Below are positions 1-64,000 of a DNA stretch of 64,000 nucleotides, one piece after another (the stretch's first letter is position 1; each line of letters begins with the position of its first letter). A program made the translations under genes and the position numbers. This DNA comes from an uncultured Rikenellaceae bacterium. Lineage in GTDB: Bacteria; Bacteroidota; Bacteroidia; Bacteroidales; VadinHA17. The stretch is taken from contig CAZRDX010000040.1 of the NCBI GenBank assembly GCA_964599235.1, forward strand, positions 9,666 to 73,665, in the 5' to 3' direction. The notes beneath the pieces were generated by a model. The model was not told where the DNA came from. It did no database searches and saw only the letters and a list, made by a program, of their open reading frames with translations.

Positions 1-1176
1 CTTTCGACTGCGCTGGCTGCCACGGTAGGCATGGGCAATATCAGTGGTGTGGCCATTGCCATTGCACTGGGTGGGCCTGGGGCTATCTTCTGGATGTGGG
101 TGACCGCCGTGGTGGGTATGGCCACCAAGTTTTTTACAGCCACTCTGGCGGTGATGTACCGTGGCCGGGACCGTCAGGGGGAACTACAGGGAGGTCCCAT
201 GTACGTCATCACGGTAGGTCTGGGAAGGAAGTGGCTTCCCCTGGCCGTTTTTTTCAGTCTGGCCGGGCTTTTCGGAAGTCTTCCCATATTTCAGGCCAAC
301 CAGCTGACAGCCATCCTCAATGATGTACTGTTCCCGTCGCAGGCTTCCGGTCATCCCTTTATGAACCGGTTTCTCACCGGTCTGGTGCTGACCGCCATCG
401 TGGGGGTGGTCATCTTCGGCGGGATCCGCCGTATCGCGAAAGTGACTTCACGGCTGGTTCCTTTGATGGTGCTGCTCTATTTTGCGTCGGTGCTTTTTAT
501 CCTGTTGGTCCATTACGACCGTGTTCCCGGATATCTGGCCATGATCTTCACCAATGCTTTCACTGCCGAGAATTTCCATGGTCATCCTGCCATGGGGGGG
601 GCGCTGGGCGGGCTTATCATCCTAGGAGCCAGGCGTGCGGCATTTTCCAATGAGGCGGGTATAGGCACGGCCCCCATGGCGCACGGGGCGGCCAAGACCA
701 ATGAGCCGGTGCGGGAAGGACTGGTGGCCATGCTGGGACCTGCCATTGACACCCTGGTGGTGTGTACGCTCACCGCCCTGGCCATCCTGGTGACCGATGT
801 GTGGAAGACCGGGGACGAGAATGGTATCTCCTTGACGGTCAGAGCATTCAATGAGGCCATCCCTTTTGCAGGGAGATATCTCCTCATGCTGACGGTGGTG
901 ATCTTTGCGTTGTCCACGATGTTCTCCTACGCCTATTACGGCGGAAAATGTTCCGCTTTTCTGGCCGGATCCCGTGCCCATCAGGCTTATACGGTTTTCT
1001 ACGTGGTGACGATCCTGATCGCTTCGGTGGCTTCGCTGACAGCGGTAGAGAGCCTGATCTCGGGAGCCTTTGCACTCATGGCCATTCCCACGATGGTCTC
1101 AGCCATCCTCCTGGCCCCGCGTGTGAAAGAAGCGAGCAAACGCTATTTTTCCGAAGGAAAAGACAAGGTGAGATGA
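1..1176 (+). CDS. Alanine/glycine:cation symporter (AGCS family), 5' end cut by the window edge
   Basis: The frame is open from base 1: LSTALAATVG precedes the first Met at 31. It has an ALAATVGxGNIxGVA-type AGCS signature and many hydrophobic helices. Stop is TGA 1174-1176. Confidence 0.85.
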   Translation, partial: LSTALAATVGMGNISGVAIAIALGGPGAIFWMWVTAVVGMATKFFTATLAVMYRGRDRQGELQGGPMYVITVGLGRKWLPLAVFFSLAGLFGSLPIFQANQLTAILNDVLFPSQASGHPFMNRFLTGLVLTAIVGVVIFGGIRRIAKVTSRLVPLMVLLYFASVLFILLVHYDRVPGYLAMIFTNAFTAENFHGHPAMGGALGGLIILGARRAAFSNEAGIGTAPMAHGAAKTNEPVREGLVAMLGPAIDTLVVCTLTALAILVTDVWKTGDENGISLTVRAFNEAIPFAGRYLLMLTVVIFALSTMFSYAYYGGKCSAFLAGSRAHQAYTVFYVVTILIASVASLTAVESLISGAFALMAIPTMVSAILLAPRVKEASKRYFSEGKDKVR

Positions 1177-1943
1177 TCATGATGAGAAAAGCCTCTCTTC
1201 CTTTCATCTTTCTTTTCCATTCCGTTCTTTTTCCTTTATTGCCGCAAGATCTGGAGAGAAGGGTGGGAGAGGAGCTGACCTACAGCCTCTCTTACGGCTG
1301 GATCAAAGGGGGAGAGGGTAAAGTGAGGCTGGAACGAAACGGCAAGGCAGAAATAGGGCAGTTACGAGCCGTTGCAGAAGCCCGTTCCACCGGACTGATC
1401 GGATGGCTTTATCCCGTTGAGGACCGTTATTGCGTAGTGTTCAGAGCTCCTGAGGGTTTCCCCGAAAAAGTAACACGAACGGTTAAAAAAGGAAAATACA
1501 CTTCCAGGGAGGATTGGATCTTTCTGGAAGAGAACCACAGGGTAAGAAGCTCCCGTACAGGTGATCACAGGTATGCCGTGAAGATATACGATGTACTGAC
1601 CGCATTCTATCAGGCACGTGAGCGCATCGCCTCAGAAGGCTGGCGGCTGAAAGGGGAGGTGCTGGTACTACCGCTTTTTTATGATGACAGGTTCTTTGAT
1701 CTGCGAGTACGTTATGCCGGAGATGAAACGATCCGTACTTTCCGGGGCAGAGAGCCCTGTGCGCTCTATATTCCCGTGACAGAGGGGAACGACACCTTCA
1801 CCCAGGAAGAACAGCTGCACATCTGGGTAACACGCGACACTCTGGCCTTGCCCGTGCGCATCATCGCCCGTCTCTCTTTCGGAAGCCTTCGGTGCGAACT
1901 GGAAGAGATCAGAGACATTCGGAAACAACCGAAGGGGAAATAA
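1173..1943 (+). CDS. DUF3108-like secreted protein
   Basis: ATG 1173 overlaps the upstream stop (ATGA). Signal-like N-terminus MIMMRKASLPFIFLFHSVLFPLL. LTYSLSYGWIKGGEGKV resembles the DUF3108 family. The track ORF 948-1943 is an upstream read-through; alternative starts are 1179 and 1182. Confidence 0.7.
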   Translation: MIMMRKASLPFIFLFHSVLFPLLPQDLERRVGEELTYSLSYGWIKGGEGKVRLERNGKAEIGQLRAVAEARSTGLIGWLYPVEDRYCVVFRAPEGFPEKVTRTVKKGKYTSREDWIFLEENHRVRSSRTGDHRYAVKIYDVLTAFYQARERIASEGWRLKGEVLVLPLFYDDRFFDLRVRYAGDETIRTFRGREPCALYIPVTEGNDTFTQEEQLHIWVTRDTLALPVRIIARLSFGSLRCELEEIRDIRKQPKGK

Positions 1944-1999
1944 AAATGACCTCATTGCAATATTTTTTTCAAAAACAGTATCAGGTAAGGATATTTGAT

Positions 2000-2007
2000 T
2001 ACCTTTG
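2000..2007 (+). promoter_or_regulatory. Candidate Bacteroidota -7 promoter box (TACCTTTG)
   Basis: Matches TAnnTTTG 31 nt upstream of the csp ATG at 2039. There is no clean TTTG at -33 spacing. Confidence 0.3.
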
Positions 2008-2038
2008 CACTCATTATTCATTCATTATCAATTTTATC

Positions 2039-2230
2039 ATGAAAACAGGAAAAGTAAAATTCTTTAATGAGTCCAAAGGTTATGGGTTCATTATGGATTC
2101 GGAGACAGAAACGGATTATTTTGTGCACGTTTCCGGTCTGATCGATGAGATCAGAAAAGATGACGAAGTAACTTTCGAACTGAAAGAAGGCAGGAAAGGA
2201 ATGAATGCCGTGGATGTTCGACTGGCATAA
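2039..2230 (+). CDS. Cold-shock protein, CspA family (63 aa)
   Basis: MKTGKVKFFNESKGYGFI and DYFVHVSG are the RNP1/RNP2-type cold-shock motifs. The internal ATG at 2039 gives the canonical length. Confidence 0.93.
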   Translation: MKTGKVKFFNESKGYGFIMDSETETDYFVHVSGLIDEIRKDDEVTFELKEGRKGMNAVDVRLA

Positions 2231-2251
2231 GGATTACTTCAGATGAAAAAA

Positions 2252-2275
2252 AGCCCGGCATGCCGGGCTTTTTTT
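2252..2275 (+). terminator. Rho-independent terminator after csp
   Basis: Perfect hairpin AGCCCGGCA/TGCCGGGCT followed by TTTTTT. Confidence 0.8.
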
Positions 2276-2345
2276 ATGGCTGTTTTTCCCGTGAAAGCGG
2301 AAAAATTCGTAATTTAAGTTATTCGAAAACGTCCTTTTCGATCCA

Positions 2346-3302
2346 ATGTCTGTCTCATATTCTTACATGATCGATACAGGCTGGAAGAAGATGACTGGAT
2401 TCCTTTTCCGGCCGTTCCGGCTTTCACGGTGGTTCATTGTAGGTTTTTCTGCTTTTCTGGCCTATCTGGGAGAAGGAGGATACAGTCCCAACATCAATCC
2501 CAAGGAGGTTATGGATCATAACTCCATTCAGCAGATGAAGGAGGCTTACTCAGAATTGACCTCAGCAATCCCGACGGGTACCGTTTTTCTCCTTGTTTTC
2601 GGGATATTCGTGGTGGCCATGATCATCCTTATCCTCTGGATCAGTTCCCGAGGCAAGTTCGTTTTTCTGGATAATGTAATCCATGAACATGAGCAGATCA
2701 CTGAGCCATGGAAAGAGTTCAGAAAAGAAGGGAACTCCCTTTTTCTGTGGCGTGTGGGTTTCACTTTCCTTATGCTTGCGTTCATTGGGACACTCGTCTT
2801 TTTCCTGTACAGTTACATCGAGGCCGGTGTAAACCGTGGCGAAAGCGCTCCATTCTGGATCTATCTCTCTTTTCTCGCGGTCTTTCTGGCAACTGTTCTG
2901 TATATCGACCTGTACCTCAATCATTTCGTAGTTCCTATCATGTACAAAAGAAGAACGGGTGTGTTGCGGGGCTGGCATGTTTTTCTTGAATTATGGGCCA
3001 GACATCCCTGGCCATTCCTTCTATACGGGATTATCATGCTGGGAATGGGTATCGGGGTTTTTCTTTTTGTAATGATCGCAGGTTTGCTCACCTGTTGTAT
3101 TGGTTTTATCTTCCTGGTGATCCCGTACTTCAACCGGGTCATCACATTACCATTCCTGGTGTGGTTCAGGGCAATGAGCCTTTATTTCCTTGAAGAATTC
3201 GGAGAGGAATACAAACTCCTGGAACCTGTTCCGGAAATTTCGGAGAGAAATGGAGACGAAGAAAAAGGCAGAAGCGGAACGGAAGAGATTGTCTCGCCGT
3301 GA
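2346..3302 (+). CDS. Polytopic membrane protein, family not recognised
   Basis: 318-aa ORF with several long hydrophobic segments and an acidic C-terminal tail. ATG at 2346. Confidence 0.6.
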   Translation: MSVSYSYMIDTGWKKMTGFLFRPFRLSRWFIVGFSAFLAYLGEGGYSPNINPKEVMDHNSIQQMKEAYSELTSAIPTGTVFLLVFGIFVVAMIILILWISSRGKFVFLDNVIHEHEQITEPWKEFRKEGNSLFLWRVGFTFLMLAFIGTLVFFLYSYIEAGVNRGESAPFWIYLSFLAVFLATVLYIDLYLNHFVVPIMYKRRTGVLRGWHVFLELWARHPWPFLLYGIIMLGMGIGVFLFVMIAGLLTCCIGFIFLVIPYFNRVITLPFLVWFRAMSLYFLEEFGEEYKLLEPVPEISERNGDEEKGRSGTEEIVSP

Positions 3303-3699
3303 GACATTCGTTCTCTTCACAGAGGCACTGATTCTTTTCTCTTTCCTTGTTTTCCCGTTTCTAACCGATCATGGCAGAACAGCCACGAGATGTGCTTTTC
3401 ATGAACTGACGGGGTTAAGCTGCCCGACCTGTGGCATGAGCCGTTCACTATGGGCATGGACACATCTTGAGGTCCGTGAAGCATTCATCATGCATCTTTT
3501 CGGCCCCGTAGTTTATACCACGGCTGTCATACTCTTTTTTCTTGTTCTTGGTCAGCTTCTTGCAGGAAGAAAGATCCGTCCTGATTCATTACAAAGGAAA
3601 CGCATCGGGAAACTTTTGTTTGTTTTTCTTGAAGCATGGGTTTTTTACTGGTTTCTGAGGATGCTCTTAGAATACATGAATATATGGCCTGTACAATGA
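3250..3699 (+). CDS. DUF2752 family membrane protein
   Basis: CAFHELTGLSCPTCGMSRS matches the DUF2752 Cys motif (CxxxxxTGxxCPxCGxxR). The track start 3190 is TTG and the first ATG is 3250. An in-frame TTG at 3289 is also possible. Any of these starts overlaps the upstream gene. Confidence 0.65.
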   Translation: METKKKAEAERKRLSRRETFVLFTEALILFSFLVFPFLTDHGRTATRCAFHELTGLSCPTCGMSRSLWAWTHLEVREAFIMHLFGPVVYTTAVILFFLVLGQLLAGRKIRPDSLQRKRIGKLLFVFLEAWVFYWFLRMLLEYMNIWPVQ

Positions 3700-3752
3700 A
3701 CGGCAAAAAAGAAACATAATTAATATTATGTTAACATATGATTGTTAAAAAA

Positions 3753-3780
3753 TAGAGGGGAAACTTTTGTCTCCCCTCTA
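3753..3780. terminator. Hairpin between convergent genes (bidirectional terminator candidate)
   Basis: TAGAGGGGA ... TCCCCTCTA, a 9-bp stem, lies between the stop at 3699 (+) and the stop at 3787 (-). Flanks are A/T-rich. Confidence 0.6.
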
Positions 3781-3786
3781 TCGTGT

Positions 3787-4974
3787 TTATTTTTGTTCGC
3801 CACCTGTATTTCCACCTGAGCTTTTGACTTCTTCAAGTTGCTTAACGATCTCATCGCGCTTGTCATACATATGAAGACGGTAATAGAGCACCTTCAATGT
3901 TTCGAGTGTATTGATCTCTTTGGGATCCAGTTCATGGGCTTTTTCAAGGTACGGCAGTGACTCCTTGAATTTTTCGTCTGCCTGTTTCACGCATTCCTTG
4001 TATTTCTCGTTGTCCATGATCTCGTTACACTTGTTGAACATGGTCACGCCGTCGTTGAAGATCAAAGCACCGAGGTTGTAGTATGCGTTCAGATAGTTGG
4101 GATCTTTCTCGATGGACAATTTGTAGGCGGCGATGGCTTCATCGTGTTTACCGATCTTGTCAAGTGCAAGTCCTTTGGCGAAATAGAGGGATGCATTATC
4201 CGGATCCTGTTCGAGGGCTTTGTTGATGTAATCGATGGCGGCCTGACTGTTATCTTCTACTAGGAGGTAATAGTTAATGAGTTCGAAGATGATGGACTTC
4301 TCGGTCGGCATTTTCTGGAAGCCTTCTTTCAGGATCTTCAGTCCGGTCAGTGTGTCTCCTTTTTCCAGATAAGCGTTTTTGAGCAGGACATAGATCGCAC
4401 CTCCCCCGTAGCCCATATCTTTGGCTTTGGTAAGATATTCGATGGCCTTGTTCCAGATCTTTCCGTTGTAGGCACTGAGCCCGGCATTGTAGATGATGGA
4501 AGTGTCGATCGCTCCGTTAAAGACAGGATCCTTACCCACCTGCAGGGCCAGGTCAAAGTATTCCATGGCGGCCTTATACTCTTTGTTCTTGAATTCCTCC
4601 ACAGCCTTGTTGATGAAGTCCGCATTGAGCATGGGGAGGTAAATCTCGATCGACTTATGTACCTTACCCTTTTCATCCAGCTGGATAGCTTTCTGGTAGC
4701 TTTCCCAGGCCTTTTTCAGGGGTTCGTCCACCAGCGTTTTGACCTTGGGGTCTTTCGATTCTGCGATCTTTTGCAGGATGCGCCCCTTTACGTAATAGGT
4801 TTTGTAGTAGTTCTTGGTCTTTTCGTTCTGTTCCGCAACCTGGATCGTCTGCCAGGCTTTCTCTATCTCACCGTTCTCAAGGTAAGTAAGAGCGGCTGTC
4901 ACTTTTCCTTTTTGAGCCTGGACGGCTGTGATGCTGAAGAGAAGTGCAACCAGTATTGTCGTTACTTTTCTCAT
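3787..4974 (-). CDS. Secreted tetratricopeptide-repeat (TPR) protein
   Basis: Signal peptide MRKVTTILVALLFSITAVQAQ. Repeated A..Y..AL..DP-type TPR units run through the protein. Confidence 0.8.
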   Translation of the reverse strand: MRKVTTILVALLFSITAVQAQKGKVTAALTYLENGEIEKAWQTIQVAEQNEKTKNYYKTYYVKGRILQKIAESKDPKVKTLVDEPLKKAWESYQKAIQLDEKGKVHKSIEIYLPMLNADFINKAVEEFKNKEYKAAMEYFDLALQVGKDPVFNGAIDTSIIYNAGLSAYNGKIWNKAIEYLTKAKDMGYGGGAIYVLLKNAYLEKGDTLTGLKILKEGFQKMPTEKSIIFELINYYLLVEDNSQAAIDYINKALEQDPDNASLYFAKGLALDKIGKHDEAIAAYKLSIEKDPNYLNAYYNLGALIFNDGVTMFNKCNEIMDNEKYKECVKQADEKFKESLPYLEKAHELDPKEINTLETLKVLYYRLHMYDKRDEIVKQLEEVKSSGGNTGGEQK

Positions 4975-5005
4975 TTTTAAATGGTTTAATTTACAATTCT
5001 GATAT

Positions 5006-5037
5006 CAAAATTAACTATTTTCCTCAAGTGTCGCAAA
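5006..5037 (-). promoter_or_regulatory. Bacteroidota-type promoter (TTTG-N20-TAATTTTG) for the TPR gene
   Basis: On the minus strand TTTG is at 5037-5034 and TAATTTTG at 5013-5006, 31 nt before ATG 4974. This matches the -33 TTTG / -7 TAnnTTTG consensus. Confidence 0.45.
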
Positions 5038-5066
5038 ATCTTTGCCATAATTTGTAAGGCTGCGGG

Positions 5067-7571
5067 TCATTCTGCGGCGTCCTGTTCTGTTTCCGGACTT
5101 TCTCTTTCTTCTGTTTCTTCTGTCTCCTCATCATGTTGTTCGACATAAGTCACAGCCGCTATGGAGTCGCCTTCCCGCAGGTTGATGAGGCGGACACCCT
5201 GGGTAGCCCTTCCCATGACGCGTATTTCGCTGACAGGCATTCGTATGACAACGCCGGAACGGTTGATGATCATCAGGTCGCCTGCGTCGGTGACCGCTTT
5301 CATGGCGATGAGAGCTCCTGTTTTTTCGGTGATATTGAGGGTCTTCACCCCCTTCCCTCCACGTCGTGTGATACGGTAGTCTTCCACTTCGGAGCGTTTG
5401 CCATAGCCCTTTTCAGAGACCACCAGGATGGTCTGTTCCGGTGATTCGATGCACACCATGTCGACCACCTCATCCTGTTCGTTGCTGAGCGTGATGCCAC
5501 GGACCCCGGCGGCTGTTCTGCCCATAGGCCGGACGTCCCTTTCATTGAAACGCAGGGCACGTCCCGACCGCACGGCCAGAAGGATCTCCTGCTGGCCGGT
5601 GGTGAGTGCGGCCGTGAGCAGCTGGTCCCCTTCCCGTATGGTCACCGCATTGATCCCCTTCTGTCGCGGCCGCGAGAAAGCCTCCAGAGAGGTCTTCTTG
5701 ATCACGCCCTTCTTGGTGGCCAGCATGATGTAATGCTCCCTGATGTATTCCTCATCCTTGAGCGACTTCACATTGATGTAAGCCCTCACCCGGTCGTCAG
5801 GATCCATCTGATGGAGCATGTTCTTGATGAAACGTCCCTGGGCATTTCTGCTGCCTTCGGGTATCTGCCACACTTTCAGCCAGTAACACCTCCCCTTCTC
5901 CGTAAAGAAGAGCATGGTGTTGTGCATCGTGGCCACATAGAGATGCTCTATGAAGTCCTCTTCCTTGGTGGTGCTGCCACGTGCACCGATCCCTCCCCTG
6001 CTCTGTCTGCGAAATTCGGTGAGCGGTGTACGTTTGATATAGCCCTGATGTGAGATGGTGATCACAACTTCTTCGTCGGCATAGAAATCTTCAGGGTTGA
6101 ACTCCCCTTCATCAGGTACGATGTTCGTTCTCCTTTCATCACCATATTTTTCCTTGATCTCGAGAAGTTCCTTTTTGACGATCTCCATCTGCAGTTCGGT
6201 GGAAGCAAGGACCTCTTTCATGTACCGGATCTGCTTCATCAGCTCATCGTACTCTTCCCGCAGTTTTTCCCTCTCGAGGCCTGTCAGTTTCTGCAGGCGC
6301 ATGTCAAGGATGGCGCGGGCCTGCACTTCTGACAGGTCAAAGTTGCTCATCAGTCCCTCACGTGCCTCCTCGACGGTCTTGGATGCCCGGATCAGGCGGA
6401 TCACTTCGTCGAGATGGTCGAGGGCCACCAGCAGTCCTTCAAGGATATGAGCTCTTTTCTCAGCCTGGGCCAGTTCATAGCGGGTCCTGCGAACCACCAC
6501 CTCGTGGCGGTGTTCAATGAAATAGTGTAGCAGCTCCTTGAGGTTCAGCATCTTGGGACGCCCCTTCACCAGGGCTATGCTGTTGACATTGAACGAGGAC
6601 TGCAGTTGGGTATATTTATAGAGCTGGTTGAGAACCACGCTGGCTACCGCCTCTTTTTTCAGTGTGATGACGATGCGCATCCCTTCCCTGTCCGATTCAT
6701 CGTTGACGTGAGCGATCCCTTCGATCTTTTTCTCGTTCACCAGGTCGCCGATCTTTTTGATCAGTTCGCTTTTGTTGACCATGTAGGGGATCTCTCTGAC
6801 GATGATCTCTTCACGTCCGGAAGGTTTCGTCTCGATCTCCGTTTTTGCCCTGACGACGATACGTCCTCTGCCTGTTTCATAGGCATCCTTTATACCTTGG
6901 TATCCATAGATGGTGGCACCTGTCGGGAAATCGGGACCATGAACATATTCCATCAGTTCGCCGATGGTAATGTCCGGGTCATCGATCTGTGCCACAAGGG
7001 CATCCACCACTTCCGTAAGGTTATGGGGCGGGATATTGGTTGCCATCCCCACGGCGATCCCCGAAGCGCCGTTGACCAGCAGCAGCGGGATACGCGTAGG
7101 AAGTACGGTGGGCTCCTTCAGGGTGTCATCAAAATTGAGCTGGAAATCAACCGTGTCCTTGTCAATGTCGGCCAATGCTTCTTCCGCGATCTTACGTAGG
7201 CGGACCTCCGTATATCGCATGGCTGCCGGGCTGTCTCCGTCGATGGAGCCGAAATTGCCCTGTCCGTCGATGAGCGGGTAACGCAGCGACCATTCCTGGG
7301 CCATACGTACCAGAGCATCGTACACGGAACTGTCCCCGTGAGGATGGTATTTTCCCAGCACGTCCCCCACGATCCTGGCCGACTTCTTGAACGGGCGGTT
7401 GGACAAGACGCCCATCTCGAACATCCCGTACAGCACACGGCGGTGTACCGGTTTCAATCCGTCACGTACATCGGGGAGTGCCCTCGACACGATCACCGAC
7501 ATGGAATAGTCGATGTAGGCCGACTTCATCTCCTCCTCGATGTTGATCTTGATGATGTTCTCGTCTGGCAT
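5067..7571 (-). CDS. gyrA: DNA gyrase subunit A
   Basis: N-terminus [24 protein letters not shown], active-site AAMRYTE, C-terminal beta-pinwheel repeats and an acidic tail. Confidence 0.97.
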
Positions 7572-7736
7572 ATTTATTGTAAAGCTTATCTGGTTAAAAA
7601 AATACTTTTAAACGCACGAAAATAGTCAAATCTTACCGAAACGGGGACGGTGGACGCGCGGAATTATCAACAAAATACTGTTTAAAAGAAAAGAGGGTTT
7701 TGGGAGAGTGAAAAGTCCCGTTCGGTAAAGAATTCG

Positions 7737-7744
7737 TATCTTTG
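7737..7744 (+). promoter_or_regulatory. Candidate -7 promoter box (TATCTTTG) for clpC
   Basis: Matches TAnnTTTG about 60 nt upstream of ATG 7806. No TTTG at canonical -33 spacing. Confidence 0.3.
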
Positions 7745-7805
7745 AAGTACGGCAGTGGTTCTCCCTGTCGACAAGGGAGGATCGTAGGAACAGGAGGAAG
7801 ATATT

Positions 7806-10394
7806 ATGGATGGAAAGTTTTCGCAACGGCTGAAGGATGTCCTTGCATACAGTAAGGAAGAGGCCATACGTTTGGGTAATCCTTACATTGGGACGGAACA
7901 TCTTTTTTTGGGGATCCTGCGTGACGGTGAAGGGCCTGCGGTGGAGATCCTCACTTCGCTGGGTGTAGATCTGGCGGGGATGAAGCGTGTCCTGGAAGGG
8001 AGTCTGCGGAGCGACAAGCCACTCGATCCGCAGCAGGCGGAGAACATACCTTTTCTGCGGGCTTCGGAAAGAGTGCTCAAGCTCGTTCATCTGGAAGCCA
8101 TGGCCATGAAAAACGATGTGATCGATACGGGGCATCTGCTCCTGGCGATCCTGAAGGATGAGACTTCTCTGGTCACGGCCAAGCTCCATGATCAGGACAT
8201 CGACTATGAGGTGGTAAAGGATGAGATCATGGAGAAGCAGGCGGAGGCCTCGGCGGATTTTCCCGGCGAGGAGGAAGAAGAGGAAGAATCCCATGGTTTC
8301 CGCAGCGGACGGGGCTCTCAGGGCAGCGGCTCTTCCAAGCCGGCTTCTGAAACTCCCGTGCTTGACAATTTCGGCATCGACCTGACACGGGCGGCCGAAG
8401 AGGGCAGCCTCGACCCCGTGGTGGGGCGTGACAAGGAGATCGAGCGGCTGGCCCAGATCCTCTCGCGCCGCAAGAAGAACAACCCAATCCTTATCGGTGA
8501 GCCGGGTGTGGGCAAGTCGGCCATTGTTGAGGGTCTGGCCCTGCGCATTGTACAGCGCAAGGTCTCGCGAGTGCTCTTCGACAAGCGGGTGGTGACGCTC
8601 GACCTGGCCTCGATCGTGGCCGGGACGAAATACCGGGGGCAGTTCGAGGAAAGGATGAAAGCGATCCTCAACGAACTGTCGAAGAACCCGGACATCATCC
8701 TTTTCATTGACGAGATCCACACCATTGTTGGGGCCGGCGGTGCCACCGGCTCGCTCGACGCGGCCAACATGCTGAAACCGGCCCTTGCACGGGGCGAGAT
8801 CCAGTGCATCGGGGCCACCACGCTCGACGAATACCGCCAGCATATAGAAAAAGACGGTGCCTTGGAGCGTCGTTTTCAGAAGGTGATGGTGGAGCCCACC
8901 TCCATTGAGGAAACGCTCCATATCCTGCACAACATCAAAGAACGCTATGAGGATCATCACAATGTGATCTACACCGACGAGGCTTTGGAAGCCTGTGTCA
9001 AGCTCACCAACAGGTACATCTCCGACCGTCATCTGCCCGACAAGGCCATCGATGCCATGGACGAGGCAGGGTCGCGGGTCCACATCACCAACATCAAAGT
9101 TCCCGACCGCATTGTCGAACTTGAGAAGCAGCTGGAAGAGACCAAACAGAAAAAGGTAGAGGCGGTCAAGAACCAGAACTTTGAGCGGGCAGCCAACTTC
9201 CGCGACCAGGAAAAGATGCTGCTCGACCTGCTGGAGATGGAAAAAGAGAAGTGGGAAAAAGAGCTCTCCAAGAACCGTGAGGTGGTCGATGAAGAGAAGG
9301 TAGCGGAAGTGGTGGCCATGATGACGGGTGTTCCGGTGCAGCGTATCGCCCAGGCTGAGGGGATGCGTCTGCTGAAGATGGAACAGGAACTGAAGGAAAG
9401 CATCATCGGCCAGGACGAGGCGGTGCAGAAGGTGGTGAAGGCCATCCAGCGCAACCGCGCCGGACTGAAGGACCCCAACAAGCCGATCGGCTCGTTCATT
9501 TTCCTCGGTCCTACCGGCGTGGGCAAGACCCAGCTGGCCAAGGTCCTGGCCAAGTATCTGTTCGACAGCGTCGACAACCTCATCCGCATCGACATGAGCG
9601 AGTACATGGAGAAGTTCTCCGTTTCCCGTCTGGTAGGAGCTCCTCCGGGATATGTGGGTTATGAGGAAGGCGGTCAGCTCACCGAGAAAGTGCGCCGCAA
9701 GCCTTATTCGGTGGTGCTGCTCGACGAGATCGAAAAAGCTCATCCGGATGTGTACCACATCCTGCTGCAGGTGCTGGATGAGGGGCAGCTGACCGACAGT
9801 CTGGGACGTCGTGTGGATTTCCGCAACACGATCGTCATCATGACTTCGAACATCGGCACCCGTCAGCTGAAGGAGTTCGGTCAGGGTGTGGGTTTCAGTA
9901 CGAAGGCCCGTGAGGAGAGCCGGGATGAACATTTCAAGAGCATCATCCAGAAGGCGCTGAAGAAAACCTTCGCGCCGGAGTTCCTCAACCGTGTCGATGA
10001 TGTGGTGATGTTCAACTCGCTCTCGCGCGAGAACATTCTGAAGATCATCGACATCGAGCTGGAAGGTCTGCGCAGCCGCATCACCGGACTGGGTTACGAG
10101 TTCCGTATCTCGTCGGCTGCCAAGAACTTCCTGGCCGAGAAAGGTTATGATGTGCAGTACGGGGCCCGTCCCCTCAAACGGGCCATCCAGAAGTATCTGG
10201 AAGATCCGATGGCCGAAGCCATCATCAAGGCCGACATCCAGGAGGGCGATGCCATTGTCGTTGGATACGACAAGAAAAAGGACGGCATCACCATCCGGAC
10301 GGAAAAAAAGAAAAAGAAGGAAGAAAAAGAGAAAAGCGGTGATGCCGGCAAGGGCATGAAGGAACGAGGGGATGTGGATGCAGCGAAGAGCTAG
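7806..10394 (+). CDS. clpC: ATP-dependent Clp protease ATP-binding subunit, ClpC type
   Basis: Clp_N repeats at the N-terminus; Walker A GEPGVGKS and GPTGVGKT in two AAA+ modules; a UVR-like linker ([14 protein letters not shown]). A VGF loop (GQGVGFS) is expected for ClpP docking. Lys/Glu-rich tail. Confidence 0.93.
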
Positions 10395-11707
10395 GCCCTA
10401 CCGGTGATCTCGCCATAGAGATCGAAACCGTCAGCCCGGACGATCTTCACACGGACGAAGTCGCCGGGCTTTCTTTTTTCATCTGCACCTTTGGCGGGGA
10501 TAAGCACCTCCTGGTCCACCTCCGGAGAGTCGTATTGCGTACGTCCTGTCCAGAACGTTCCTTCGCGACGGTCGAGGATCACTGGAAGGATCTCCCCTAC
10601 CCTTTTTTCGTTGATTTCTTCTGCTATCCTTTCCTGCAGGGTCATCACCTCCCCGACCCTTTCCTGTTTTACCTTTTCCGGGATGGTATCGCGGTAATGA
10701 CGCCACGCATAGGTCCCTTCCTCATGGGAATAAGCAAAGACCCCCAGCCGGTCGAAGCGTGTCTCTTCGATGAATTCAAGCAGTTCCCGGAAGTCTTTTT
10801 CCGTTTCAGCGGGATGCCCCACCAGGAAGGTGGTCCGCAGGGCGATGTCGGGTATCTCCTTGCGCAGGCGTTGCACCAGACGGCGGATGGTCCCTGAGGT
10901 GGAGCCCCGCCGCATTTTTTTGAGAACTCTGTCGGAGATATGCTGGAAAGGGATGTCGAGATAATGACAGATATTTTCCCTTTCCTTCATCAGAGGGATG
11001 ATCTCCGTAGGGAACCCGGATGGATAGGCGTAGTGCAGGCGTATCCACCGGAAGGGGAGCTGCGAGAGCCGGTCGACGAGTTCGGGCAGGCGCTGTTGTC
11101 CATAGAGGTCACGTCCGTACCAGGTAAGATCCTGGGCGATGAGCATCACCTCTTTCACGCCGCGGGAGGCCAGCCATTCAGCCTCATCAAGGATCTCCTC
11201 CACGGGACGCGAACGGTGTTTTCCCCTGATGGCGGGGATGCTGCAGAAAGCACATTTCCTGCTGCATCCCTCGGAGATCTTGAGGTAAGCATAATGCGAG
11301 GGGGTGGTAAGATGGCGGCGGGTGAGCAGTTCGTAGTGGAAGTTGGCACCGGCATCCCGGACCACCTGTTCCATCTCGTGCACCCCATACCAGGCATCGG
11401 CTTCGGGTATTTCTTTTTTCAGCTCTTCGCGGAAGCGTTCGACCAGGCATCCCATGACGATGAGGCGGTCGATGAGCCCTTTCTTGCGTGCTTCGGCAAA
11501 GTAGAGGATGGTGTCGACCGATTCGGCCTGGGCATCCCGGATGAAGCCGCAGGTGTTGATGATCACTGTCCCTCCGCGTATCTCGGGCGCATCATGGTCG
11601 ACGTCAAAACCTTCCTCCCGGAGCTGATGCAGAAGCACCTCCGAATCAACGGTATTTTTCGAACAACCGAGGGTGATCACATGGACCTTTTTCGGGGCAG
11701 GGCGCAT
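10391..11707 (-). CDS. rimO: Ribosomal protein S12 methylthiotransferase
   Basis: UPF0004 N-terminal domain (VITLGCSKN), radical-SAM CSRKCAFC and a C-terminal TRAM-like domain. Confidence 0.9.
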   Translation of the reverse strand: MRPAPKKVHVITLGCSKNTVDSEVLLHQLREEGFDVDHDAPEIRGGTVIINTCGFIRDAQAESVDTILYFAEARKKGLIDRLIVMGCLVERFREELKKEIPEADAWYGVHEMEQVVRDAGANFHYELLTRRHLTTPSHYAYLKISEGCSRKCAFCSIPAIRGKHRSRPVEEILDEAEWLASRGVKEVMLIAQDLTWYGRDLYGQQRLPELVDRLSQLPFRWIRLHYAYPSGFPTEIIPLMKERENICHYLDIPFQHISDRVLKKMRRGSTSGTIRRLVQRLRKEIPDIALRTTFLVGHPAETEKDFRELLEFIEETRFDRLGVFAYSHEEGTYAWRHYRDTIPEKVKQERVGEVMTLQERIAEEINEKRVGEILPVILDRREGTFWTGRTQYDSPEVDQEVLIPAKGADEKRKPGDFVRVKIVRADGFDLYGEITGRA

Positions 11708-11714
11708 GGGCGGT

Positions 11715-12722
11715 TCATTGTGTATCGGGGAAGAGCGAGTTGACGAACTCCTCCCTGTGGAAAGGACGCAGATCGTCGAGGCCTTCGCCTATGCCGATGT
11801 ATTTGACGGGGATGCCGAACTTGTCCGACACGCCGATGACCACGCCCCCTTTGGCCGTACCATCCAGTTTGGTGACGGCTATGGCATTGACCTGGGTCAC
11901 TTCGGTGAACTGACGGGCCTGTTCGAAGGCATTCTGTCCGGTGGAACCGTCGAGAACGAGCAGGATCTCGTGGGGAGCTTCCGGGATCACTTTCTGCATC
12001 ACCCTTTTGATCTTACCCAACTCATTCATCAGGTTCACCTTGTTGTGGAGTCTTCCGGCAGTATCGATGATGGCGACGTCGGCGTTGCGTGCTTTGGCGG
12101 CATGTAATGTGTCGAAGACCACCGAGGCGGGATCGGAACCCATCTGTTGTTTGACCAGGTGAACTCCTACCCTGTCGGCCCATACCTGCAGCTGGTCGAT
12201 GGCTGCCGCCCGGAAGGTGTCGGCTGCGCCGAGGATGACTTGATAGCCGTTCTTTTTGTATCTGTGAGCCAGCTTGGCGATGGTGGTGGTCTTGCCCACA
12301 CCGTTGACCCCAACTACCATGATCACATAGGGCCGGGGCAGACCTTCCAGGGAAAAGTCGCCTCCCGCTGCCTCGGGCTGTTCGCTGAGGAGGGCGGCGA
12401 TCTCTTCACGCAGGATGCGGTTGAGTTCGGCGGTGCCCAGATACTTGTCACGCGACACACGCTCCTCGATCCTTTCAATGATCTTCAGCGTGGTATCGAC
12501 GCCCACATCCGAGGTAAGGAGCACCTCTTCCAGGTTGTCGAGCACTTCATCGTCGACCTTCGTCTTTCCGGCGACGGCCCGGGAGAGCTTGCGAAAAACG
12601 CTCTCCTTGGTACGTGCCAGCCCCTCCTCGACGCTCTTCTGCTCCTTTGATCTTTCAGGCGCAGCCGGTGCAACGGGAGACGCTTCCTCTTTTTTCCTGT
12701 TCTTTTTCGAGAAAAGTCCCAT
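11715..12722 (-). CDS. ftsY: Signal recognition particle receptor
   Basis: NG domain motifs GVNGVGKTTTIAKLA, DTAGR and TKLDGTAKGG. Confidence 0.93.
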   Translation of the reverse strand: MGLFSKKNRKKEEASPVAPAAPERSKEQKSVEEGLARTKESVFRKLSRAVAGKTKVDDEVLDNLEEVLLTSDVGVDTTLKIIERIEERVSRDKYLGTAELNRILREEIAALLSEQPEAAGGDFSLEGLPRPYVIMVVGVNGVGKTTTIAKLAHRYKKNGYQVILGAADTFRAAAIDQLQVWADRVGVHLVKQQMGSDPASVVFDTLHAAKARNADVAIIDTAGRLHNKVNLMNELGKIKRVMQKVIPEAPHEILLVLDGSTGQNAFEQARQFTEVTQVNAIAVTKLDGTAKGGVVIGVSDKFGIPVKYIGIGEGLDDLRPFHREEFVNSLFPDTQ

Positions 12723-12754
12723 AATGCGGAAATGATCAGGTTGCCAATATAAAA

Positions 12755-12779
12755 AAAGCTTCCCTTTTGAGGAAGCTTT
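12755..12779 (-). terminator. Rho-independent terminator after the L28-L33-DUF4295 genes
   Basis: AAAGCTTCC / GGAAGCTTT 9-bp stem. On the minus strand it is followed by a T-run (complement of the A-run at 12751-12757). Confidence 0.6.
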
Positions 12780-12803
12780 TCCGTGTTCCGGACGGATGTG
12801 TCT

Positions 12804-12959
12804 TTATTTCTTGGCGAAGAAATCCTTCACATGTTCCTTGTTGATGATCTCTTCCTGGAAGGTGTAGGCACCCGTTTTCTTGGATTTCACGAAACGGATG
12901 GCTTTTGTGAAGGAATGGCCTTCCCCTGTTTTCAGTGTTGCAACGACTTTCTTTGCCAT
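12804..12959 (-). CDS. DUF4295 small protein (51 aa), absent from the supplied ORF track
   Basis: Hand translation gives MAKKVVATLKTGEGHSFTKAIRFVKSKKTGAYTFQEEIINKEHVKDFFAKK then stop. It sits directly downstream of rpmG, as is typical of Bacteroidota. Confidence 0.75.
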   Translation of the reverse strand: MAKKVVATLKTGEGHSFTKAIRFVKSKKTGAYTFQEEIINKEHVKDFFAKK

Positions 12960-12965
12960 GATCTC

Positions 12966-13148
12966 TTATTTTATCTCCCTGTGGAGGGTGTAACGTTTCA
13001 GGATGGGATTGTATTTACGCAGTTCCAGCCTTTCCGGCGTGTTTTTACGGTTCTTGGTGGTGATGTAGCGGGATGTTCCCGGCATACCACTGGCCTTGTG
13101 CTCGGTGCACTCCAGGATCACCTGTATTCTGTTGCCTTTCTTAGCCAT
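12966..13148 (-). CDS. rpmG: 50S ribosomal protein L33
   Basis: [18 protein letters not shown]...[22 protein letters not shown] is a clear L33 sequence. Confidence 0.95.
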
Positions 13149-13162
13149 GATCGTACTGGATT

Positions 13163-13405
13163 TTAATAGTTTTGGATATAACCTTTTTCTTTGGCCTCAC
13201 GCAGTGCGGCTTTCAGGCCTATCTTGTTGATCGTCCGGATCCCGGCGGCAGAGACGCGCAGCGTAATCCAGCGATCCTCATCCTCAAGGTAGAACTTCTT
13301 GTCAAAAAGGTTGGGATAGAACTTCCTTTTTGTTCTGCGTTTCGAGTGGGAGACGTTGTTTCCCGTCATCACCTTCTTTCCTGTTATCTGACAAATCCTT
13401 GACAT
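13163..13405 (-). CDS. rpmB: 50S ribosomal protein L28
   Basis: [33 protein letters not shown] is a clear L28 sequence. Confidence 0.95.
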
Positions 13406-13547
13406 TTTCCTGCTCTGTTTTTAGCTTGTTCCCAAAAGTGGTCGCAAAATAAGTTATTTTCTTTCAGAAAACCAAACTTTCCCCCGGTAAATCCTTTCGG
13501 GCAGTTCAGATGGGGATTTCCCGAAGTCTTCTGGCCTTCACCTGACT

Positions 13548-14804
13548 TCAAGTATTACTTTCACTAAGTATCTCTTTTCTCAGAAGGTTCAATGATGTAT
13601 AAGCAGACCTCTCGATATTCTCATGCCGGTCACCGGCAAAACGAAACTTTTCAGCGATGGTCCTGTATGGTGTAGATACGGCTATCCAGACGGTCCCGAC
13701 GGGTTTGTCGGGGGTACCTCCGGACGGTCCGGCGATGCCGGAAATAGCAACGGCATAGTCTGTACCGAGCATTTTTTTCACACCATCCGCCATACGGAGG
13801 ACGGTTTCCCGGCTGACGGCCCCTTTTTCCTGCAGTATCTCCGGGCTGACGCCCAAGACCTTTTCTTTGACGCTGTTGGCATAGGAGACGACCGATCCGA
13901 CGAAATAGTCGGATGCACCCGGCACGGTGGTGATGAGGTGGGCCACCATCCCGCCCGTACAGCTCTCGGCAGTGGCCAGGGTAGCCCCACGTTCACGAAG
14001 AAGTTCTCCCACAATGCCCTCCAAGGTTTCGTCATCGTGGCCGTACACGTACTCCCCGATCCGTTCGAGTATCTTTTTTTCCAGTTCTTCGACCTGCCTG
14101 ACCAGCTCTTCTTTTCTGTCCCCTTTGGCAGTGAGACGGAGCCGCACTTTTCCTGCCGATGGCAGATAGGCCAGTTTCACGTTGGGAGGCAGCTCTCTTT
14201 CAAAGTCTTCCAGAAGGCCCGAAAGATGAGCTTCGAATGTTCCGTAGGTCAGGATGGTTCTGTGGTAAAGGGCAGGCAGGCTGAATTTTTCCTGAAGGGC
14301 GGGCAGGACGTATTTTTCCATGATCCCTTTCATCTCACGCGGGACCCCCGGCATAGATACCAGCACCTTTCCATCCTTTTCGAACCACATTCCGGGGGCT
14401 GTGCCCCATTCATTGACAAAAACCCTGCAATTGTCCGGCACATAGGCTTGTCCGCGGATAAGATCGTTCATCTTTATGTTCCGTGCGGCAATGCGTTCCT
14501 CGACGGCTTTAAGAACCTTTTCGTCGAGCACCAGCCTGCCGCCGAAATATTCGGCAAGTGTTTTCTTGGTAACATCATCACTGGTCGGTCCCAGCCCTCC
14601 TGTCACCAGCACTATATCACAACATGACAGGGCTTTCCGTACCGCGGAGAGGATATGCTCCCGCTCGTCGGAGATGGTGGTGATCTGCCGGACGGTAATG
14701 CCGATCCCGTTCAGCTTTTCCGCCATCCAGGCAGAATTGGTATCGACGATCTGTCCGATCAGGATCTCGTCGCCTATGGTGATGATCTCTGCTCTGATCT
14801 CCAT
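13548..14804 (-). CDS. cinA: CinA family protein (MoCF-binding domain plus NMN deamidase PncC-type domain)
   Basis: N-terminus EIITIGDEILIGQIVDTNSAWMAEKL and C-terminus ATAESCTGGMVAH. Confidence 0.9.
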   Translation of the reverse strand: MEIRAEIITIGDEILIGQIVDTNSAWMAEKLNGIGITVRQITTISDEREHILSAVRKALSCCDIVLVTGGLGPTSDDVTKKTLAEYFGGRLVLDEKVLKAVEERIAARNIKMNDLIRGQAYVPDNCRVFVNEWGTAPGMWFEKDGKVLVSMPGVPREMKGIMEKYVLPALQEKFSLPALYHRTILTYGTFEAHLSGLLEDFERELPPNVKLAYLPSAGKVRLRLTAKGDRKEELVRQVEELEKKILERIGEYVYGHDDETLEGIVGELLRERGATLATAESCTGGMVAHLITTVPGASDYFVGSVVSYANSVKEKVLGVSPEILQEKGAVSRETVLRMADGVKKMLGTDYAVAISGIAGPSGGTPDKPVGTVWIAVSTPYRTIAEKFRFAGDRHENIERSAYTSLNLLRKEILSESNT

Positions 14805-14961
14805 TTTCTATCTTTTTTGGGAAAGACAAAGATAAACGTAAGAAGATTAGGTTGTTCATCCCTTCAGGGAAACAGCCATGAGAGATGACCTGTGGCAACA
14901 ATATAGATGACTGTAATATTGTTGGTTATAAGATGTGTTTAAAGAATACATCCAAGTATTT

Positions 14962-16251
14962 TCACCACCAGGTCTCCATCTGGATGCCTACGGAGATACC
15001 GTTGTTGCTGTCGGGGAAAGAGTGGGGAGCGACCATTCCGGTGAAGTCGTCCGACCAGACGGCCCATGTGAAATAAGCCCGCAGGGCGGGACGGCTGAGC
15101 AGTTGGTTGCGCGGGGAAAGTTGCGGGGCGATGGTGAATTTGCCAAGGGAGCCTTGTAACCTACCTTCCTGGCGGGTATGATCGACACCTATCTCCCCCA
15201 CCAATGAGAAATAGCGGGAGAAGTGCCAGAACGGCCGCAGCCCCATGGATAACCAGTCGAGCCGACCGTGTTCCGGCATACCGTTGTCGAGTTTCTGGTA
15301 GATCGCAACCGCCATCAGGGAAAAATGTTCGCTGAAATCGATGCGCAGGTCGTCCATGATCCGGAAACGTTTCATCCCGCTGATGGCGACTTTATCGTGG
15401 GGCTGCACGACCAGACCTATGGGACGCACCATGGTCGCCTTGTAGTTCTCTGCGGCTCCCTGACCGTAAAAGACATTGAAAGTGTTCACCCCCCGGTCTC
15501 CCAGCGTTCGAACGTAAAAGATCCCCGAGGACCATCCGTAGCTGCTCTCCACAAAGAAAGGACCTTCGTTCGTAACCACCGTATCGCCCGTAAAGCGGGA
15601 GAGGTCGAAGGTAAAGGCCAGCTTGCCGTGGAGAAAAGGGATCTCGTGAAGATAGAGGTCCAGCGTGGTCTTGTTCAGAACGAAATAATCTTCAGGGTAA
15701 ATGTTCCCGTTGGACTGCAGGTCGTCGATGGAGCCGCCGAGGAGGGCTACCGAGAGCCTGACGTTGTTTCCCAGGGCGATCCGTTCCACACCCCCGCCGA
15801 AACCGCTCATATCCCAGTACCAGAAATCATTCAGGTGGTTATCGTAACGGTTGTAATACCGTTGGCCACCCCAGAAGGTAAGTTCTTTTTGCCGGGGCAA
15901 GAAGTTCCCCATCCGCACGAAAGCCTCCCGCACGGTCATGGTGGTGGTGAAAGCATTGCTCTTGCTGGTGGGTGTGACAAAGGCAAAACGCACATGGGTC
16001 TCCATCGACATCTTTTTTCTCTCGTCGGAAGATCTGTATCCGAAAAGGGTCTCGATGTAGGCTTCGGCTTCGTTACCCAGACGATATTTGGCTTCCGCAT
16101 TGGGAGCACGGAAAACGTCCAGAGGATGACCTTTCCCGTCCAGACCGAAACCGGAACGCATGTACCCACCGAAAAAGAAGTCGTTTACCTGAGCGGGCAG
16201 CGGAACAACGACCGGAATGAGAAACAGCAGGAATGCAAATTTTCGTACCAT
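14962..16251 (-). CDS. Maltoporin / LamB-family sugar porin
   Basis: Motifs parallel E. coli LamB: GYMRSGFG, KYRLGNEAEAY, WGGQRYYNRYDNHLNDFWYWDMSG, RPALRAYFTWAVW and the C-terminal GIQMETWW. The signal-peptide start MVRKFAFLLFLIPVV at ATG 16251 is preferred over the track start 16389. Confidence 0.85.
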   Translation of the reverse strand: MVRKFAFLLFLIPVVVPLPAQVNDFFFGGYMRSGFGLDGKGHPLDVFRAPNAEAKYRLGNEAEAYIETLFGYRSSDERKKMSMETHVRFAFVTPTSKSNAFTTTMTVREAFVRMGNFLPRQKELTFWGGQRYYNRYDNHLNDFWYWDMSGFGGGVERIALGNNVRLSVALLGGSIDDLQSNGNIYPEDYFVLNKTTLDLYLHEIPFLHGKLAFTFDLSRFTGDTVVTNEGPFFVESSYGWSSGIFYVRTLGDRGVNTFNVFYGQGAAENYKATMVRPIGLVVQPHDKVAISGMKRFRIMDDLRIDFSEHFSLMAVAIYQKLDNGMPEHGRLDWLSMGLRPFWHFSRYFSLVGEIGVDHTRQEGRLQGSLGKFTIAPQLSPRNQLLSRPALRAYFTWAVWSDDFTGMVAPHSFPDSNNGISVGIQMETWW

Positions 16252-16306
16252 ATCCGAACTTGCTGTACCCAAAAGTAGAAAAACCCTAAGAGTAAAACAA
16301 AAGAGC

Positions 16307-17521
16307 TCAAGCAGGCGAAAAAAGGATCTTCTTCCTTTCCTTGAGAAAACGTATGCTAAGGTACAACAGGACAATGATATAAGACGCATCGATAGTCCAG
16401 CATGCCGCCTTCAGTCCAAACCTTTGCAGGAGAAGAAGCAACAGGATGGTGGTCGTAACGAGCCCAAGGGAAGACTTGGCGATCAGGATGTTCATCATTC
16501 CGCGGGCCGAGAAATAATGTCCCAGGATATTGGCCACTGCAACGGCGAGGATGCCCGGCGAGAGGTAGAGGACCAGTTCCCGGATGCCGGTGAATGCTTT
16601 TCCGAAAATGAGGGGATAAATCTTTTCGGGCAGCAGATTGAGCAGGATCAGGGCGGGCAGGGTAAGGAGAAAACCCCGGCCGGCAGCCCGGATGGTGCGT
16701 TCAATACGAGCTTTCTCATCCTGCAGGTTGAGCACATCGGAATACAGAACGGCCGAGATGCTCTTCCCGATGATCCAGACACCTTCGGCCACGGCCACAG
16801 CCACGGAAAAACGTCCCAGCGTGTCGAGGCCCAGAGAGCGGGAAATGAAGAAATAAGCCAGACGGTAATTGAGGAATTGGAGAAAGTAACTGAGCTCGCT
16901 GCGAAAGCCATAATGCACCATACTTTTCCCCAGTGTCAGCCAGTCCTCTCTTTTCTTGTCCGCCTTCTCACCATCCCTGATGATCAGCATGAAACCGATG
17001 AACCATGCAGTTGCATAGGCAGCTATCCAGCTGTAAAAGTAGATCCGCATCTCCCGGATACCGGCAAGAAAGTATCCACATGCTACAAGCAGCAGGAGGA
17101 GCACCGAAGGAAGCAGGGTCATCAGGTTATAACGACCGATATCGTTCCTGCCCAGCCAGTAGTATGTGATACTGCCGCTCAGGGAGGTAATGAAAGAGAG
17201 GACGAGAACGAGGAAGAAATGGCCGGGACCTTCCGCCAGCAGGAACAGGAAGCTTCCCAGGAGCGAGGTGACCAGGCTGCCAAGGGAGGCCATCCACAGG
17301 AGACGGTATGGATCATATGACGGGGTATGGAAGGCCACGGTGGCCCCGGCAAAGACGTTGTTGAGGATAGCGATCAGGGAGACAGCCGCCATGATCAGGG
17401 CGATGAAACCTCTTCCTTCGGCACCCCACACCCTGGCGGTGAAGACCACCAGCAGCAGACCGATCAACATGACCGATCCTTTGGTGAGAATGGTGGTGGC
17501 TGTACGACGGTCAAGGATCAT
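16307..17521 (-). CDS. Polysaccharide/oligosaccharide flippase-like polytopic membrane protein (Wzx/MOP type)
   Basis: 404 aa, hydrophobic throughout, with a general resemblance to polysaccharide biosynthesis flippases. ATG 17521 overlaps the upstream stop (ATGA). Confidence 0.6.
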   Translation of the reverse strand: MILDRRTATTILTKGSVMLIGLLLVVFTARVWGAEGRGFIALIMAAVSLIAILNNVFAGATVAFHTPSYDPYRLLWMASLGSLVTSLLGSFLFLLAEGPGHFFLVLVLSFITSLSGSITYYWLGRNDIGRYNLMTLLPSVLLLLLVACGYFLAGIREMRIYFYSWIAAYATAWFIGFMLIIRDGEKADKKREDWLTLGKSMVHYGFRSELSYFLQFLNYRLAYFFISRSLGLDTLGRFSVAVAVAEGVWIIGKSISAVLYSDVLNLQDEKARIERTIRAAGRGFLLTLPALILLNLLPEKIYPLIFGKAFTGIRELVLYLSPGILAVAVANILGHYFSARGMMNILIAKSSLGLVTTTILLLLLLQRFGLKAACWTIDASYIIVLLYLSIRFLKERKKILFSPA

Positions 17522-18657
17522 ACATTCAGATTCTTATGAATGAAATCCGTCAGTTGCGGTGCAATGTTCTCCCAGGCGTATTCATGCCGGGCCAGCTCCT
17601 GTGCCTCTCTGCACTCCTCAAGGTAACGTGACGGATCTTGCAAATATTTCCTCAGGAGTTCAACCAGATGATCCGTATCGTGGGGATCTACCAGATGCAG
17701 AAAAGATGGCGGTTCCATGACGGAACGGATGACGGGAAGATCGCTGAAGAAGAGCGGACGACCCAAGGCCATGTAATAAAAGAGTTTGATAGGGAGGCTG
17801 TACCGGTTTTCCAGGGTCCTCTCCCGCAGGTCAAAAAAGAAATGAGAAGAAGCGATCCTGCCAAGATATTCCTTCAAGGGAAGGAAGCCATGCTTTTCCA
17901 CCGATACATTCGGAGGCAACTGGGCCAGGATGTCTTCCAGGTATTTCTTTTCTTTTGCATTCCCGTAAAAACCGATGAGCATGAGCCGGATCTTCATTCC
18001 TTTCTCTTTTCCGGCCAGTTTCCCTACCATTTTCAGGAAAGCTTCCGTACCCTTTTCACGGTTCAGTTTGCCGCTGTAGGAAAGTTCAAGCTCATTACCA
18101 GGCGGTGAGGGAATGACGGCAGGGATCAGACCCCGTGAAGGATAATAGGTAAGTTCAACATGCGGTTTCCGCGGCATCAGTTTTCTCAGCAGACGCCCCT
18201 TGTAATTCTCCCCGAAGATGAAACCGTCAGCAAGGAAAGCCGCCATGAGATAATGGAACCATACCAAGGGTGCAAGGAATAATCCCCCTAACCGTCCCCA
18301 TCGTTCCAGGTCTTTTCCCGAGGGGAACCATTCGGTAATGTCGAAAAGGATACGGAGGTTCTTCCTGTTTTTCCGTTTATATTCCCAGGCTATCATCAAA
18401 GGAAAAGGTTCCGGTGCGATCACCACGTCTGGTACAGCTCTCCGGAGACGTCGCATCATCTCTCTTCGTTTTTCTTTCCTGCTCATATCCGCTCCTTGGA
18501 AAGAGCATAGCTCTACTCCCTCATTGCTCCCTTCCGAGTCTTCTGCCGATGACACCATGATCACTTGATCACCATCCTTTACCAGTGTCATTGCGATGTG
18601 GTGGAAAAGACGGTCGTCTAAAGGATGATGACGGGTAGTAAGGATGACAGTTTTCAT
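17518..18657 (-). CDS. Glycosyltransferase (GT-B fold, GT4-like)
   Basis: 379 aa. The C-terminal half has the GT1/GT4-like sugar-donor region (ENRYSLPIKLFYYMALGRPLFFSD). The family call is approximate. Confidence 0.65.
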   Translation of the reverse strand: MKTVILTTRHHPLDDRLFHHIAMTLVKDGDQVIMVSSAEDSEGSNEGVELCSFQGADMSRKEKRREMMRRLRRAVPDVVIAPEPFPLMIAWEYKRKNRKNLRILFDITEWFPSGKDLERWGRLGGLFLAPLVWFHYLMAAFLADGFIFGENYKGRLLRKLMPRKPHVELTYYPSRGLIPAVIPSPPGNELELSYSGKLNREKGTEAFLKMVGKLAGKEKGMKIRLMLIGFYGNAKEKKYLEDILAQLPPNVSVEKHGFLPLKEYLGRIASSHFFFDLRERTLENRYSLPIKLFYYMALGRPLFFSDLPVIRSVMEPPSFLHLVDPHDTDHLVELLRKYLQDPSRYLEECREAQELARHEYAWENIAPQLTDFIHKNLNV

Positions 18658-18886
18658 GCTTCAGAGACCAGAGTGCTTTCAGAGCGAAAATAGGAAAAAT
18701 GGAGCGGACTCCTAATTGATATTTGCTCATGTGCCCTTACCCTCTTCCCTAAGAGTTTCAGGGAGGTCCTTCCCTTATCATTCCTGAAGAAAATTTAAGA
18801 AATTGTTTCATTCAGCATATCAGCAACTTAGGGCTACCTTCCATGTCCTGTGACCGGAAAACATGCTCAGGGAAGAAAGGAAATCT

Positions 18887-18894
18887 TATTTTTG
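18887..18894 (+). promoter_or_regulatory. Candidate -7 promoter box (TATTTTTG)
   Basis: Matches TAnnTTTG 27 nt upstream of ATG 18922. Confidence 0.3.
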
Positions 18895-18921
18895 GGCAAG
18901 GTTCAACAATAAGCAGGAAGC

Positions 18922-21102
18922 ATGGGGAAGATCTTGTTGTTTCGCACCTGGCTCATCCTGGTTTCAGGATTGGTGACACCTCTTTTGCTTCATGCTCAGG
19001 ATGAGCGTCCTGTCCTGATAGCGGGGCGAACATTGGACGGATTCGTTTTTGACGGGCGGGTGGACGATCCATGCTGGCAGCAGGTAGATTCGATCCCCAA
19101 TCTCACAATGGTGGAGCCTCGCGAAGGGGCTGTACCCACTTTTCCAACTGTGGTACGTGTATTGGCCACTGAGCGTGAGATCATTCTGGGGATCATCTGT
19201 TATGATGACGAGCCGGATAAGATCGTTTCTTTCTCCAAGGCACGCGACTCTTATCTGCGTGGTGAGGATTACATCAAGTTCGTTTTTGACACCTATCAGG
19301 ACGGAAGGACGGGATATATTTTTTCGGTCAATCCCAGCGGGGCACGTTATGATGCTTTGTCGGAGAAGCACGGGGAACGGGAGGACAGCAACTGGGACGG
19401 CATATGGGATGCGCGGACCTTCAGGGGCCCTCGTTACTGGTCGCTGGAGGTGCGTATCCCCGTGAAGACGCTCACCTTTGCAAAAGGGTTGCATGCCTGG
19501 GGGTTCAATATGGAGCGGCGCATCCAGCGACTGCAGGAGGTGGACCGGTGGAGCGGAGCACGGATGGACTATCGGGTGGCACAGGTGATCGTGGCAGGTC
19601 TCCTGGAAGGACTGCCATCTTTCAACCTGGGGGCCGGCATGACCATCAAGCCTTCGCTTGTGGGAGACATCTCCCGCGAAGCCGGCGAGAACAGGGTATA
19701 CGACTGGAAGCCCAGCCTGGACATGATCCAGCGTATCACACCCGAGATCACAGCCCAGCTTACTCTCAACACCGACTTTGCCGAGACAGAGGTGGATACG
19801 CGCCGGACCAACCTCACCCGATTCTCCCTGTTCTTCCCTGAAAAAAGACAGTTCTTTCTCGAAGGTGCTGACATCTACTCGTTTGGACTCGGTCTGTCCC
19901 CCCATTCCCTTCTCCCTTTCAACAGCCGTCGTATCGGGCTGTATCAGGGGGAGGAAGTCCCCCTGGTAGTGGGTGCCAAGGTCAACGGAAAAGTCAGGAA
20001 AACGAACTTCGGGGCACTCATGACCCACATGGGCAAGCTGGATACTACCCTCTCTCCCACCAACCTGGGGGTGGTACGTGTCAAGCAGAACATCCTGAAA
20101 GAATCGACCGTAGGGATGATCGCCACCTTCGGCGACCCCTCCGGAATGAGCGGAAGTGGTATGGCTGGTATTGATTTCACTTACCGTACCAGTCATTACC
20201 GGGGCGACAAGAACCTGCTGGCCGGGGTATGGGGACTCTACAACTGGCGTGAGGATCTGGACGATGATCGTTCGGCATTCGGACTGACCGTCGACTACCC
20301 CAATGACAAATGGGATATTTTTGCGTCTTTCCGCCGGGTAGGCACGGATTTCAATCCTTCGCTGGGTTTTGTCCCACGACGCGGGATCTATGCCTATTCC
20401 CTTTCGGTGGATTTCATGCCCAGACCGGAGAAGATCGGTTTTATCAGACAGTTCTTTTTTGAATCTTTCTATTATCTGATCACCGATCTGAACCATCACT
20501 GGGAGAGTTACACCATTTTCACCGCACCTGTTCATTTCCGCATGGAGAGCGGTGACCGTTTTGAGTTCAACGTCAAACCGGCTGGGGAGTTTCTGAAAGA
20601 ACCGTTCGAGATCTCGCCGGGGGTGGTGATCCCGGCAGGCGGATATCACTGGATACGTTCACGGCTGGAGCTGGAGACCGCGAGCAAGCGTCCGGTGAAT
20701 GGACAGATCACCTGGTGGTATGGTGGTTTTTACGAAGGTTGGCTGGACCAGATCGAGCTGCAGTTGTTTCTGCGTCCTTTCACCTGGATGATCATTGAAC
20801 TGAATTACGAGAGGAACATTGCCAGGAACCTTGTGAACAATCCTGATTATGATTTCGACCAGAGTCTTTTTGGCGGGCGTCTGCAGCTCAATTTCAGTTC
20901 CGACATGCAGCTGAGCTCTTTCATTCAGTATGACAACATGAGCAGGTCGATCGGCACCAATACCCGTTTCCGCTGGACCTTCACGCCGAAAGGAGACCTG
21001 TTCATCGTGTACAATCACAATGTAGCTCAGGACCTGGAAGATCGTTTCGGGTTCCAGTCGAACCAACTGATCGCCAAACTGACCTACAGTTTCTGGCTGT
21101 AG
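18922..21102 (+). CDS. CBM9-like / DUF5916 family outer-membrane protein
   Basis: Signal peptide ending LLLHAQ. The N-terminal region GRVDDPCWQQVDSI...GEDYIKFVFDTYQDGRTGYIFSVNPSGARYD is typical of the CBM9-like domain that precedes DUF5916. C-terminal aromatic residues (YSFWL). Confidence 0.75.
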   Translation: MGKILLFRTWLILVSGLVTPLLLHAQDERPVLIAGRTLDGFVFDGRVDDPCWQQVDSIPNLTMVEPREGAVPTFPTVVRVLATEREIILGIICYDDEPDKIVSFSKARDSYLRGEDYIKFVFDTYQDGRTGYIFSVNPSGARYDALSEKHGEREDSNWDGIWDARTFRGPRYWSLEVRIPVKTLTFAKGLHAWGFNMERRIQRLQEVDRWSGARMDYRVAQVIVAGLLEGLPSFNLGAGMTIKPSLVGDISREAGENRVYDWKPSLDMIQRITPEITAQLTLNTDFAETEVDTRRTNLTRFSLFFPEKRQFFLEGADIYSFGLGLSPHSLLPFNSRRIGLYQGEEVPLVVGAKVNGKVRKTNFGALMTHMGKLDTTLSPTNLGVVRVKQNILKESTVGMIATFGDPSGMSGSGMAGIDFTYRTSHYRGDKNLLAGVWGLYNWREDLDDDRSAFGLTVDYPNDKWDIFASFRRVGTDFNPSLGFVPRRGIYAYSLSVDFMPRPEKIGFIRQFFFESFYYLITDLNHHWESYTIFTAPVHFRMESGDRFEFNVKPAGEFLKEPFEISPGVVIPAGGYHWIRSRLELETASKRPVNGQITWWYGGFYEGWLDQIELQLFLRPFTWMIIELNYERNIARNLVNNPDYDFDQSLFGGRLQLNFSSDMQLSSFIQYDNMSRSIGTNTRFRWTFTPKGDLFIVYNHNVAQDLEDRFGFQSNQLIAKLTYSFWL

Positions 21103-21103
21103 G

Positions 21104-22198
21104 TCAACTGTTTCTATTACGGAAGAAAAGGTATCCCATTCCCGTGATCACCATCAGCAGGATGGCACCTCCGGTATAGAGCAGATATCTGAAAGGTCGG
21201 GACATTTCCTGGTTGTTCTTTTGTGAAGAAGAGGTTTCAGATGCCCCAAACACCTTGTCCAGATCCACGCTTCTGGGAGCGATGGACAAGGCTTCGGCCG
21301 AGGAGGCCATGGGTTCCTTGGACAGGATCTGACTCATCTCATTGAGCACCATGGGGTTGCCTACATCAAACCCCAGCATGTCCGCTACTTTCTGGTCCAT
21401 GTTTGCCGTCCACTGCAACGGGATGGCCCTTTTCAGCAACGGGCTCAGGTCGATGCCACATTCACAATCGGTACCCAGCATCACAAGCTGTTTCAGCAAC
21501 TTTTCACGGGTGATCCCTTTACCCACAAGCGGTGGTCCTGCCAGACGGCCCCGTCCGTAAATGACCATAACCACCGGTCGGGGAACGTAAGGGTCGACAC
21601 CTGCCGCCCGCAGGATGATCTCTTCCTTGGCACGTTCCTCCGGGGGAACCATCACTTTGAGGATCTGTTGATCAGCAGGCTTGTCAAGAGAATGCGCCAG
21701 TTTCCGGAAATGTTCAAGGGTGCTCTCCACCACCCTGTCGACGGCAGTGTCCCGCTCATCGTAGAACCCGACCAGGAAAGCAAAAACATTCCCTGTCTGT
21801 CGCCGGAAAGCGCGTTGCAGGGGAGAAAAAAGCACTTTCTCATAAAAGGACCGGATCTCTCCTGCCGAAAAGACCTCCTTTTCAGCCAGGACGATCCCCC
21901 TGTCGTTACGCAGTACAAGACGTCCCTTATCAGCATCCTTTGTGTCTCGTATCCGGTAATGTATGTTGGTTGTGGCCTCCATGTCATCAGCGATCGTCCT
22001 GAAACTCCTGACCAGATCATGGTATCTTGTCGTGTCCGCTTCCAGCTCCATGATGTAGATCTGGAGCCTCAGGGGTGTGTAGCCGATCTCCCGGATCGTG
22101 AACCTGCAACCGGAAGCCTCGGGTGTGGAAACAAGGAGGAGCATGATCCCCAATCCCCATCCGAGAACCTTTCTTCCACTCATTCTTGTTTTCTCCAT
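21104..22198 (-). CDS. Hypothetical protein with lipobox-like signal (EASGC) and a C-terminal TM helix; no family recognised
   Basis: ATG 22198 lies 3 nt after the upstream stop. Hydrophobic N-terminus GWGLGIMLLLVS then ASGC; C-terminal LLYTGGAILLMVITGMGYLFF. Confidence 0.7.
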   Translation of the reverse strand: MEKTRMSGRKVLGWGLGIMLLLVSTPEASGCRFTIREIGYTPLRLQIYIMELEADTTRYHDLVRSFRTIADDMEATTNIHYRIRDTKDADKGRLVLRNDRGIVLAEKEVFSAGEIRSFYEKVLFSPLQRAFRRQTGNVFAFLVGFYDERDTAVDRVVESTLEHFRKLAHSLDKPADQQILKVMVPPEERAKEEIILRAAGVDPYVPRPVVMVIYGRGRLAGPPLVGKGITREKLLKQLVMLGTDCECGIDLSPLLKRAIPLQWTANMDQKVADMLGFDVGNPMVLNEMSQILSKEPMASSAEALSIAPRSVDLDKVFGASETSSSQKNNQEMSRPFRYLLYTGGAILLMVITGMGYLFFRNRNS

Positions 22199-22201
22199 GG
22201 C

Positions 22202-25200
22202 TCAATGGAAAAGGGCTTCATCCGGGATCTTCCTTTTTCCCATTCCCGGCCCGTCCCAGAAAACCCGGAGGGCTTTCCCCGTGACGGTCTGGAAGTATCC
22301 CAGCCTGAAAGCATGCAAACCCTGTGAAAGAGGGATCTCACCCGACATCTCACGTGCTCCGTGGGTACCGTCGTTGTCAACCACTTTCTGCCCGTCGATC
22401 CAGAGGATACTACCATCGTCGCTTTGTATGTAGAAATGATAGATGCCGTCGGCAGGAACTCTCAGAAAGCCGTCAAAACAGAGACCGAAATGTTCCTCTT
22501 TCCGGGCCCAGGAAAGATCGAGAGTCCGTGCCACACCATCCCTTTCGGGTGCAAGGCTGTCGAAGGCCGGCACCATCGTCCAGATGCCTTCGTAACAGCG
22601 GACCTTTACGCCCGGCCGGGTGGGTACGGTAAGTGCAGGCAAAAGTCTGGGAATACCCACCTTTTTTTGGGATACCTCACTGATCCGGACATTCCCATTT
22701 TCCTTCCACACGGTCACGGCTTTCACGGTCACAGAGTCGGCGATCCTGATAGGATTCCCGTACAGGGGTGAACCGGGACCGGGCAGTGAACCGTCGAGGG
22801 TGTAATGGATCTCACCGGTATGTCCTATCCGTTCGAGAAGGATCTCCCGCTTTCCGTCGGAAATGGCGTTTTGTGGAAGGATCTGAGGAGCAGGACGCAG
22901 GCGTTCGAAATGGCGGGCACGCCGGAGTTTGACCTCTTTTCCCTGCTTGCGGGTATAGAAGGCGAGACTTATCTCCGTGCTCCTGTCGAGGAGGATGGGC
23001 CCTGTATAGGGTATGGAAAGAGAATCGGGATCACTGCCGTCCAGAGTGTAAAACAGACGGCCTTTCACCCCATTCTTCACCACCAGTTTTACCGACAGGG
23101 TGTCGATGAAACGGCTCTCTCCGCTGAAGAGGAACATGACCGGTGTACGATATTTGGGTGCCATCACCATGGAGGTCTCGTACCAGGTGCCGCAGGAGCA
23201 GCCCCCACCTCCTTCGGGTGAGAGTACCATCCCCAGCGCCGGAATGGTGCTGATCCAACAGTCGGGGCGCAGACGTTCCCATTTGGAGAATTTACGTGTA
23301 TCGAAGTTGAACTGTGTCACACTTCCACCGCGGTAGAAAACACTTTGTTCGGAGAGCGTATAGGAGGAACAACCGTGGCCGGCTTTGGGCACATCGTAGC
23401 CGATACGTTCGCCGGTATCCATCCTGAAAAGACCCGGTTTGAGCATCAGGCGGTTCCCTGCGATGGCCGGACGTGAGAGGTGACCACCGTGGTTGTCAGA
23501 TGGCCAGGGCATGCCGTTCTTCCAACGCAACGAACCGTCGCGTACATCGTAATTGTAAAGATAATAAGTACCTTTGTATGAGGCTACGATCACCAGCCTG
23601 CCATTTCCGGCCGCCATGTAATAAGCAGCGATGCCCGGTTGGGTTTTGATGCGGTGGTGCCAGAGCACTTTCCCGTCGTTCAGAGACAGGGCGGTGAGCC
23701 ACAGCTCTCTGAAGATCCCTTCACCGCCCCGTTTCTTGTCGGTCAGCTCGGGAGTAGCCGATTCCACAAAGAACACTTTTCCCTCATAGATGGTGATGGT
23801 GGAATTGATGATCATGGAGGGGGCCGGGTTGTATTCCCAGAGGATATCCGCCCCTCCCCGGGGGATCGCAAAGAGTCTGTAGCTCATCACCTTGTCCGTT
23901 TCAGGACCATGGGTTTCGTCGTACCAACCCCATTCACCGTGGTAGGAGACAAAGGCGCTGTGGCGGGGTGTGGCGGTACCGACCACGATGCCGTCAGCAG
24001 GCCCCACGTATCCCCAGTCGTAATCATCTGCAGCTGCCCGGGGCACCTGTACTTCGCGCACAACATTCCCGTTCTCCTGGTCCAATACCAAGAGCGAGGG
24101 ACCTTTGGCCGCATACAGGTACCGGTCGTCGGCGGCCCAGTTGGCACAGTCGCGCACAACATTCATCCTGATGAAGCCGGGGATCACGCGAGTCCAAAGA
24201 ATGGTCCCGTTGTATGCATCGATGGCGGCAATACGTTCCAGACCCTGGACAAACAACTTTCCGTTGATGGCCAGGGGTGAAGGTTTTCTTCCGTTCCTGT
24301 CGGCCTGAAAGCGCGGTCCGGGACGTCCCATCCATTGCACTTCGAACTCGTCGCTTGAGGTGGTCCCCCACAGGCTCTCACCCCCAAAGGCACTGTTGTC
24401 CGGCGTACCGTACTCCGCTGTCCATACCCCACCGTCGTCGGGTTCTTTTTTTCGTAGTATTACGGCATATCCCTTATCAAAAGGGACCATTTCCTCTTCC
24501 ACCTGCCACAGTTCGTTGCTGTTGTTGCTCTTTTCAAAGTAGTCTCGGGCCAGTTCTTCCTTATCCTCCCCCCTGAGAAAGAATGCCAGCCCGTGAGGAG
24601 CTGTCAAACGGATCACTTCATCCACATCGGGAGTCGGGGAAACGTTACACACAACGAGATCAGCAAGATCGGACTGAATAGGAAGGCGAGAGAGATCCTC
24701 GACGGCGTATGCTGAAAGCCTCCCTCCGTAAATACCCTCCCTAAAAAGCTTTTCGCGGAACCGTGTTACTTTGCGGCGTGAAGGGTCGAAAACCACCACA
24801 TTGTAGTAGGAACGGGCAGCCAGCATTACAGGCAACGTGCCGTCGTCGAGGCCCAGAACGAAACAAAGCCCTTTCCGGGGTTCGCTGGCCAAAGAAAGGA
24901 TCCCGGCAGCCAGCTTCACCTGCTTGCCGTTTTCCTGCCAGTGCGGAGAAGGCGATACTTTTTCCGGAGAAAAATTAAAGAAATTGTCATATTCAAACCG
25001 CTGCGACACTTTCCCTTCCCCCTCGATCCGGTAATCATAAATAAAGTTCTTTCTTACCGGTATCACAAACCTGTGGCGGGGGGAAGGTGCCTTGTCACGC
25101 AGTATCTTTTTTTCAATATCGTTGTTGGAACGCCAGTAAACAGAACACAAAAGGGGTTCTCCTGTTTGGAACTCAAGGGCGATGTGGTTCTTATCCAAGG

Positions 25201-26557
25201 TGGTAATGTAAGGCCCTGAGGTGAGGTCAAGTGAATTTTTCGGTGAATTCTTCCATCTCTTCCCTTCAGGAAAGCTGTCCCGGGGGCTGAAGGTTTGCGG
25301 TCGGCCATCCCTGGAAAAACAATAGATCCTGCCTTCGCCGGTAGAGACGAAAAGGGCGCTGTCCCCCACTGCCATAGCATAGATCGTTCCTTTCACGAGT
25401 CCTTTCCAGAGGGGGCGGCCATCGGTCACTGAAAGTGCATAGACGGTATCGGTAGCTCCGGCAAAAAGTACCGTATCTGCCATCACGATACGGTGAGCAT
25501 AGTAAGCCCTTTGTACCCACAGCACTTCCCTGGTCTTTCTGTCGTAGGCGGAGATAGCATTGTCAGAGAGCACAAAGCTTTTGTCATCTGACACCACCAT
25601 CTCCTTCCCACCTTTGAAAGACATGTATTCAGGTTTCTTTTTTTTCAGGTCAAGGTCGACGATCGATGGGTATCGTGAGGTGAGGGCATGGACGACATGC
25701 CTGTCGGGGGTTACCAGCACGAAACATCCTCCGTCGCCAGGCAACTGTCCAAGGATCTTTCCGGTGTGTTTATCGAAGAAGACCGGAGAGACCCTGCCCT
25801 GGGGCTGGATCAGACGGTCACCCGAGGAGGCCATGGCCCCTTCAAAAGTGACATCTTCCACTTCGCGTACCCAGGTACCTTCTTTGCCCGTCTTGCCGGT
25901 CCGGGCGTCCACGGCACATAGGAAGCTCTTCTTCCAGGGGATGAGCGAGGCACTGAAATAGGCGATGCCGTCCTCAATGAGCACGCCTGTACGGACGGGC
26001 CAGAAAGAGATCAGACGGCCGTTGTTGAGCACCTTCTCTTGCGTGCGTGAAGGTGAGAACTTCCAGACAATCCGGCCGTTGGAAGCGTTGAGGCAGTATA
26101 CGAAACCATCGTCGGAACCTATATAGAGCTGTCCTTTCCACCACGTGGGTGCAATACGGATGGGTCCACCTGTGATGAAATGCCACTCTTCTTTTCCGGT
26201 CCGGGTGTTGAGGCAGTGCACTGCATCATCGGAGGTGGAGGCATACCACAGATGCTCTCCCACGATGACGGGGCTGTAAGCCAGATCATAGTCGCGCATG
26301 GAGGGGAGTGGTCCGCTCAGGGCATAAGCATCTTCCCTGGCCGGTCCGTACCACGCGGGAACGGGCTCATGGGGGGCCTCATATACCCATCGCAGGCCGA
26401 AAGGCCGCCCGAAGATACTGACCGGGCTCTTCGCACTGCGGTAGTTGTCGCGTTTGAATTGCGGCCAGTCGTTCTCCTTCACCTGCTGCTCCTTGCATGC
26501 GGTCAGTAAGGAGAAAAGAGTGATCCCTACCAGGATCTTTGTAAAGATGCGTATCAT
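22202..26557 (-). CDS. 1451-aa multidomain lipoprotein: two PQQ/BamB-like beta-propellers, Fn3-like unit, methyltransferase-like insert, two CHB_HEX_C-like units, PA14
   Basis: Lipoprotein signal MIRIFTKILVGITLFSLLTAC at ATG 26557; the track start 26899 runs into the ABC ATPase gene. Repeated propeller motif such as VYCLNASNGRIVW, IAAIDAYNGTILW and LSLNDGKVLW. FYTLDGSDP and IHYTLDGSLPGPGSP units. PA14-like tail DGIYHFYIQSDDGSILWIDGQKVVDNDG. Confidence 0.85.
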   Translation of the reverse strand: MIRIFTKILVGITLFSLLTACKEQQVKENDWPQFKRDNYRSAKSPVSIFGRPFGLRWVYEAPHEPVPAWYGPAREDAYALSGPLPSMRDYDLAYSPVIVGEHLWYASTSDDAVHCLNTRTGKEEWHFITGGPIRIAPTWWKGQLYIGSDDGFVYCLNASNGRIVWKFSPSRTQEKVLNNGRLISFWPVRTGVLIEDGIAYFSASLIPWKKSFLCAVDARTGKTGKEGTWVREVEDVTFEGAMASSGDRLIQPQGRVSPVFFDKHTGKILGQLPGDGGCFVLVTPDRHVVHALTSRYPSIVDLDLKKKKPEYMSFKGGKEMVVSDDKSFVLSDNAISAYDRKTREVLWVQRAYYAHRIVMADTVLFAGATDTVYALSVTDGRPLWKGLVKGTIYAMAVGDSALFVSTGEGRIYCFSRDGRPQTFSPRDSFPEGKRWKNSPKNSLDLTSGPYITTLDKNHIALEFQTGEPLLCSVYWRSNNDIEKKILRDKAPSPRHRFVIPVRKNFIYDYRIEGEGKVSQRFEYDNFFNFSPEKVSPSPHWQENGKQVKLAAGILSLASEPRKGLCFVLGLDDGTLPVMLAARSYYNVVVFDPSRRKVTRFREKLFREGIYGGRLSAYAVEDLSRLPIQSDLADLVVCNVSPTPDVDEVIRLTAPHGLAFFLRGEDKEELARDYFEKSNNSNELWQVEEEMVPFDKGYAVILRKKEPDDGGVWTAEYGTPDNSAFGGESLWGTTSSDEFEVQWMGRPGPRFQADRNGRKPSPLAINGKLFVQGLERIAAIDAYNGTILWTRVIPGFIRMNVVRDCANWAADDRYLYAAKGPSLLVLDQENGNVVREVQVPRAAADDYDWGYVGPADGIVVGTATPRHSAFVSYHGEWGWYDETHGPETDKVMSYRLFAIPRGGADILWEYNPAPSMIINSTITIYEGKVFFVESATPELTDKKRGGEGIFRELWLTALSLNDGKVLWHHRIKTQPGIAAYYMAAGNGRLVIVASYKGTYYLYNYDVRDGSLRWKNGMPWPSDNHGGHLSRPAIAGNRLMLKPGLFRMDTGERIGYDVPKAGHGCSSYTLSEQSVFYRGGSVTQFNFDTRKFSKWERLRPDCWISTIPALGMVLSPEGGGGCSCGTWYETSMVMAPKYRTPVMFLFSGESRFIDTLSVKLVVKNGVKGRLFYTLDGSDPDSLSIPYTGPILLDRSTEISLAFYTRKQGKEVKLRRARHFERLRPAPQILPQNAISDGKREILLERIGHTGEIHYTLDGSLPGPGSPLYGNPIRIADSVTVKAVTVWKENGNVRISEVSQKKVGIPRLLPALTVPTRPGVKVRCYEGIWTMVPAFDSLAPERDGVARTLDLSWARKEEHFGLCFDGFLRVPADGIYHFYIQSDDGSILWIDGQKVVDNDGTHGAREMSGEIPLSQGLHAFRLGYFQTVTGKALRVFWDGPGMGKRKIPDEALFH

Positions 26558-26573
26558 TGCAACAAGATGTTTT

Positions 26574-27236
26574 TCATTGGACAATCCTTCCTTTTTCCAT
26601 AAGGATGGTCCGCTCGGCAACCCGGTCGGCATGGTCGTCGTGGCTGACCATGACGACGGTCCCTCCTTCCTGCTGGTAGGTATGGAGCAGACGGATGACC
26701 ACACCGGCATGGGCGGGGTCCAGGTTTCCGGTAGGTTCGTCGGCCAGGATGAGCTTCGGATGGCGCAGCAGAGCCCTGGCCAGGGCCACCCGCTGTTTCT
26801 CTCCGGCAGAAAGAGCCCCAGGAAGGTGATCCTCTCTTTCCTCAAGACCCAATCTTTGCAGCAGTATGCGGAGCTCTTCCCTCCCGTCTTTCCGTGCAAC
26901 CGCCTTGTTGGCCAGAAGAATGTTCTCCTTTACGCTGAGGTAAGGCAACAGATGATACGACTGGAACACAAAACCGATGTGTTCTCCCCGGAAGCGGGAC
27001 CGTTCCCTGTCGTTCATCTGAAAAAGATCATGACCGCTGATCCATACCTTGCCGGCGGTAGGCAGGAGGAGTCCCCCAAGCAAGAAGAGGAGAGTGGACT
27101 TACCCGACCCGCTGGGGCCCTTGATGAGCACGAACTCTCCTTCCCCTATCTCGAGTCCGACCCCGGCCAGAGCCGTCACGCTGTGTTTCCCACGCCGAAA
27201 AACCTTGGTCAATCCTTCTGTTCTGATCATCTTCAT
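26574..27236 (-). CDS. ABC transporter ATP-binding protein, MacB/LolD type
   Basis: Walker A GPSGSGKST, signature LSAGEKQRVALARAL, Walker B LILADEPTGNLD. Confidence 0.93.
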   Translation of the reverse strand: MKMIRTEGLTKVFRRGKHSVTALAGVGLEIGEGEFVLIKGPSGSGKSTLLFLLGGLLLPTAGKVWISGHDLFQMNDRERSRFRGEHIGFVFQSYHLLPYLSVKENILLANKAVARKDGREELRILLQRLGLEEREDHLPGALSAGEKQRVALARALLRHPKLILADEPTGNLDPAHAGVVIRLLHTYQQEGGTVVMVSHDDHADRVAERTILMEKGRIVQ

Positions 27237-28369
27237 TCTTCCTTCAGCAATTCACCGGGTTGTTTGTATACAGCAAGGACGACCGGGATGGCAGAGGCCA
27301 CGACAGCAAAGAAAGGTGCAAGACACATGGCCCAAATGAGCAGTTCATGAAGAGGATGAATGGCCTTTGCCGTGACGCGGAACACCTGCGGACCATGTTT
27401 CATGGCCAGCCAGGTACCGAGAAAATATCCCATCCCTGCCCCGGCCAGACCCAGCAGGACAGCGCGTGCAAAGAAGATCCCTGTGATGCGCGATCCCCGG
27501 AAACCCAAAGCACGGAGAATACCTATCTCACGGGAACGCTGCATCACATTGATCATGGCCAGCGCACCGGTCCAGATGGCAGCGATGAGCAACAACACAG
27601 GCAGCAATACAGCAAAATAGTTGTCCATCATTTTCCGCTGTTTTTCCCGGGCCACGGCGATGGTTCTGTTCATGATGACCCTGGCATCGGGCAGGTCGGT
27701 CTCCAGCTGACGACGCAGGTCGCCCAGAGGATCATCCCCCTGCGCTGAGCACATACAGTTCAGGGCCATGATCTCACTGATGAGCCCTTCCTTGTGCAGG
27801 AGGTTCTGCAGATCATTGAGGTCGAAATAGATCCTGACGTCATCTTCCGACCCCGTCTCGGCCAGCGTTCTTTCTACGACATACCGCTTTCCGAGGATCG
27901 TGAGCGTATCCCCACTGTGGACATTTGCGGCACGGGCGATCTCGTAGCCCACATACACCTTTCCGCGAGGGATCGCAAAGATCATCTTGCTTCGTTTCTT
28001 TCCTTTGGGGTTGAGCTCATCCGGCGAGATGCCGGTAAGCATCACGTCCATGCCCCTCCACCGGATACGCTGATGGAGCGTAGCGGTCAGATGGGCATAG
28101 TAGATGGCTTTTTTATCGACCAATACCTGAACATATTTTTCCGGCATGGTACGGGAAGAATACCCTCTTGTCCAGAATTCGTTCATGTTGGTCGAATCCG
28201 GGATGATCCGCAGATTGAATCCCATGTTACGGGTAAGTATGCGTGTTTCGTTCTGAGAGGCCCTGGTCATGATGACAAAAAAGACCACCCCTGTCACAGC
28301 CACGGCCATTCCCAGTGATCCCAGAAAGAAATTCCAGCGCCGGTACCAGATCTCTTTAAGAAGAATCAT
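27233..28369 (-). CDS. ABC transporter permease, FtsX/MacB-type with periplasmic domain
   Basis: N-terminal TM, a large extracytoplasmic domain, and the FtsX region REIGILRALGF plus three TM helices. ATG 28369 is preferred over the track TTG 28399. The stop overlaps the ATPase ATG (ATGA). Confidence 0.85.
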   Translation of the reverse strand: MILLKEIWYRRWNFFLGSLGMAVAVTGVVFFVIMTRASQNETRILTRNMGFNLRIIPDSTNMNEFWTRGYSSRTMPEKYVQVLVDKKAIYYAHLTATLHQRIRWRGMDVMLTGISPDELNPKGKKRSKMIFAIPRGKVYVGYEIARAANVHSGDTLTILGKRYVVERTLAETGSEDDVRIYFDLNDLQNLLHKEGLISEIMALNCMCSAQGDDPLGDLRRQLETDLPDARVIMNRTIAVAREKQRKMMDNYFAVLLPVLLLIAAIWTGALAMINVMQRSREIGILRALGFRGSRITGIFFARAVLLGLAGAGMGYFLGTWLAMKHGPQVFRVTAKAIHPLHELLIWAMCLAPFFAVVASAIPVVLAVYKQPGELLKEE

Positions 28370-28441
28370 CAGCTTCAGCTTTCCTGACAAAGGTAACAAA
28401 GAGGAGCTTTCAGAAACACAGGAAAAATTTCTTTTCCATTT

Positions 28442-30667
28442 TTAAAATTCCACCCTCATTCCGCTCCTGAAGGAGCGTCCTTCATGCGGCCATCCCGGAA
28501 CGGTCTGGTAATGATGGTCCAGCAGATTATCCACTCCGGCAAAAAGCCGGATCTTTCCGTCACGTGGTATGGTCCCTTCCAGGGTCAGATCGATGTCAAC
28601 GAAATTCCCGAGGGGCATCTTGCCATGCTCCTTCAGCCAGCTTTTGCTGAGGAAACGGTCGTTGTAATACCTTCCGGTGTAATGGGTCAGCAGGTTTATC
28701 CGGATCTCTCCAAACCTGCAGGAAGTACCGGCATTCCAGATCAAGCGGGGTGTCTCGTCGTCGTATGTCCAGGAAGAGTCTCTTGCCTCTCCTTTCATCC
28801 ACATCAGGTTGGCGAAGATATCCCATCTTCCCGGGATGATCTGCCGGCGGAGGGCAGCTTCCATGCCATAGCTCCTCCTGTCTCTGTTCTCATACAGCTC
28901 GACAAGAACCCCGCTGTCCGCTTCGGCGGTCTCTCCGGAATAGCCGATGGCATCGTTCCTGTCGATAAAGAAAAGATTGAACGTGAGCGTTCCGTTCCCG
29001 TGACAATGGCGCACAGCCCCGATCTCCAGGTTGGTCCTTTTTTCATTCCGGGGAGGTTCACCTGTTGCGGTAAGAGCTCCTTTGCGTGGGGTGACGATAC
29101 CGGTCGCGATGTTACCGTGAAGCGAAAAGGCTGCTCCCTGCATGAACGACAAACCTCCCATTGCCTGCCAGACAGGCGGTTGCCATTCGTTCCGGATAGG
29201 CTCGACATCCTGGAACTTTTTTGAAGAACCTTCAATGGAGAATGCAGACCATTCCCGAAAGAACTCATCCGTGATGCGGATCCCGAGATCCATCACCCAT
29301 TTCCCCTGAATGTGCTGGTCGACCCCCACGACAGAGAGGGTATGGACATTGGCAGGATGTTCCCAATAATACCGTTTGCCGTTGGGGGCCACCCAGTGGT
29401 TGTAAAGGGCACCGATACGCATGACGTTGTGTTTGCCCAGATTCAGGATGGAAATATGACTGATCGTGGTTTCCCGGTCTTTTTCCCGATATTGCAGGCT
29501 CATGTCCGAAGTGTCGTTCCGGTAACGATATTCCGGATCACGGAGTGCCACGTTCACCAGCATTTCACCACGCAAACGGGAAGAAACCCGATAGTTCATT
29601 TTGGCGGCAGTCAGGAGAGTATTGAGCGGCCGGTAATGTTCGGTGGCTGTCCGGAATTTCAAGGCAGCAGGCGGCACGGGACGTATCAGTCCACGTTCAC
29701 CTCCGATCCAGTATGAAAAGAAACGCATGGTCATCCCGGGCCGGATCTTCCATCGCAGATTACCGTAGAGGTGGACGATCCTTTCTCTGCCGTTCCTTCC
29801 GGGAGGTCCGTCGGTGCCGTAAAAAGTTGCGCTTCCGGTATATTTCACGGCTTTTGTTCCGTTGCCGTGCATCACACCCGCAGAAATAGTGTTCCTGCTT
29901 CCATAGAACAACTCTGCCGCGGTATATACTGTGTCGATCTCCCTGCTTTGCACATCGATCACTCCCGTGAGCGGAGACAGGCTTTTCAGGAGCGCTGCCG
30001 GTGACCGGTCGACGGTGATCTTCCCGATGTCAAGAGTATGCAGAAAGGGAGCGGTCTCACAGAACTCTTTTTGGATGATCCCGTTGAGAGAGTATCCCGG
30101 ATAGGGATAAGTTTGCCCTCTGATGGTGAAGAATTCCTTCACTTTCCTGCCCCTCGACTCGATCCATCCTCCCGGAACATACCGGAGGGCCTCAGGCAGG
30201 GTGACGGGAGCATACTTTTCCATGTCAGCGGGAAGGATCACCGTCTCCGAAGGGAGCAGTGAAAAAGGTTCAGCCTGCGGATCCTTCCGGAGGCGCATTA
30301 CCGCGAGTGCAGCATATACGTTCACAGCTTCTATGCGGGTGGTATCCCGAGGCAGGGAGATGATCAGATATTTCATCTTTCCCTTTTCTATCACCACGGG
30401 AAGCACCACCTCCCGGTAACCGACCGCACCTGCTCTCAGATGGTAACTTGCAGGAAGGATCCCTGAAAGCTGAAAATGTCCGGAGGAGTCCGTGCTGGTC
30501 CCTTCCCCTCCCGGAAGAAGGATGATATGGGCTCCTGCTAACGGTTGACCGGTGGCTCGATCCGTCACTCTTCCTTCCAGACGTTCCTGAGCGGGAAGAA
30601 CCCGGATGCAACTCCACAACAGAAGCGCTATGATCACACGAAATTCCCGCTTGAAAGAACCAATCAT
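28442..30667 (-). CDS. TonB-dependent receptor with CarboxypepD_reg-like N-terminal domain
   Basis: Signal peptide MIGSFKREFRVIIALLLW. LEGRVTDRATGQPLAGAHIILL is a carboxypeptidase-regulatory-like fold, followed by plug-like and barrel regions. Terminal Phe (MRVEF). ATG 30667 is preferred over the track TTG 30691. No SusD-like gene follows. Confidence 0.88.
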   Translation of the reverse strand: MIGSFKREFRVIIALLLWSCIRVLPAQERLEGRVTDRATGQPLAGAHIILLPGGEGTSTDSSGHFQLSGILPASYHLRAGAVGYREVVLPVVIEKGKMKYLIISLPRDTTRIEAVNVYAALAVMRLRKDPQAEPFSLLPSETVILPADMEKYAPVTLPEALRYVPGGWIESRGRKVKEFFTIRGQTYPYPGYSLNGIIQKEFCETAPFLHTLDIGKITVDRSPAALLKSLSPLTGVIDVQSREIDTVYTAAELFYGSRNTISAGVMHGNGTKAVKYTGSATFYGTDGPPGRNGRERIVHLYGNLRWKIRPGMTMRFFSYWIGGERGLIRPVPPAALKFRTATEHYRPLNTLLTAAKMNYRVSSRLRGEMLVNVALRDPEYRYRNDTSDMSLQYREKDRETTISHISILNLGKHNVMRIGALYNHWVAPNGKRYYWEHPANVHTLSVVGVDQHIQGKWVMDLGIRITDEFFREWSAFSIEGSSKKFQDVEPIRNEWQPPVWQAMGGLSFMQGAAFSLHGNIATGIVTPRKGALTATGEPPRNEKRTNLEIGAVRHCHGNGTLTFNLFFIDRNDAIGYSGETAEADSGVLVELYENRDRRSYGMEAALRRQIIPGRWDIFANLMWMKGEARDSSWTYDDETPRLIWNAGTSCRFGEIRINLLTHYTGRYYNDRFLSKSWLKEHGKMPLGNFVDIDLTLEGTIPRDGKIRLFAGVDNLLDHHYQTVPGWPHEGRSFRSGMRVEF

Positions 30668-30701
30668 CCTTTCCGTCCTTTTGCGGGGCAAAGATAATTT
30701 T

Positions 30702-31334
30702 TTAATGCCTGGTACGGGAGTGCTTCTTCGTGAGATCCACGTGACGTTTCATCACCACCCTCGTGCCCGAGCTCCTGTCGTGGATCATCAGTCCTTCCCC
30801 ATCGAAAACGCTTAACCACTCGAAAGGAATATACCGGAGGAGCGTACGGAAGAGGATCTCGACAAGGGACGGCTTTTGCATGCTTTCATTCACCACGACC
30901 GTATGCGTGATCCATTTCCCGACAGTACGTCCCCAGAAGCTTTCGAAAAGAAAGTAATACAAGAAATAGACAATGCTGAAAAATATCATGGTAGCAAAAT
31001 CGCCCATGTTTGCAAACCACTGAAAGTAAGCAGGAAACAGAGCATAGAGAACAAACAGGTCCAGCACCAGGAAAAAGAAAAAGAAGACGATCATGACCTG
31101 GTCGATCAGGCCGTTCAGGATACGAAGATGGATTCCTGCCGTGCTCAGTATCCTGTGATGTTTGAACTTTTTTTTCCGGATCTCAGGTATGACGTCGGGA
31201 TCTTTCTCAAAGTGTTCACATTTCCCCTCAAAGTCGGGTTTTTTCCCTGTGAGGGAACAAATGAGACCCACATCAAGACGCCGTTCACTATGACGGCACA
31301 ACCGGCAGTATTTCAACCTCTCCTCGAGGTTCAC
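30702..31334 (-). CDS. RDD family membrane protein with N-terminal Cys-rich (zinc-ribbon-like) segment
   Basis: CRLCRHS...C-x-H segment, then the RDD-type region RILNGLIDQVM with hydrophobic helices. The start codon is GTG (cac at 31332-31334). Confidence 0.7.
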   Translation of the reverse strand: MNLEERLKYCRLCRHSERRLDVGLICSLTGKKPDFEGKCEHFEKDPDVIPEIRKKKFKHHRILSTAGIHLRILNGLIDQVMIVFFFFFLVLDLFVLYALFPAYFQWFANMGDFATMIFFSIVYFLYYFLFESFWGRTVGKWITHTVVVNESMQKPSLVEILFRTLLRYIPFEWLSVFDGEGLMIHDRSSGTRVVMKRHVDLTKKHSRTRH

Positions 31335-31484
31335 TGTATACCTGATCCTTTTAGCAGCAAAATAGGAAAACTAAACAAAAAATTCAACCCCTGCAGCCAT
31401 CTTTTCATGTCATCTCCGGTCAGGAAAGCGTTCTTTCCCCGGAGAAAGACAGTGAAAAAGCAAGAACGGGAGATGTGATTGGGA

Positions 31485-31517
31485 TTAAAAAAAGACCCCA
31501 CCTTGCCGGTGGGATCT
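31485..31517 (-). terminator. Rho-independent terminator after the tRNA pair
   Basis: Stem 31493-31502 / 31508-31517 with 9 of 10 positions paired. On the minus strand it is followed by a T-run (complement of the A-run at 31486-31493). Confidence 0.55.
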
Positions 31518-31523
31518 TTTTCG

Positions 31524-31595
31524 AGCGGGAAACGGGGATCGAACCCGCGACCCTCAGCTTGGGAAGCTGATGCTCTACCACTGAGCTACTCCCGC
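31524..31595 (-). tRNA. tRNA-Gly (anticodon CCC)
   Basis: The reverse complement GCGGGAGTAGCTCAGTGGTAGAGCATCAGCTTCCCAAGCTGAGGGTCGCGGGTTCGATCCCCGTTTCCCGCT folds as a 72-nt cloverleaf. Anticodon loop TTCCCAA. CCA is not encoded. Confidence 0.93.
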
Positions 31596-31641
31596 ATGCG
31601 ACCGTTCGGAGGAAGATCCTCTTATAACGGTCTGTTTTCGG

Positions 31642-31714
31642 AGCCTCCCATCGGACTTGAACCGACGACCTGCTCATTACGAGTGAGCCGCTCTACCAAC
31701 TGAGCTAAGGAGGC
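31642..31714 (-). tRNA. tRNA-Thr (anticodon CGU)
   Basis: The reverse complement GCCTCCTTAGCTCAGTTGGTAGAGCGGCTCACTCGTAATGAGCAGGTCGTCGGTTCAAGTCCGATGGGAGGCT folds as a 73-nt cloverleaf. Anticodon loop CTCGTAA. Confidence 0.93.
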
Positions 31715-31786
31715 TTGTGGAACGGGACACAAAAATATAATTTCACAGGGAAATATTCAATATGTTCCCGGAAAAAAATCTTCCGA

Positions 31787-33028
31787 TCATCCATGTGCAT
31801 TTTTGTCCAGGGCACTCAGACGATCCAGCAAAGGAGGATGCGAAAAGTGGAAGAAAACGTATGCCGGATGCGGGGTCAGGTTGGAAAGGTTCTTCATGGA
31901 AAGCCGGATGAGAGCGGAGCTCAGGGAGGTTTTATATCCCAAGGCAGCAGCAAAAGCATCCGCCGCGAACTCATTCCTGCGTGAGATCAGGCCCGTGACC
32001 AGCCCTAACAGTGTGGTGAGGGGAGAGATGATCAAGGTGAAGGCCACGAGCCCCAGGCGGAGAGAGGTTCCTTCACCACCCAAGGCTTCCGACAAACGGG
32101 GATCTCGCAGAAAAAGGGAAAGGACCCATAACAACAACCCCGTTTCCAGCACGGACAACAGAAGTGACCAGAACACATGTTTCTTTCTGTAATGGCCTAT
32201 CTCATGGGCCAGCACTGCAAGCACCTCCTCTTCGGAAAGATCCTGAAGAAGGGTATCATAGAGCACGATCCTTTTCTTTTTTCCGATACCCGTGAAATAT
32301 GCATTCGCCTTGCTGCTACGCCGGGAACCGTCCATAACATAGACTTCGGTGTGGGGAAAGCCAGCCTCTTTGCACATTTTCAGTATCCTCTCCCTCAGCC
32401 GGCCTTCCTCAAGTGGTTTCTGTTCATTGAACAGTGGAACGATCAGGGAGGAATAGAACATGGTGAAGAACAGGCTGAATAGGGTGAAAAGCATCCATGC
32501 CCAGAGCCAGAAGGTCTTTCCCGCCATCTGGTAGAACATCACTAAGGCGGCCAGCAAGGGACCTCCTATAACGACGGCCAGAAACCAGCTTTTCATCTTG
32601 TCCGTCAGAAAGGTTCTCTTCGTCATCCTGTTGAAACCATAACGTGCCTCGATCACGAAATTGTCGTACCACTGGAAAGGCATGGTAAGCAGGTCATATC
32701 CCAGTCCAAGCACACCAAAAAAGAGAAGCGTATGGAGGATCTCGTTCCAGGATATTGTCCCTGTCCACTGGTCAAGAAAAGCAAATCCTCCGGTCAGGAT
32801 CATGGCCAGCGTCAGTATTGTGGAAAAAGCAGAGGTCATTACTCCGAAGCGGAGGTTGTCCAGATAATAGCGCTGCGAACGGGCATATTCCTTCTCATCG
32901 TAGATCCCCCGCAGCGGCGGGGGCACCTCTTCGCTCCAGGCCCGGGTGTTCAGGTACTCCAGGAACCTTTCCAGGAAATACCCTAACAAAATAAAAAAGA
33001 GTATGAGCCAGAAGTAAATGTTTTGCAT
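31787..33028 (-). CDS. M48 family zinc metalloprotease (Ste24/HtpX-like)
   Basis: Polytopic N-terminal half, HExxH zinc motif LAHEIGHYRKKH, and the downstream NEFAADAFA region. Confidence 0.88.
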   Translation of the reverse strand: MQNIYFWLILFFILLGYFLERFLEYLNTRAWSEEVPPPLRGIYDEKEYARSQRYYLDNLRFGVMTSAFSTILTLAMILTGGFAFLDQWTGTISWNEILHTLLFFGVLGLGYDLLTMPFQWYDNFVIEARYGFNRMTKRTFLTDKMKSWFLAVVIGGPLLAALVMFYQMAGKTFWLWAWMLFTLFSLFFTMFYSSLIVPLFNEQKPLEEGRLRERILKMCKEAGFPHTEVYVMDGSRRSSKANAYFTGIGKKKRIVLYDTLLQDLSEEEVLAVLAHEIGHYRKKHVFWSLLLSVLETGLLLWVLSLFLRDPRLSEALGGEGTSLRLGLVAFTLIISPLTTLLGLVTGLISRRNEFAADAFAAALGYKTSLSSALIRLSMKNLSNLTPHPAYVFFHFSHPPLLDRLSALDKNAHG

Positions 33029-33047
33029 GGATCTTCCGGTTACGAAC

Positions 33048-34115
33048 TCAGTAAGGTGATATCTCCAGGTTCATCTTCTTATAATCCAGCAAGCGGTTGC
33101 GTATGATCTCGAGGTATTGGCGGGTGATCTTGTTGTCTTCGAGGTCGAGGGATCTTCGCAGCCATTCTTCGGCCAGTCCCAGTTTGTCATTGATCTCGCT
33201 GACGAGGGCCATGTTAAAGGCAGCACGTGCGGCGGTGCGGTTTCCGGCGGTATAGGCGAGCCTGCGCCATATCTCGGCTGCCGCCAGCCACTTGTTCTCT
33301 TCCGCATAACGTCCCGCTTTTTTAAGAGAAGGATTACCGCCGGCATAATAGATCCTTTGAACGGGGTCCCATACAGGGAAGATAAGGTAAGCATAATGTT
33401 CTCCGGACATCCTTGCCAGGTCGAACACGGCCTTTTTCAGACTGGGCAGGCGGCTCAAGGCGCTGCGGTAAGAGTGTCCCGCACTGCTGAGCCGGATCGT
33501 GTCGTAGAGCACAGTACTGTCGAGAAGCCCTTTTTCCTCATCATATACGAACCAGACGGTACGCGTGAACAACCAGACGTTGATGGTGGTCATCCAGGCT
33601 GCTTCCCCTTCCTCATCCACAATGGCAAATTCCTGACTGCGTGTGATGGAATCACGTAACCAGAGAGAAGCCATGTCAATGCAGGTTTGTCCGCCGTTCT
33701 TCTGCAGGATCTCTTTCCATAAGACCGTTCCGAGCTGCAGGGGCAGCTGATGACCGAGACTGTCCACCATCAGCGAGTCAAAGAGGATCTTGTCGGTCCA
33801 GGGGGAGTCGGAAGCCACATCCGTAAAACCATAGATCACCTTCCAGGTCAGATCGTTGTACATCTTTACCGGAATCTTCAGATCATGGAACCTCAGGGTG
33901 TCTTTCCACAGTTCTTCTCCGGGCATCCGGTTCAGAAGCACCAAATTGCGTGGGGTATTGAAAAGGATCTTTTCCGGTGGATGGAGCACCTGGATACCGA
34001 CTTCCCTGGTGGTATAACACGAAGGAAGCAGGAACAGAAAGACGAGGCAGATCCCTGATATTACAGGAACGAAAAAGGTTGTCCGGTTCTCAGTATTTCC
34101 TTTTTTCTCGTTCAC
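33048..34115 (-). CDS. Lipoprotein with TPR-like C-terminus (paralog B)
   Basis: Lipobox FLFLLPSC. The C-terminus AARAAFNMALVSEINDKLGLAEEWL is TPR-like. The start is uncertain: GTG 34115 gives a normal signal peptide, while ATG 34208 or the track start 34292 overlap the upstream gene by more than 100 nt. Confidence 0.6.
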   Translation of the reverse strand: MNEKKGNTENRTTFFVPVISGICLVFLFLLPSCYTTREVGIQVLHPPEKILFNTPRNLVLLNRMPGEELWKDTLRFHDLKIPVKMYNDLTWKVIYGFTDVASDSPWTDKILFDSLMVDSLGHQLPLQLGTVLWKEILQKNGGQTCIDMASLWLRDSITRSQEFAIVDEEGEAAWMTTINVWLFTRTVWFVYDEEKGLLDSTVLYDTIRLSSAGHSYRSALSRLPSLKKAVFDLARMSGEHYAYLIFPVWDPVQRIYYAGGNPSLKKAGRYAEENKWLAAAEIWRRLAYTAGNRTAARAAFNMALVSEINDKLGLAEEWLRRSLDLEDNKITRQYLEIIRNRLLDYKKMNLEISPY

Positions 34116-35130
34116 GTTCGATGAGGCTTCTGTATCGTCTGATCTCTTCCGAGGGATATAGTTTCCATGCTGTGTCCAGATATTCCAATGCCTTGTCGTA
34201 ATCTCCATGACGTTCACTTGCAAGTGCGAGGTTGTACAGGAGCCTGGCCTTACGTGCACCTTTCGTTTGTTCCAGAGCTTTTTCCCATGCATTTACGGCT
34301 TTGTCCCATTGTCTGAAACGTACCATCCGGGTGGCTTCTCTCATCAATCTGCTCCTCGAGGTGTAAAACCTTCGCAGCACTGTAGTCGAAGAAGGCAACA
34401 GAAGAGCCGAAAGGTTCCACCCCAACACATAGCCCGCACGTTCCGATGCTGTCCGCAATGAGGGGAGTTTTTTCTTCACCTCATCCACGGTCGCTCCATC
34501 CACCTTGTAACTCACCGAATCACGGAACAACCCTTCAAATATAAAGCGTTTTGTTCTACAGTCATAGATTTTCCACCATGCCTTACTGAAAATCTTCATT
34601 TCGGCTTGTTGCATGATCTGAGGTTCCACCCGGTAAAGGATGGTCTTGGACCAGATCTTGTTGCGGGCCTCACGGGGCCAGCGTTTGTAGGTTGAGAATA
34701 CCAGGCTGTCCTCCAGATCCAGATGGTCCAGATACAGTACCAGGTCGACGGTATCCGGGCTTTCGCATATCGTCTCCAACTCCAGGGGCTCTGCCCTCCT
34801 ATCCTGTCCTTCAAGAGTATCGACCCATTCCAGGATCCCGCTGATCTCGATGTCTCCTTCTTCAAACATCCTTTCAGAGAACCCTATCAGTGCCCGTTCA
34901 CCGGCAGCCTGGATACAGAGCCGGTCATGCACGCTCACACAAACAAAAGAAGCATCCGTATTCACTCTTTCCGGAACCGAGAGCACCAGGAGCATGTGAT
35001 GTGCCTCTGCCGGGAGCATCACCTTGGGAGGGAACGTGATTTCCACCGCGATCTCCTTCTGTACCATACAGCCAGTGTGGAAGATCACCAGAAGGAAAAA
35101 GACCCCTGCCTTCATTTTTCCGCCCGCCAT
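34090..35130 (-). CDS. Lipoprotein with TPR-like C-terminus (paralog A)
   Basis: Signal and lipobox MKAGVFFLLVIFHTGC. The C-terminus ARLLYNLALASERHGDYDKALEYL is TPR-like. It shares LPSL(R/K) and other blocks with the downstream paralog. Confidence 0.7.
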   Translation of the reverse strand: MAGGKMKAGVFFLLVIFHTGCMVQKEIAVEITFPPKVMLPAEAHHMLLVLSVPERVNTDASFVCVSVHDRLCIQAAGERALIGFSERMFEEGDIEISGILEWVDTLEGQDRRAEPLELETICESPDTVDLVLYLDHLDLEDSLVFSTYKRWPREARNKIWSKTILYRVEPQIMQQAEMKIFSKAWWKIYDCRTKRFIFEGLFRDSVSYKVDGATVDEVKKKLPSLRTASERAGYVLGWNLSALLLPSSTTVLRRFYTSRSRLMREATRMVRFRQWDKAVNAWEKALEQTKGARKARLLYNLALASERHGDYDKALEYLDTAWKLYPSEEIRRYRSLIEREREKRKY

Positions 35131-35193
35131 CTCCTCCCCTTTTGAGAATGAAGATACAAAAAAATGAGATAGCGGCGACTTGCCGGGCCGGCT

Positions 35194-35940
35194 TCAGGTG
35201 TTCATTCCCCCGCAAACGTTGATCACCTGGCCGCTCACATAGGAAGAAAGGTCGGAGGCGAGGAACAATGCCACATTGGCCACATCTTCCGGCAGTCCGG
35301 GACGTCGTAGGGGGATTTGCTGGGTCCAGGCTTTTCGGACATCTTCAGGAAGTTTCCTGGTCATCTCTGTGTCGATGAAACCGGGAGCGATGGCATTGCA
35401 ACGGATCCCGCGCGATCCCACTTCCTTGGCCACCGATTTGGTAAATCCGATAATACCGGCCTTCGAGGCGGAATAATTAGACTGTCCGGCATTGCCGCTA
35501 ACACCTACCACTGAGCTCATGCTGATGATCGAACCGCTGCGCTGTTTCAGCATGTAAGGCTGAACCGCTTTGGTGAAGTTAAACACCGACTTGAGGTTCA
35601 CCTTAATGACCAGGTCCCACTGTTCTTCGGTCATCCTCATCAGCAGCGTGTCGCGTGTGATACCGGCATTATTGACCAGGATATCGATCTTTCCGAACGT
35701 CTGGATGATCTCTTCCACCACTTTCTGGGTGCCTTCGTAGTCGGAAGCATCCGAGGCGAAAGCCTTGGCCTTTACCCCGTATGATTCAATTGTTTTTACC
35801 GTTTCCTGTGCGTTCTCGTCGACAGCAAGGTCGGTGATGGCCACATCGGCCCCTTCCTGGGCAAAACGAATGGCTATGGCACGGCCGATTCCACGGGCAG
35901 CGCCTGTGACCACGGCGGTCTTTCCTTTCAACAGATCCAT
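35194..35940 (-). CDS. fabG: 3-oxoacyl-[acyl-carrier-protein] reductase
   Basis: TGAARGIG Rossmann motif, NNAG, and catalytic Ser...YSASK. The internal ATG 35940 (MDLLKGKTAVVTG) gives the canonical 248 aa. Confidence 0.88.
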   Translation of the reverse strand: MDLLKGKTAVVTGAARGIGRAIAIRFAQEGADVAITDLAVDENAQETVKTIESYGVKAKAFASDASDYEGTQKVVEEIIQTFGKIDILVNNAGITRDTLLMRMTEEQWDLVIKVNLKSVFNFTKAVQPYMLKQRSGSIISMSSVVGVSGNAGQSNYSASKAGIIGFTKSVAKEVGSRGIRCNAIAPGFIDTEMTRKLPEDVRKAWTQQIPLRRPGLPEDVANVALFLASDLSSYVSGQVINVCGGMNT

Positions 35941-36000
35941 TGTGTTTGGTTTTGGTTCAACAACAGACAAAAAAAAGAAAAAAATCCCACAAAGGAAGGA

Positions 36001-36744
36001 TCAGTTCATTTCTTTTATCCTTTTCCAGAGGGCAGGCAGGATGGTACCGGCTTTTCCTTTCAGGTGTATATCGGTAATGGTATGTGTGAAGGCAGAGGTC
36101 TCGGGGTTCACCTCAACAATGGTGGCACCATGTTCTTTGGCCAAACGAGGGATGAACGAGGCCGGCATGATCTCGCCGGTGGTACCGATGACCAGGAAGA
36201 CGTCGGCATTGCGGGCTTCTTCCTCGCTTTTGCGGGCTGCTTCGAAGGGTATGGGTTCGCCGAAGAATACGAAGTCCGGTTTCAGCACACTGTCGTCGTG
36301 CCGGCATTTCGGGGGCAGTATACGAAGATCCATCTCCTTGGCAGCGTAGGATGCGCCACAGCGTTCGCACAGCAGCCTTTGTGAATTGCCGTGATATTCG
36401 ATCACATTGCGACTGCCTGCCTCCTGATGGAGGTTGTCGATGTTCTGGGTGATCACTGCGGCCAGATGTCCTTCCCGTTCCATTTCGGCCAGGGTGTAAT
36501 GAGCAGGGTTCGGGGCCGCCCGGCCGAAAAAATCGTAGAAGATCTCCCGGATGACCTTCCATGATTCCAAAGGATGGGCATGGAAATAGTCGATATCCAG
36601 GACGATGGGGTCGTAACGGCTCCAGAGACCTTCTTTGCCCCGGAACGGAGGTATCCCGCTTTCTACCGAGATCCCTGCTCCGGTGAAGGCCGTGATGTGA
36701 GAAGCTTTCCTGAGGATCTCTGCGGCCTGCTCCAGCGGTTCCAT
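36001..36744 (-). CDS. cobB: NAD-dependent protein deacylase, Sir2 family
   Basis: GAGISVESGIPPFRG, QNIDNLH, zinc-binding Cys pairs (CERCG ... PPKC) and GTTGEIMPA. Confidence 0.9.
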   Translation of the reverse strand: MEPLEQAAEILRKASHITAFTGAGISVESGIPPFRGKEGLWSRYDPIVLDIDYFHAHPLESWKVIREIFYDFFGRAAPNPAHYTLAEMEREGHLAAVITQNIDNLHQEAGSRNVIEYHGNSQRLLCERCGASYAAKEMDLRILPPKCRHDDSVLKPDFVFFGEPIPFEAARKSEEEARNADVFLVIGTTGEIMPASFIPRLAKEHGATIVEVNPETSAFTHTITDIHLKGKAGTILPALWKRIKEMN

Positions 36745-36754
36745 CCGGAAGGGG

Positions 36755-37624
36755 TCATTTCAGGGCTTTGGCCATGGTTTCACCGATATGAGCGGGCGAT
36801 TCCACGACATGAATACCACATTCGGCCATGATCTTCATCTTGGCAGCAGCGGTATCGTCCTTGCCGCCGATGATGGCACCGGCATGCCCCATTCTCCGTC
36901 CTTTGGGAGCGGTCTGGCCGGCGATGAAGCCCACCACTGGTTTAGTACCGTGATCCCGCACCCAGTAAGCGGCATCGGCTTCCATGGTTCCCCCTATCTC
37001 ACCGATCATGATGATGCCTTCCGTCTCGGGATCTTCCATGAAGAGCTGGATCGCTTCCAGTGTGGAGGTGCCGATGATGGGGTCTCCTCCGATCCCTATA
37101 GCGGTGGTCTGTCCCAGACCTATCTTGGTCACCTGATCGACCGCCTCGTAGGTGAGCGTGCCGGAGCGGGAAACTATTCCGATAGGTCCTTTCTTGAAGA
37201 TGAAACCCGGCATGATGCCGATCTTGGTCTCCTCGGCCGTGATGATGCCGGGACAGTTGGGGCCGATCAGTCGTGAATCCCGGCGACTGAGGTATTCTTT
37301 CACCTTCACCATGTCGCTGGTGGGGATTCCTTCGGTAATGGCCACGATCACGCGGATCCCTGCGTCGGCGGCTTCCATGATCGCATCTGCGGCAAAGGGT
37401 GGCGGCACAAAGATCACTGAAACATCCGCCCCTGTTTCTTTGACCGCTTCACTCACAGTATCAAATACCGGACGGTCCAAATGTTTTTGTCCACCCTTGC
37501 CCGGGGTCACTCCCCCGACCACCCGGGTGCCGTACTCGATCATCTGCTGTGCATGGAAGGTGCCTTCACTTCCAGTAAAACCCTGGACCAGCACCCGCGA
37601 ATCCTTGTTGACCAAAATGCTCAT
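36755..37624 (-). CDS. sucD: Succinate--CoA ligase subunit alpha
   Basis: [22 protein letters not shown], and the phosphohistidine region [10 protein letters not shown]. Confidence 0.95.
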
Positions 37625-37665
37625 TACCGATTTCTTTATTTAGTTCCCAACAATCAATGAAGTGT

Positions 37666-37696
37666 CAAAGGTATACCAATCGCGCCTATTTTCAAA
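37666..37696 (-). promoter_or_regulatory. Bacteroidota-type promoter (TTTG-N19-TACCTTTG) for sucD
   Basis: On the minus strand TTTG is at 37696-37693 and TACCTTTG at 37673-37666, 41 nt before ATG 37624. Confidence 0.45.
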
Positions 37697-37717
37697 GTTT
37701 CCTTACGATGTTGCACA

Positions 37718-39694
37718 TCATCTTTTTTTACCTTTTTTCGGGGGATTGTAGCCACGAGCTTTGGCGGCTTCCTCGAGACGCTGCTGCCATTTCGATTTTT
37801 TCGCCGGCATCTTGCGACGCTGCTCCACTTCACGAAGGATCTTCTCCTCATCGATAAATGCCTTGGCGATCATGTTTTGGGCAAAAGTAATGAGGTTGGC
37901 CAGGAAATAGTAATAGGTAAGGGCGGCCGCAAAGTTATTGAGGAACAACATGAAAGTGACGGGCATGATGTACATCATCCCCTTCATTCCAGGCATCTGA
38001 GAAGAATCTCCCGAAGGACTGTTGATCTTCATGGTGATGATCGTGGAGACGGTCATGAGGAGTGTGAACAGGCTCACATGATCCCCGTACATAGGGATGG
38101 TGAAAGGCAACTGAAGGATCGAATCATAAGTGGAAAGGTCATGAGCCCAGAGGAAACTTTGCTGACGCAGTTCGATGGAAGTGGGGAAGAAACGGAACAT
38201 GGCAAAGAGGATCGGCATCTGCAGCAGCATAGGCAGGCATCCGCTCATGGGATTGACGCCGGCCTGTTTGTACAGGGCCATCTGGGCCTGCTGTTTCTTC
38301 ATGGCATCCTCCTTGCGGGGATATTTTTTGTTGATCTCGTCTATGAAAGGTTTCAGCACCCTCATCTTTGCCTGCGAAACGTAAGACTTGTACGTCAGGG
38401 GGGAGAGCGCGATCTTGATGATCAGTGTGAGCAACAGGATGATGATGCCGTAATTGTCAATATACTTGTTCAGCCAGTTAAAAATGGGGATGATCACGAA
38501 CTCGTTGATGGCCCGGATAATGTTCCTTCCCAGGAAGACCAGCTCCTGCAGGTCCATCCCGTATTTCTTGAGCGTCTTGAAGTGGTTGGGGCCATAATAC
38601 ATTTTCATATGGTAGGTCACATCGGGCGCAGGCCGGTAAGGAACGCTCAGATCGGCCTCACACTCCCTGAAATAGGGAGAATCCTCCGGCATCTTCTCCG
38701 AATGCACCTTGCCGCTGGTAAAAGGAGGTTCCGGTGAGATGAGCACGGACGAGAAGAACTGATCCTTGAAGGCCACCCATTCGATCCGCGTGGGAATATC
38801 CTCTTCGAGTACCTCCTTGCTGCTGCGCATCGGAAGGCCATCCACCTCATCCTGGTAATACTTGAACTTGATGGTGGAATAGTTGTCCTCGTTCATGCGT
38901 CCCTGTTCCTGTTGAGGCATATAGATCTTCCACCGCAAGGAGAGGTCGGTGAGGTTCTGGGCGATCACCTTGTCCATCCCATGCAACACCACATCAAAGC
39001 CGATCATGTAGTCATTCTTCGGAATGATGTAGCGATATTCCATATACTGGTCCTGGCCCACCTGCAGGCGGAAGACAGCCTGATACATACTGTCGGTAAC
39101 CACGATATGCCCCGTATCGGAGATCGGCCGGAAAAGCAGGGTCTTGGTATCGATCAGTTTGTTGTCGATCGAGAAAAAGCGAAAGCCGAACTCGGTGGAA
39201 TCGCCGTGAAAGAGGATGAGCGGTTTCTTGTCCCAGGTTTTGTATTTCTTCAACTCAACTGAGTAGAGTCTGCCACCCAATGTGGTAAAGGTATACCTGG
39301 CCAGTTCGTTCTCTACGGTGATGAAACGTTTCCCTTTCCTGACGGGGATCAGCGCTACGGAATCCTTCTGCACCACCACTTCAGCCGGGAGAAGCTCTTT
39401 CTGGGCGGTGACACCGGACGTATCGGTCACAGCCGATGTATCGGAAAGGGCATCCACATGAAGCAGGGAATCGATCGAGAGAACCCTGTTACGAGGATAT
39501 TGTTCGGAAGGTCTGAGTGTCAGTGCCCGGAGATAACTCTCCCTGGCTACCTGGTATCTCCCTGCATCGTACAGCGAATCCGCACGTTGCACTTCATATT
39601 CATAAGCCTTGTCCCTCTGTACATTGTTGTAATAGGTAAATCCGATGAAAAGCAGGATGATGAGGATCAATCCTGTTATTGTGTTCTTGTCCAT
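37718..39694 (-). CDS. yidC: Membrane protein insertase YidC
   Basis: N-terminal TM, a long periplasmic domain, the conserved C-terminal core (GCLPMLLQMPILFAMF) and a basic C-terminal tail. Confidence 0.93.
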   Translation of the reverse strand: MDKNTITGLILIILLFIGFTYYNNVQRDKAYEYEVQRADSLYDAGRYQVARESYLRALTLRPSEQYPRNRVLSIDSLLHVDALSDTSAVTDTSGVTAQKELLPAEVVVQKDSVALIPVRKGKRFITVENELARYTFTTLGGRLYSVELKKYKTWDKKPLILFHGDSTEFGFRFFSIDNKLIDTKTLLFRPISDTGHIVVTDSMYQAVFRLQVGQDQYMEYRYIIPKNDYMIGFDVVLHGMDKVIAQNLTDLSLRWKIYMPQQEQGRMNEDNYSTIKFKYYQDEVDGLPMRSSKEVLEEDIPTRIEWVAFKDQFFSSVLISPEPPFTSGKVHSEKMPEDSPYFRECEADLSVPYRPAPDVTYHMKMYYGPNHFKTLKKYGMDLQELVFLGRNIIRAINEFVIIPIFNWLNKYIDNYGIIILLLTLIIKIALSPLTYKSYVSQAKMRVLKPFIDEINKKYPRKEDAMKKQQAQMALYKQAGVNPMSGCLPMLLQMPILFAMFRFFPTSIELRQQSFLWAHDLSTYDSILQLPFTIPMYGDHVSLFTLLMTVSTIITMKINSPSGDSSQMPGMKGMMYIMPVTFMLFLNNFAAALTYYYFLANLITFAQNMIAKAFIDEEKILREVEQRRKMPAKKSKWQQRLEEAAKARGYNPPKKGKKR

Positions 39695-39713
39695 GCCAGG
39701 CAGCTTTCTCCGT

Positions 39714-41399
<1,686 letters not shown>

Positions 41400-41405
41400 T
41401 TAGGG

Positions 41406-43616
41406 TCAGTCAATGTCCATTTCATCGATCAGTTTCAGCTTCTCTTTCAGCAGGCGGATACTGGCCTTGGCATTCTCGATCTTCACCGTTACGTCGCGAA
41501 TGAGCGATTCGGCATTCTTGGAGTTGGAGAAGAAGCCGATGTTGTTCTCCCAGATGGTGATATCATTTTCCAGCTGTTTGATGCGGCTGATGAACTTCTC
41601 TCTGTCTTTCTGAAGTTTGACGGTAGCTTTGGGTGATCCGGCCAGTTCCTGAAGTTTTGCCTTGTATTTGATGAGACTCTTGGTATGCTCATTAAGGTTG
41701 AGTTTGTTGTAGAGTTCATCCACCAGTTTGCGGAATGCGTTGCTGATCTCTTCCTTTTTTTCAAGAGGCACGTAACCTATCTCTGACCAGCGCCGCTGGA
41801 GATCCTGGATGGCTGCAAAATCCTTATCGGTATCGCCGGTTGGCGTGAAAGCACGCATCTCCTCCAGCAGTTCTTCCTTTTTCCGCAGATTCTCTTCGAA
41901 GTTCTCACGCAGGCCCTGATAATACCTTGCCTTGGCCTCAAAGAAATGATCGCAGGCGGCCCGGAAGCGTTTCCAGAGCTGATCGGAATATTTTCTGGGT
42001 ACCGGCCCGATCTCTTTCCAGCGTTTCTGGAGATTGATCAGGTCCTCCGTGGTCTTTTTCCAGTCGGTACTGTCCTTCAACGCTTCGGCCTGAACACACA
42101 GATCGGTTTTCAGCTGGAGATTGGTCATCTGCAGCTCCTTGTTGGCAGCAAAAAATTCCCGTTTCCTGCTGAAAAAAAGATCACAGGCCTTGCGGAAACG
42201 TTCATAGATGGCGTTGTTGTATTTTCTGGGAGCAAAACCAATGGTCCGCCATACTTTCTGAAGTTCTCTTATTTGCTCTGTTTTTTCTTCCCATTCCCTG
42301 GGGGACTTCAGTTCCATGGCGGCTATTTCCTCAGCCTTTTCAGCCAGAAGAGTTTTCTGTTCAAGGTTTTTCTTCTGGATTTCCTTGATCTCCTGGAAAT
42401 AGGCCTGGTACTTTTTGTTGATCTTGCGGGTGGCCTCCTTGAAACGCTCCCACAGCTCGGCTTTGTGTTCTTTGGGGACAGGACCTATTTCCCGCCACTG
42501 CTCATGGTATTTCTGAAGGGTCTTGAAAGCCGTGACAATATCCGGTTCCAGGAGCAGCTGTTCTGCCTGTTCACACAGACGCAGCTTGGCTTCCTTGTTC
42601 TTCTTCAGGTCCAGATCCCGAAGCTCCTTATTGATGCGAATGTAATCGTAGAACTTCTCCACATGATAGTGGTAACTCTCCCACAATTCATTGGTATATT
42701 GTTGGGGTACCGGACCAATGTTCCGCCATTTTTTCTGGAGATCACGGAATTCCTGGAAGGTCTTCCCCAACGATTCGTTGCGGGTGACCAGTTCTTTCAG
42801 TTCTTCGATCACCTGTTTTTTTTCTTCCAGGTTGCGAAGCTTTTGCTCTTCCAGTTCCTTGTTATACTGGGCCTTCCTGTAGCGGTAAGCTTTCAGAAGG
42901 TCGATCATCCTTTCCTCACGGACATCGTGAGGGGGGGTGAAATCCGTGGGATCGCCGCCTTCTTCAAGAAAACGGTTCTTTTTTTCCTCTTTCTCCTGGT
43001 TGAGTTTCTTATAGAAGACCACCTTGATCCTTTCGACATCATTACGGATCTCGTTCACGGGTCTTTTTTCCAGCAGGAGTGCCAGCCGGTCAACCAGATC
43101 ATCGAGCGAAAATGTGGAATAATCCACTTCTTCGACCGTGATCTCTTCTTTTTCTTTTTTTTCCTCCTCTTGATCCGGGAGCTCTTTTTCTTCTTCTTCC
43201 ATCTGCGCCTTGTTCCCTGCAAGCTCCTTGCTGCTTTCCCTTACCGGCTCTTCCTTCTCATCAACCTGTTCCTTCTCATGAGGATCTTCCCCTGAGGTTT
43301 CTGCAACATTTGCAACATCTTCAGTTACAACATCAACCTCTTTTTCCCTAATGCTGTCATGATCTTCGTTGTTCGAAAGATCCCTGTTTTGGTTCCCGAC
43401 AGAATGACCGTCCACACCATCTCCCTGTGCCACCGTGAGCTCCCTGTCACTTTCGCTGTCCTGCTCTTCCTGCAAAGCAGTTTCCTCTTCAGGAGAACCT
43501 GTTCTCTCCTGGTCGCTATCCTCCCTGCGTACTTTTTCCTCTTCACCGGGACGAAGTGTCCCTGCTTCCCGGTTTTCGTTCTCCTTTTGCTCTCGTTCTT
43601 TCATTTCATCATCCAT
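41406..43616 (-). CDS. DUF349 repeat protein with acidic N-terminal region
   Basis: Five repeats of about 75 aa, each with W(R/K)xIG(P/F/Y)(V/A)P...LW(E/K)RF. The track start 43619 is GTG, immediately followed by ATG 43616. Confidence 0.8.
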   Translation of the reverse strand: MDDEMKEREQKENENREAGTLRPGEEEKVRREDSDQERTGSPEEETALQEEQDSESDRELTVAQGDGVDGHSVGNQNRDLSNNEDHDSIREKEVDVVTEDVANVAETSGEDPHEKEQVDEKEEPVRESSKELAGNKAQMEEEEKELPDQEEEKKEKEEITVEEVDYSTFSLDDLVDRLALLLEKRPVNEIRNDVERIKVVFYKKLNQEKEEKKNRFLEEGGDPTDFTPPHDVREERMIDLLKAYRYRKAQYNKELEEQKLRNLEEKKQVIEELKELVTRNESLGKTFQEFRDLQKKWRNIGPVPQQYTNELWESYHYHVEKFYDYIRINKELRDLDLKKNKEAKLRLCEQAEQLLLEPDIVTAFKTLQKYHEQWREIGPVPKEHKAELWERFKEATRKINKKYQAYFQEIKEIQKKNLEQKTLLAEKAEEIAAMELKSPREWEEKTEQIRELQKVWRTIGFAPRKYNNAIYERFRKACDLFFSRKREFFAANKELQMTNLQLKTDLCVQAEALKDSTDWKKTTEDLINLQKRWKEIGPVPRKYSDQLWKRFRAACDHFFEAKARYYQGLRENFEENLRKKEELLEEMRAFTPTGDTDKDFAAIQDLQRRWSEIGYVPLEKKEEISNAFRKLVDELYNKLNLNEHTKSLIKYKAKLQELAGSPKATVKLQKDREKFISRIKQLENDITIWENNIGFFSNSKNAESLIRDVTVKIENAKASIRLLKEKLKLIDEMDID

Positions 43617-43877
43617 CACACCAGGTTTTTATTACGCATTAAAGAGGCAACTTTTCAATAGCGCCAAAATTACGAAATTATTATTTTCCAAATAAACGCA
43701 AAATCCTGCATTTAGGAACCATCCTCCAATATATTCCTCCGGAGGAAGCCGGGGAATGTGCCATTCTACCCGGCTCATTCCGACAAGGAACGAATCTCCC
43801 TTTTTCATATGTTCATTTTCTCCGATTTCATTCTGATTTTCTTTATCTTGTTGCACCATAACTTACAGAAAGAACCT

Positions 43878-45362
43878 ATGAAATACATAGCAGCCTTTGA
43901 TCAGGGTACGACCAGTTCACGAGCGGTCCTTTTCGATCGTGAGGGTCAGCTGGTGGATATCAGTCAGCAGGAATTCAGGCAAATTTTTCCCGAGCCGGGG
44001 TGGGTGGAACATGATCCTGAAGAGATCTGGAACAGTCAGATGGCTGTTTTCCGTGATCTGTTACGCCGCAACAGGGTCGCACCCGAAGACGTACTGGCCA
44101 TCGGCATCACCAATCAGCGTGAGACCACGGTGGTATGGGACCGGTTCACCGGCAGGCCTCTCATGAACGCCATCGTCTGGCAGGACAAACGAACGGCTGA
44201 TCGGTGTGAGCGTCTGAAAAAAGAAGGACATGGTGAAATGATCCGCGAACGCACGGGGCTGGTTGTGGACGCATATTTTTCAGCCACCAAGATCGCCTGG
44301 ATCCTCGACCATGTGCCCGGAGCAAGGGAGAAAGCCCGTCGGGGTGAATTGGCTGCAGGGACGGTGGACAGCTGGCTGGTATGGAAAATGACGGGTGGGA
44401 AGGTCCACGCCACCGATCTTTCCAATGCCTCACGCACCATGCTTTTCAACATCCGTGAAAGAAGATGGGATGAGGAACTTCTCGCCCTTTTCGACATCCC
44501 CTCTTCTCTTCTTCCCGAAGTGCATCCTTCTTCATGGCATTATGGTGATATGGAATACGAGGGCAGCATTATTCCCGTAAGCGGAGTGATAGGTGACCAG
44601 CAGGCAGCGCTTTTCGGTCAGGCCTGTTTCGAAGCTGGTGAGGTGAAGAACACTTACGGGACAGGTTGTTTCATGCTGCTGAACACAGGCAGGGAGCCCC
44701 GCTGGTCTTCCCACGGGCTGTTGACCACCATTGCCTGGGGGTTGGACGACGAAGTCCATTATGCGCTGGAAGGCAGTGTCTTCATTGCGGGAGCGGCCAT
44801 CCAGTGGCTGCGGGATGCTCTGGGCATCATCGACAAAGCCTCCGACACGGAATATTTCGCAGCCCAGGCGGAAGGGGATGGAGTGTATGTGGTACCCGCC
44901 TTTGCCGGTCTGGGTGCTCCTTACTGGGATATGTACGCACGTGGAGCCATCTTCGGCCTCACCCGCGACACGGGAAAGGCCCATATCATCAAGGCCACCC
45001 TGCAGTCGCTTGCTTATCAGTCGAGGGACCTGCTCGAAGTGATGAAAAAAGATGCGGGACTCACCCTCACCTCCCTGAAGGTGGACGGCGGGGCCGTGGC
45101 CAACGATTTCCTGATGCAGTTCCAGGCAGATATCCTGAACATCCCCGTGGAACGTCCGCTGGTCACCGAGTCCACCGCACTCGGCGCAGCTTATATGGCT
45201 GGGATCGAAAGAGGGCTCTGGAAAAAGGAAGAGATCCTTCAAAACAGAAAGATCGATCGCATCTTCATCCCGGATATCACCGAGGAGAAACGCAACACCC
45301 TGCTGAAAGGCTGGAAAAAGGCTGTGGAAAGGACCCTGGGCTGGCTGGAGGAGAAAGCATGA
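43878..45362 (+). CDS. glpK: Glycerol kinase
   Basis: [20 protein letters not shown] and [12 protein letters not shown] with full-length FGGY architecture. The internal ATG 43878 is preferred over the track start 43758. Confidence 0.96.
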
Positions 45363-47026
45363 ACAGGAAGTCATCACCGGCACAGGATACGGTTTTCCTG
45401 CGACAGCAGATGCGGGATCATCTTGTATCCACTCCCGAGAGGTTCGATGTTGTGATCATCGGTGGAGGGATCACGGGAGCGGGCATTGCCCTCGATGCTG
45501 CCTCCCGCGGTCAAAAAACGCTACTCCTGGAAAAAAAGGACTTCGCTTCGGGCACCAGCAGCCGTTCCACCAAGCTGATACACGGCGGGCTGCGTTACCT
45601 CAGGCAGATGCAGTTCCATGTAGTTGCAGAAACCGGCCGCGAAAGAGCCATCGTCCATGGCCTTGCCCCTCATCTGGTGATCCCCGAGAAGATGCTTCTG
45701 CCTATTCTCCGGGGAGGCAGTATGGGCCGCACCATGATCGCCCTGGGACTCACCCTTTACGACCTGCTGGCAGGTGTCCGGAAAGAGGACAGAAAAAGGA
45801 TGCTCAGCAGGGAAGAGACCCTGCAAAAGGTACCGTTGCTGCCCCGTGAACGTGTGAAAGGCGGCGGCTACTACGCCGAATATATGACCGATGACGCACG
45901 CCTGACGCTGGAGGTCATCAAGACGGCCATGCGTCATGGTGCATGGTGTCTGAATTACACGGAAGTCACACGTCTTACCTACGACAAACAGAACAAGGTG
46001 AACGGTGTAGAGGCTCAGGACGGCTTGTCGGAGGAGCGCTTCACGGTGCAGGCCAAACATGTGGTCAATGCGGCAGGCCCCTGGGTGGACGAGGTACGTG
46101 AAATGGATCACTCCCTCACCGGCAAACACCTCTTCATCACCAAAGGGGTCCATTTGGTCTTTGACAGGGAAAAACTCCCTCTCAACCATCCAATATACTT
46201 TGATCTTCCCGACGGAAGGATGATGTTCCTCCTTCCCCGCCACGGTATCGTCTATGCCGGCACCACCGACACACCCTATACGGGTGACAAGCATGATCCG
46301 CCCGTGACACATGAGGATGTGACCTATCTGCTTGACGGGATCCGGCATTTGTTTCCCAGGGTGGATCTGGGCGTGACAGACGTGTTGTCTTCCTGGGCGG
46401 GTCTCAGGCCGCTCATCTATCAGGAAGGCAAATCAGCTTCAGAGATCTCAAGAAAGGATGAGATCTTCATTTCCCCTACCGGCCTGATCTCCATGGCCGG
46501 GGGCAAGCTCACCGGTTACCGCAGGATGGCTGAAAAGGTGGTGGACAGGATCCTGCGCAGGGAAGGCAGGAAAGTACGCTGCCGCACAAAACATATCCCG
46601 CTCACCGATGATCCGTTCCGGGACCTCGACGAGATCACCGCCTTCAGAGAGGAAATGGTACACCTTTATCCCGGGATATCGGCCAGAGAAGCGGACGAGA
46701 TGGTGATGAAATACGGCCGGGATGCACAGCATATCCTCAGCAGGGCAAAAGAGGAGGATCAGTCGCTCATTCTGGCAGAAGCAGAACATGCCATCGATAA
46801 AGAAATGACGTTCCATCCTCTTGATTTCCTGGAACGACGCAGCGGGCGGATGCTTTTTGACCTTCCCAACGTAAAAAAGGAACTGCCATCACTTCTCGCT
46901 TTGTTCGCCCGAAGGTTTGGCTGGAACCCCGAACGCATCGCCAAAGAAAAAAGAACCGTTGAACAGGGCATCAAGATGCGCACTCCCCCTTTTCCACCCG
47001 CCACTGAGAGTGCCAGTCGTTCCTGA
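45359..47026 (+). CDS. glpD: FAD-dependent glycerol-3-phosphate dehydrogenase
   Basis: ATG 45359 overlaps the glpK stop (ATGA). [26 protein letters not shown] fold and [17 protein letters not shown]. Confidence 0.9.
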
Positions 47027-47029
47027 GAT

Positions 47030-48265
47030 TCACCTGATCATGATCGGATGGGCCAGACGCTGAGCATCCCGGGTGATAAGGCTGTGGAAATATCCGGCTT
47101 CCGCGAAACGGGGATCCTGTTTTTCCCATCCGGAGTAAAATAGATATTCTGTAGGATGATCTTCGTGGAGTTTCAGGTCAATCATATATGTGTTCACGAT
47201 CCCTTCTCCCGACGTGGGTGCCTGAATGGTCGTGATGAAGTCTTCCGCTTTCACAAGAATGGCCATTCCCAGTTTTTCCCCCTCATAAGCCTGGTTGCAG
47301 TGAGTAGAGAAAAAGATGTATTTATCATTCGGCTGGTCGATGTGAAGGGAATCGCAGTGACGGACGATCCCCGTGATAAGCGATTCATTTCCTGTCACTC
47401 CTTTCACGCTCACACGGGCCTTATAGAAATTGGTGCCCCCCCAGATGCTGATCTCATCGAGGATGTCATAGGTATGACCTCCCGCATGCCAGCCATAATA
47501 TCCCAATCGGAAGATCACACGCAGCGGACCATCGGCCACACGCTCGAAGGTTCCTTTTTCGGGAAGATCGACACGAAAGACAGAGTCATTGACCATCAGG
47601 GCGATGGCACCGGCACCCAGTGAATTGCCCACCTTGAGGATGTCCATGCCCCAATCTTTCAGTACATGATAAGAATGAGGTATCAGGCCGACACTGTCCA
47701 GAACCATTCTCGAAACCCTCTTTCCGAAAATGTCGATACCATTGCGGGCATCGTAATAGTTACGAAAAGCCACTTTGTCATTTTCCCAGGCAGGTCCCTC
47801 CATTTGAAACGCTTTCTGGGTACTGGGAGAGTCGGTGGTCCGTAATCTGTCCGCATGATCCAGCTCCCTGTGTTCCGGATAGTTGGCAAAACGTATGTTG
47901 GCCCGCGGGGAGAAATCGGGAAGCTTCTCGGGAGACACAAATGTGATCTCCAGTTTTCGCTCACCACGCGGAGAAAAATCAAGCAGGGTAAAAAGTTCAT
48001 CCCATTTCCCGTCACGGTCCAGGTCATCGGTCTGTGAAGGTATGATCTTGCCTTTTTCATCGATCAGACAGGGCACCTTCCCTTCGGGAATACTTCCTGT
48101 CAGAGAATCCAGGAAGGAACGCTGTAATACGATCGCTTCATCGGGCCGGTCAATATCGACAGGATTCTTCAGTGTGATCACGACCGTTTTCTTTCCGTTG
48201 CAGGCCGTGAACAGAAGCGTGAAGAAAAGGAACAAGTTCAGGACGAACGGTCTGATGTTTTTCAT
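47030..48265 (-). CDS. DUF4861 family lipoprotein
   Basis: Lipobox LLFTAC. General resemblance to the DUF4861 proteins that accompany kduI/kduD in Bacteroidota uronate loci. Confidence 0.7.
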   Translation of the reverse strand: MKNIRPFVLNLFLFFTLLFTACNGKKTVVITLKNPVDIDRPDEAIVLQRSFLDSLTGSIPEGKVPCLIDEKGKIIPSQTDDLDRDGKWDELFTLLDFSPRGERKLEITFVSPEKLPDFSPRANIRFANYPEHRELDHADRLRTTDSPSTQKAFQMEGPAWENDKVAFRNYYDARNGIDIFGKRVSRMVLDSVGLIPHSYHVLKDWGMDILKVGNSLGAGAIALMVNDSVFRVDLPEKGTFERVADGPLRVIFRLGYYGWHAGGHTYDILDEISIWGGTNFYKARVSVKGVTGNESLITGIVRHCDSLHIDQPNDKYIFFSTHCNQAYEGEKLGMAILVKAEDFITTIQAPTSGEGIVNTYMIDLKLHEDHPTEYLFYSGWEKQDPRFAEAGYFHSLITRDAQRLAHPIMIR

Positions 48266-48286
48266 GACTGTCAGTTTAGGGGTTTA

Positions 48287-49081
48287 TCATTCTTCTCCGG
48301 CATGGCTTCCCAGTGTGGCCAAGATACCTCCGTCGACATAAAGGATATGACCATTCACGAAATCAGAAGCTTTGGAGGCAAGGAAGATCGCAGCACCTGC
48401 AAGTTCTTCGGGTTTACCCCACCGGCGTGCGGGGGTACGTTTGATAATGAACTCATTGAAAGGATGTCCGCCTTCCCTGATCGGGGCAGTCTGTTCGGTA
48501 GCAAAGTAGCCGGGTCCGATGGCGTTGGCCTGGATGTTGTATTTGGCCCATTCGTCAGCCATCTCTTTGGTAAGCATCTTCAATCCGCCCTTGGCTGCGG
48601 CATAGGCACTGACGGTATTGCGGGAAACCTCGCTCATCATTGAACACATGTTGATGATCTTTCCTCCTTTTCCCCTGCGTATCATGCTTTTGGCCACATG
48701 CTTGGCCATGATGAAGGGCCCCACGAGGTCAACTTCCAGTACCTGGCGGAAGTCGTCGACCTCCATTTCCAGCATCGGCACACGTTTGATGATGGCCGCG
48801 TTGTTCACCAGGATATCGACCGGTGCCACCTCCTTTTCGATCCTCTCCAGGGCATCGGTCACCTGCTTTTCCCGGGTAACGTCAAAAAGATAGGAAGCCA
48901 CGTCAAAACCTTTTTGCCGGTATGTCTCCACGGCCTTTTTCAGACGCTCCGGTGTATGGCCGTTGATCACCAGTTTTGCGCCTGCTTCTGCCAAAGCAGT
49001 GGCCACGGCCATGCCAAGACCGTGTGTGCCGCCCGTCACCAGGGCAGTCTTGCCTGTCAGATCAAAAAGTTCCAGTCCCAT
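48287..49081 (-). CDS. kduD: SDR oxidoreductase, gluconate 5-dehydrogenase / KduD type
   Basis: TGGTHGLG, NNAA, YAAAKGG, and KRTPARRWGKPEELAGAAIFLASKASDFVNGHILYVDGG, which is close to IdnO/KduD-type enzymes. It is adjacent to kduI. The internal ATG 49081 is preferred over the track start 49366. Confidence 0.78.
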   Translation of the reverse strand: MGLELFDLTGKTALVTGGTHGLGMAVATALAEAGAKLVINGHTPERLKKAVETYRQKGFDVASYLFDVTREKQVTDALERIEKEVAPVDILVNNAAIIKRVPMLEMEVDDFRQVLEVDLVGPFIMAKHVAKSMIRRGKGGKIINMCSMMSEVSRNTVSAYAAAKGGLKMLTKEMADEWAKYNIQANAIGPGYFATEQTAPIREGGHPFNEFIIKRTPARRWGKPEELAGAAIFLASKASDFVNGHILYVDGGILATLGSHAGEE

Positions 49082-49091
49082 GATATGTCGG

Positions 49092-49934
49092 TTATTTGAG
49101 TTCTGTGGGTCCGTAAAAGTCCATATCGCCATAATCCAGGTTTTCCCCTGCCATGCCCCAGATGAAAATGTAGTTAGAGGTGCCTGCAGCGGAATGGATC
49201 GACCACGGCGGAGAGATGACAGCCTGTTCATTCCGCAACCAGATGTGCCTCGTCTCATGGGGTTCGCCCATGAAATGGCATATTGCCTGATCGTCGGGAA
49301 CTTCAAAATAGAAATAGACTTCCATTCTTCGTGCGTGGACATGGGCCGGCATGGTGTTCCAGACACTGCCTTTTTTCAGCTCCGTCATCCCCATCTGCAA
49401 TTGACAGGTTTCCACCACACCATGGACCAGCAGTTTGTATATATCACGTTCATTGGAGGAGGCAGCATCCCCCAGATGCATCACTTCGGCATCTGCAAGT
49501 GTCACACGCCGTACAGGATACGAGCGATGGGCAGGCGCCGAATTGAAATAGAAACGGGCAGGTTCGGCCGGGTCATCGCTTCGGAAGATCACCTCTTTCA
49601 CTCCTCGTCCTACATACAAGGCGTCTTTGTATCCCAGTTCATGTTGCTTACCGTCGGTAATGACAACACCTTTCCCTCCTACGTTGACGATCCCCAGTTC
49701 ACGCCTTTCCAGAAAAAAAGCGGCCTTGAGGATATCCAAGCTTTCAAGCTGCAGTTCTCCCCGAACGGGCACAGCTCCACCCACAATGTAGCGGTCGTAA
49801 TACGTATAGATCATGTTGATCTCGTCGCCCCTCATAAGGCGGTCGGCCAGATATTCCTTCCGGAGCCGTTCCGTATCATAGGACCTTGCATCTTCCGGAT
49901 GGGTCGCATAACGTATTTCATAGTTGGTCTTCAT
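49092..49934 (-). CDS. kduI: 5-dehydro-4-deoxy-D-glucuronate isomerase
   Basis: 280-aa cupin protein. N-terminus EIRYATHPEDARSYDTERLRKEYL is typical of KduI. Confidence 0.9.
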   Translation of the reverse strand: MKTNYEIRYATHPEDARSYDTERLRKEYLADRLMRGDEINMIYTYYDRYIVGGAVPVRGELQLESLDILKAAFFLERRELGIVNVGGKGVVITDGKQHELGYKDALYVGRGVKEVIFRSDDPAEPARFYFNSAPAHRSYPVRRVTLADAEVMHLGDAASSNERDIYKLLVHGVVETCQLQMGMTELKKGSVWNTMPAHVHARRMEVYFYFEVPDDQAICHFMGEPHETRHIWLRNEQAVISPPWSIHSAAGTSNYIFIWGMAGENLDYGDMDFYGPTELK

Positions 49935-49974
49935 ATGGCTGAAATTTTATTGGTTGACAGGCTTGTCGGTTTCA

Positions 49975-51012
49975 TCATCTTCGCCGGGTCGAATCCCTTA
50001 ACAACACTTCCGGTCTGAGCATGATTTTACTGAAAGATCCATTGTTCTCATTCACTTCCCGGAGAAAAAGTTCCATGCAATGTTTTCCCATGACCTTGCT
50101 TTGCTGGTCGACGGTGGTCAGTGATGGTCTGACATAGGACGTGAACTTTTCGTTGCTGAAACCGGCGACTCCGAACTCTTCCGGGATACGTATTCCCTTT
50201 TCCTGGAGCAACAGGAGAGCCCCCAGGGCCGAATAATCGCTGGCCGAAAACAGGGCATCAGCCCTGAGGCCTTGCTTCAGCACATTTTCCATGGCTTTTT
50301 GGCCTTCTTCGAAAGTCAGGCTGTTGGGTATGATCAGTTCTTCCCTTACGGGGATGCCGTTCTTTTCCAGAGCTTCCAGGTATCCTTCCTTGCGGTCATG
50401 GTAAAGCGCAAGATAGTCGGGACCGGCAAAATGCAGAATGTTCCTGTATCCCATGTCGATCATATGCTGGACCACCTCCCGGGCACCGGCACGGTCATCA
50501 ACACGGATACGGTTCACACTCATCTCTTCCGGAACGCGATCGAAAAAGATAAGGGGTATTCCGGCCTGCAGCACTTTCTCGAAATGATCGAAATGTTTGG
50601 TCTCAAGTCCTATCGACACCAGTATGCCATCCACCCTGGCTCTCAAAAGGGTATCCAGATGTTGTTCTTCTTTTTTGAGGCTGTCATGGGTCTGGCAGAT
50701 GATCACGTTGTACTGGGCTTCGTAGGCGATCTCCTCAATGCCGGCGATGACTCCCGAAAAGAAATCCCTGTTGATCCGCGGGACGATCACGCCGACGGTA
50801 TGACTGTTTCCTTTACGCAATCCGGCTGCCACGGCATTGGGACGGTAATTCATCTTGCGGGCCAGTTCTTTCACACGGTTCCGCATCACTTCCCCTACCC
50901 CTTCCTCATCACGCAACGCCCGTGATACCGTGGATGGCGTTGTGTGCAGAATAGCAGCCAGATCCTTGATCGTGATCTGCCGGACCGTCTTTCGTCGCTC
51001 TTTCATGACCAT
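49975..51012 (-). CDS. LacI family transcriptional regulator
   Basis: HTH ITIKDLAAILHTTPSTVSRALRD plus a periplasmic-binding-protein-like sugar-binding core. Confidence 0.9.
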   Translation of the reverse strand: MVMKERRKTVRQITIKDLAAILHTTPSTVSRALRDEEGVGEVMRNRVKELARKMNYRPNAVAAGLRKGNSHTVGVIVPRINRDFFSGVIAGIEEIAYEAQYNVIICQTHDSLKKEEQHLDTLLRARVDGILVSIGLETKHFDHFEKVLQAGIPLIFFDRVPEEMSVNRIRVDDRAGAREVVQHMIDMGYRNILHFAGPDYLALYHDRKEGYLEALEKNGIPVREELIIPNSLTFEEGQKAMENVLKQGLRADALFSASDYSALGALLLLQEKGIRIPEEFGVAGFSNEKFTSYVRPSLTTVDQQSKVMGKHCMELFLREVNENNGSFSKIMLRPEVLLRDSTRRR

Positions 51013-51037
51013 GACAAAATTAAGAATTTTTCCATTA

Positions 51038-51053
51038 ACACAAACGTTTGTGT
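51038..51053. promoter_or_regulatory. LacI-type operator, 16-bp perfect palindrome ACACAAACGTTTGTGT
   Basis: Perfect dyad with a central CG. It lies 26 nt upstream of the LacI gene ATG and 147 nt upstream of eda, in the divergent intergenic region. Confidence 0.55.
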
Positions 51054-51199
51054 ATATTTGCAGAGAACAATGTCAACGACGATGAAAGTACGGGGAAGAA
51101 GGAAATCTTACTTACTTATCATCAGAAGAATATAAGTATATATCGGAACAATTCTTTTCCTGACAGGCTTGAATGATTCAGCAACCAATGTGATATAAA

Positions 51200-51877
51200 A
51201 TGGCAACACACAGCAGGACAGATGTGATCTTAAAGATCCGGGACACGGGGGTTGTTCCGGTGTTTTACCATCCGGATGCCTCGATCGTGAAAGAGGTGCT
51301 TCAAGCCTGTTACGAGGGGGGGATACGGGTGTTTGAGTTCACCAATCGGGGTGATCTGGCACACGAGGTATTCACCGAGGTGGGACGTTTTTGCCGTGCC
51401 AATTTTCCTGATCTGGTTCTTGGGGCAGGTTCGGTGCCGGACGCTCCCACGGCGGTGCTTTACATGCAGCTGGGAGCATCTTTCGTGGTCTCACCCACCC
51501 TTGACGCGGAGACTGCAAGAGTATGCAACCGCCGCAAGGTGTTGTGGATACCCGGTTGCGGGAGCGCCACGGAGATCCAGCAGGCTCACGATCTGGGAGC
51601 GGAATATGTAAAGATCTTTCCAGGTCAGTCGGTCGGAGGGCCTGCCTTCGTCCGGAACATCCTTGGGCCGATGCCTTGGAGCAGTCTGCTTCCTACCGGG
51701 GGAGTCTCCACCGACAAGAAGAGCCTTCAGGAGTGGTTTGATGCAGGGGTCGCAGCGGTAGGAATGGGTTCAGCCCTTTTCACCCAAAAGCTCATCGCAC
51801 AGAAAGATTTTGCTCTTCTGGAAGAAAAGGTCAAAGAACTTCTTTTCACGATTCGGGAGATAAGAGGGGATCTTTGA
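51200..51877 (+). CDS. eda: KDPG / KHG aldolase
   Basis: About 225 aa. VVPVFYH...GGIRVFEFTNR...VKIFPG has the pattern of class I Eda aldolases, and the gene sits in uronate-pathway context. Confidence 0.85.
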   Translation: MATHSRTDVILKIRDTGVVPVFYHPDASIVKEVLQACYEGGIRVFEFTNRGDLAHEVFTEVGRFCRANFPDLVLGAGSVPDAPTAVLYMQLGASFVVSPTLDAETARVCNRRKVLWIPGCGSATEIQQAHDLGAEYVKIFPGQSVGGPAFVRNILGPMPWSSLLPTGGVSTDKKSLQEWFDAGVAAVGMGSALFTQKLIAQKDFALLEEKVKELLFTIREIRGDL

Positions 51878-51945
51878 CCCTGTCCAGGATCGATGGATTT
51901 TGTCACAGGTAATGGATTAGCACGGTTTTTGTGGATATTTACGGC

Positions 51946-52314
51946 GGAGCAGACCGTCCTGTCGCCGTCCTTCGGGACGGAGGAAAGTCCGGACAACAGA
52001 GAGCACCGCACTTCCTAACGGGAAGATGTCCGTGAGGGCATAGTACCGGAACAGAAAATGACCGCCCCGCGATGCGGGGTAAGGGTGAAAAGGTGAGGTA
52101 AGAGCTCACCGGTGTCCGGGGTGACCCGGGCAGCCGTCCGGCTTGCGGGTTGAAAGACCATGTATACCGGCGTTTGAGGGTTGCTCGCCCGATGCCGGGG
52201 GGTAGGTCGCTTGAGGCACATGGTGACATGTGTCCCAGATAAATGACAGGAAGCCTTGCAAACTCTCGGGAAGAAACATGCAAGGCTACAGAATCCGGCT
52301 TACAGGTCTGCTCC
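51946..52314 (+). ncRNA. rnpB: RNase P RNA, bacterial type A
   Basis: Universal motifs GGAGGAAAGTCCGGAC and ACAGAATCCGGCTTA. P1 pairing GGAGCAGACC (51946-51955) with GGTCTGCTCC (52305-52314). GGTAAGGGTGAAA and GGTAAGAGC elements are present. Confidence 0.92.
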
Positions 52315-54195
52315 TTTTTCTTTTTCCCTCAAAAGGTTCCCGATCTTCTCCAGTAAGAGGGAGGCCTGTATGGGCTTGGCCAGGTAATCATCGAAACCAC
52401 TTTCAAGACAGTGCTTCCTTTCGTTGGCCATGGCAAATGCTGTCTGAGCGATGGCTGGAATATGGGGCAGATGGGTCCTGATCTCACGCAAGGCACGGAT
52501 GCCATCCATTTCCGGCATGCGTAGATCCATCAGCAACAGGTCAGGTCGATGAGCCAAAGCCATGTCAACAGCCTGACTGCCTGTCCAGGCATGCCTGAGA
52601 AGCACGCCGGTAGGCTCCAGGAGGGCTTTCAGAAGATCATAATTGGTGGGTTCGTCTTCCGCGACCAGGATGGTATATCCATGCCAGTCGGGCCGTTTCC
52701 CGCTTACTTTGCCCGTATCCTTCCCTGTTCCGGAGAACTCTTTCCTGTAAAAAACACCCGGAAAGGAAACCGTGAATCTGGTTCCTTGTCCGAGTGTGGA
52801 TTCAAGCCTCAGCGTTCCTTCCATCTGTTCCACAAGGCTGCGCGTGATGGCAAGTCCCAAACCGGCACCTCCGTATCTGCGAGTGATGGAATTGTCCACC
52901 TGTCTGAAACGTTCAAATATGGTCGTTTGTTCTTCCAACGGGATACCGGGACCGGTGTCTTCGACCCTAAAGACAACCTTTTTCCCAGATATTCCGCAAG
53001 AAACGTTCACGTATCCTTCTTCAGTGAACTTCAATGCATTGCTGACAAGATTGACCAGCACCTGACGGATACGGTGAGGGTCCCCCTCCAGCCATGGATC
53101 CGCTTCACATCCTGCCCGTAAAAAATTCAGCATGAGGTGCTTCTTTCCGAACTTGTGCTGTTGTTCACGGGCCACGGCCTCTATCTCTTTCAGGAAGGCT
53201 GCCAGGGAAAATTTCTCCCGGTTGATCATAATCTGTCCGGCCTCGATCTTGGAGATGTCAAGAATGTCATTGATCAGATGCAGAAGAGATTCACTGCTTT
53301 GCTCAATGTAGTGCAGGTATTCCTTCTTGCGGTCATAGGGAACACGTGGATCAGCAAGCATACCCGAGAATCCGACAATAGCGTTCAAGGGGGTCCGGAT
53401 CTCATGGGACATATTGGTAAGAAAAGCCGTTTTGAGACGGTCCGATTCCTCCGCTTTCTTCAAAGCCTCTTCCAGCTCCTTTTTTCTTCGCAGTTCTTCC
53501 GTAATATCACGGAAAGTTGAGACCACATACGCGGGCTTCTCCTCTTCCCTGTCAAATACGGCAGCCGTGGAGGCCTCGAGGTAAAAACGGCTCCCATCAG
53601 GTCTCCTCATCTCATATATTTTGTTGAGCAAAGAGCCTTCCCTTGTGAACCGTCCTTCAAGATCGACCGAACGACGGGTCTCAGGGGTCATCAGATCATA
53701 CATGTTAAGCCCCTTGGTTCCCTGATCAGGAGGCAGATGAAAGATCTCCAGTGCTTTTCGGTTGGCCAGAAGGATATCCCCTTTCCTGTCGATAATGGCC
53801 ACTCCAACAAGCGAAGCTTCGAAAGCGATACGAAAAAAATCACGGCCTTTCTCTTCGCCTTCCAGCGGGGTTCCAGCAAGCCAGACCCCTTTCTTGTTTC
53901 TATGGACGACCTTCCAGAAGATCTTCCCGGGAGCAATCTTCTGCGACCAGGGCCGGCTGGTCCATGCAACTTTCTCACCCGTCCTTATTTCGTTAAGGAG
54001 TCTCTCCCATCCTGCTTCTCCTGTTCCGGTGGCCTTTGCAACATATTTCTGATCCCCTACCTCTTCCGCGTCCCGAATTTGTTCACGCATGTACCGGGAC
54101 ATATAGGTAACTGTGCCGGTGTAGTCGACAGCTACCAGAAAAACGGGCAATTGGTCCAGAAGAGCGACCGGTACCCTGTCCGGGGGGTCAACCAT
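52300..54195 (-). CDS. Cytoplasmic hybrid sensor histidine kinase (PAS, HisKA, HATPase_c, REC)
   Basis: H-box FLTNMSHEIRTPLNAI, G-box GGAGLGLAI and receiver ILVAEDEP...LLLMDLRMPEMDG...KP. No TM segment seen. Confidence 0.88.
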   Translation of the reverse strand: MVDPPDRVPVALLDQLPVFLVAVDYTGTVTYMSRYMREQIRDAEEVGDQKYVAKATGTGEAGWERLLNEIRTGEKVAWTSRPWSQKIAPGKIFWKVVHRNKKGVWLAGTPLEGEEKGRDFFRIAFEASLVGVAIIDRKGDILLANRKALEIFHLPPDQGTKGLNMYDLMTPETRRSVDLEGRFTREGSLLNKIYEMRRPDGSRFYLEASTAAVFDREEEKPAYVVSTFRDITEELRRKKELEEALKKAEESDRLKTAFLTNMSHEIRTPLNAIVGFSGMLADPRVPYDRKKEYLHYIEQSSESLLHLINDILDISKIEAGQIMINREKFSLAAFLKEIEAVAREQQHKFGKKHLMLNFLRAGCEADPWLEGDPHRIRQVLVNLVSNALKFTEEGYVNVSCGISGKKVVFRVEDTGPGIPLEEQTTIFERFRQVDNSITRRYGGAGLGLAITRSLVEQMEGTLRLESTLGQGTRFTVSFPGVFYRKEFSGTGKDTGKVSGKRPDWHGYTILVAEDEPTNYDLLKALLEPTGVLLRHAWTGSQAVDMALAHRPDLLLMDLRMPEMDGIRALREIRTHLPHIPAIAQTAFAMANERKHCLESGFDDYLAKPIQASLLLEKIGNLLREKEKGADL

Positions 54196-56255
54196 CAGAG
54201 GAATTTTTTGATCTCCCTGAGGAGTTTATCCACCTGCAAAGGCTTGGCAAGATAGGCATCACAGCCTGCTTTCAGGCATTTTCTCTCTTCCTCCGGCGAA
54301 GCATAAGCGGTTTGTGCGATCACCGGTATCTCGGAAAATTTCTTTTTGATTAAGAGGGTAGCCTCGTAGCCGTTCATTACGGGCATCTCAATATCCATCA
54401 ACACCAGGTCCACGGATCGTCCCTGATGCTGTTCAAGGAAATGGACCACTTCTTTTCCATTGCCCGCATGATATACCTGGAATCCTGCTTTCTCCAGTAC
54501 TTCCTGAAGATATTTGTAGTTGAACTCATCATCCTCGGCAATGAGAATGCTTTTGCCCAGGGTACTTTCGCGGAACGTGATGCTCGCACCGCCGGAGAGA
54601 CGAAGGCCTACACTGATGTCATTTTCAAGACTTTTCAGGGGAATGGTAAAAAAGAACTGGGAACCTTTGCCTTCCTCCGAGATCACCCAGATCCTGCCTC
54701 CCAAAAGTTCCGTAAGACGTTTTGAAATAGCCAGTCCCAGGCCGGTTCCAGGATAGACTCGCGTTTTGGAATTGTCCACCTGCCGAAAACGTTCAAAGAT
54801 CACTTCTTTCTTGTCTTCGGGAATACCTATGCCGGTATCCTTGACATAGAACAGGATCTCTTTCCGATTGGGAGTGATCTGATAACCGAACTCCACATAA
54901 CCTTCATGGGTGAACTTGATAGCATTGCTGATAAGGTTGTTGAGGATCTGTCGCAAACGAAGCGGATCGGTCTTCACCTTGAAGGGGAGCCGCTGGTCCG
55001 GTCCGCTGCGCCGCAGTTCCACCGATTCTGCCCGATGATGGCTTACGACAAGTTCCGAGAAAGTGGTCTCCAGAGAATCCATCATCTCATCGATGTTCAC
55101 GTACTCCTCGCGAATGTTGATCTGGCCGGCCTCCAGACGGGCCAGGTCCAGGATGTCGTCAATGAGCCTCAGAAGGCTGTCCCCGCTGTTCTTGATGATG
55201 TTGACATATTCTTTCTTCTGCTCCGGTGTTAGTTCCTCCATGGACAGAAGCTGCGCAAACCCCAGGATGGCGTTCATGGGAGTACGTATCTCATGGGACA
55301 TGTTGGTCAGGAAAGCCGTCTTCATCCTGTCGGCCTCCTCTGCTTTTTCTTTGGCAGCCCTCAGGTTGCGTTCCACTTCTTTCCATTTTCCTATATCCCT
55401 GTACAGCGCATAGATGATCGTTTTGTCGTGAGATATCCGGAAGGGAGTGATCACGAGGGATACATGGATCTTTTCCCCGCTTTTTTTCTTTCTCACCGTT
55501 TCTGTTTCGATCATCTCTCCCTGAAAGGAGCGTTCGGTGTAAGAACGTGCATCTTCCAGGTATTCTTCCGGGACGATCAGATCATCGAGCTTTTTCCCGA
55601 TGGCCTCACCCTCCTTAAAACCGAATAGACGGTTGAATGCCACGTTCGCATCAGTGATGATCCCGGGGTATTCCTGGATGACCGTAGCTTCGGGGATGTT
55701 CTGGAAAAGTTGTTCGAAATAAGTTTTTTCGATACGTAATTCCTCTTCCCTTTGTATCTTTTCAATGGCAAGTCCGATCTGGTAGGATACCAGTTCGAGG
55801 ATGTTCTTATCCGCCTCGGTATAGGTATTTTCGTCGGTATAGCTTTGTACACCCACCATGCCGATGATCCGGTCCTGAACACGCAAAGGAGCCCCTACCC
55901 AGACCTTGGAGTCGCTACCAACTAGCTCCACCTCTCCCCTCTTGACCAGCTCCCTGAATTCTTTCTCCCTGACCAGCAAAGCCTTTTTGGTCTTGACGAC
56001 ATAATAGGAAAGTGTCCCGGCAGCAGGTACACGCTCGAAATGGTCCTTCATGTCACTGAAGAACGGCATCGTGAATGTTTCATCTTCGGGATGGTACAAG
56101 GCAATGTAGAAGTTCGTCGTATCCATCAGTTTCCCCAACTGTTCCCGCACAAAAGCGGTCAGCTCCCTCAGATCCTTCGTAAAAACCGTCGCATTGGAGA
56201 TCTCCAGCAGCGTTTTCAGTACCTTCTCCTGATCAAAACCTTTTTCTTTCAACAT
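54195..56255 (-). CDS. Cytoplasmic hybrid sensor histidine kinase (GAF, PAS, HisKA, HATPase_c, REC)
   Basis: GAF-like N-terminus, H-box FLTNMSHEIRTPMNAI, GTGLGLAI and receiver ILIAEDDE...LVLMDIEMPVMNG...KP. The stop shares 1 nt with the downstream ATG. Confidence 0.88.
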   Translation of the reverse strand: MLKEKGFDQEKVLKTLLEISNATVFTKDLRELTAFVREQLGKLMDTTNFYIALYHPEDETFTMPFFSDMKDHFERVPAAGTLSYYVVKTKKALLVREKEFRELVKRGEVELVGSDSKVWVGAPLRVQDRIIGMVGVQSYTDENTYTEADKNILELVSYQIGLAIEKIQREEELRIEKTYFEQLFQNIPEATVIQEYPGIITDANVAFNRLFGFKEGEAIGKKLDDLIVPEEYLEDARSYTERSFQGEMIETETVRKKKSGEKIHVSLVITPFRISHDKTIIYALYRDIGKWKEVERNLRAAKEKAEEADRMKTAFLTNMSHEIRTPMNAILGFAQLLSMEELTPEQKKEYVNIIKNSGDSLLRLIDDILDLARLEAGQINIREEYVNIDEMMDSLETTFSELVVSHHRAESVELRRSGPDQRLPFKVKTDPLRLRQILNNLISNAIKFTHEGYVEFGYQITPNRKEILFYVKDTGIGIPEDKKEVIFERFRQVDNSKTRVYPGTGLGLAISKRLTELLGGRIWVISEEGKGSQFFFTIPLKSLENDISVGLRLSGGASITFRESTLGKSILIAEDDEFNYKYLQEVLEKAGFQVYHAGNGKEVVHFLEQHQGRSVDLVLMDIEMPVMNGYEATLLIKKKFSEIPVIAQTAYASPEEERKCLKAGCDAYLAKPLQVDKLLREIKKFL

Positions 56256-56373
56256 CTTACTCCTTTAAATGTTCACGCTACAAAAACCCACTAAATTTAA
56301 CAACTATTTCTCAAGTGAAGTATCTATCTAAACCGATTTTATGACGGATTTGTTATTTTTACGGACGAAGTAA

Positions 56374-57855
56374 ATGAATTTTTTGTTTATGGCAGAAAAA
56401 ACCGTCCTAGTCCTGGATTGCGGAGCTACGAACATACGCACCATTGCCGTGAACGATCGAGGAAGCATCGTTGCGGTCTCCTCTCTTTCCAACAACACGC
56501 GTCCCGATCCTGTGAACCCTTCCTTCCGTATTTGGGATGTGGAAGAGATCTGGAGAAAATTCTCCCACACTACCCGTGAAGTATTGGAAAAGATTGACGG
56601 AAGTGAGATTGCAGCCATAACCGTCACCACCTTTGGTGTGGACGGAGCACCTTTCGACGGGGAAGGCAGAATGATCTATCCGGTGATCTCATGGCAATGT
56701 CCCCGTACCGTTCCGGTCATGGAGAACATTGGGAAATACATCGAACTGAACGAACTTTATCGTATCACCGGGTTACAACCCTATGCCTTCAACACCATCA
56801 ACAAACTGATCTGGCTTCGTGAGAACGAACCGGAGGTTGTGGACCGGATGGAAGCTTTTCTTTTCATACCATCCATTTTTCTTTATTTCCTGACAGGCGA
56901 GATGGTAACCGACATGACGATGGCCGGTACGTCTATGCTTACCGATCTCCGGAAACGCAGTTTTTCGAAGACCATTCTCAACCGTATAGGTCTTTCAGAA
57001 CGTCTTTTCCCCGTTCCTACCGAACCGGGAAATGTGATCGGGACCGTGAAAGGCCGCAAAGCATCAGAACTGGGACTACCGGAGGGCATTCCCGTGGTGG
57101 TGGCAGGCCATGACACCCAGTTTGCCATTTTTGGTTCAGGTGCCGAAGAGAATGAGCCGGTGCTCAGCTCCGGAACGTGGGAGATCCTGATGGTTCGCAC
57201 TTCCCGGGCCCAGCCCGGTCCTGAACTTCTGCAAAAGGGTGTCACCCACGAACTGGACGTACTGCCGGGACTGGTGAATACGGGCATTCAGTGGATCGCC
57301 TCCGGTATGCTCGAATGGATACGCAGGAATTTCTATCTTCCCGAAAAAGACCGGAAAGATATTTATGAGATCATGATCGATGAGGCACGACAGATAGAGG
57401 CAGGCAGTAAAGGTGTCCGGATCGATCCCTCTTTTTACGGTTCCGGCGGCGGTTCGATCACGGGACTTACGATGGACACTCCCCGGGCAGCCATCTACCG
57501 TGCAGCCTTGGAATCACTCGTATGCAAGACCAAACACAGTCTGAACATCCTGGAGGATGCAGGGGGTTTTCAGTCGCGTCAGCTTTTGCTGGTGGGTGGA
57601 GGAGCCAAGAACAGGCTGTGGAATCAGCTGAGGGCCGACATTCTGGGTATCCCTGTCAAAGTGGTCAAACAGAAAGAAACCACCGTTCTCGGTGCGGCCC
57701 TTTTTGCCCTGGCCGGCACAGGTCTCTATGCATCCCCGGAACAAGCACGCGCAAATGTTCAGTATGAGACCGAAGACTATTCTCCTACAGAGAAAGACCG
57801 GAAACTTTATGAATCGCTCTATGAGCGTTATCTTGAGATCTTCGAAGGTTCCTGA
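56374..57855 (+). CDS. fucK: L-fuculokinase (FGGY family)
   Basis: Close parallels to E. coli FucK: VLVLDCGATNIRTIAVN, TTFGVDGAPFD, YPVISWQCPRT and GHDTQFAIFGSGAEENEPVLSSGTWEILMVR. An alternative ATG is at 56389. Confidence 0.9.
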   Translation: MNFLFMAEKTVLVLDCGATNIRTIAVNDRGSIVAVSSLSNNTRPDPVNPSFRIWDVEEIWRKFSHTTREVLEKIDGSEIAAITVTTFGVDGAPFDGEGRMIYPVISWQCPRTVPVMENIGKYIELNELYRITGLQPYAFNTINKLIWLRENEPEVVDRMEAFLFIPSIFLYFLTGEMVTDMTMAGTSMLTDLRKRSFSKTILNRIGLSERLFPVPTEPGNVIGTVKGRKASELGLPEGIPVVVAGHDTQFAIFGSGAEENEPVLSSGTWEILMVRTSRAQPGPELLQKGVTHELDVLPGLVNTGIQWIASGMLEWIRRNFYLPEKDRKDIYEIMIDEARQIEAGSKGVRIDPSFYGSGGGSITGLTMDTPRAAIYRAALESLVCKTKHSLNILEDAGGFQSRQLLLVGGGAKNRLWNQLRADILGIPVKVVKQKETTVLGAALFALAGTGLYASPEQARANVQYETEDYSPTEKDRKLYESLYERYLEIFEGS

Positions 57856-57865
57856 TGAGAAATGA

Positions 57866-57890
57866 AAAAGGCCGGGATCCCGGCCTTTTT
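57866..57890. terminator. Bidirectional rho-independent terminator between fucK and fucI
   Basis: AAAAAGGCCGGG atc CCGGCCTTTTT: a GC-rich stem flanked by an A-run and a T-run. Confidence 0.75.
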
Positions 57891-57910
57891 CATCATCATT
57901 CAAACCAACA

Positions 57911-59710
57911 TTACCTGTACAACGGGCCATAGGTTTTGCAGGCCCTGAAATCGGCGCCTTCTACATCGGCGGTACCGAACATCGACCAGGCTGCCGGACG
58001 ATAGATGCGCTCTGGCTCTACGTTGTGCATGTTCACGGGGATACGCAGCATCGATGCCAGTGTGATCAGTTTGTCGCCAATATGGCCGTAACTGATCGCT
58101 CCGTGATTGGCTCCCCAGTTGGCCATAACGGTATAGACATCACGGAACGCCCCCTGTCCAGTCAGTTTGGGTACGAACCAGGTGGTCGGCCAGGTGGGAT
58201 TGGTCCTTTGGTCAAGGATGCGATGTACCTCAGGGTCCAGGTCCACCGTATACCCTTCGGCGATCTGCAGAACAGGGCCTAATCCCTTGACGATATTGAT
58301 CCGCGACATCGTCACGGGCATCTCACCCTGGGTCAGGAACTGCGAAGAGAATCCGCCGCCGCGGAAATACTCATAGGCGGCCGGCGGCCAGTGGGTGTTG
58401 GCCAGACATCTTTCCACATCCTCCCGGGTCACTTCCCAGAAAGGCTTCATCACAGAATTCCCATGCTCGTCCTTCATCTGGCCCGTAGCATCGAGCGTGG
58501 TCGAACCGGAGTTGATAAGATGGATGATGCCATGGGCGGCCCTTCCTCTCAGCTCCTTGCCTGTCACCCGTTTCACGGCTTCCGGGCTCCAGTAGGTACG
58601 CACATCAGAAAAGATCTGAGCCGTATTGGTCAGAAGATGACCAAACAACATGGAGATACCATTGAGACTGTCGTTCTCGGTAGCCATAATGAAAGGTTCG
58701 CGGATGCCGTTCCAGTCGAACGACGAGTTCAGGATGGCTTCCATGAAGTCGCCGTTGGGAAAATGATCGGTCCACTGTCGCTGCCCCTGGAAACCAGCAG
58801 CAATGGCATTGTGACCCATGGCCTCCTCCTCGAACCCCATCTCTGCCAGACGAGGATTACCCACCATCAGGTCGCGGGCGATGAGGGTCATCTTGACCAC
58901 CACTTCCCATTCCCAGTCTTTGCGTTTTCTATCGCGCCGCAATTCGGGAGGGTTGACGTCCTCTCCTTCCTTACAATATTTTTTCACCCATTTCATGGCA
59001 CGCTCGAACTCTTCCTTGTCGTAGATCCCTTCTTCCATCCTGCGTACCAGTTCGACCATGTCGACCACTTCGGTGCGCATGCCGAGGTAGTCGAGCAGGA
59101 ACTCCTGGTCGACCACGGAGCCGACGATGCCCATGGACATCCCTCCGATGGAGAGGTAGGATTTGTTTCTCATCTCAGCCACGGCGAGTCCTGCCTTGGC
59201 AAAACGCAGCAGTTTTTCCCTGACATCTTCGGGGATGGTCTCGTCGTCGGCATCCTGCACGTCACGGCCGTAGATACTGAATGCCGGCAGTCCCTTCTGG
59301 TTATAACCCGCTTGAGCGGCAGCAAGATAGACGGCACCGGGGCGTTCCGTCCCGTTGAAGCCCCAGATGGCTTTGGGTCGCAGGGGATGGGTATCCATCA
59401 CCTCTGTCCCGTAGCACCAGCATGGGGTAACGGTAAGGCTCACCCCCACCCCTTCTCTTTCAAACTTTTCATCGCAGCGCACTGCTTCTGCCACTCCTCC
59501 GATGGTCGTATCCGCTATGATCACTTCCACCGGCATACCATTGGGATGCCGGAGGTTCTGGCGCAAGAACTCTGCCGCACGACGCGCCATCCCCATCGTC
59601 TGGTTCTCCAATGACTCACGTACGCCTTTGCGTCGTCCGTCGATGACGGGGCGGATCCCTATCTTGGGCAGGCTGCCCTGCAGCCTTTTGGTCCCTTTGA
59701 TCTCTTCCAT
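57911..59710 (-). CDS. fucI: L-fucose isomerase
   Basis: [26 protein letters not shown] parallels the E. coli FucI N-terminus. ATG 59710 gives 599 aa; the track start 59791 runs into the upstream gene. Confidence 0.95.
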
Positions 59711-59747
59711 GTTTCTGCTTTTTTTTTGTAATGAACGTTCGAAATTA

Positions 59748-61775
59748 TCACAATTTTTCAAAATAGCGGTCAGCCTCAAGCTTTTCTCCACCCGGTTCCT
59801 TCAGGGTCCACCTCAGCCCGTTACCCCCGGTGGCCTCAAAATATTCCAAACGAAAAGGCAGCATGCCCTTTTTCAGGTACACCTCTTTCTCACGGGCCGT
59901 GAACCCGTGCAATCCGTCATGATCGATCACCAAGCTGTCATCCAGGAACAGACGGGCCCCGTCATCCGACCAGAGCGAAAGCAGGTATTTCCCGGCACGG
60001 GGGATCTCGAGGAGTCCCGTGAACACAATGGCATAATGATCGGCCCGGGGTGCCACTGCCTGCAATGAGACATTCTCCACATAACCTTCTCTGAGAGGCT
60101 TCAGCTGCTTGAAATCAGGCAGGGAATCCCATTCGCCTTCGTAATAGCGGTACCTGACGGCCGGGAGATGTTCTTCACGGGCATTCAGCAGATGTACCGT
60201 CCCCGTGAAACTTTTTTTGACACCCTGAGCATTCAGTTGTTTCACGCGCATGATCGAGGAATGAGTTATACGGATGGGTGCTTCATAAACGGGAGAACCG
60301 GGGCCGGGCACACCATCGTCAAGCGTATAATGGATCTTCCCCGCTGTACTGTCTCCTTCGATGCACACGGTGACGGTGTCGACGAAAAGGATCCGGTCAC
60401 CCCGATGACCAGAAAGAGTGCGGACGGCGGGTGCCGGCACCAGCGGGAATGCTTTTCCTTTCACCTTGAGTGCCCAGGCATACCGGCAGGGACGCGCCAG
60501 TGAGTCTTGCAGAGCTTCCGGAAAAAGGATGCGAAGATCCTTCAATGGGGTCTCCTCCCACTGCAGAGGATCTTTCCAGCCCAACAGCATGATCCTGCTC
60601 TCCTGCTCCGGGACCACACTTTCCAGCACAAGTTCACGACCTGGCCATTCAGTAAGCAGAGGATACACGAAAATACTGTCTTTTGACATTGTAAAACGCA
60701 CATGGTCACCCTCTCCACTATACCGGAACGAACGAGTGTTGTAGACGGCTTCACCATTGATCTTCATCCAGGCTCCCATTTCACGCAGACGCGCGGCGCT
60801 GGGTGCGGGGATCACTCCTTTTTCATCCGGCCCCACGTTCAGGAGGAAATTCCCGCCTTTTGAGACGATGTCGATCAGATAACCGATGAGCTGGTCCGTG
60901 CTTTTCCAGTTGTGGTCGTTTTTCTTATATCCCCAGGAACCGTTCATTGTCATGCAGGTTTCCCAGGGGTATCCCGGATCGTGGTCGGGGATGCCTTGTT
61001 CGGGGGTCCCGAAATCACCTGCATAACCTTTGCCTTTGTTCAGTCCCTGCATCCCGAGGCGTCCTTTGCCCACACGGTTGTTGACGATGATATCGGGTTG
61101 CAGGTCCCTCACAAAATCGTAAAGTTCCCGCCCCTGTTCCTCGGTCCATTCGGGGATCCATTCACCGTCGAACCACAGGACAGCCACCTTGCCGTAACGG
61201 GTGAGCAGCTCCCGCAGTTGGGGTTTCATGTATTCCTCCCTGTATCTTGGGAAACTGTCTCCCCGGGCCCACGGATGGTGCCAGTCCATGATGGAATAAT
61301 AGAAACCCAGGGGCATTTCCTCTTCCTCACATGCATCCGCCAGCTCTTTGAGCACATCCCGATGGAAAGAAGTGAAATCCACGATGTTGTATAGAGAGAG
61401 ACGTGTGTGCCACATACAAAAGCCATCGTGGTGTTTGGCGGTTATGATGATGTAACGCATCCCGGCCTCTTTGGCCAGCCGCACCCAGCGCCGCGCGTCA
61501 AAATCAACGGGATTGAACCGACGAGCAGCCTCTTCATACTCCTCTTTCGGTATTTTCATTGTGTACATGATCCATTCTGCTCCTCCCGGAGCGGTCCGGC
61601 CTTTGTATTCCCCACCGAACACAGCATACGGCCCCCAGTGGATGAACATCCCAAAACGGGCATCATGCCACCATTCCATACGTTCATCACCGGAAAATGC
61701 CGTAGACCGATGATCACAGGAGAACAAAAGGGAAATGAACAGAAGAACGCCCGGTAATGTCAAGAATCTTTTCAT
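59748..61775 (-). CDS. GH29 alpha-L-fucosidase lipoprotein with C-terminal CHB_HEX_C-like and PA14 domains
   Basis: Lipobox LLFSC. GH29 motif [31 protein letters not shown] unit and PA14-like tail [27 protein letters not shown]. Confidence 0.9.
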
Positions 61776-62239
61776 GGTGTCTGATGGTTTTTCCGTTCAA
61801 GAATCTTTTGGAGCATATTTTCAAAGTTGTTGGCATAATCGATCCACTCGTGGATGATCTTTTTCAATGACGAGGTCAGATTGTTCTGCAAGGTCAGGGT
61901 GCGGTATGACATCTCTTTCAGGAGACGGACCGTCTCCAGTTGTTTTTCCGAATAAACTTTCGGAAGATTTCCTGTCAGGAAGAAGTAGCGTTTTCTTTTC
62001 CCGCTGATCGTTCTGTAATCGACCAGTTTGTTGTCGATGAGATATTTGAGAGAGTTGCTCACCGTACTTTTGCTGGTCCCGAAAAAAGCAACGATCTCGT
62101 CAAAGGTTTTTTCGGGCTCACTGCCGGCCGAAAGATAGCCCATGATCCTCCCCTGCATGGGGTTGAACCCCATCAAATCAAATAATTTACCCATTTCTTC
62201 CACATACTGCCTCAAGGGCAATTGATCTCTGTTTTCCAT
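61772..62239 (-). CDS. GbsR/MarR-type winged-helix transcriptional regulator
   Basis: 155 aa. FDEIVAFFGTSKSTVSNSLKYLIDNKLVD is an HTH-like segment. The stop overlaps the fucosidase ATG (ATGA). Confidence 0.72.
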   Translation of the reverse strand: MENRDQLPLRQYVEEMGKLFDLMGFNPMQGRIMGYLSAGSEPEKTFDEIVAFFGTSKSTVSNSLKYLIDNKLVDYRTISGKRKRYFFLTGNLPKVYSEKQLETVRLLKEMSYRTLTLQNNLTSSLKKIIHEWIDYANNFENMLQKILERKNHQTP

Positions 62240-62409
62240 ATATATCTATATGTCAGTTTGTTGTAGATTTGATCCAAAATTAATGCATTTATCTCAGTTC
62301 TCCTAATTTAGAACCAATAATACAGAAAAACTTTTGAGGTTTTGAACAAAACTTATACATTTACGACGTTTTTCAAGAGGGTATGCATACGAAATAAAGC
62401 CATAAGAAA

Positions 62410-63804
62410 ATGGAAAAAGAGAAAGCGAAAAAGAAGAAAGGTGTCCGCAGGCGCGATTTCATGAAGAAGAGCGTATTGAGCGGAGCCGCACTCTCCATGG
62501 TGCCGAATTTCACCTATGCCCGTTCACTGAGCAAGAACAAGAAAAAAGAGGAAGGGAAAGTCTCCATTGCGTTCATAGGTGTGGGAGGACGTGGCCGTTC
62601 TCATTTGCGTAATATCATGAAAAGGGATGATGTAATCATCCCTGCCATATGTGATATTGATCCTGAAGCGATCCGTCTCTCTCTCAACATGATGAAGAAG
62701 GCCGGTTATCCCAAGCCGGAAGTGTATGATCAGGGGGAATACGCATTCCTGAAGCTGCTGGAGCGGGAGGATGTTGACGGTGTGGTGATCGCCACACCCT
62801 GGAACTGGCACACCCCCATGGCCGTAGCTTCCATGAAAGCCGGAAAGTATGCCGGTGTCGAGGTTTCGGCCGCCACCACAATGCAGGAGTGTTGGGATCT
62901 GGTGGACACATATGAAGAGACCGGGGTTCCTACCATGATCCTGGAGAATGTGTGTTACCGCAGGGATGTGATGGCCGTGCTCAACATGGTCCGTCAGAAC
63001 GTTTTCGGGGAACTGACCCATATGCGTTGCGGCTACCGTCACGATCTTCGTGCGGTAAAATTCAATCCGGGCGTCACTTTCGGGGAAGGGGCCCGTGGTG
63101 AAGCCCGTTGGAGGACGCAGCATTCGCTCAAGCGCAACGCCGATCTTTATCCCACCCATGGTGTCGGGCCGGTGGCCACATGGCTCAACATCAACCGGGG
63201 CAACCGTTTTCTTTATCTCACCTCGCATGCCACCAAGAGCAGGGGACTGCACCGTTACATTGTCAACAACCCGGCCGGCGGACCCGATCACCCCAATGCC
63301 AAGCTGAAATGGCGGCTGGGAGACATCGTCACCTCTCTGATCACCACCTACAACGGCGAAACCATCCTGGTCACTCACGACACCAACTCACCCAAACCCT
63401 ATTCGCTCGATTTCAGCATTCAGGGTACCAACGGTCTGGCTGATTTCGATTACAACCGCCAGCGCATCTACATTGAAGGCAAGTCTCCCAAGCACGATCA
63501 GTGGGAAGCCATGAACGAATGGTTCAAGAAATATGATCATCCCCTCTGGAAACGGTTCGGTGAGTATGCAGCCGGATCGGGCCATGGCGGGATGGACTTT
63601 TTCGTTGACAGGGCGTTCGTAGAGTCGGTGAAACGCAAGGTCGAACCGCCCCTTGATGTATACGATGCAGCTGCATGGAGCGCCATCACACCGCTCTCGG
63701 AAAGATCTCTGGCAGAAGGCAGCGCCCCCCAGTACTTCCCCGATTTCACCCGTGGGCGCTGGATCAACAGAAAACCGGTATTCGCCCTCAACGACGACTA
63801 CTGA
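62410..63804 (+). CDS. Tat-exported Gfo/Idh/MocA oxidoreductase, GH109-like
   Basis: Twin-arginine signal RRRDFMKKSVLSGAALSMV and Rossmann IAFIGVGGRGRSH. Size and architecture are as in NAD-dependent GH109 glycosidases. Confidence 0.78.
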   Translation: MEKEKAKKKKGVRRRDFMKKSVLSGAALSMVPNFTYARSLSKNKKKEEGKVSIAFIGVGGRGRSHLRNIMKRDDVIIPAICDIDPEAIRLSLNMMKKAGYPKPEVYDQGEYAFLKLLEREDVDGVVIATPWNWHTPMAVASMKAGKYAGVEVSAATTMQECWDLVDTYEETGVPTMILENVCYRRDVMAVLNMVRQNVFGELTHMRCGYRHDLRAVKFNPGVTFGEGARGEARWRTQHSLKRNADLYPTHGVGPVATWLNINRGNRFLYLTSHATKSRGLHRYIVNNPAGGPDHPNAKLKWRLGDIVTSLITTYNGETILVTHDTNSPKPYSLDFSIQGTNGLADFDYNRQRIYIEGKSPKHDQWEAMNEWFKKYDHPLWKRFGEYAAGSGHGGMDFFVDRAFVESVKRKVEPPLDVYDAAAWSAITPLSERSLAEGSAPQYFPDFTRGRWINRKPVFALNDDY

Positions 63805-63854
63805 TCCTTTTTTAAACCCTATCTCTGAATCTGAACACAACTAAACAACCAATC

Positions 63855-64000
63855 ATGACAGACGTCCAGAACGGAAACAAAAAGGATTATACCATTGCGA
63901 TCACCATTATCGGTATCCTCTTTTTCATCTTCGGGTTCGTGACATGGCTCAATGCCACGCTCATCCCTTATTTACGCACAGCCTGCGAACTGACCTCTTT
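63855..64000 (+). CDS. Sugar MFS transporter (FucP/GluP family), 3' end cut by the window edge
   Basis: N-terminus AITIIGILFFIFGFVTWLNATLIPYLRTACELT resembles the first TM and LND/LIP region of fucose and glucose/galactose permeases. Only 48 codons are visible. Confidence 0.65.
   Translation, partial: MTDVQNGNKKDYTIAITIIGILFFIFGFVTWLNATLIPYLRTACELTS

Follow-up and report, generated by a model that had tools for sequence, protein, structure and literature searches.

Five of the six clustered genes found in the window, as we call the whole stretch of 64,000 nucleotides analysed here, make up a cell-envelope gene module that is conserved in at least three bacterial phyla. This module combines an ATP motor of the FtsX/MacB type with a very large, secreted propeller protein and with a three-cysteine protein anchored in the membrane. 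It is apparently undescribed: in agreement with a preliminary description of this DNA, we found no published account of such a system. The six open reading frames lie on the minus strand with gaps of 34, 72, -4, 16, and 3 nt, exactly as initially reported. They encode, in order of transcription, an RDD-family membrane protein (30702-31334; PF06271), a TonB-dependent receptor of 741 aa (28442-30667), a permease of 378 aa (27233-28369), an ABC ATPase of 220 aa (26574-27236), a 1451-aa protein termed the giant (22202-26557), and a 364-aa protein termed P364 (21104-22198). The domains initially assigned were confirmed with Pfam and NCBIfam, and P364 has no family match in either. Upstream, tRNA-Thr and tRNA-Gly, with a hairpin and T-run after them, delimit the unit; no Moco or other riboswitch was found in the region preceding the unit. 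At the other end, a 12-bp hairpin (21080-21106) overlaps the stop codons of P364 and of a DUF5916-like gene that converges on it. This hairpin, a probable bidirectional terminator, would mark the 3' end of the unit.

The loci fetched with P364 (29 from genomes and 80 from metagenomes) were searched by tblastn with the window proteins. Synteny across 103 related loci defined a core of four genes, encoding the FtsX-type permease, the ATPase, the double-propeller giant, and P364. This core is present in Bacteroidota, Calditrichaceae, and Planctomycetota, and its gene order varies (FtsX-ABC-giant-P364, TBDR-P364-FtsX-ABC-giant, giant-P364-FtsX-ABC, and P364-giant-FtsX-ABC). Among 26 unique loci that extend 5 kb or more to each side (well-flanked loci), 22 carry the giant, 21 the permease, and 18 the ATPase. 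Three loci fetched independently with the giant also contain a P364 family member, in the orders giant-P364-giant (L036), receptor, AraC-type regulator, FtsX, ABC, giant, P364 (L039), and P364, FtsX, ABC, giant (L040). Giant and P364 occur without the ABC pair nearby in L004, L006, L013, L014, L017, and L018, and giant-family members without P364 and the ABC pair nearby were seen in L037 and L038. In L016, FtsX, ABC, and P364 are kept, and all that is left of the decayed giant is an 85-aa remnant. Since homologues of five of the six genes co-occur in many genomes, their clustering is not due to chance, and the preliminary description was right in treating the cluster as real. Its proposal of a six-gene unit did not hold, because only the four-gene core is broadly syntenic in related genomes, whereas the receptor is lineage-specific and the RDD gene never recurs.

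The product of this RDD gene has an N-terminal cysteine-rich segment. No homologue was detected in 120 related loci even at E<1; tblastn at this threshold gave no match in 35 related loci, and none of the 26 well-flanked loci has one. The genes upstream of the receptor in L009 are likewise unrelated to it. The RDD gene, 34 nt upstream of the receptor gene, may be cotranscribed with the cluster in the window, but its absence from all related module loci makes it a local neighbour and not a conserved member. The receptor contains an N-terminal CarboxypepD_reg-like domain (CarbopepD_reg_2 in Pfam) and a Plug domain, and its NCBIfam matches are weak and restricted to siderophore, hemin, and B12 receptors. 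Orthologues with 34-51% identity adjoin the module in Bacteroidales and Marinilabiliales in two gene orders. The receptor was found in 7 of the 26 well-flanked loci, never alongside ModB or ThiF. It is a fifth, lineage-specific member, seen with the module in anaerobic Bacteroidales and Marinilabiliales. With the SusC/RagA model, whose cut-off is 368, it reaches only 29 bits, and no SusD match was obtained among the genes scanned (14962-37624). Therefore, the cluster is not a canonical PUL, as had been stated. A MacAB-TolC-like pump had also been dismissed, and indeed neither an HlyD-type adaptor nor TolC was matched among the same genes.

The permease (PF02687, 1.9e-11) consists of TM1, a periplasmic domain of about 210 aa, and three C-terminal TM helices. 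Its matches to the NCBIfam models lolCE, LolE, and MacB are weak and far below the cut-offs, and in the PDB its sequence is matched best by MacB and LolF (E about 1e-4). Its orthologues share 46-76% identity with it in Bacteroidota and 33-36% in Planctomycetota; those in L001 and L039 bear the MacB_PCD domain (PF12704). The ATPase (PF00005, 5e-33), whose gene overlaps the permease gene by 4 nt, has intact Walker A (GPSGSGKST), signature (LSAGE), and Walker B (LILADEPT) motifs. It is nearest to LolD (202 bits, cut-off 308), FtsE (191), and MacB (182), and reaches no curated cut-off. By these comparisons, the pair is of the MacB/Lol/FtsEX (type VII) kind, as originally proposed, but is orthologous to none of these systems. 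Type VII ABC systems work on periplasmic partners (PMC5985334), and in YbbAP-TesA, a recent case, one such motor forms a complex with an enzyme of the periplasm (PMC12646458).

In the giant, a lipoprotein signal with a good lipobox (LLTAC; residues 1-21) precedes a first, PQQ/BamB-like propeller (PQQ_2; residues ~25-420), a linker, a class-I methyltransferase-like Rossmann domain with a degenerate SAM motif (~541-700), and a second, eight-bladed propeller (~700-1140), followed by two Fn3_assoc/CHB_HEX_C units and PA14 (1337-1451). The preliminary view of a glycan-binding protein fits this C-terminal tail only, and many family members lack it. An AlphaFold2 model of residues 541-1140 (pLDDT 90.6, pTM 0.91) gave tetrathionate hydrolase, BamB, PQQ/lanthanide alcohol dehydrogenases, and a SAM methyltransferase as best structural matches. 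The family comprises at least 175 clusters, annotated solely as 'BamB family' or 'PQQ-binding-like repeat protein'. A canonical lipobox is present in Bacteroidota; the Planctomycetota giant has an ordinary signal peptide without lipobox, and the Planctomycete family members all possess signal peptides and an intact GxGxG SAM-type motif. Invariant cysteine motifs, which the preliminary description had not mentioned, occur in both the giant and P364. Those of the giant (GH-G-C1063, RPD-C1100-W, and PEGGGG-C1120-S-C1122-G) form a block in the last blade of propeller 2 (23192-23377, minus strand). All four cysteines, together with R749, R754, R757, R1076, R1097, and E1115, are invariant in 19 homologues from three phyla; the residues conserved along with the tetrad include Arg, His, and Glu. 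The cysteines are also (near-)invariant in 50 homologues, and simple RPxCW and CxC patterns both match in 98 of the 120 homologues listed, the rest being partly fragments. Only in the GGGGCSC loop does the pLDDT of this otherwise confident model stay below 50 over three or more residues, as expected of a mobile or ligand-dependent loop. The four cysteines could also form two structural disulfides.

P364 has a signal peptide and a pair of thioredoxin-like domains in tandem; a conserved helical subdomain and a disordered linker come next, before a C-terminal TM anchor that carries a basic tail. The bulk of P364 is thus periplasmic. A lipobox and a C-terminal membrane helix had been assigned to it. 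The helix is real, but the lipobox is doubtful, because in 29 homologues the residues ahead of Cys31 fit a signal-peptidase-I site better and in Planctomycetota the cysteine lies 2-3 residues past the likely cleavage site. The AlphaFold2 model (pLDDT 85, pTM 0.72) matched the tandem-thioredoxin proteins PDI, ERp57, ERp44, and calsequestrin in Foldseek (probability 0.9-1.0, with low TM-scores); the thioredoxin-like fold lacks CxxC. P364 is the founder of an unannotated family of ~900 clusters, with 922 cluster representatives at E<=1e-3 and 760 at E<=1e-10. Across 41 members that share 20-47% identity with the P364 of the window, C31, R36, N78, G215, G242, C245, E246, C247, D278, P282, and I291 are invariant. 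They include three cysteines, one encoded at 22106-22108 (C31) and two within the motif G-T-D-C245-E-C247-G (21455-21475; both minus strand). Pairwise identities of P364 correlate with those of FtsX at a rho of 0.63 and with those of the ATPase at 0.67, compared to 0.29 with the giant and 0.80 between FtsX and ATPase, all of these values being confounded by shared phylogeny. P364 may also act as a dedicated thiol-disulfide isomerase or simply as an adaptor.

In Flavobacteriaceae and Planctomycetota, the place of the receptor is taken by a ModABC-like oxyanion importer and a MoaD/MoeB-like sulfur-carrier pair, a link in other phyla that was likewise absent from the preliminary description. ModB-like and ThiF-like genes adjoin the module in 13 of the 26 well-flanked loci. 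One locus (L035) has nine co-directional genes with overlapping or almost abutting ends (giant, P364, FtsX, ABC, SBP, ModB, ModC, ThiS, and ThiF). The SBP beside the module passes the modA model (121 bits, cut-off 62.5), the ThiS-like protein has a C-terminal GG and scores above the moaD_arch cut-off, and the ThiF-like protein has the Zn CxxC pairs. No locus has both the receptor (6 loci) and the Mod/ThiSF set (9 loci), a mutual exclusion that fits alternative supply routes.

We tentatively propose, with a probability of about 0.35, that the ABC motor and P364 serve the loading or maturation of a metal/sulfur site carried by the propeller protein in the periplasm. The motor would probably not pump a solute but, like other type VII systems, convert ATP hydrolysis into conformational work in the periplasm, with P364 as its membrane-tethered partner. 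The Cys31/Cys245-x-Cys247 site could hold a thiol-bound species (a metal, a thiometallate, or persulfide sulfur) and pass it to, or mature, the Cys4 site with the flexible GGGGCSC loop on the Sec-exported giant. The inorganic ingredient would be supplied by the receptor or by the ModABC and MoaD/MoeB set. Since no ModABC, ThiS, or ThiF genes are present within the 64 kb of the window, the metal/sulfur link is imported from other lineages. Moreover, we know of no type VII ABC system that moves cytoplasmic products outward, so a MoaD-derived cytoplasmic sulfur species would have no obvious route to the periplasm.

A cofactor-free regulation as in FtsEX is possible but on the whole unlikely. Here, the motor would act through P364, as adaptor or thiol switch, to toggle an enzymatic or binding activity of the giant in the periplasm, perhaps directed at an anionic glycan or a sulfur oxyanion, and FtsEX-EnvC-amidase and YbbAP-TesA would be the parallels (PMC12646458; PMC5985334). 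The type VII nature of the motor, the P364 divergence that tracks it, the many invariant arginines of the giant, and its closest fold, that of tetrathionate hydrolase, a cofactor-less enzyme, are all consistent with this, as are the carbohydrate-type accessory domains and the glycan-related neighbours in several loci (GH92, SusC/SusD, a LamG-containing AraC-type regulator, and a protein with an NPCBM domain). But it leaves unexplained both the recurrent, tightly packed ModABC-like and MoaD/MoeB-like association and the invariance of three cysteines in P364 and four in the giant. The Cys motifs and the Mod/ThiSF link are also unexplained by a dedicated Lol-like extractor that pulls the giant, and perhaps P364, from the inner toward the outer membrane. 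This initially suggested role is weakened and now seems very improbable, despite the Bacteroidota lipobox, the appearance of LolD and LolC/E among the best NCBIfam matches, and a lone permease gene that recalls LolF-type homodimers. The Lol equivalog cut-offs are far off (202 versus 308 bits and 31 versus 362), the anchor of P364 is a helix and not a lipid, and its divergence follows the motor. Furthermore, L016 retains motor and P364 with only a remnant of the giant, and the Planctomycetota kept the module although their giant is not a lipoprotein, which argues against such a role.

It is also improbable that the giant serves as a high-affinity binding protein feeding the receptor in the manner of BtuG/BtuB, with a scarce metal complex, a thiometallate, or a corrinoid-like molecule as ligand that P364 and the ABC pair would handle in the periplasm. 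The orthologous small receptor does stay beside the module across two gene orders and weakly resembles siderophore, hemin, and B12 receptors, BtuG-type surface propeller lipoproteins are among the structural matches of the giant (E ~1e-8), and ModABC is likewise an uptake system. However, this likeness is generic to propellers (TM 0.25-0.3), the receptor is missing from most well-flanked loci, no acidic surface-export signal is evident right after the lipobox cysteine, and the Planctomycetota giant would be soluble in the periplasm. To our knowledge, no FtsX-type ABC system is an importer. Quite improbable, too, is the detoxification or efflux of a thiol-reactive oxyanion or metalloid (thiometallate, arsenite, or selenium species), which P364 would bind in the periplasm, the motor expel or release, and the giant transform. 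Three-cysteine sites are typical of soft-metal or metalloid binding. The methyltransferase-like domain, with its SAM-type motif intact in Planctomycetes, and the ModA-family importer agree with this possibility, and MacB-family pumps include resistance systems (PMC5985334). Yet no adaptor or outer-membrane duct gene was matched among the window genes scanned, the SAM motif of the window giant is degenerate, and an importer beside an exporter for the same species would be odd. Nor do we know of any periplasmic source of SAM.

The loading or maturation of a metal/sulfur site, which we prefer, has counterparts in known assembly systems. NosL and NosDFY bring Cu to NosZ (PMC8457098). The proposed mechanism is alike in outline to the assembly of the Cu-S centre in NosZ, itself a propeller enzyme, by NosDFY-NosL together with the receptor NosA/OprC, and also to the part of CcmABC in cytochrome c maturation.

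The six co-directional minus-strand genes reported in the preliminary description were recovered as open reading frames at the claimed positions, with gaps of 34, 72, -4, 16 and 3 nt, and the domain assignments made there agree with Pfam and NCBIfam. These minus-strand genes encode an RDD protein (30702-31334), a TonB-dependent receptor (28442-30667), an FtsX permease (27233-28369), an ATPase (26574-27236) whose gene overlaps that of the permease, a 1451-aa double-propeller protein, here called the giant (22202-26557), and a 364-aa protein, P364 (21104-22198), for which no Pfam or NCBIfam family was matched. Between the upstream M48 peptidase gene and the RDD gene lie tRNA-Gly(CCC) (31523-31595) and tRNA-Thr(CGT) (31640-31714), both on the minus strand, followed ahead of RDD by a GC-rich hairpin (approximately 31490-31513) and a T-run. 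Judged from its sequence, this terminator-like element may insulate the RDD-to-P364 unit from upstream transcription. At the P364 end, a second terminator-like element, a 12-bp hairpin (21080-21106), covers the stop codons of the two convergent genes. Across the unit gaps range from -4 to 72 nt, and a search for terminators inside it gave nothing convincing; together these are indirect pointers to a putative single transcript. The neighbors are unrelated: upstream the M48 peptidase, two DUF6340 genes, SDR, Sir2 and succinyl-CoA ligase, and downstream a convergent DUF5916-like gene. No riboswitch or other Rfam element was detected upstream of the genes in the window or in four related loci, the only matches being tRNAs and RNase P RNA. 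A sigma-70 promoter scan, which models a promoter type not appropriate for Bacteroidota, gave no enrichment over shuffled sequences.

Elsewhere in the window, a class A bacterial RNase P RNA is located at 51946-52318 on the plus strand (262 bits), and a LamB-type maltoporin family protein is encoded at 14962-16389 on the minus strand (PF02264, E 1e-87), adjoining glycosyltransferase and polysaccharide-synthesis genes. The two DUF6340 genes are neighboring paralogues (33048-35130, minus strand), one of them with TPR repeats; their listed reading frames share about 200 nt, which makes a later start than the listed one probable for the downstream gene (33048-34292).

Loci for comparison were collected via P364, 29 from species-representative genomes and 80 from metagenomes, with some more obtained via individual homologues, and homologues of each window protein were placed in them by tblastn. 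The recurring unit consists of the FtsX permease, the ATPase, the giant and P364. It is arranged in at least four gene orders and occurs in Bacteroidales, Marinilabiliaceae, Rikenellaceae, Flavobacteriaceae, Saprospiraceae and several Planctomycetota; in a Calditrichaceae locus, giant and P364 stand as a pair with no ABC genes. In the 26 unique loci flanked by 5 kb or more on each side, the giant was present in 22, FtsX in 21 and the ATPase in 18, while the receptor was found in 7 and ModB-like and ThiF-like genes in 13 each. What the comparison shows is an envelope module of four conserved genes that is joined by alternative accessory sets; the window copy is one ordinary member of this module. 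Orthologues of the receptor (34-51% identity) keep their adjacency in two gene orders and occur in anaerobic Bacteroidota lineages only. The RDD gene, which had been counted as part of a six-gene system, has no homologue in any related locus and was ruled out as a member.

Two close Bacteroidales relatives have a degenerate unit. In one (L016, 7162-7419), an 85-aa N-terminal remnant between ATPase and P364 is all that remains of the giant; in the other (L010, 8238-8827), P364 is intact and accompanied only by fragments of receptor and giant. Therefore, the module is accessory. The giant of a Saprospiraceae locus (L020, 4186-9979) is interrupted by an opposite-strand gene (411 aa, 7275-8510), with only a ThiF fragment left upstream, and that of Arenibacter hampyeongensis (L028, 5505-9956) is split into two open reading frames of 595 and 715 aa, which may be due to a frameshift or sequencing error. 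Some loci contain two giant paralogues, a long and a short form (L001, 2356-12175; L063, 2888-16858), and in L001 a single FtsX/ABC pair is moreover followed by two P364 paralogues in tandem. A gene for a secreted, conserved protein of about 346 aa is inserted between giant and P364 in two Bacteroidales loci (L011, 7760-8803; L010, 8891-9931).

The permease matched the FtsX C-terminal transmembrane domain (PF02687, E 1.9e-11, residues 258-370). About 210 residues separate its first hydrophobic helix from this domain, and PF12704 (MacB_PCD) was not reported at E<=0.01; the latter is present in the permease orthologues of two related loci, L001 (58% identity) and L039. In the ATPase, the Walker A, Walker B and signature motifs are all intact, and its best NCBIfam matches are LolD, FtsE, MacB and DevA. 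The permease is nearest to LolC/E and MacB. Every equivalog score lay far under the curated cut-off: with the MacB model (966) the permease reached 25 bits and the ATPase 182, and the scores were 31 against 362 for lolCE and 202 against 308 for LolD. Therefore, the pair is of the type VII ABC kind but orthologous to none of these systems. No HlyD/MacA adaptor or outer-membrane duct family was matched by the operon genes and 10 flanking genes (14962-37624), which together with the failed MacB equivalog upholds the earlier view that the system is not MacAB-TolC-like. The proposal that it is not a SusC/SusD polysaccharide utilization locus (PUL) was likewise borne out: the receptor reached only 29 bits against the SusC/RagA model TIGR04056 (cut-off 368), and with its N-terminal domain only, and SusD (PF07980) had no match among the operon genes and the scanned neighbors. 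A PDB sequence search with the receptor yielded no informative match. In a distant locus (L006), a SusC-SusD pair adjoins a short giant and P364.

The giant consists of a lipoprotein signal (in Bacteroidota only), a first propeller, a linker, a methyltransferase-like Rossmann domain, a second propeller, two Fn3_assoc/CHB_HEX_C domains and PA14. The C-terminal tail is missing from short forms, which are about 1070-1200 aa long. Residues 541-1140, modelled at a pLDDT of 90.6, come closest in structure to tetrathionate hydrolase, BamB and PQQ/lanthanide dehydrogenases, and the inserted domain to a SAM methyltransferase; for propeller 2 the best Foldseek matches had E values of 3e-16 to 1e-13 and TM-scores of 0.58-0.69 relative to the target. 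Invariant cysteines are found in GHGC1063, RPDC1100W and GGGGC1120SC1122, and several arginines are also invariant. The glycine-rich CxC loop is the sole low-confidence stretch of at least three residues in the model. The GxGxG SAM-type motif is degenerate in the window giant and intact in Planctomycete giants despite their signal peptides. Three exported homologues, P0110, P0085 and P0099 (L036, 9001-12486), carry an apparently intact SAM-binding motif (LVLGCGNG ... VGVDTD), which is unexpected in a periplasmic protein. The database name 'BamB family' reflects repeat similarity only, as judged from sequence scores: the giant obtained 66 bits against a cut-off of 285 for the BamB equivalog TIGR03300. 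The quinoprotein models TIGR03075 (32 bits against 480) and TIGR03074 (25 against 833) failed as well, and no NCBIfam model of the PQQ-catabolism-associated propeller/ABC (Ped-type) families was matched.

P364 has 45 close cluster relatives and, by profile, 922 representative clusters at 50% identity, none of them annotated. Its model (pLDDT 85) comprises a signal peptide, two thioredoxin-like domains, a conserved helical subdomain, a disordered linker and a C-terminal transmembrane helix. Foldseek retrieved PDI-type tandem-thioredoxin proteins with probabilities of 0.9-1.0 but low TM-scores (about 0.2-0.3), and a PDB sequence search with the P364 profile gave no match below E=0.1. Across 41 members (20-47% identity to the window protein), the invariant residues are C31, R36, N78, G215, G242, C245, E246, C247, D278, P282 and I291; a CxxC motif is absent from the window protein and the aligned homologues. 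C31 is located at the predicted signal cleavage site or at most three residues away. A lipobox, as had been noted for P364, was rejected as a general feature, since the residues preceding C31 form no consistent one. Pairwise identities correlated between P364 and FtsX (rho 0.63), P364 and ATPase (0.67), P364 and giant (0.29) and FtsX and ATPase (0.80), a crude and phylogeny-confounded measure.

Five additional genes adjoin the module in Planctomycetota and in Flavobacteriaceae (Flagellimonas, Snuella, Flaviramulus, Arenibacter). They encode an unusual tandem ModA-family binding protein of about 500 aa, a ModB-like permease (TIGR01581, 201 bits, slightly below cut-off), a short WtpC/ModC-like ATPase, a MoaD-family protein with a C-terminal GG, and a MoeB/ThiF-type E1. 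One locus (L035) has nine co-directional genes with overlapping or almost abutting ends, two others (L030, L033) have module and extension diverging from a common intergenic region, and L093 and L118 show further gene orders. No ModABC, ThiS or ThiF homologue is encoded in the 64-kb window, and in none of the 26 well-flanked loci does the receptor co-occur with the Mod/ThiSF set. A variant in L090 and L102 (3900-12300) consists of tandem ModA, ModB, ModC, ThiS, a 316-aa open reading frame, ThiF, a 268-aa open reading frame, P364 and FtsX, with no giant or MacB-type ATPase detected nearby.

Putting together an ABC pair of a type that works on periplasmic partners (PMC5985334, PMC12646458), the membrane-tethered periplasmic P364 with its three invariant cysteines (C31, C245, C247), the Sec-exported giant with four (C1063, C1100, C1120, C1122) and the uptake and sulfur-carrier accessories, we consider the most economical model to be one in which ATP drives a thiol-bound metal/sulfur site on the propeller to be loaded or matured, with a probability of roughly 0.35. 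This reading draws on analogy with the Nos system. A more specific version is distinctly doubtful: a new periplasmic cofactor-assembly line, in which the type VII mechanotransducer and P364 as thioredoxin-fold carrier would install a thiometallate-like or metal-sulfur center on the four-cysteine loop of the double-propeller enzyme. Its ingredient would be self-made in aerobic marine lineages, by ModABC-type oxyanion import and MoaD/MoeB sulfuration, and scavenged ready-made by sediment anaerobes via the dedicated TonB receptor.

Among the alternatives, the ABC pair might activate the giant in an FtsEX-like manner without any cofactor. Type VII ABC systems are known to act on periplasmic partners (PMC5985334, PMC12646458), and the cysteines invariant in both partner proteins would then go unexplained; we regard this as unlikely, if less so than the other rivals. 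That the module captures a ligand and feeds it to the receptor is rather improbable; the two are adjacent in anaerobic Bacteroidota, and most of the well-flanked loci have no receptor. Slightly more remote is detoxification of oxyanions or metalloids, a role compatible with the ModA-family importer of the extension. The least probable reading is that of the preliminary description, a dedicated Lol-like extractor for the giant. The giant does have a lipobox in Bacteroidota, but in Planctomycetota, where the module is kept, it has a plain signal peptide; moreover, loss of the giant does not entail loss of the module, and the Lol equivalogs are failed. Each of these weakens the extractor.

Full-text literature searches on combinations of the component names turned up no description of the gene cluster, a Geobacter paper among the results being unrelated, and databases offer only 'hypothetical protein', 'BamB family' and 'PQQ-binding-like repeat protein'. 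The interest lies in the module itself, not in the window copy: a new type VII ABC system whose partners are novel, and which could be more if the cofactor-assembly reading is right. It brings two unannotated partner families (about 900 clusters of the three-cysteine protein, at least 175 of the double-propeller protein) and is spread over Bacteroidota, Calditrichota and Planctomycetota, with a genetic link to oxyanion import and the chemistry of sulfur carriers. Should the maturation model be true, marine and sediment bacteria would possess an extracytoplasmic metal/sulfur enzyme not yet known, and another example of ATP-driven cofactor insertion outside the cytoplasm; a true assembly line would add a new extracytoplasmic metalloenzyme class and, to the functional types of MacB-family machine, a fifth. 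Failure of the model would still leave a gene set that is defined and can be tested in cultured isolates (Puteibacter, Arenibacter, Snuella), and misleading 'BamB family' annotations are corrected.

Compared with known systems, the module resembles NosDFY-NosL-NosZ plus NosA/OprC in combining an ABC ATPase/permease, a membrane-tethered periplasmic carrier, an exported propeller client (Sec or Tat) and an optional TonB-type receptor. Assembly of the Cu-S center by Nos needs a sulfur source. In that system the center is assembled in a propeller enzyme in the periplasm (PMC8457098). The Nos permease is of the ABC-2 type and that of the module FtsX, NosD is a beta-helix, and NosZ uses seven histidines, whereas the conserved residues of the module are cysteines. 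No Nos family (NosD, NosF, NosY, NosL, NosZ) was among the listed Pfam and NCBIfam matches, and the resemblance is a functional analogy only, without sequence relationship. The giant shares the PQQ_2 repeat signature of eight-bladed PQQ-like propellers such as tetrathionate hydrolase, BamB and PQQ/lanthanide alcohol dehydrogenases, but is only 12-15% identical to them, and the GHGC...RPDCW...GGGGCSC block, the inserted methyltransferase-like domain and the second propeller are missing from all of them. BamB is a single-propeller lipoprotein of about 390 aa, in contrast to 1451 aa with two propellers and extra domains.

Two consecutive thioredoxin-like domains link P364 to PDI b-b', ERp57, ERp44 and calsequestrin; it differs from PDI-type proteins in lacking CxxC and any sequence similarity to them, and from PDI/Dsb in its invariant cysteine at the mature N-terminus and a CEC motif past the second domain. 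The ModABC/WtpABC and MoaD/MoeB families cluster with the module in Flavobacteriaceae and Planctomycetota, but without MoaE or other Moco genes, and with a tandem ModA binding protein for a putative oxyanion. As in SusC/SusD PULs and BtuB-BtuG, a CarboxypepD_reg TonB receptor stands beside a large lipoprotein with carbohydrate-type accessory domains; an FtsX/ABC pair and P364 are foreign to both kinds of locus.

Characterised type VII ABC systems are few, and with each a distinct envelope process came to light: efflux, the sorting of lipoproteins, control of cell-wall hydrolases, and lipid hydrolysis. The module shares with them a permease with an FtsX C-terminal domain, one N-terminal transmembrane helix and a putative big periplasmic domain, and an ATPase within the LolD/FtsE/MacB clade. 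The MacA-type adaptor, TolC, LolA and EnvC-like coiled-coil partner of MacAB-TolC, LolCDE/LolDF and FtsEX-EnvC were not found. As for FtsEX and YbbAP, the clients are likely periplasmic proteins encoded next door (PMC5985334, PMC12646458); in the module these partners are new ones, a C-terminally anchored tandem-thioredoxin-fold protein with three conserved cysteines and a double-propeller protein with four.
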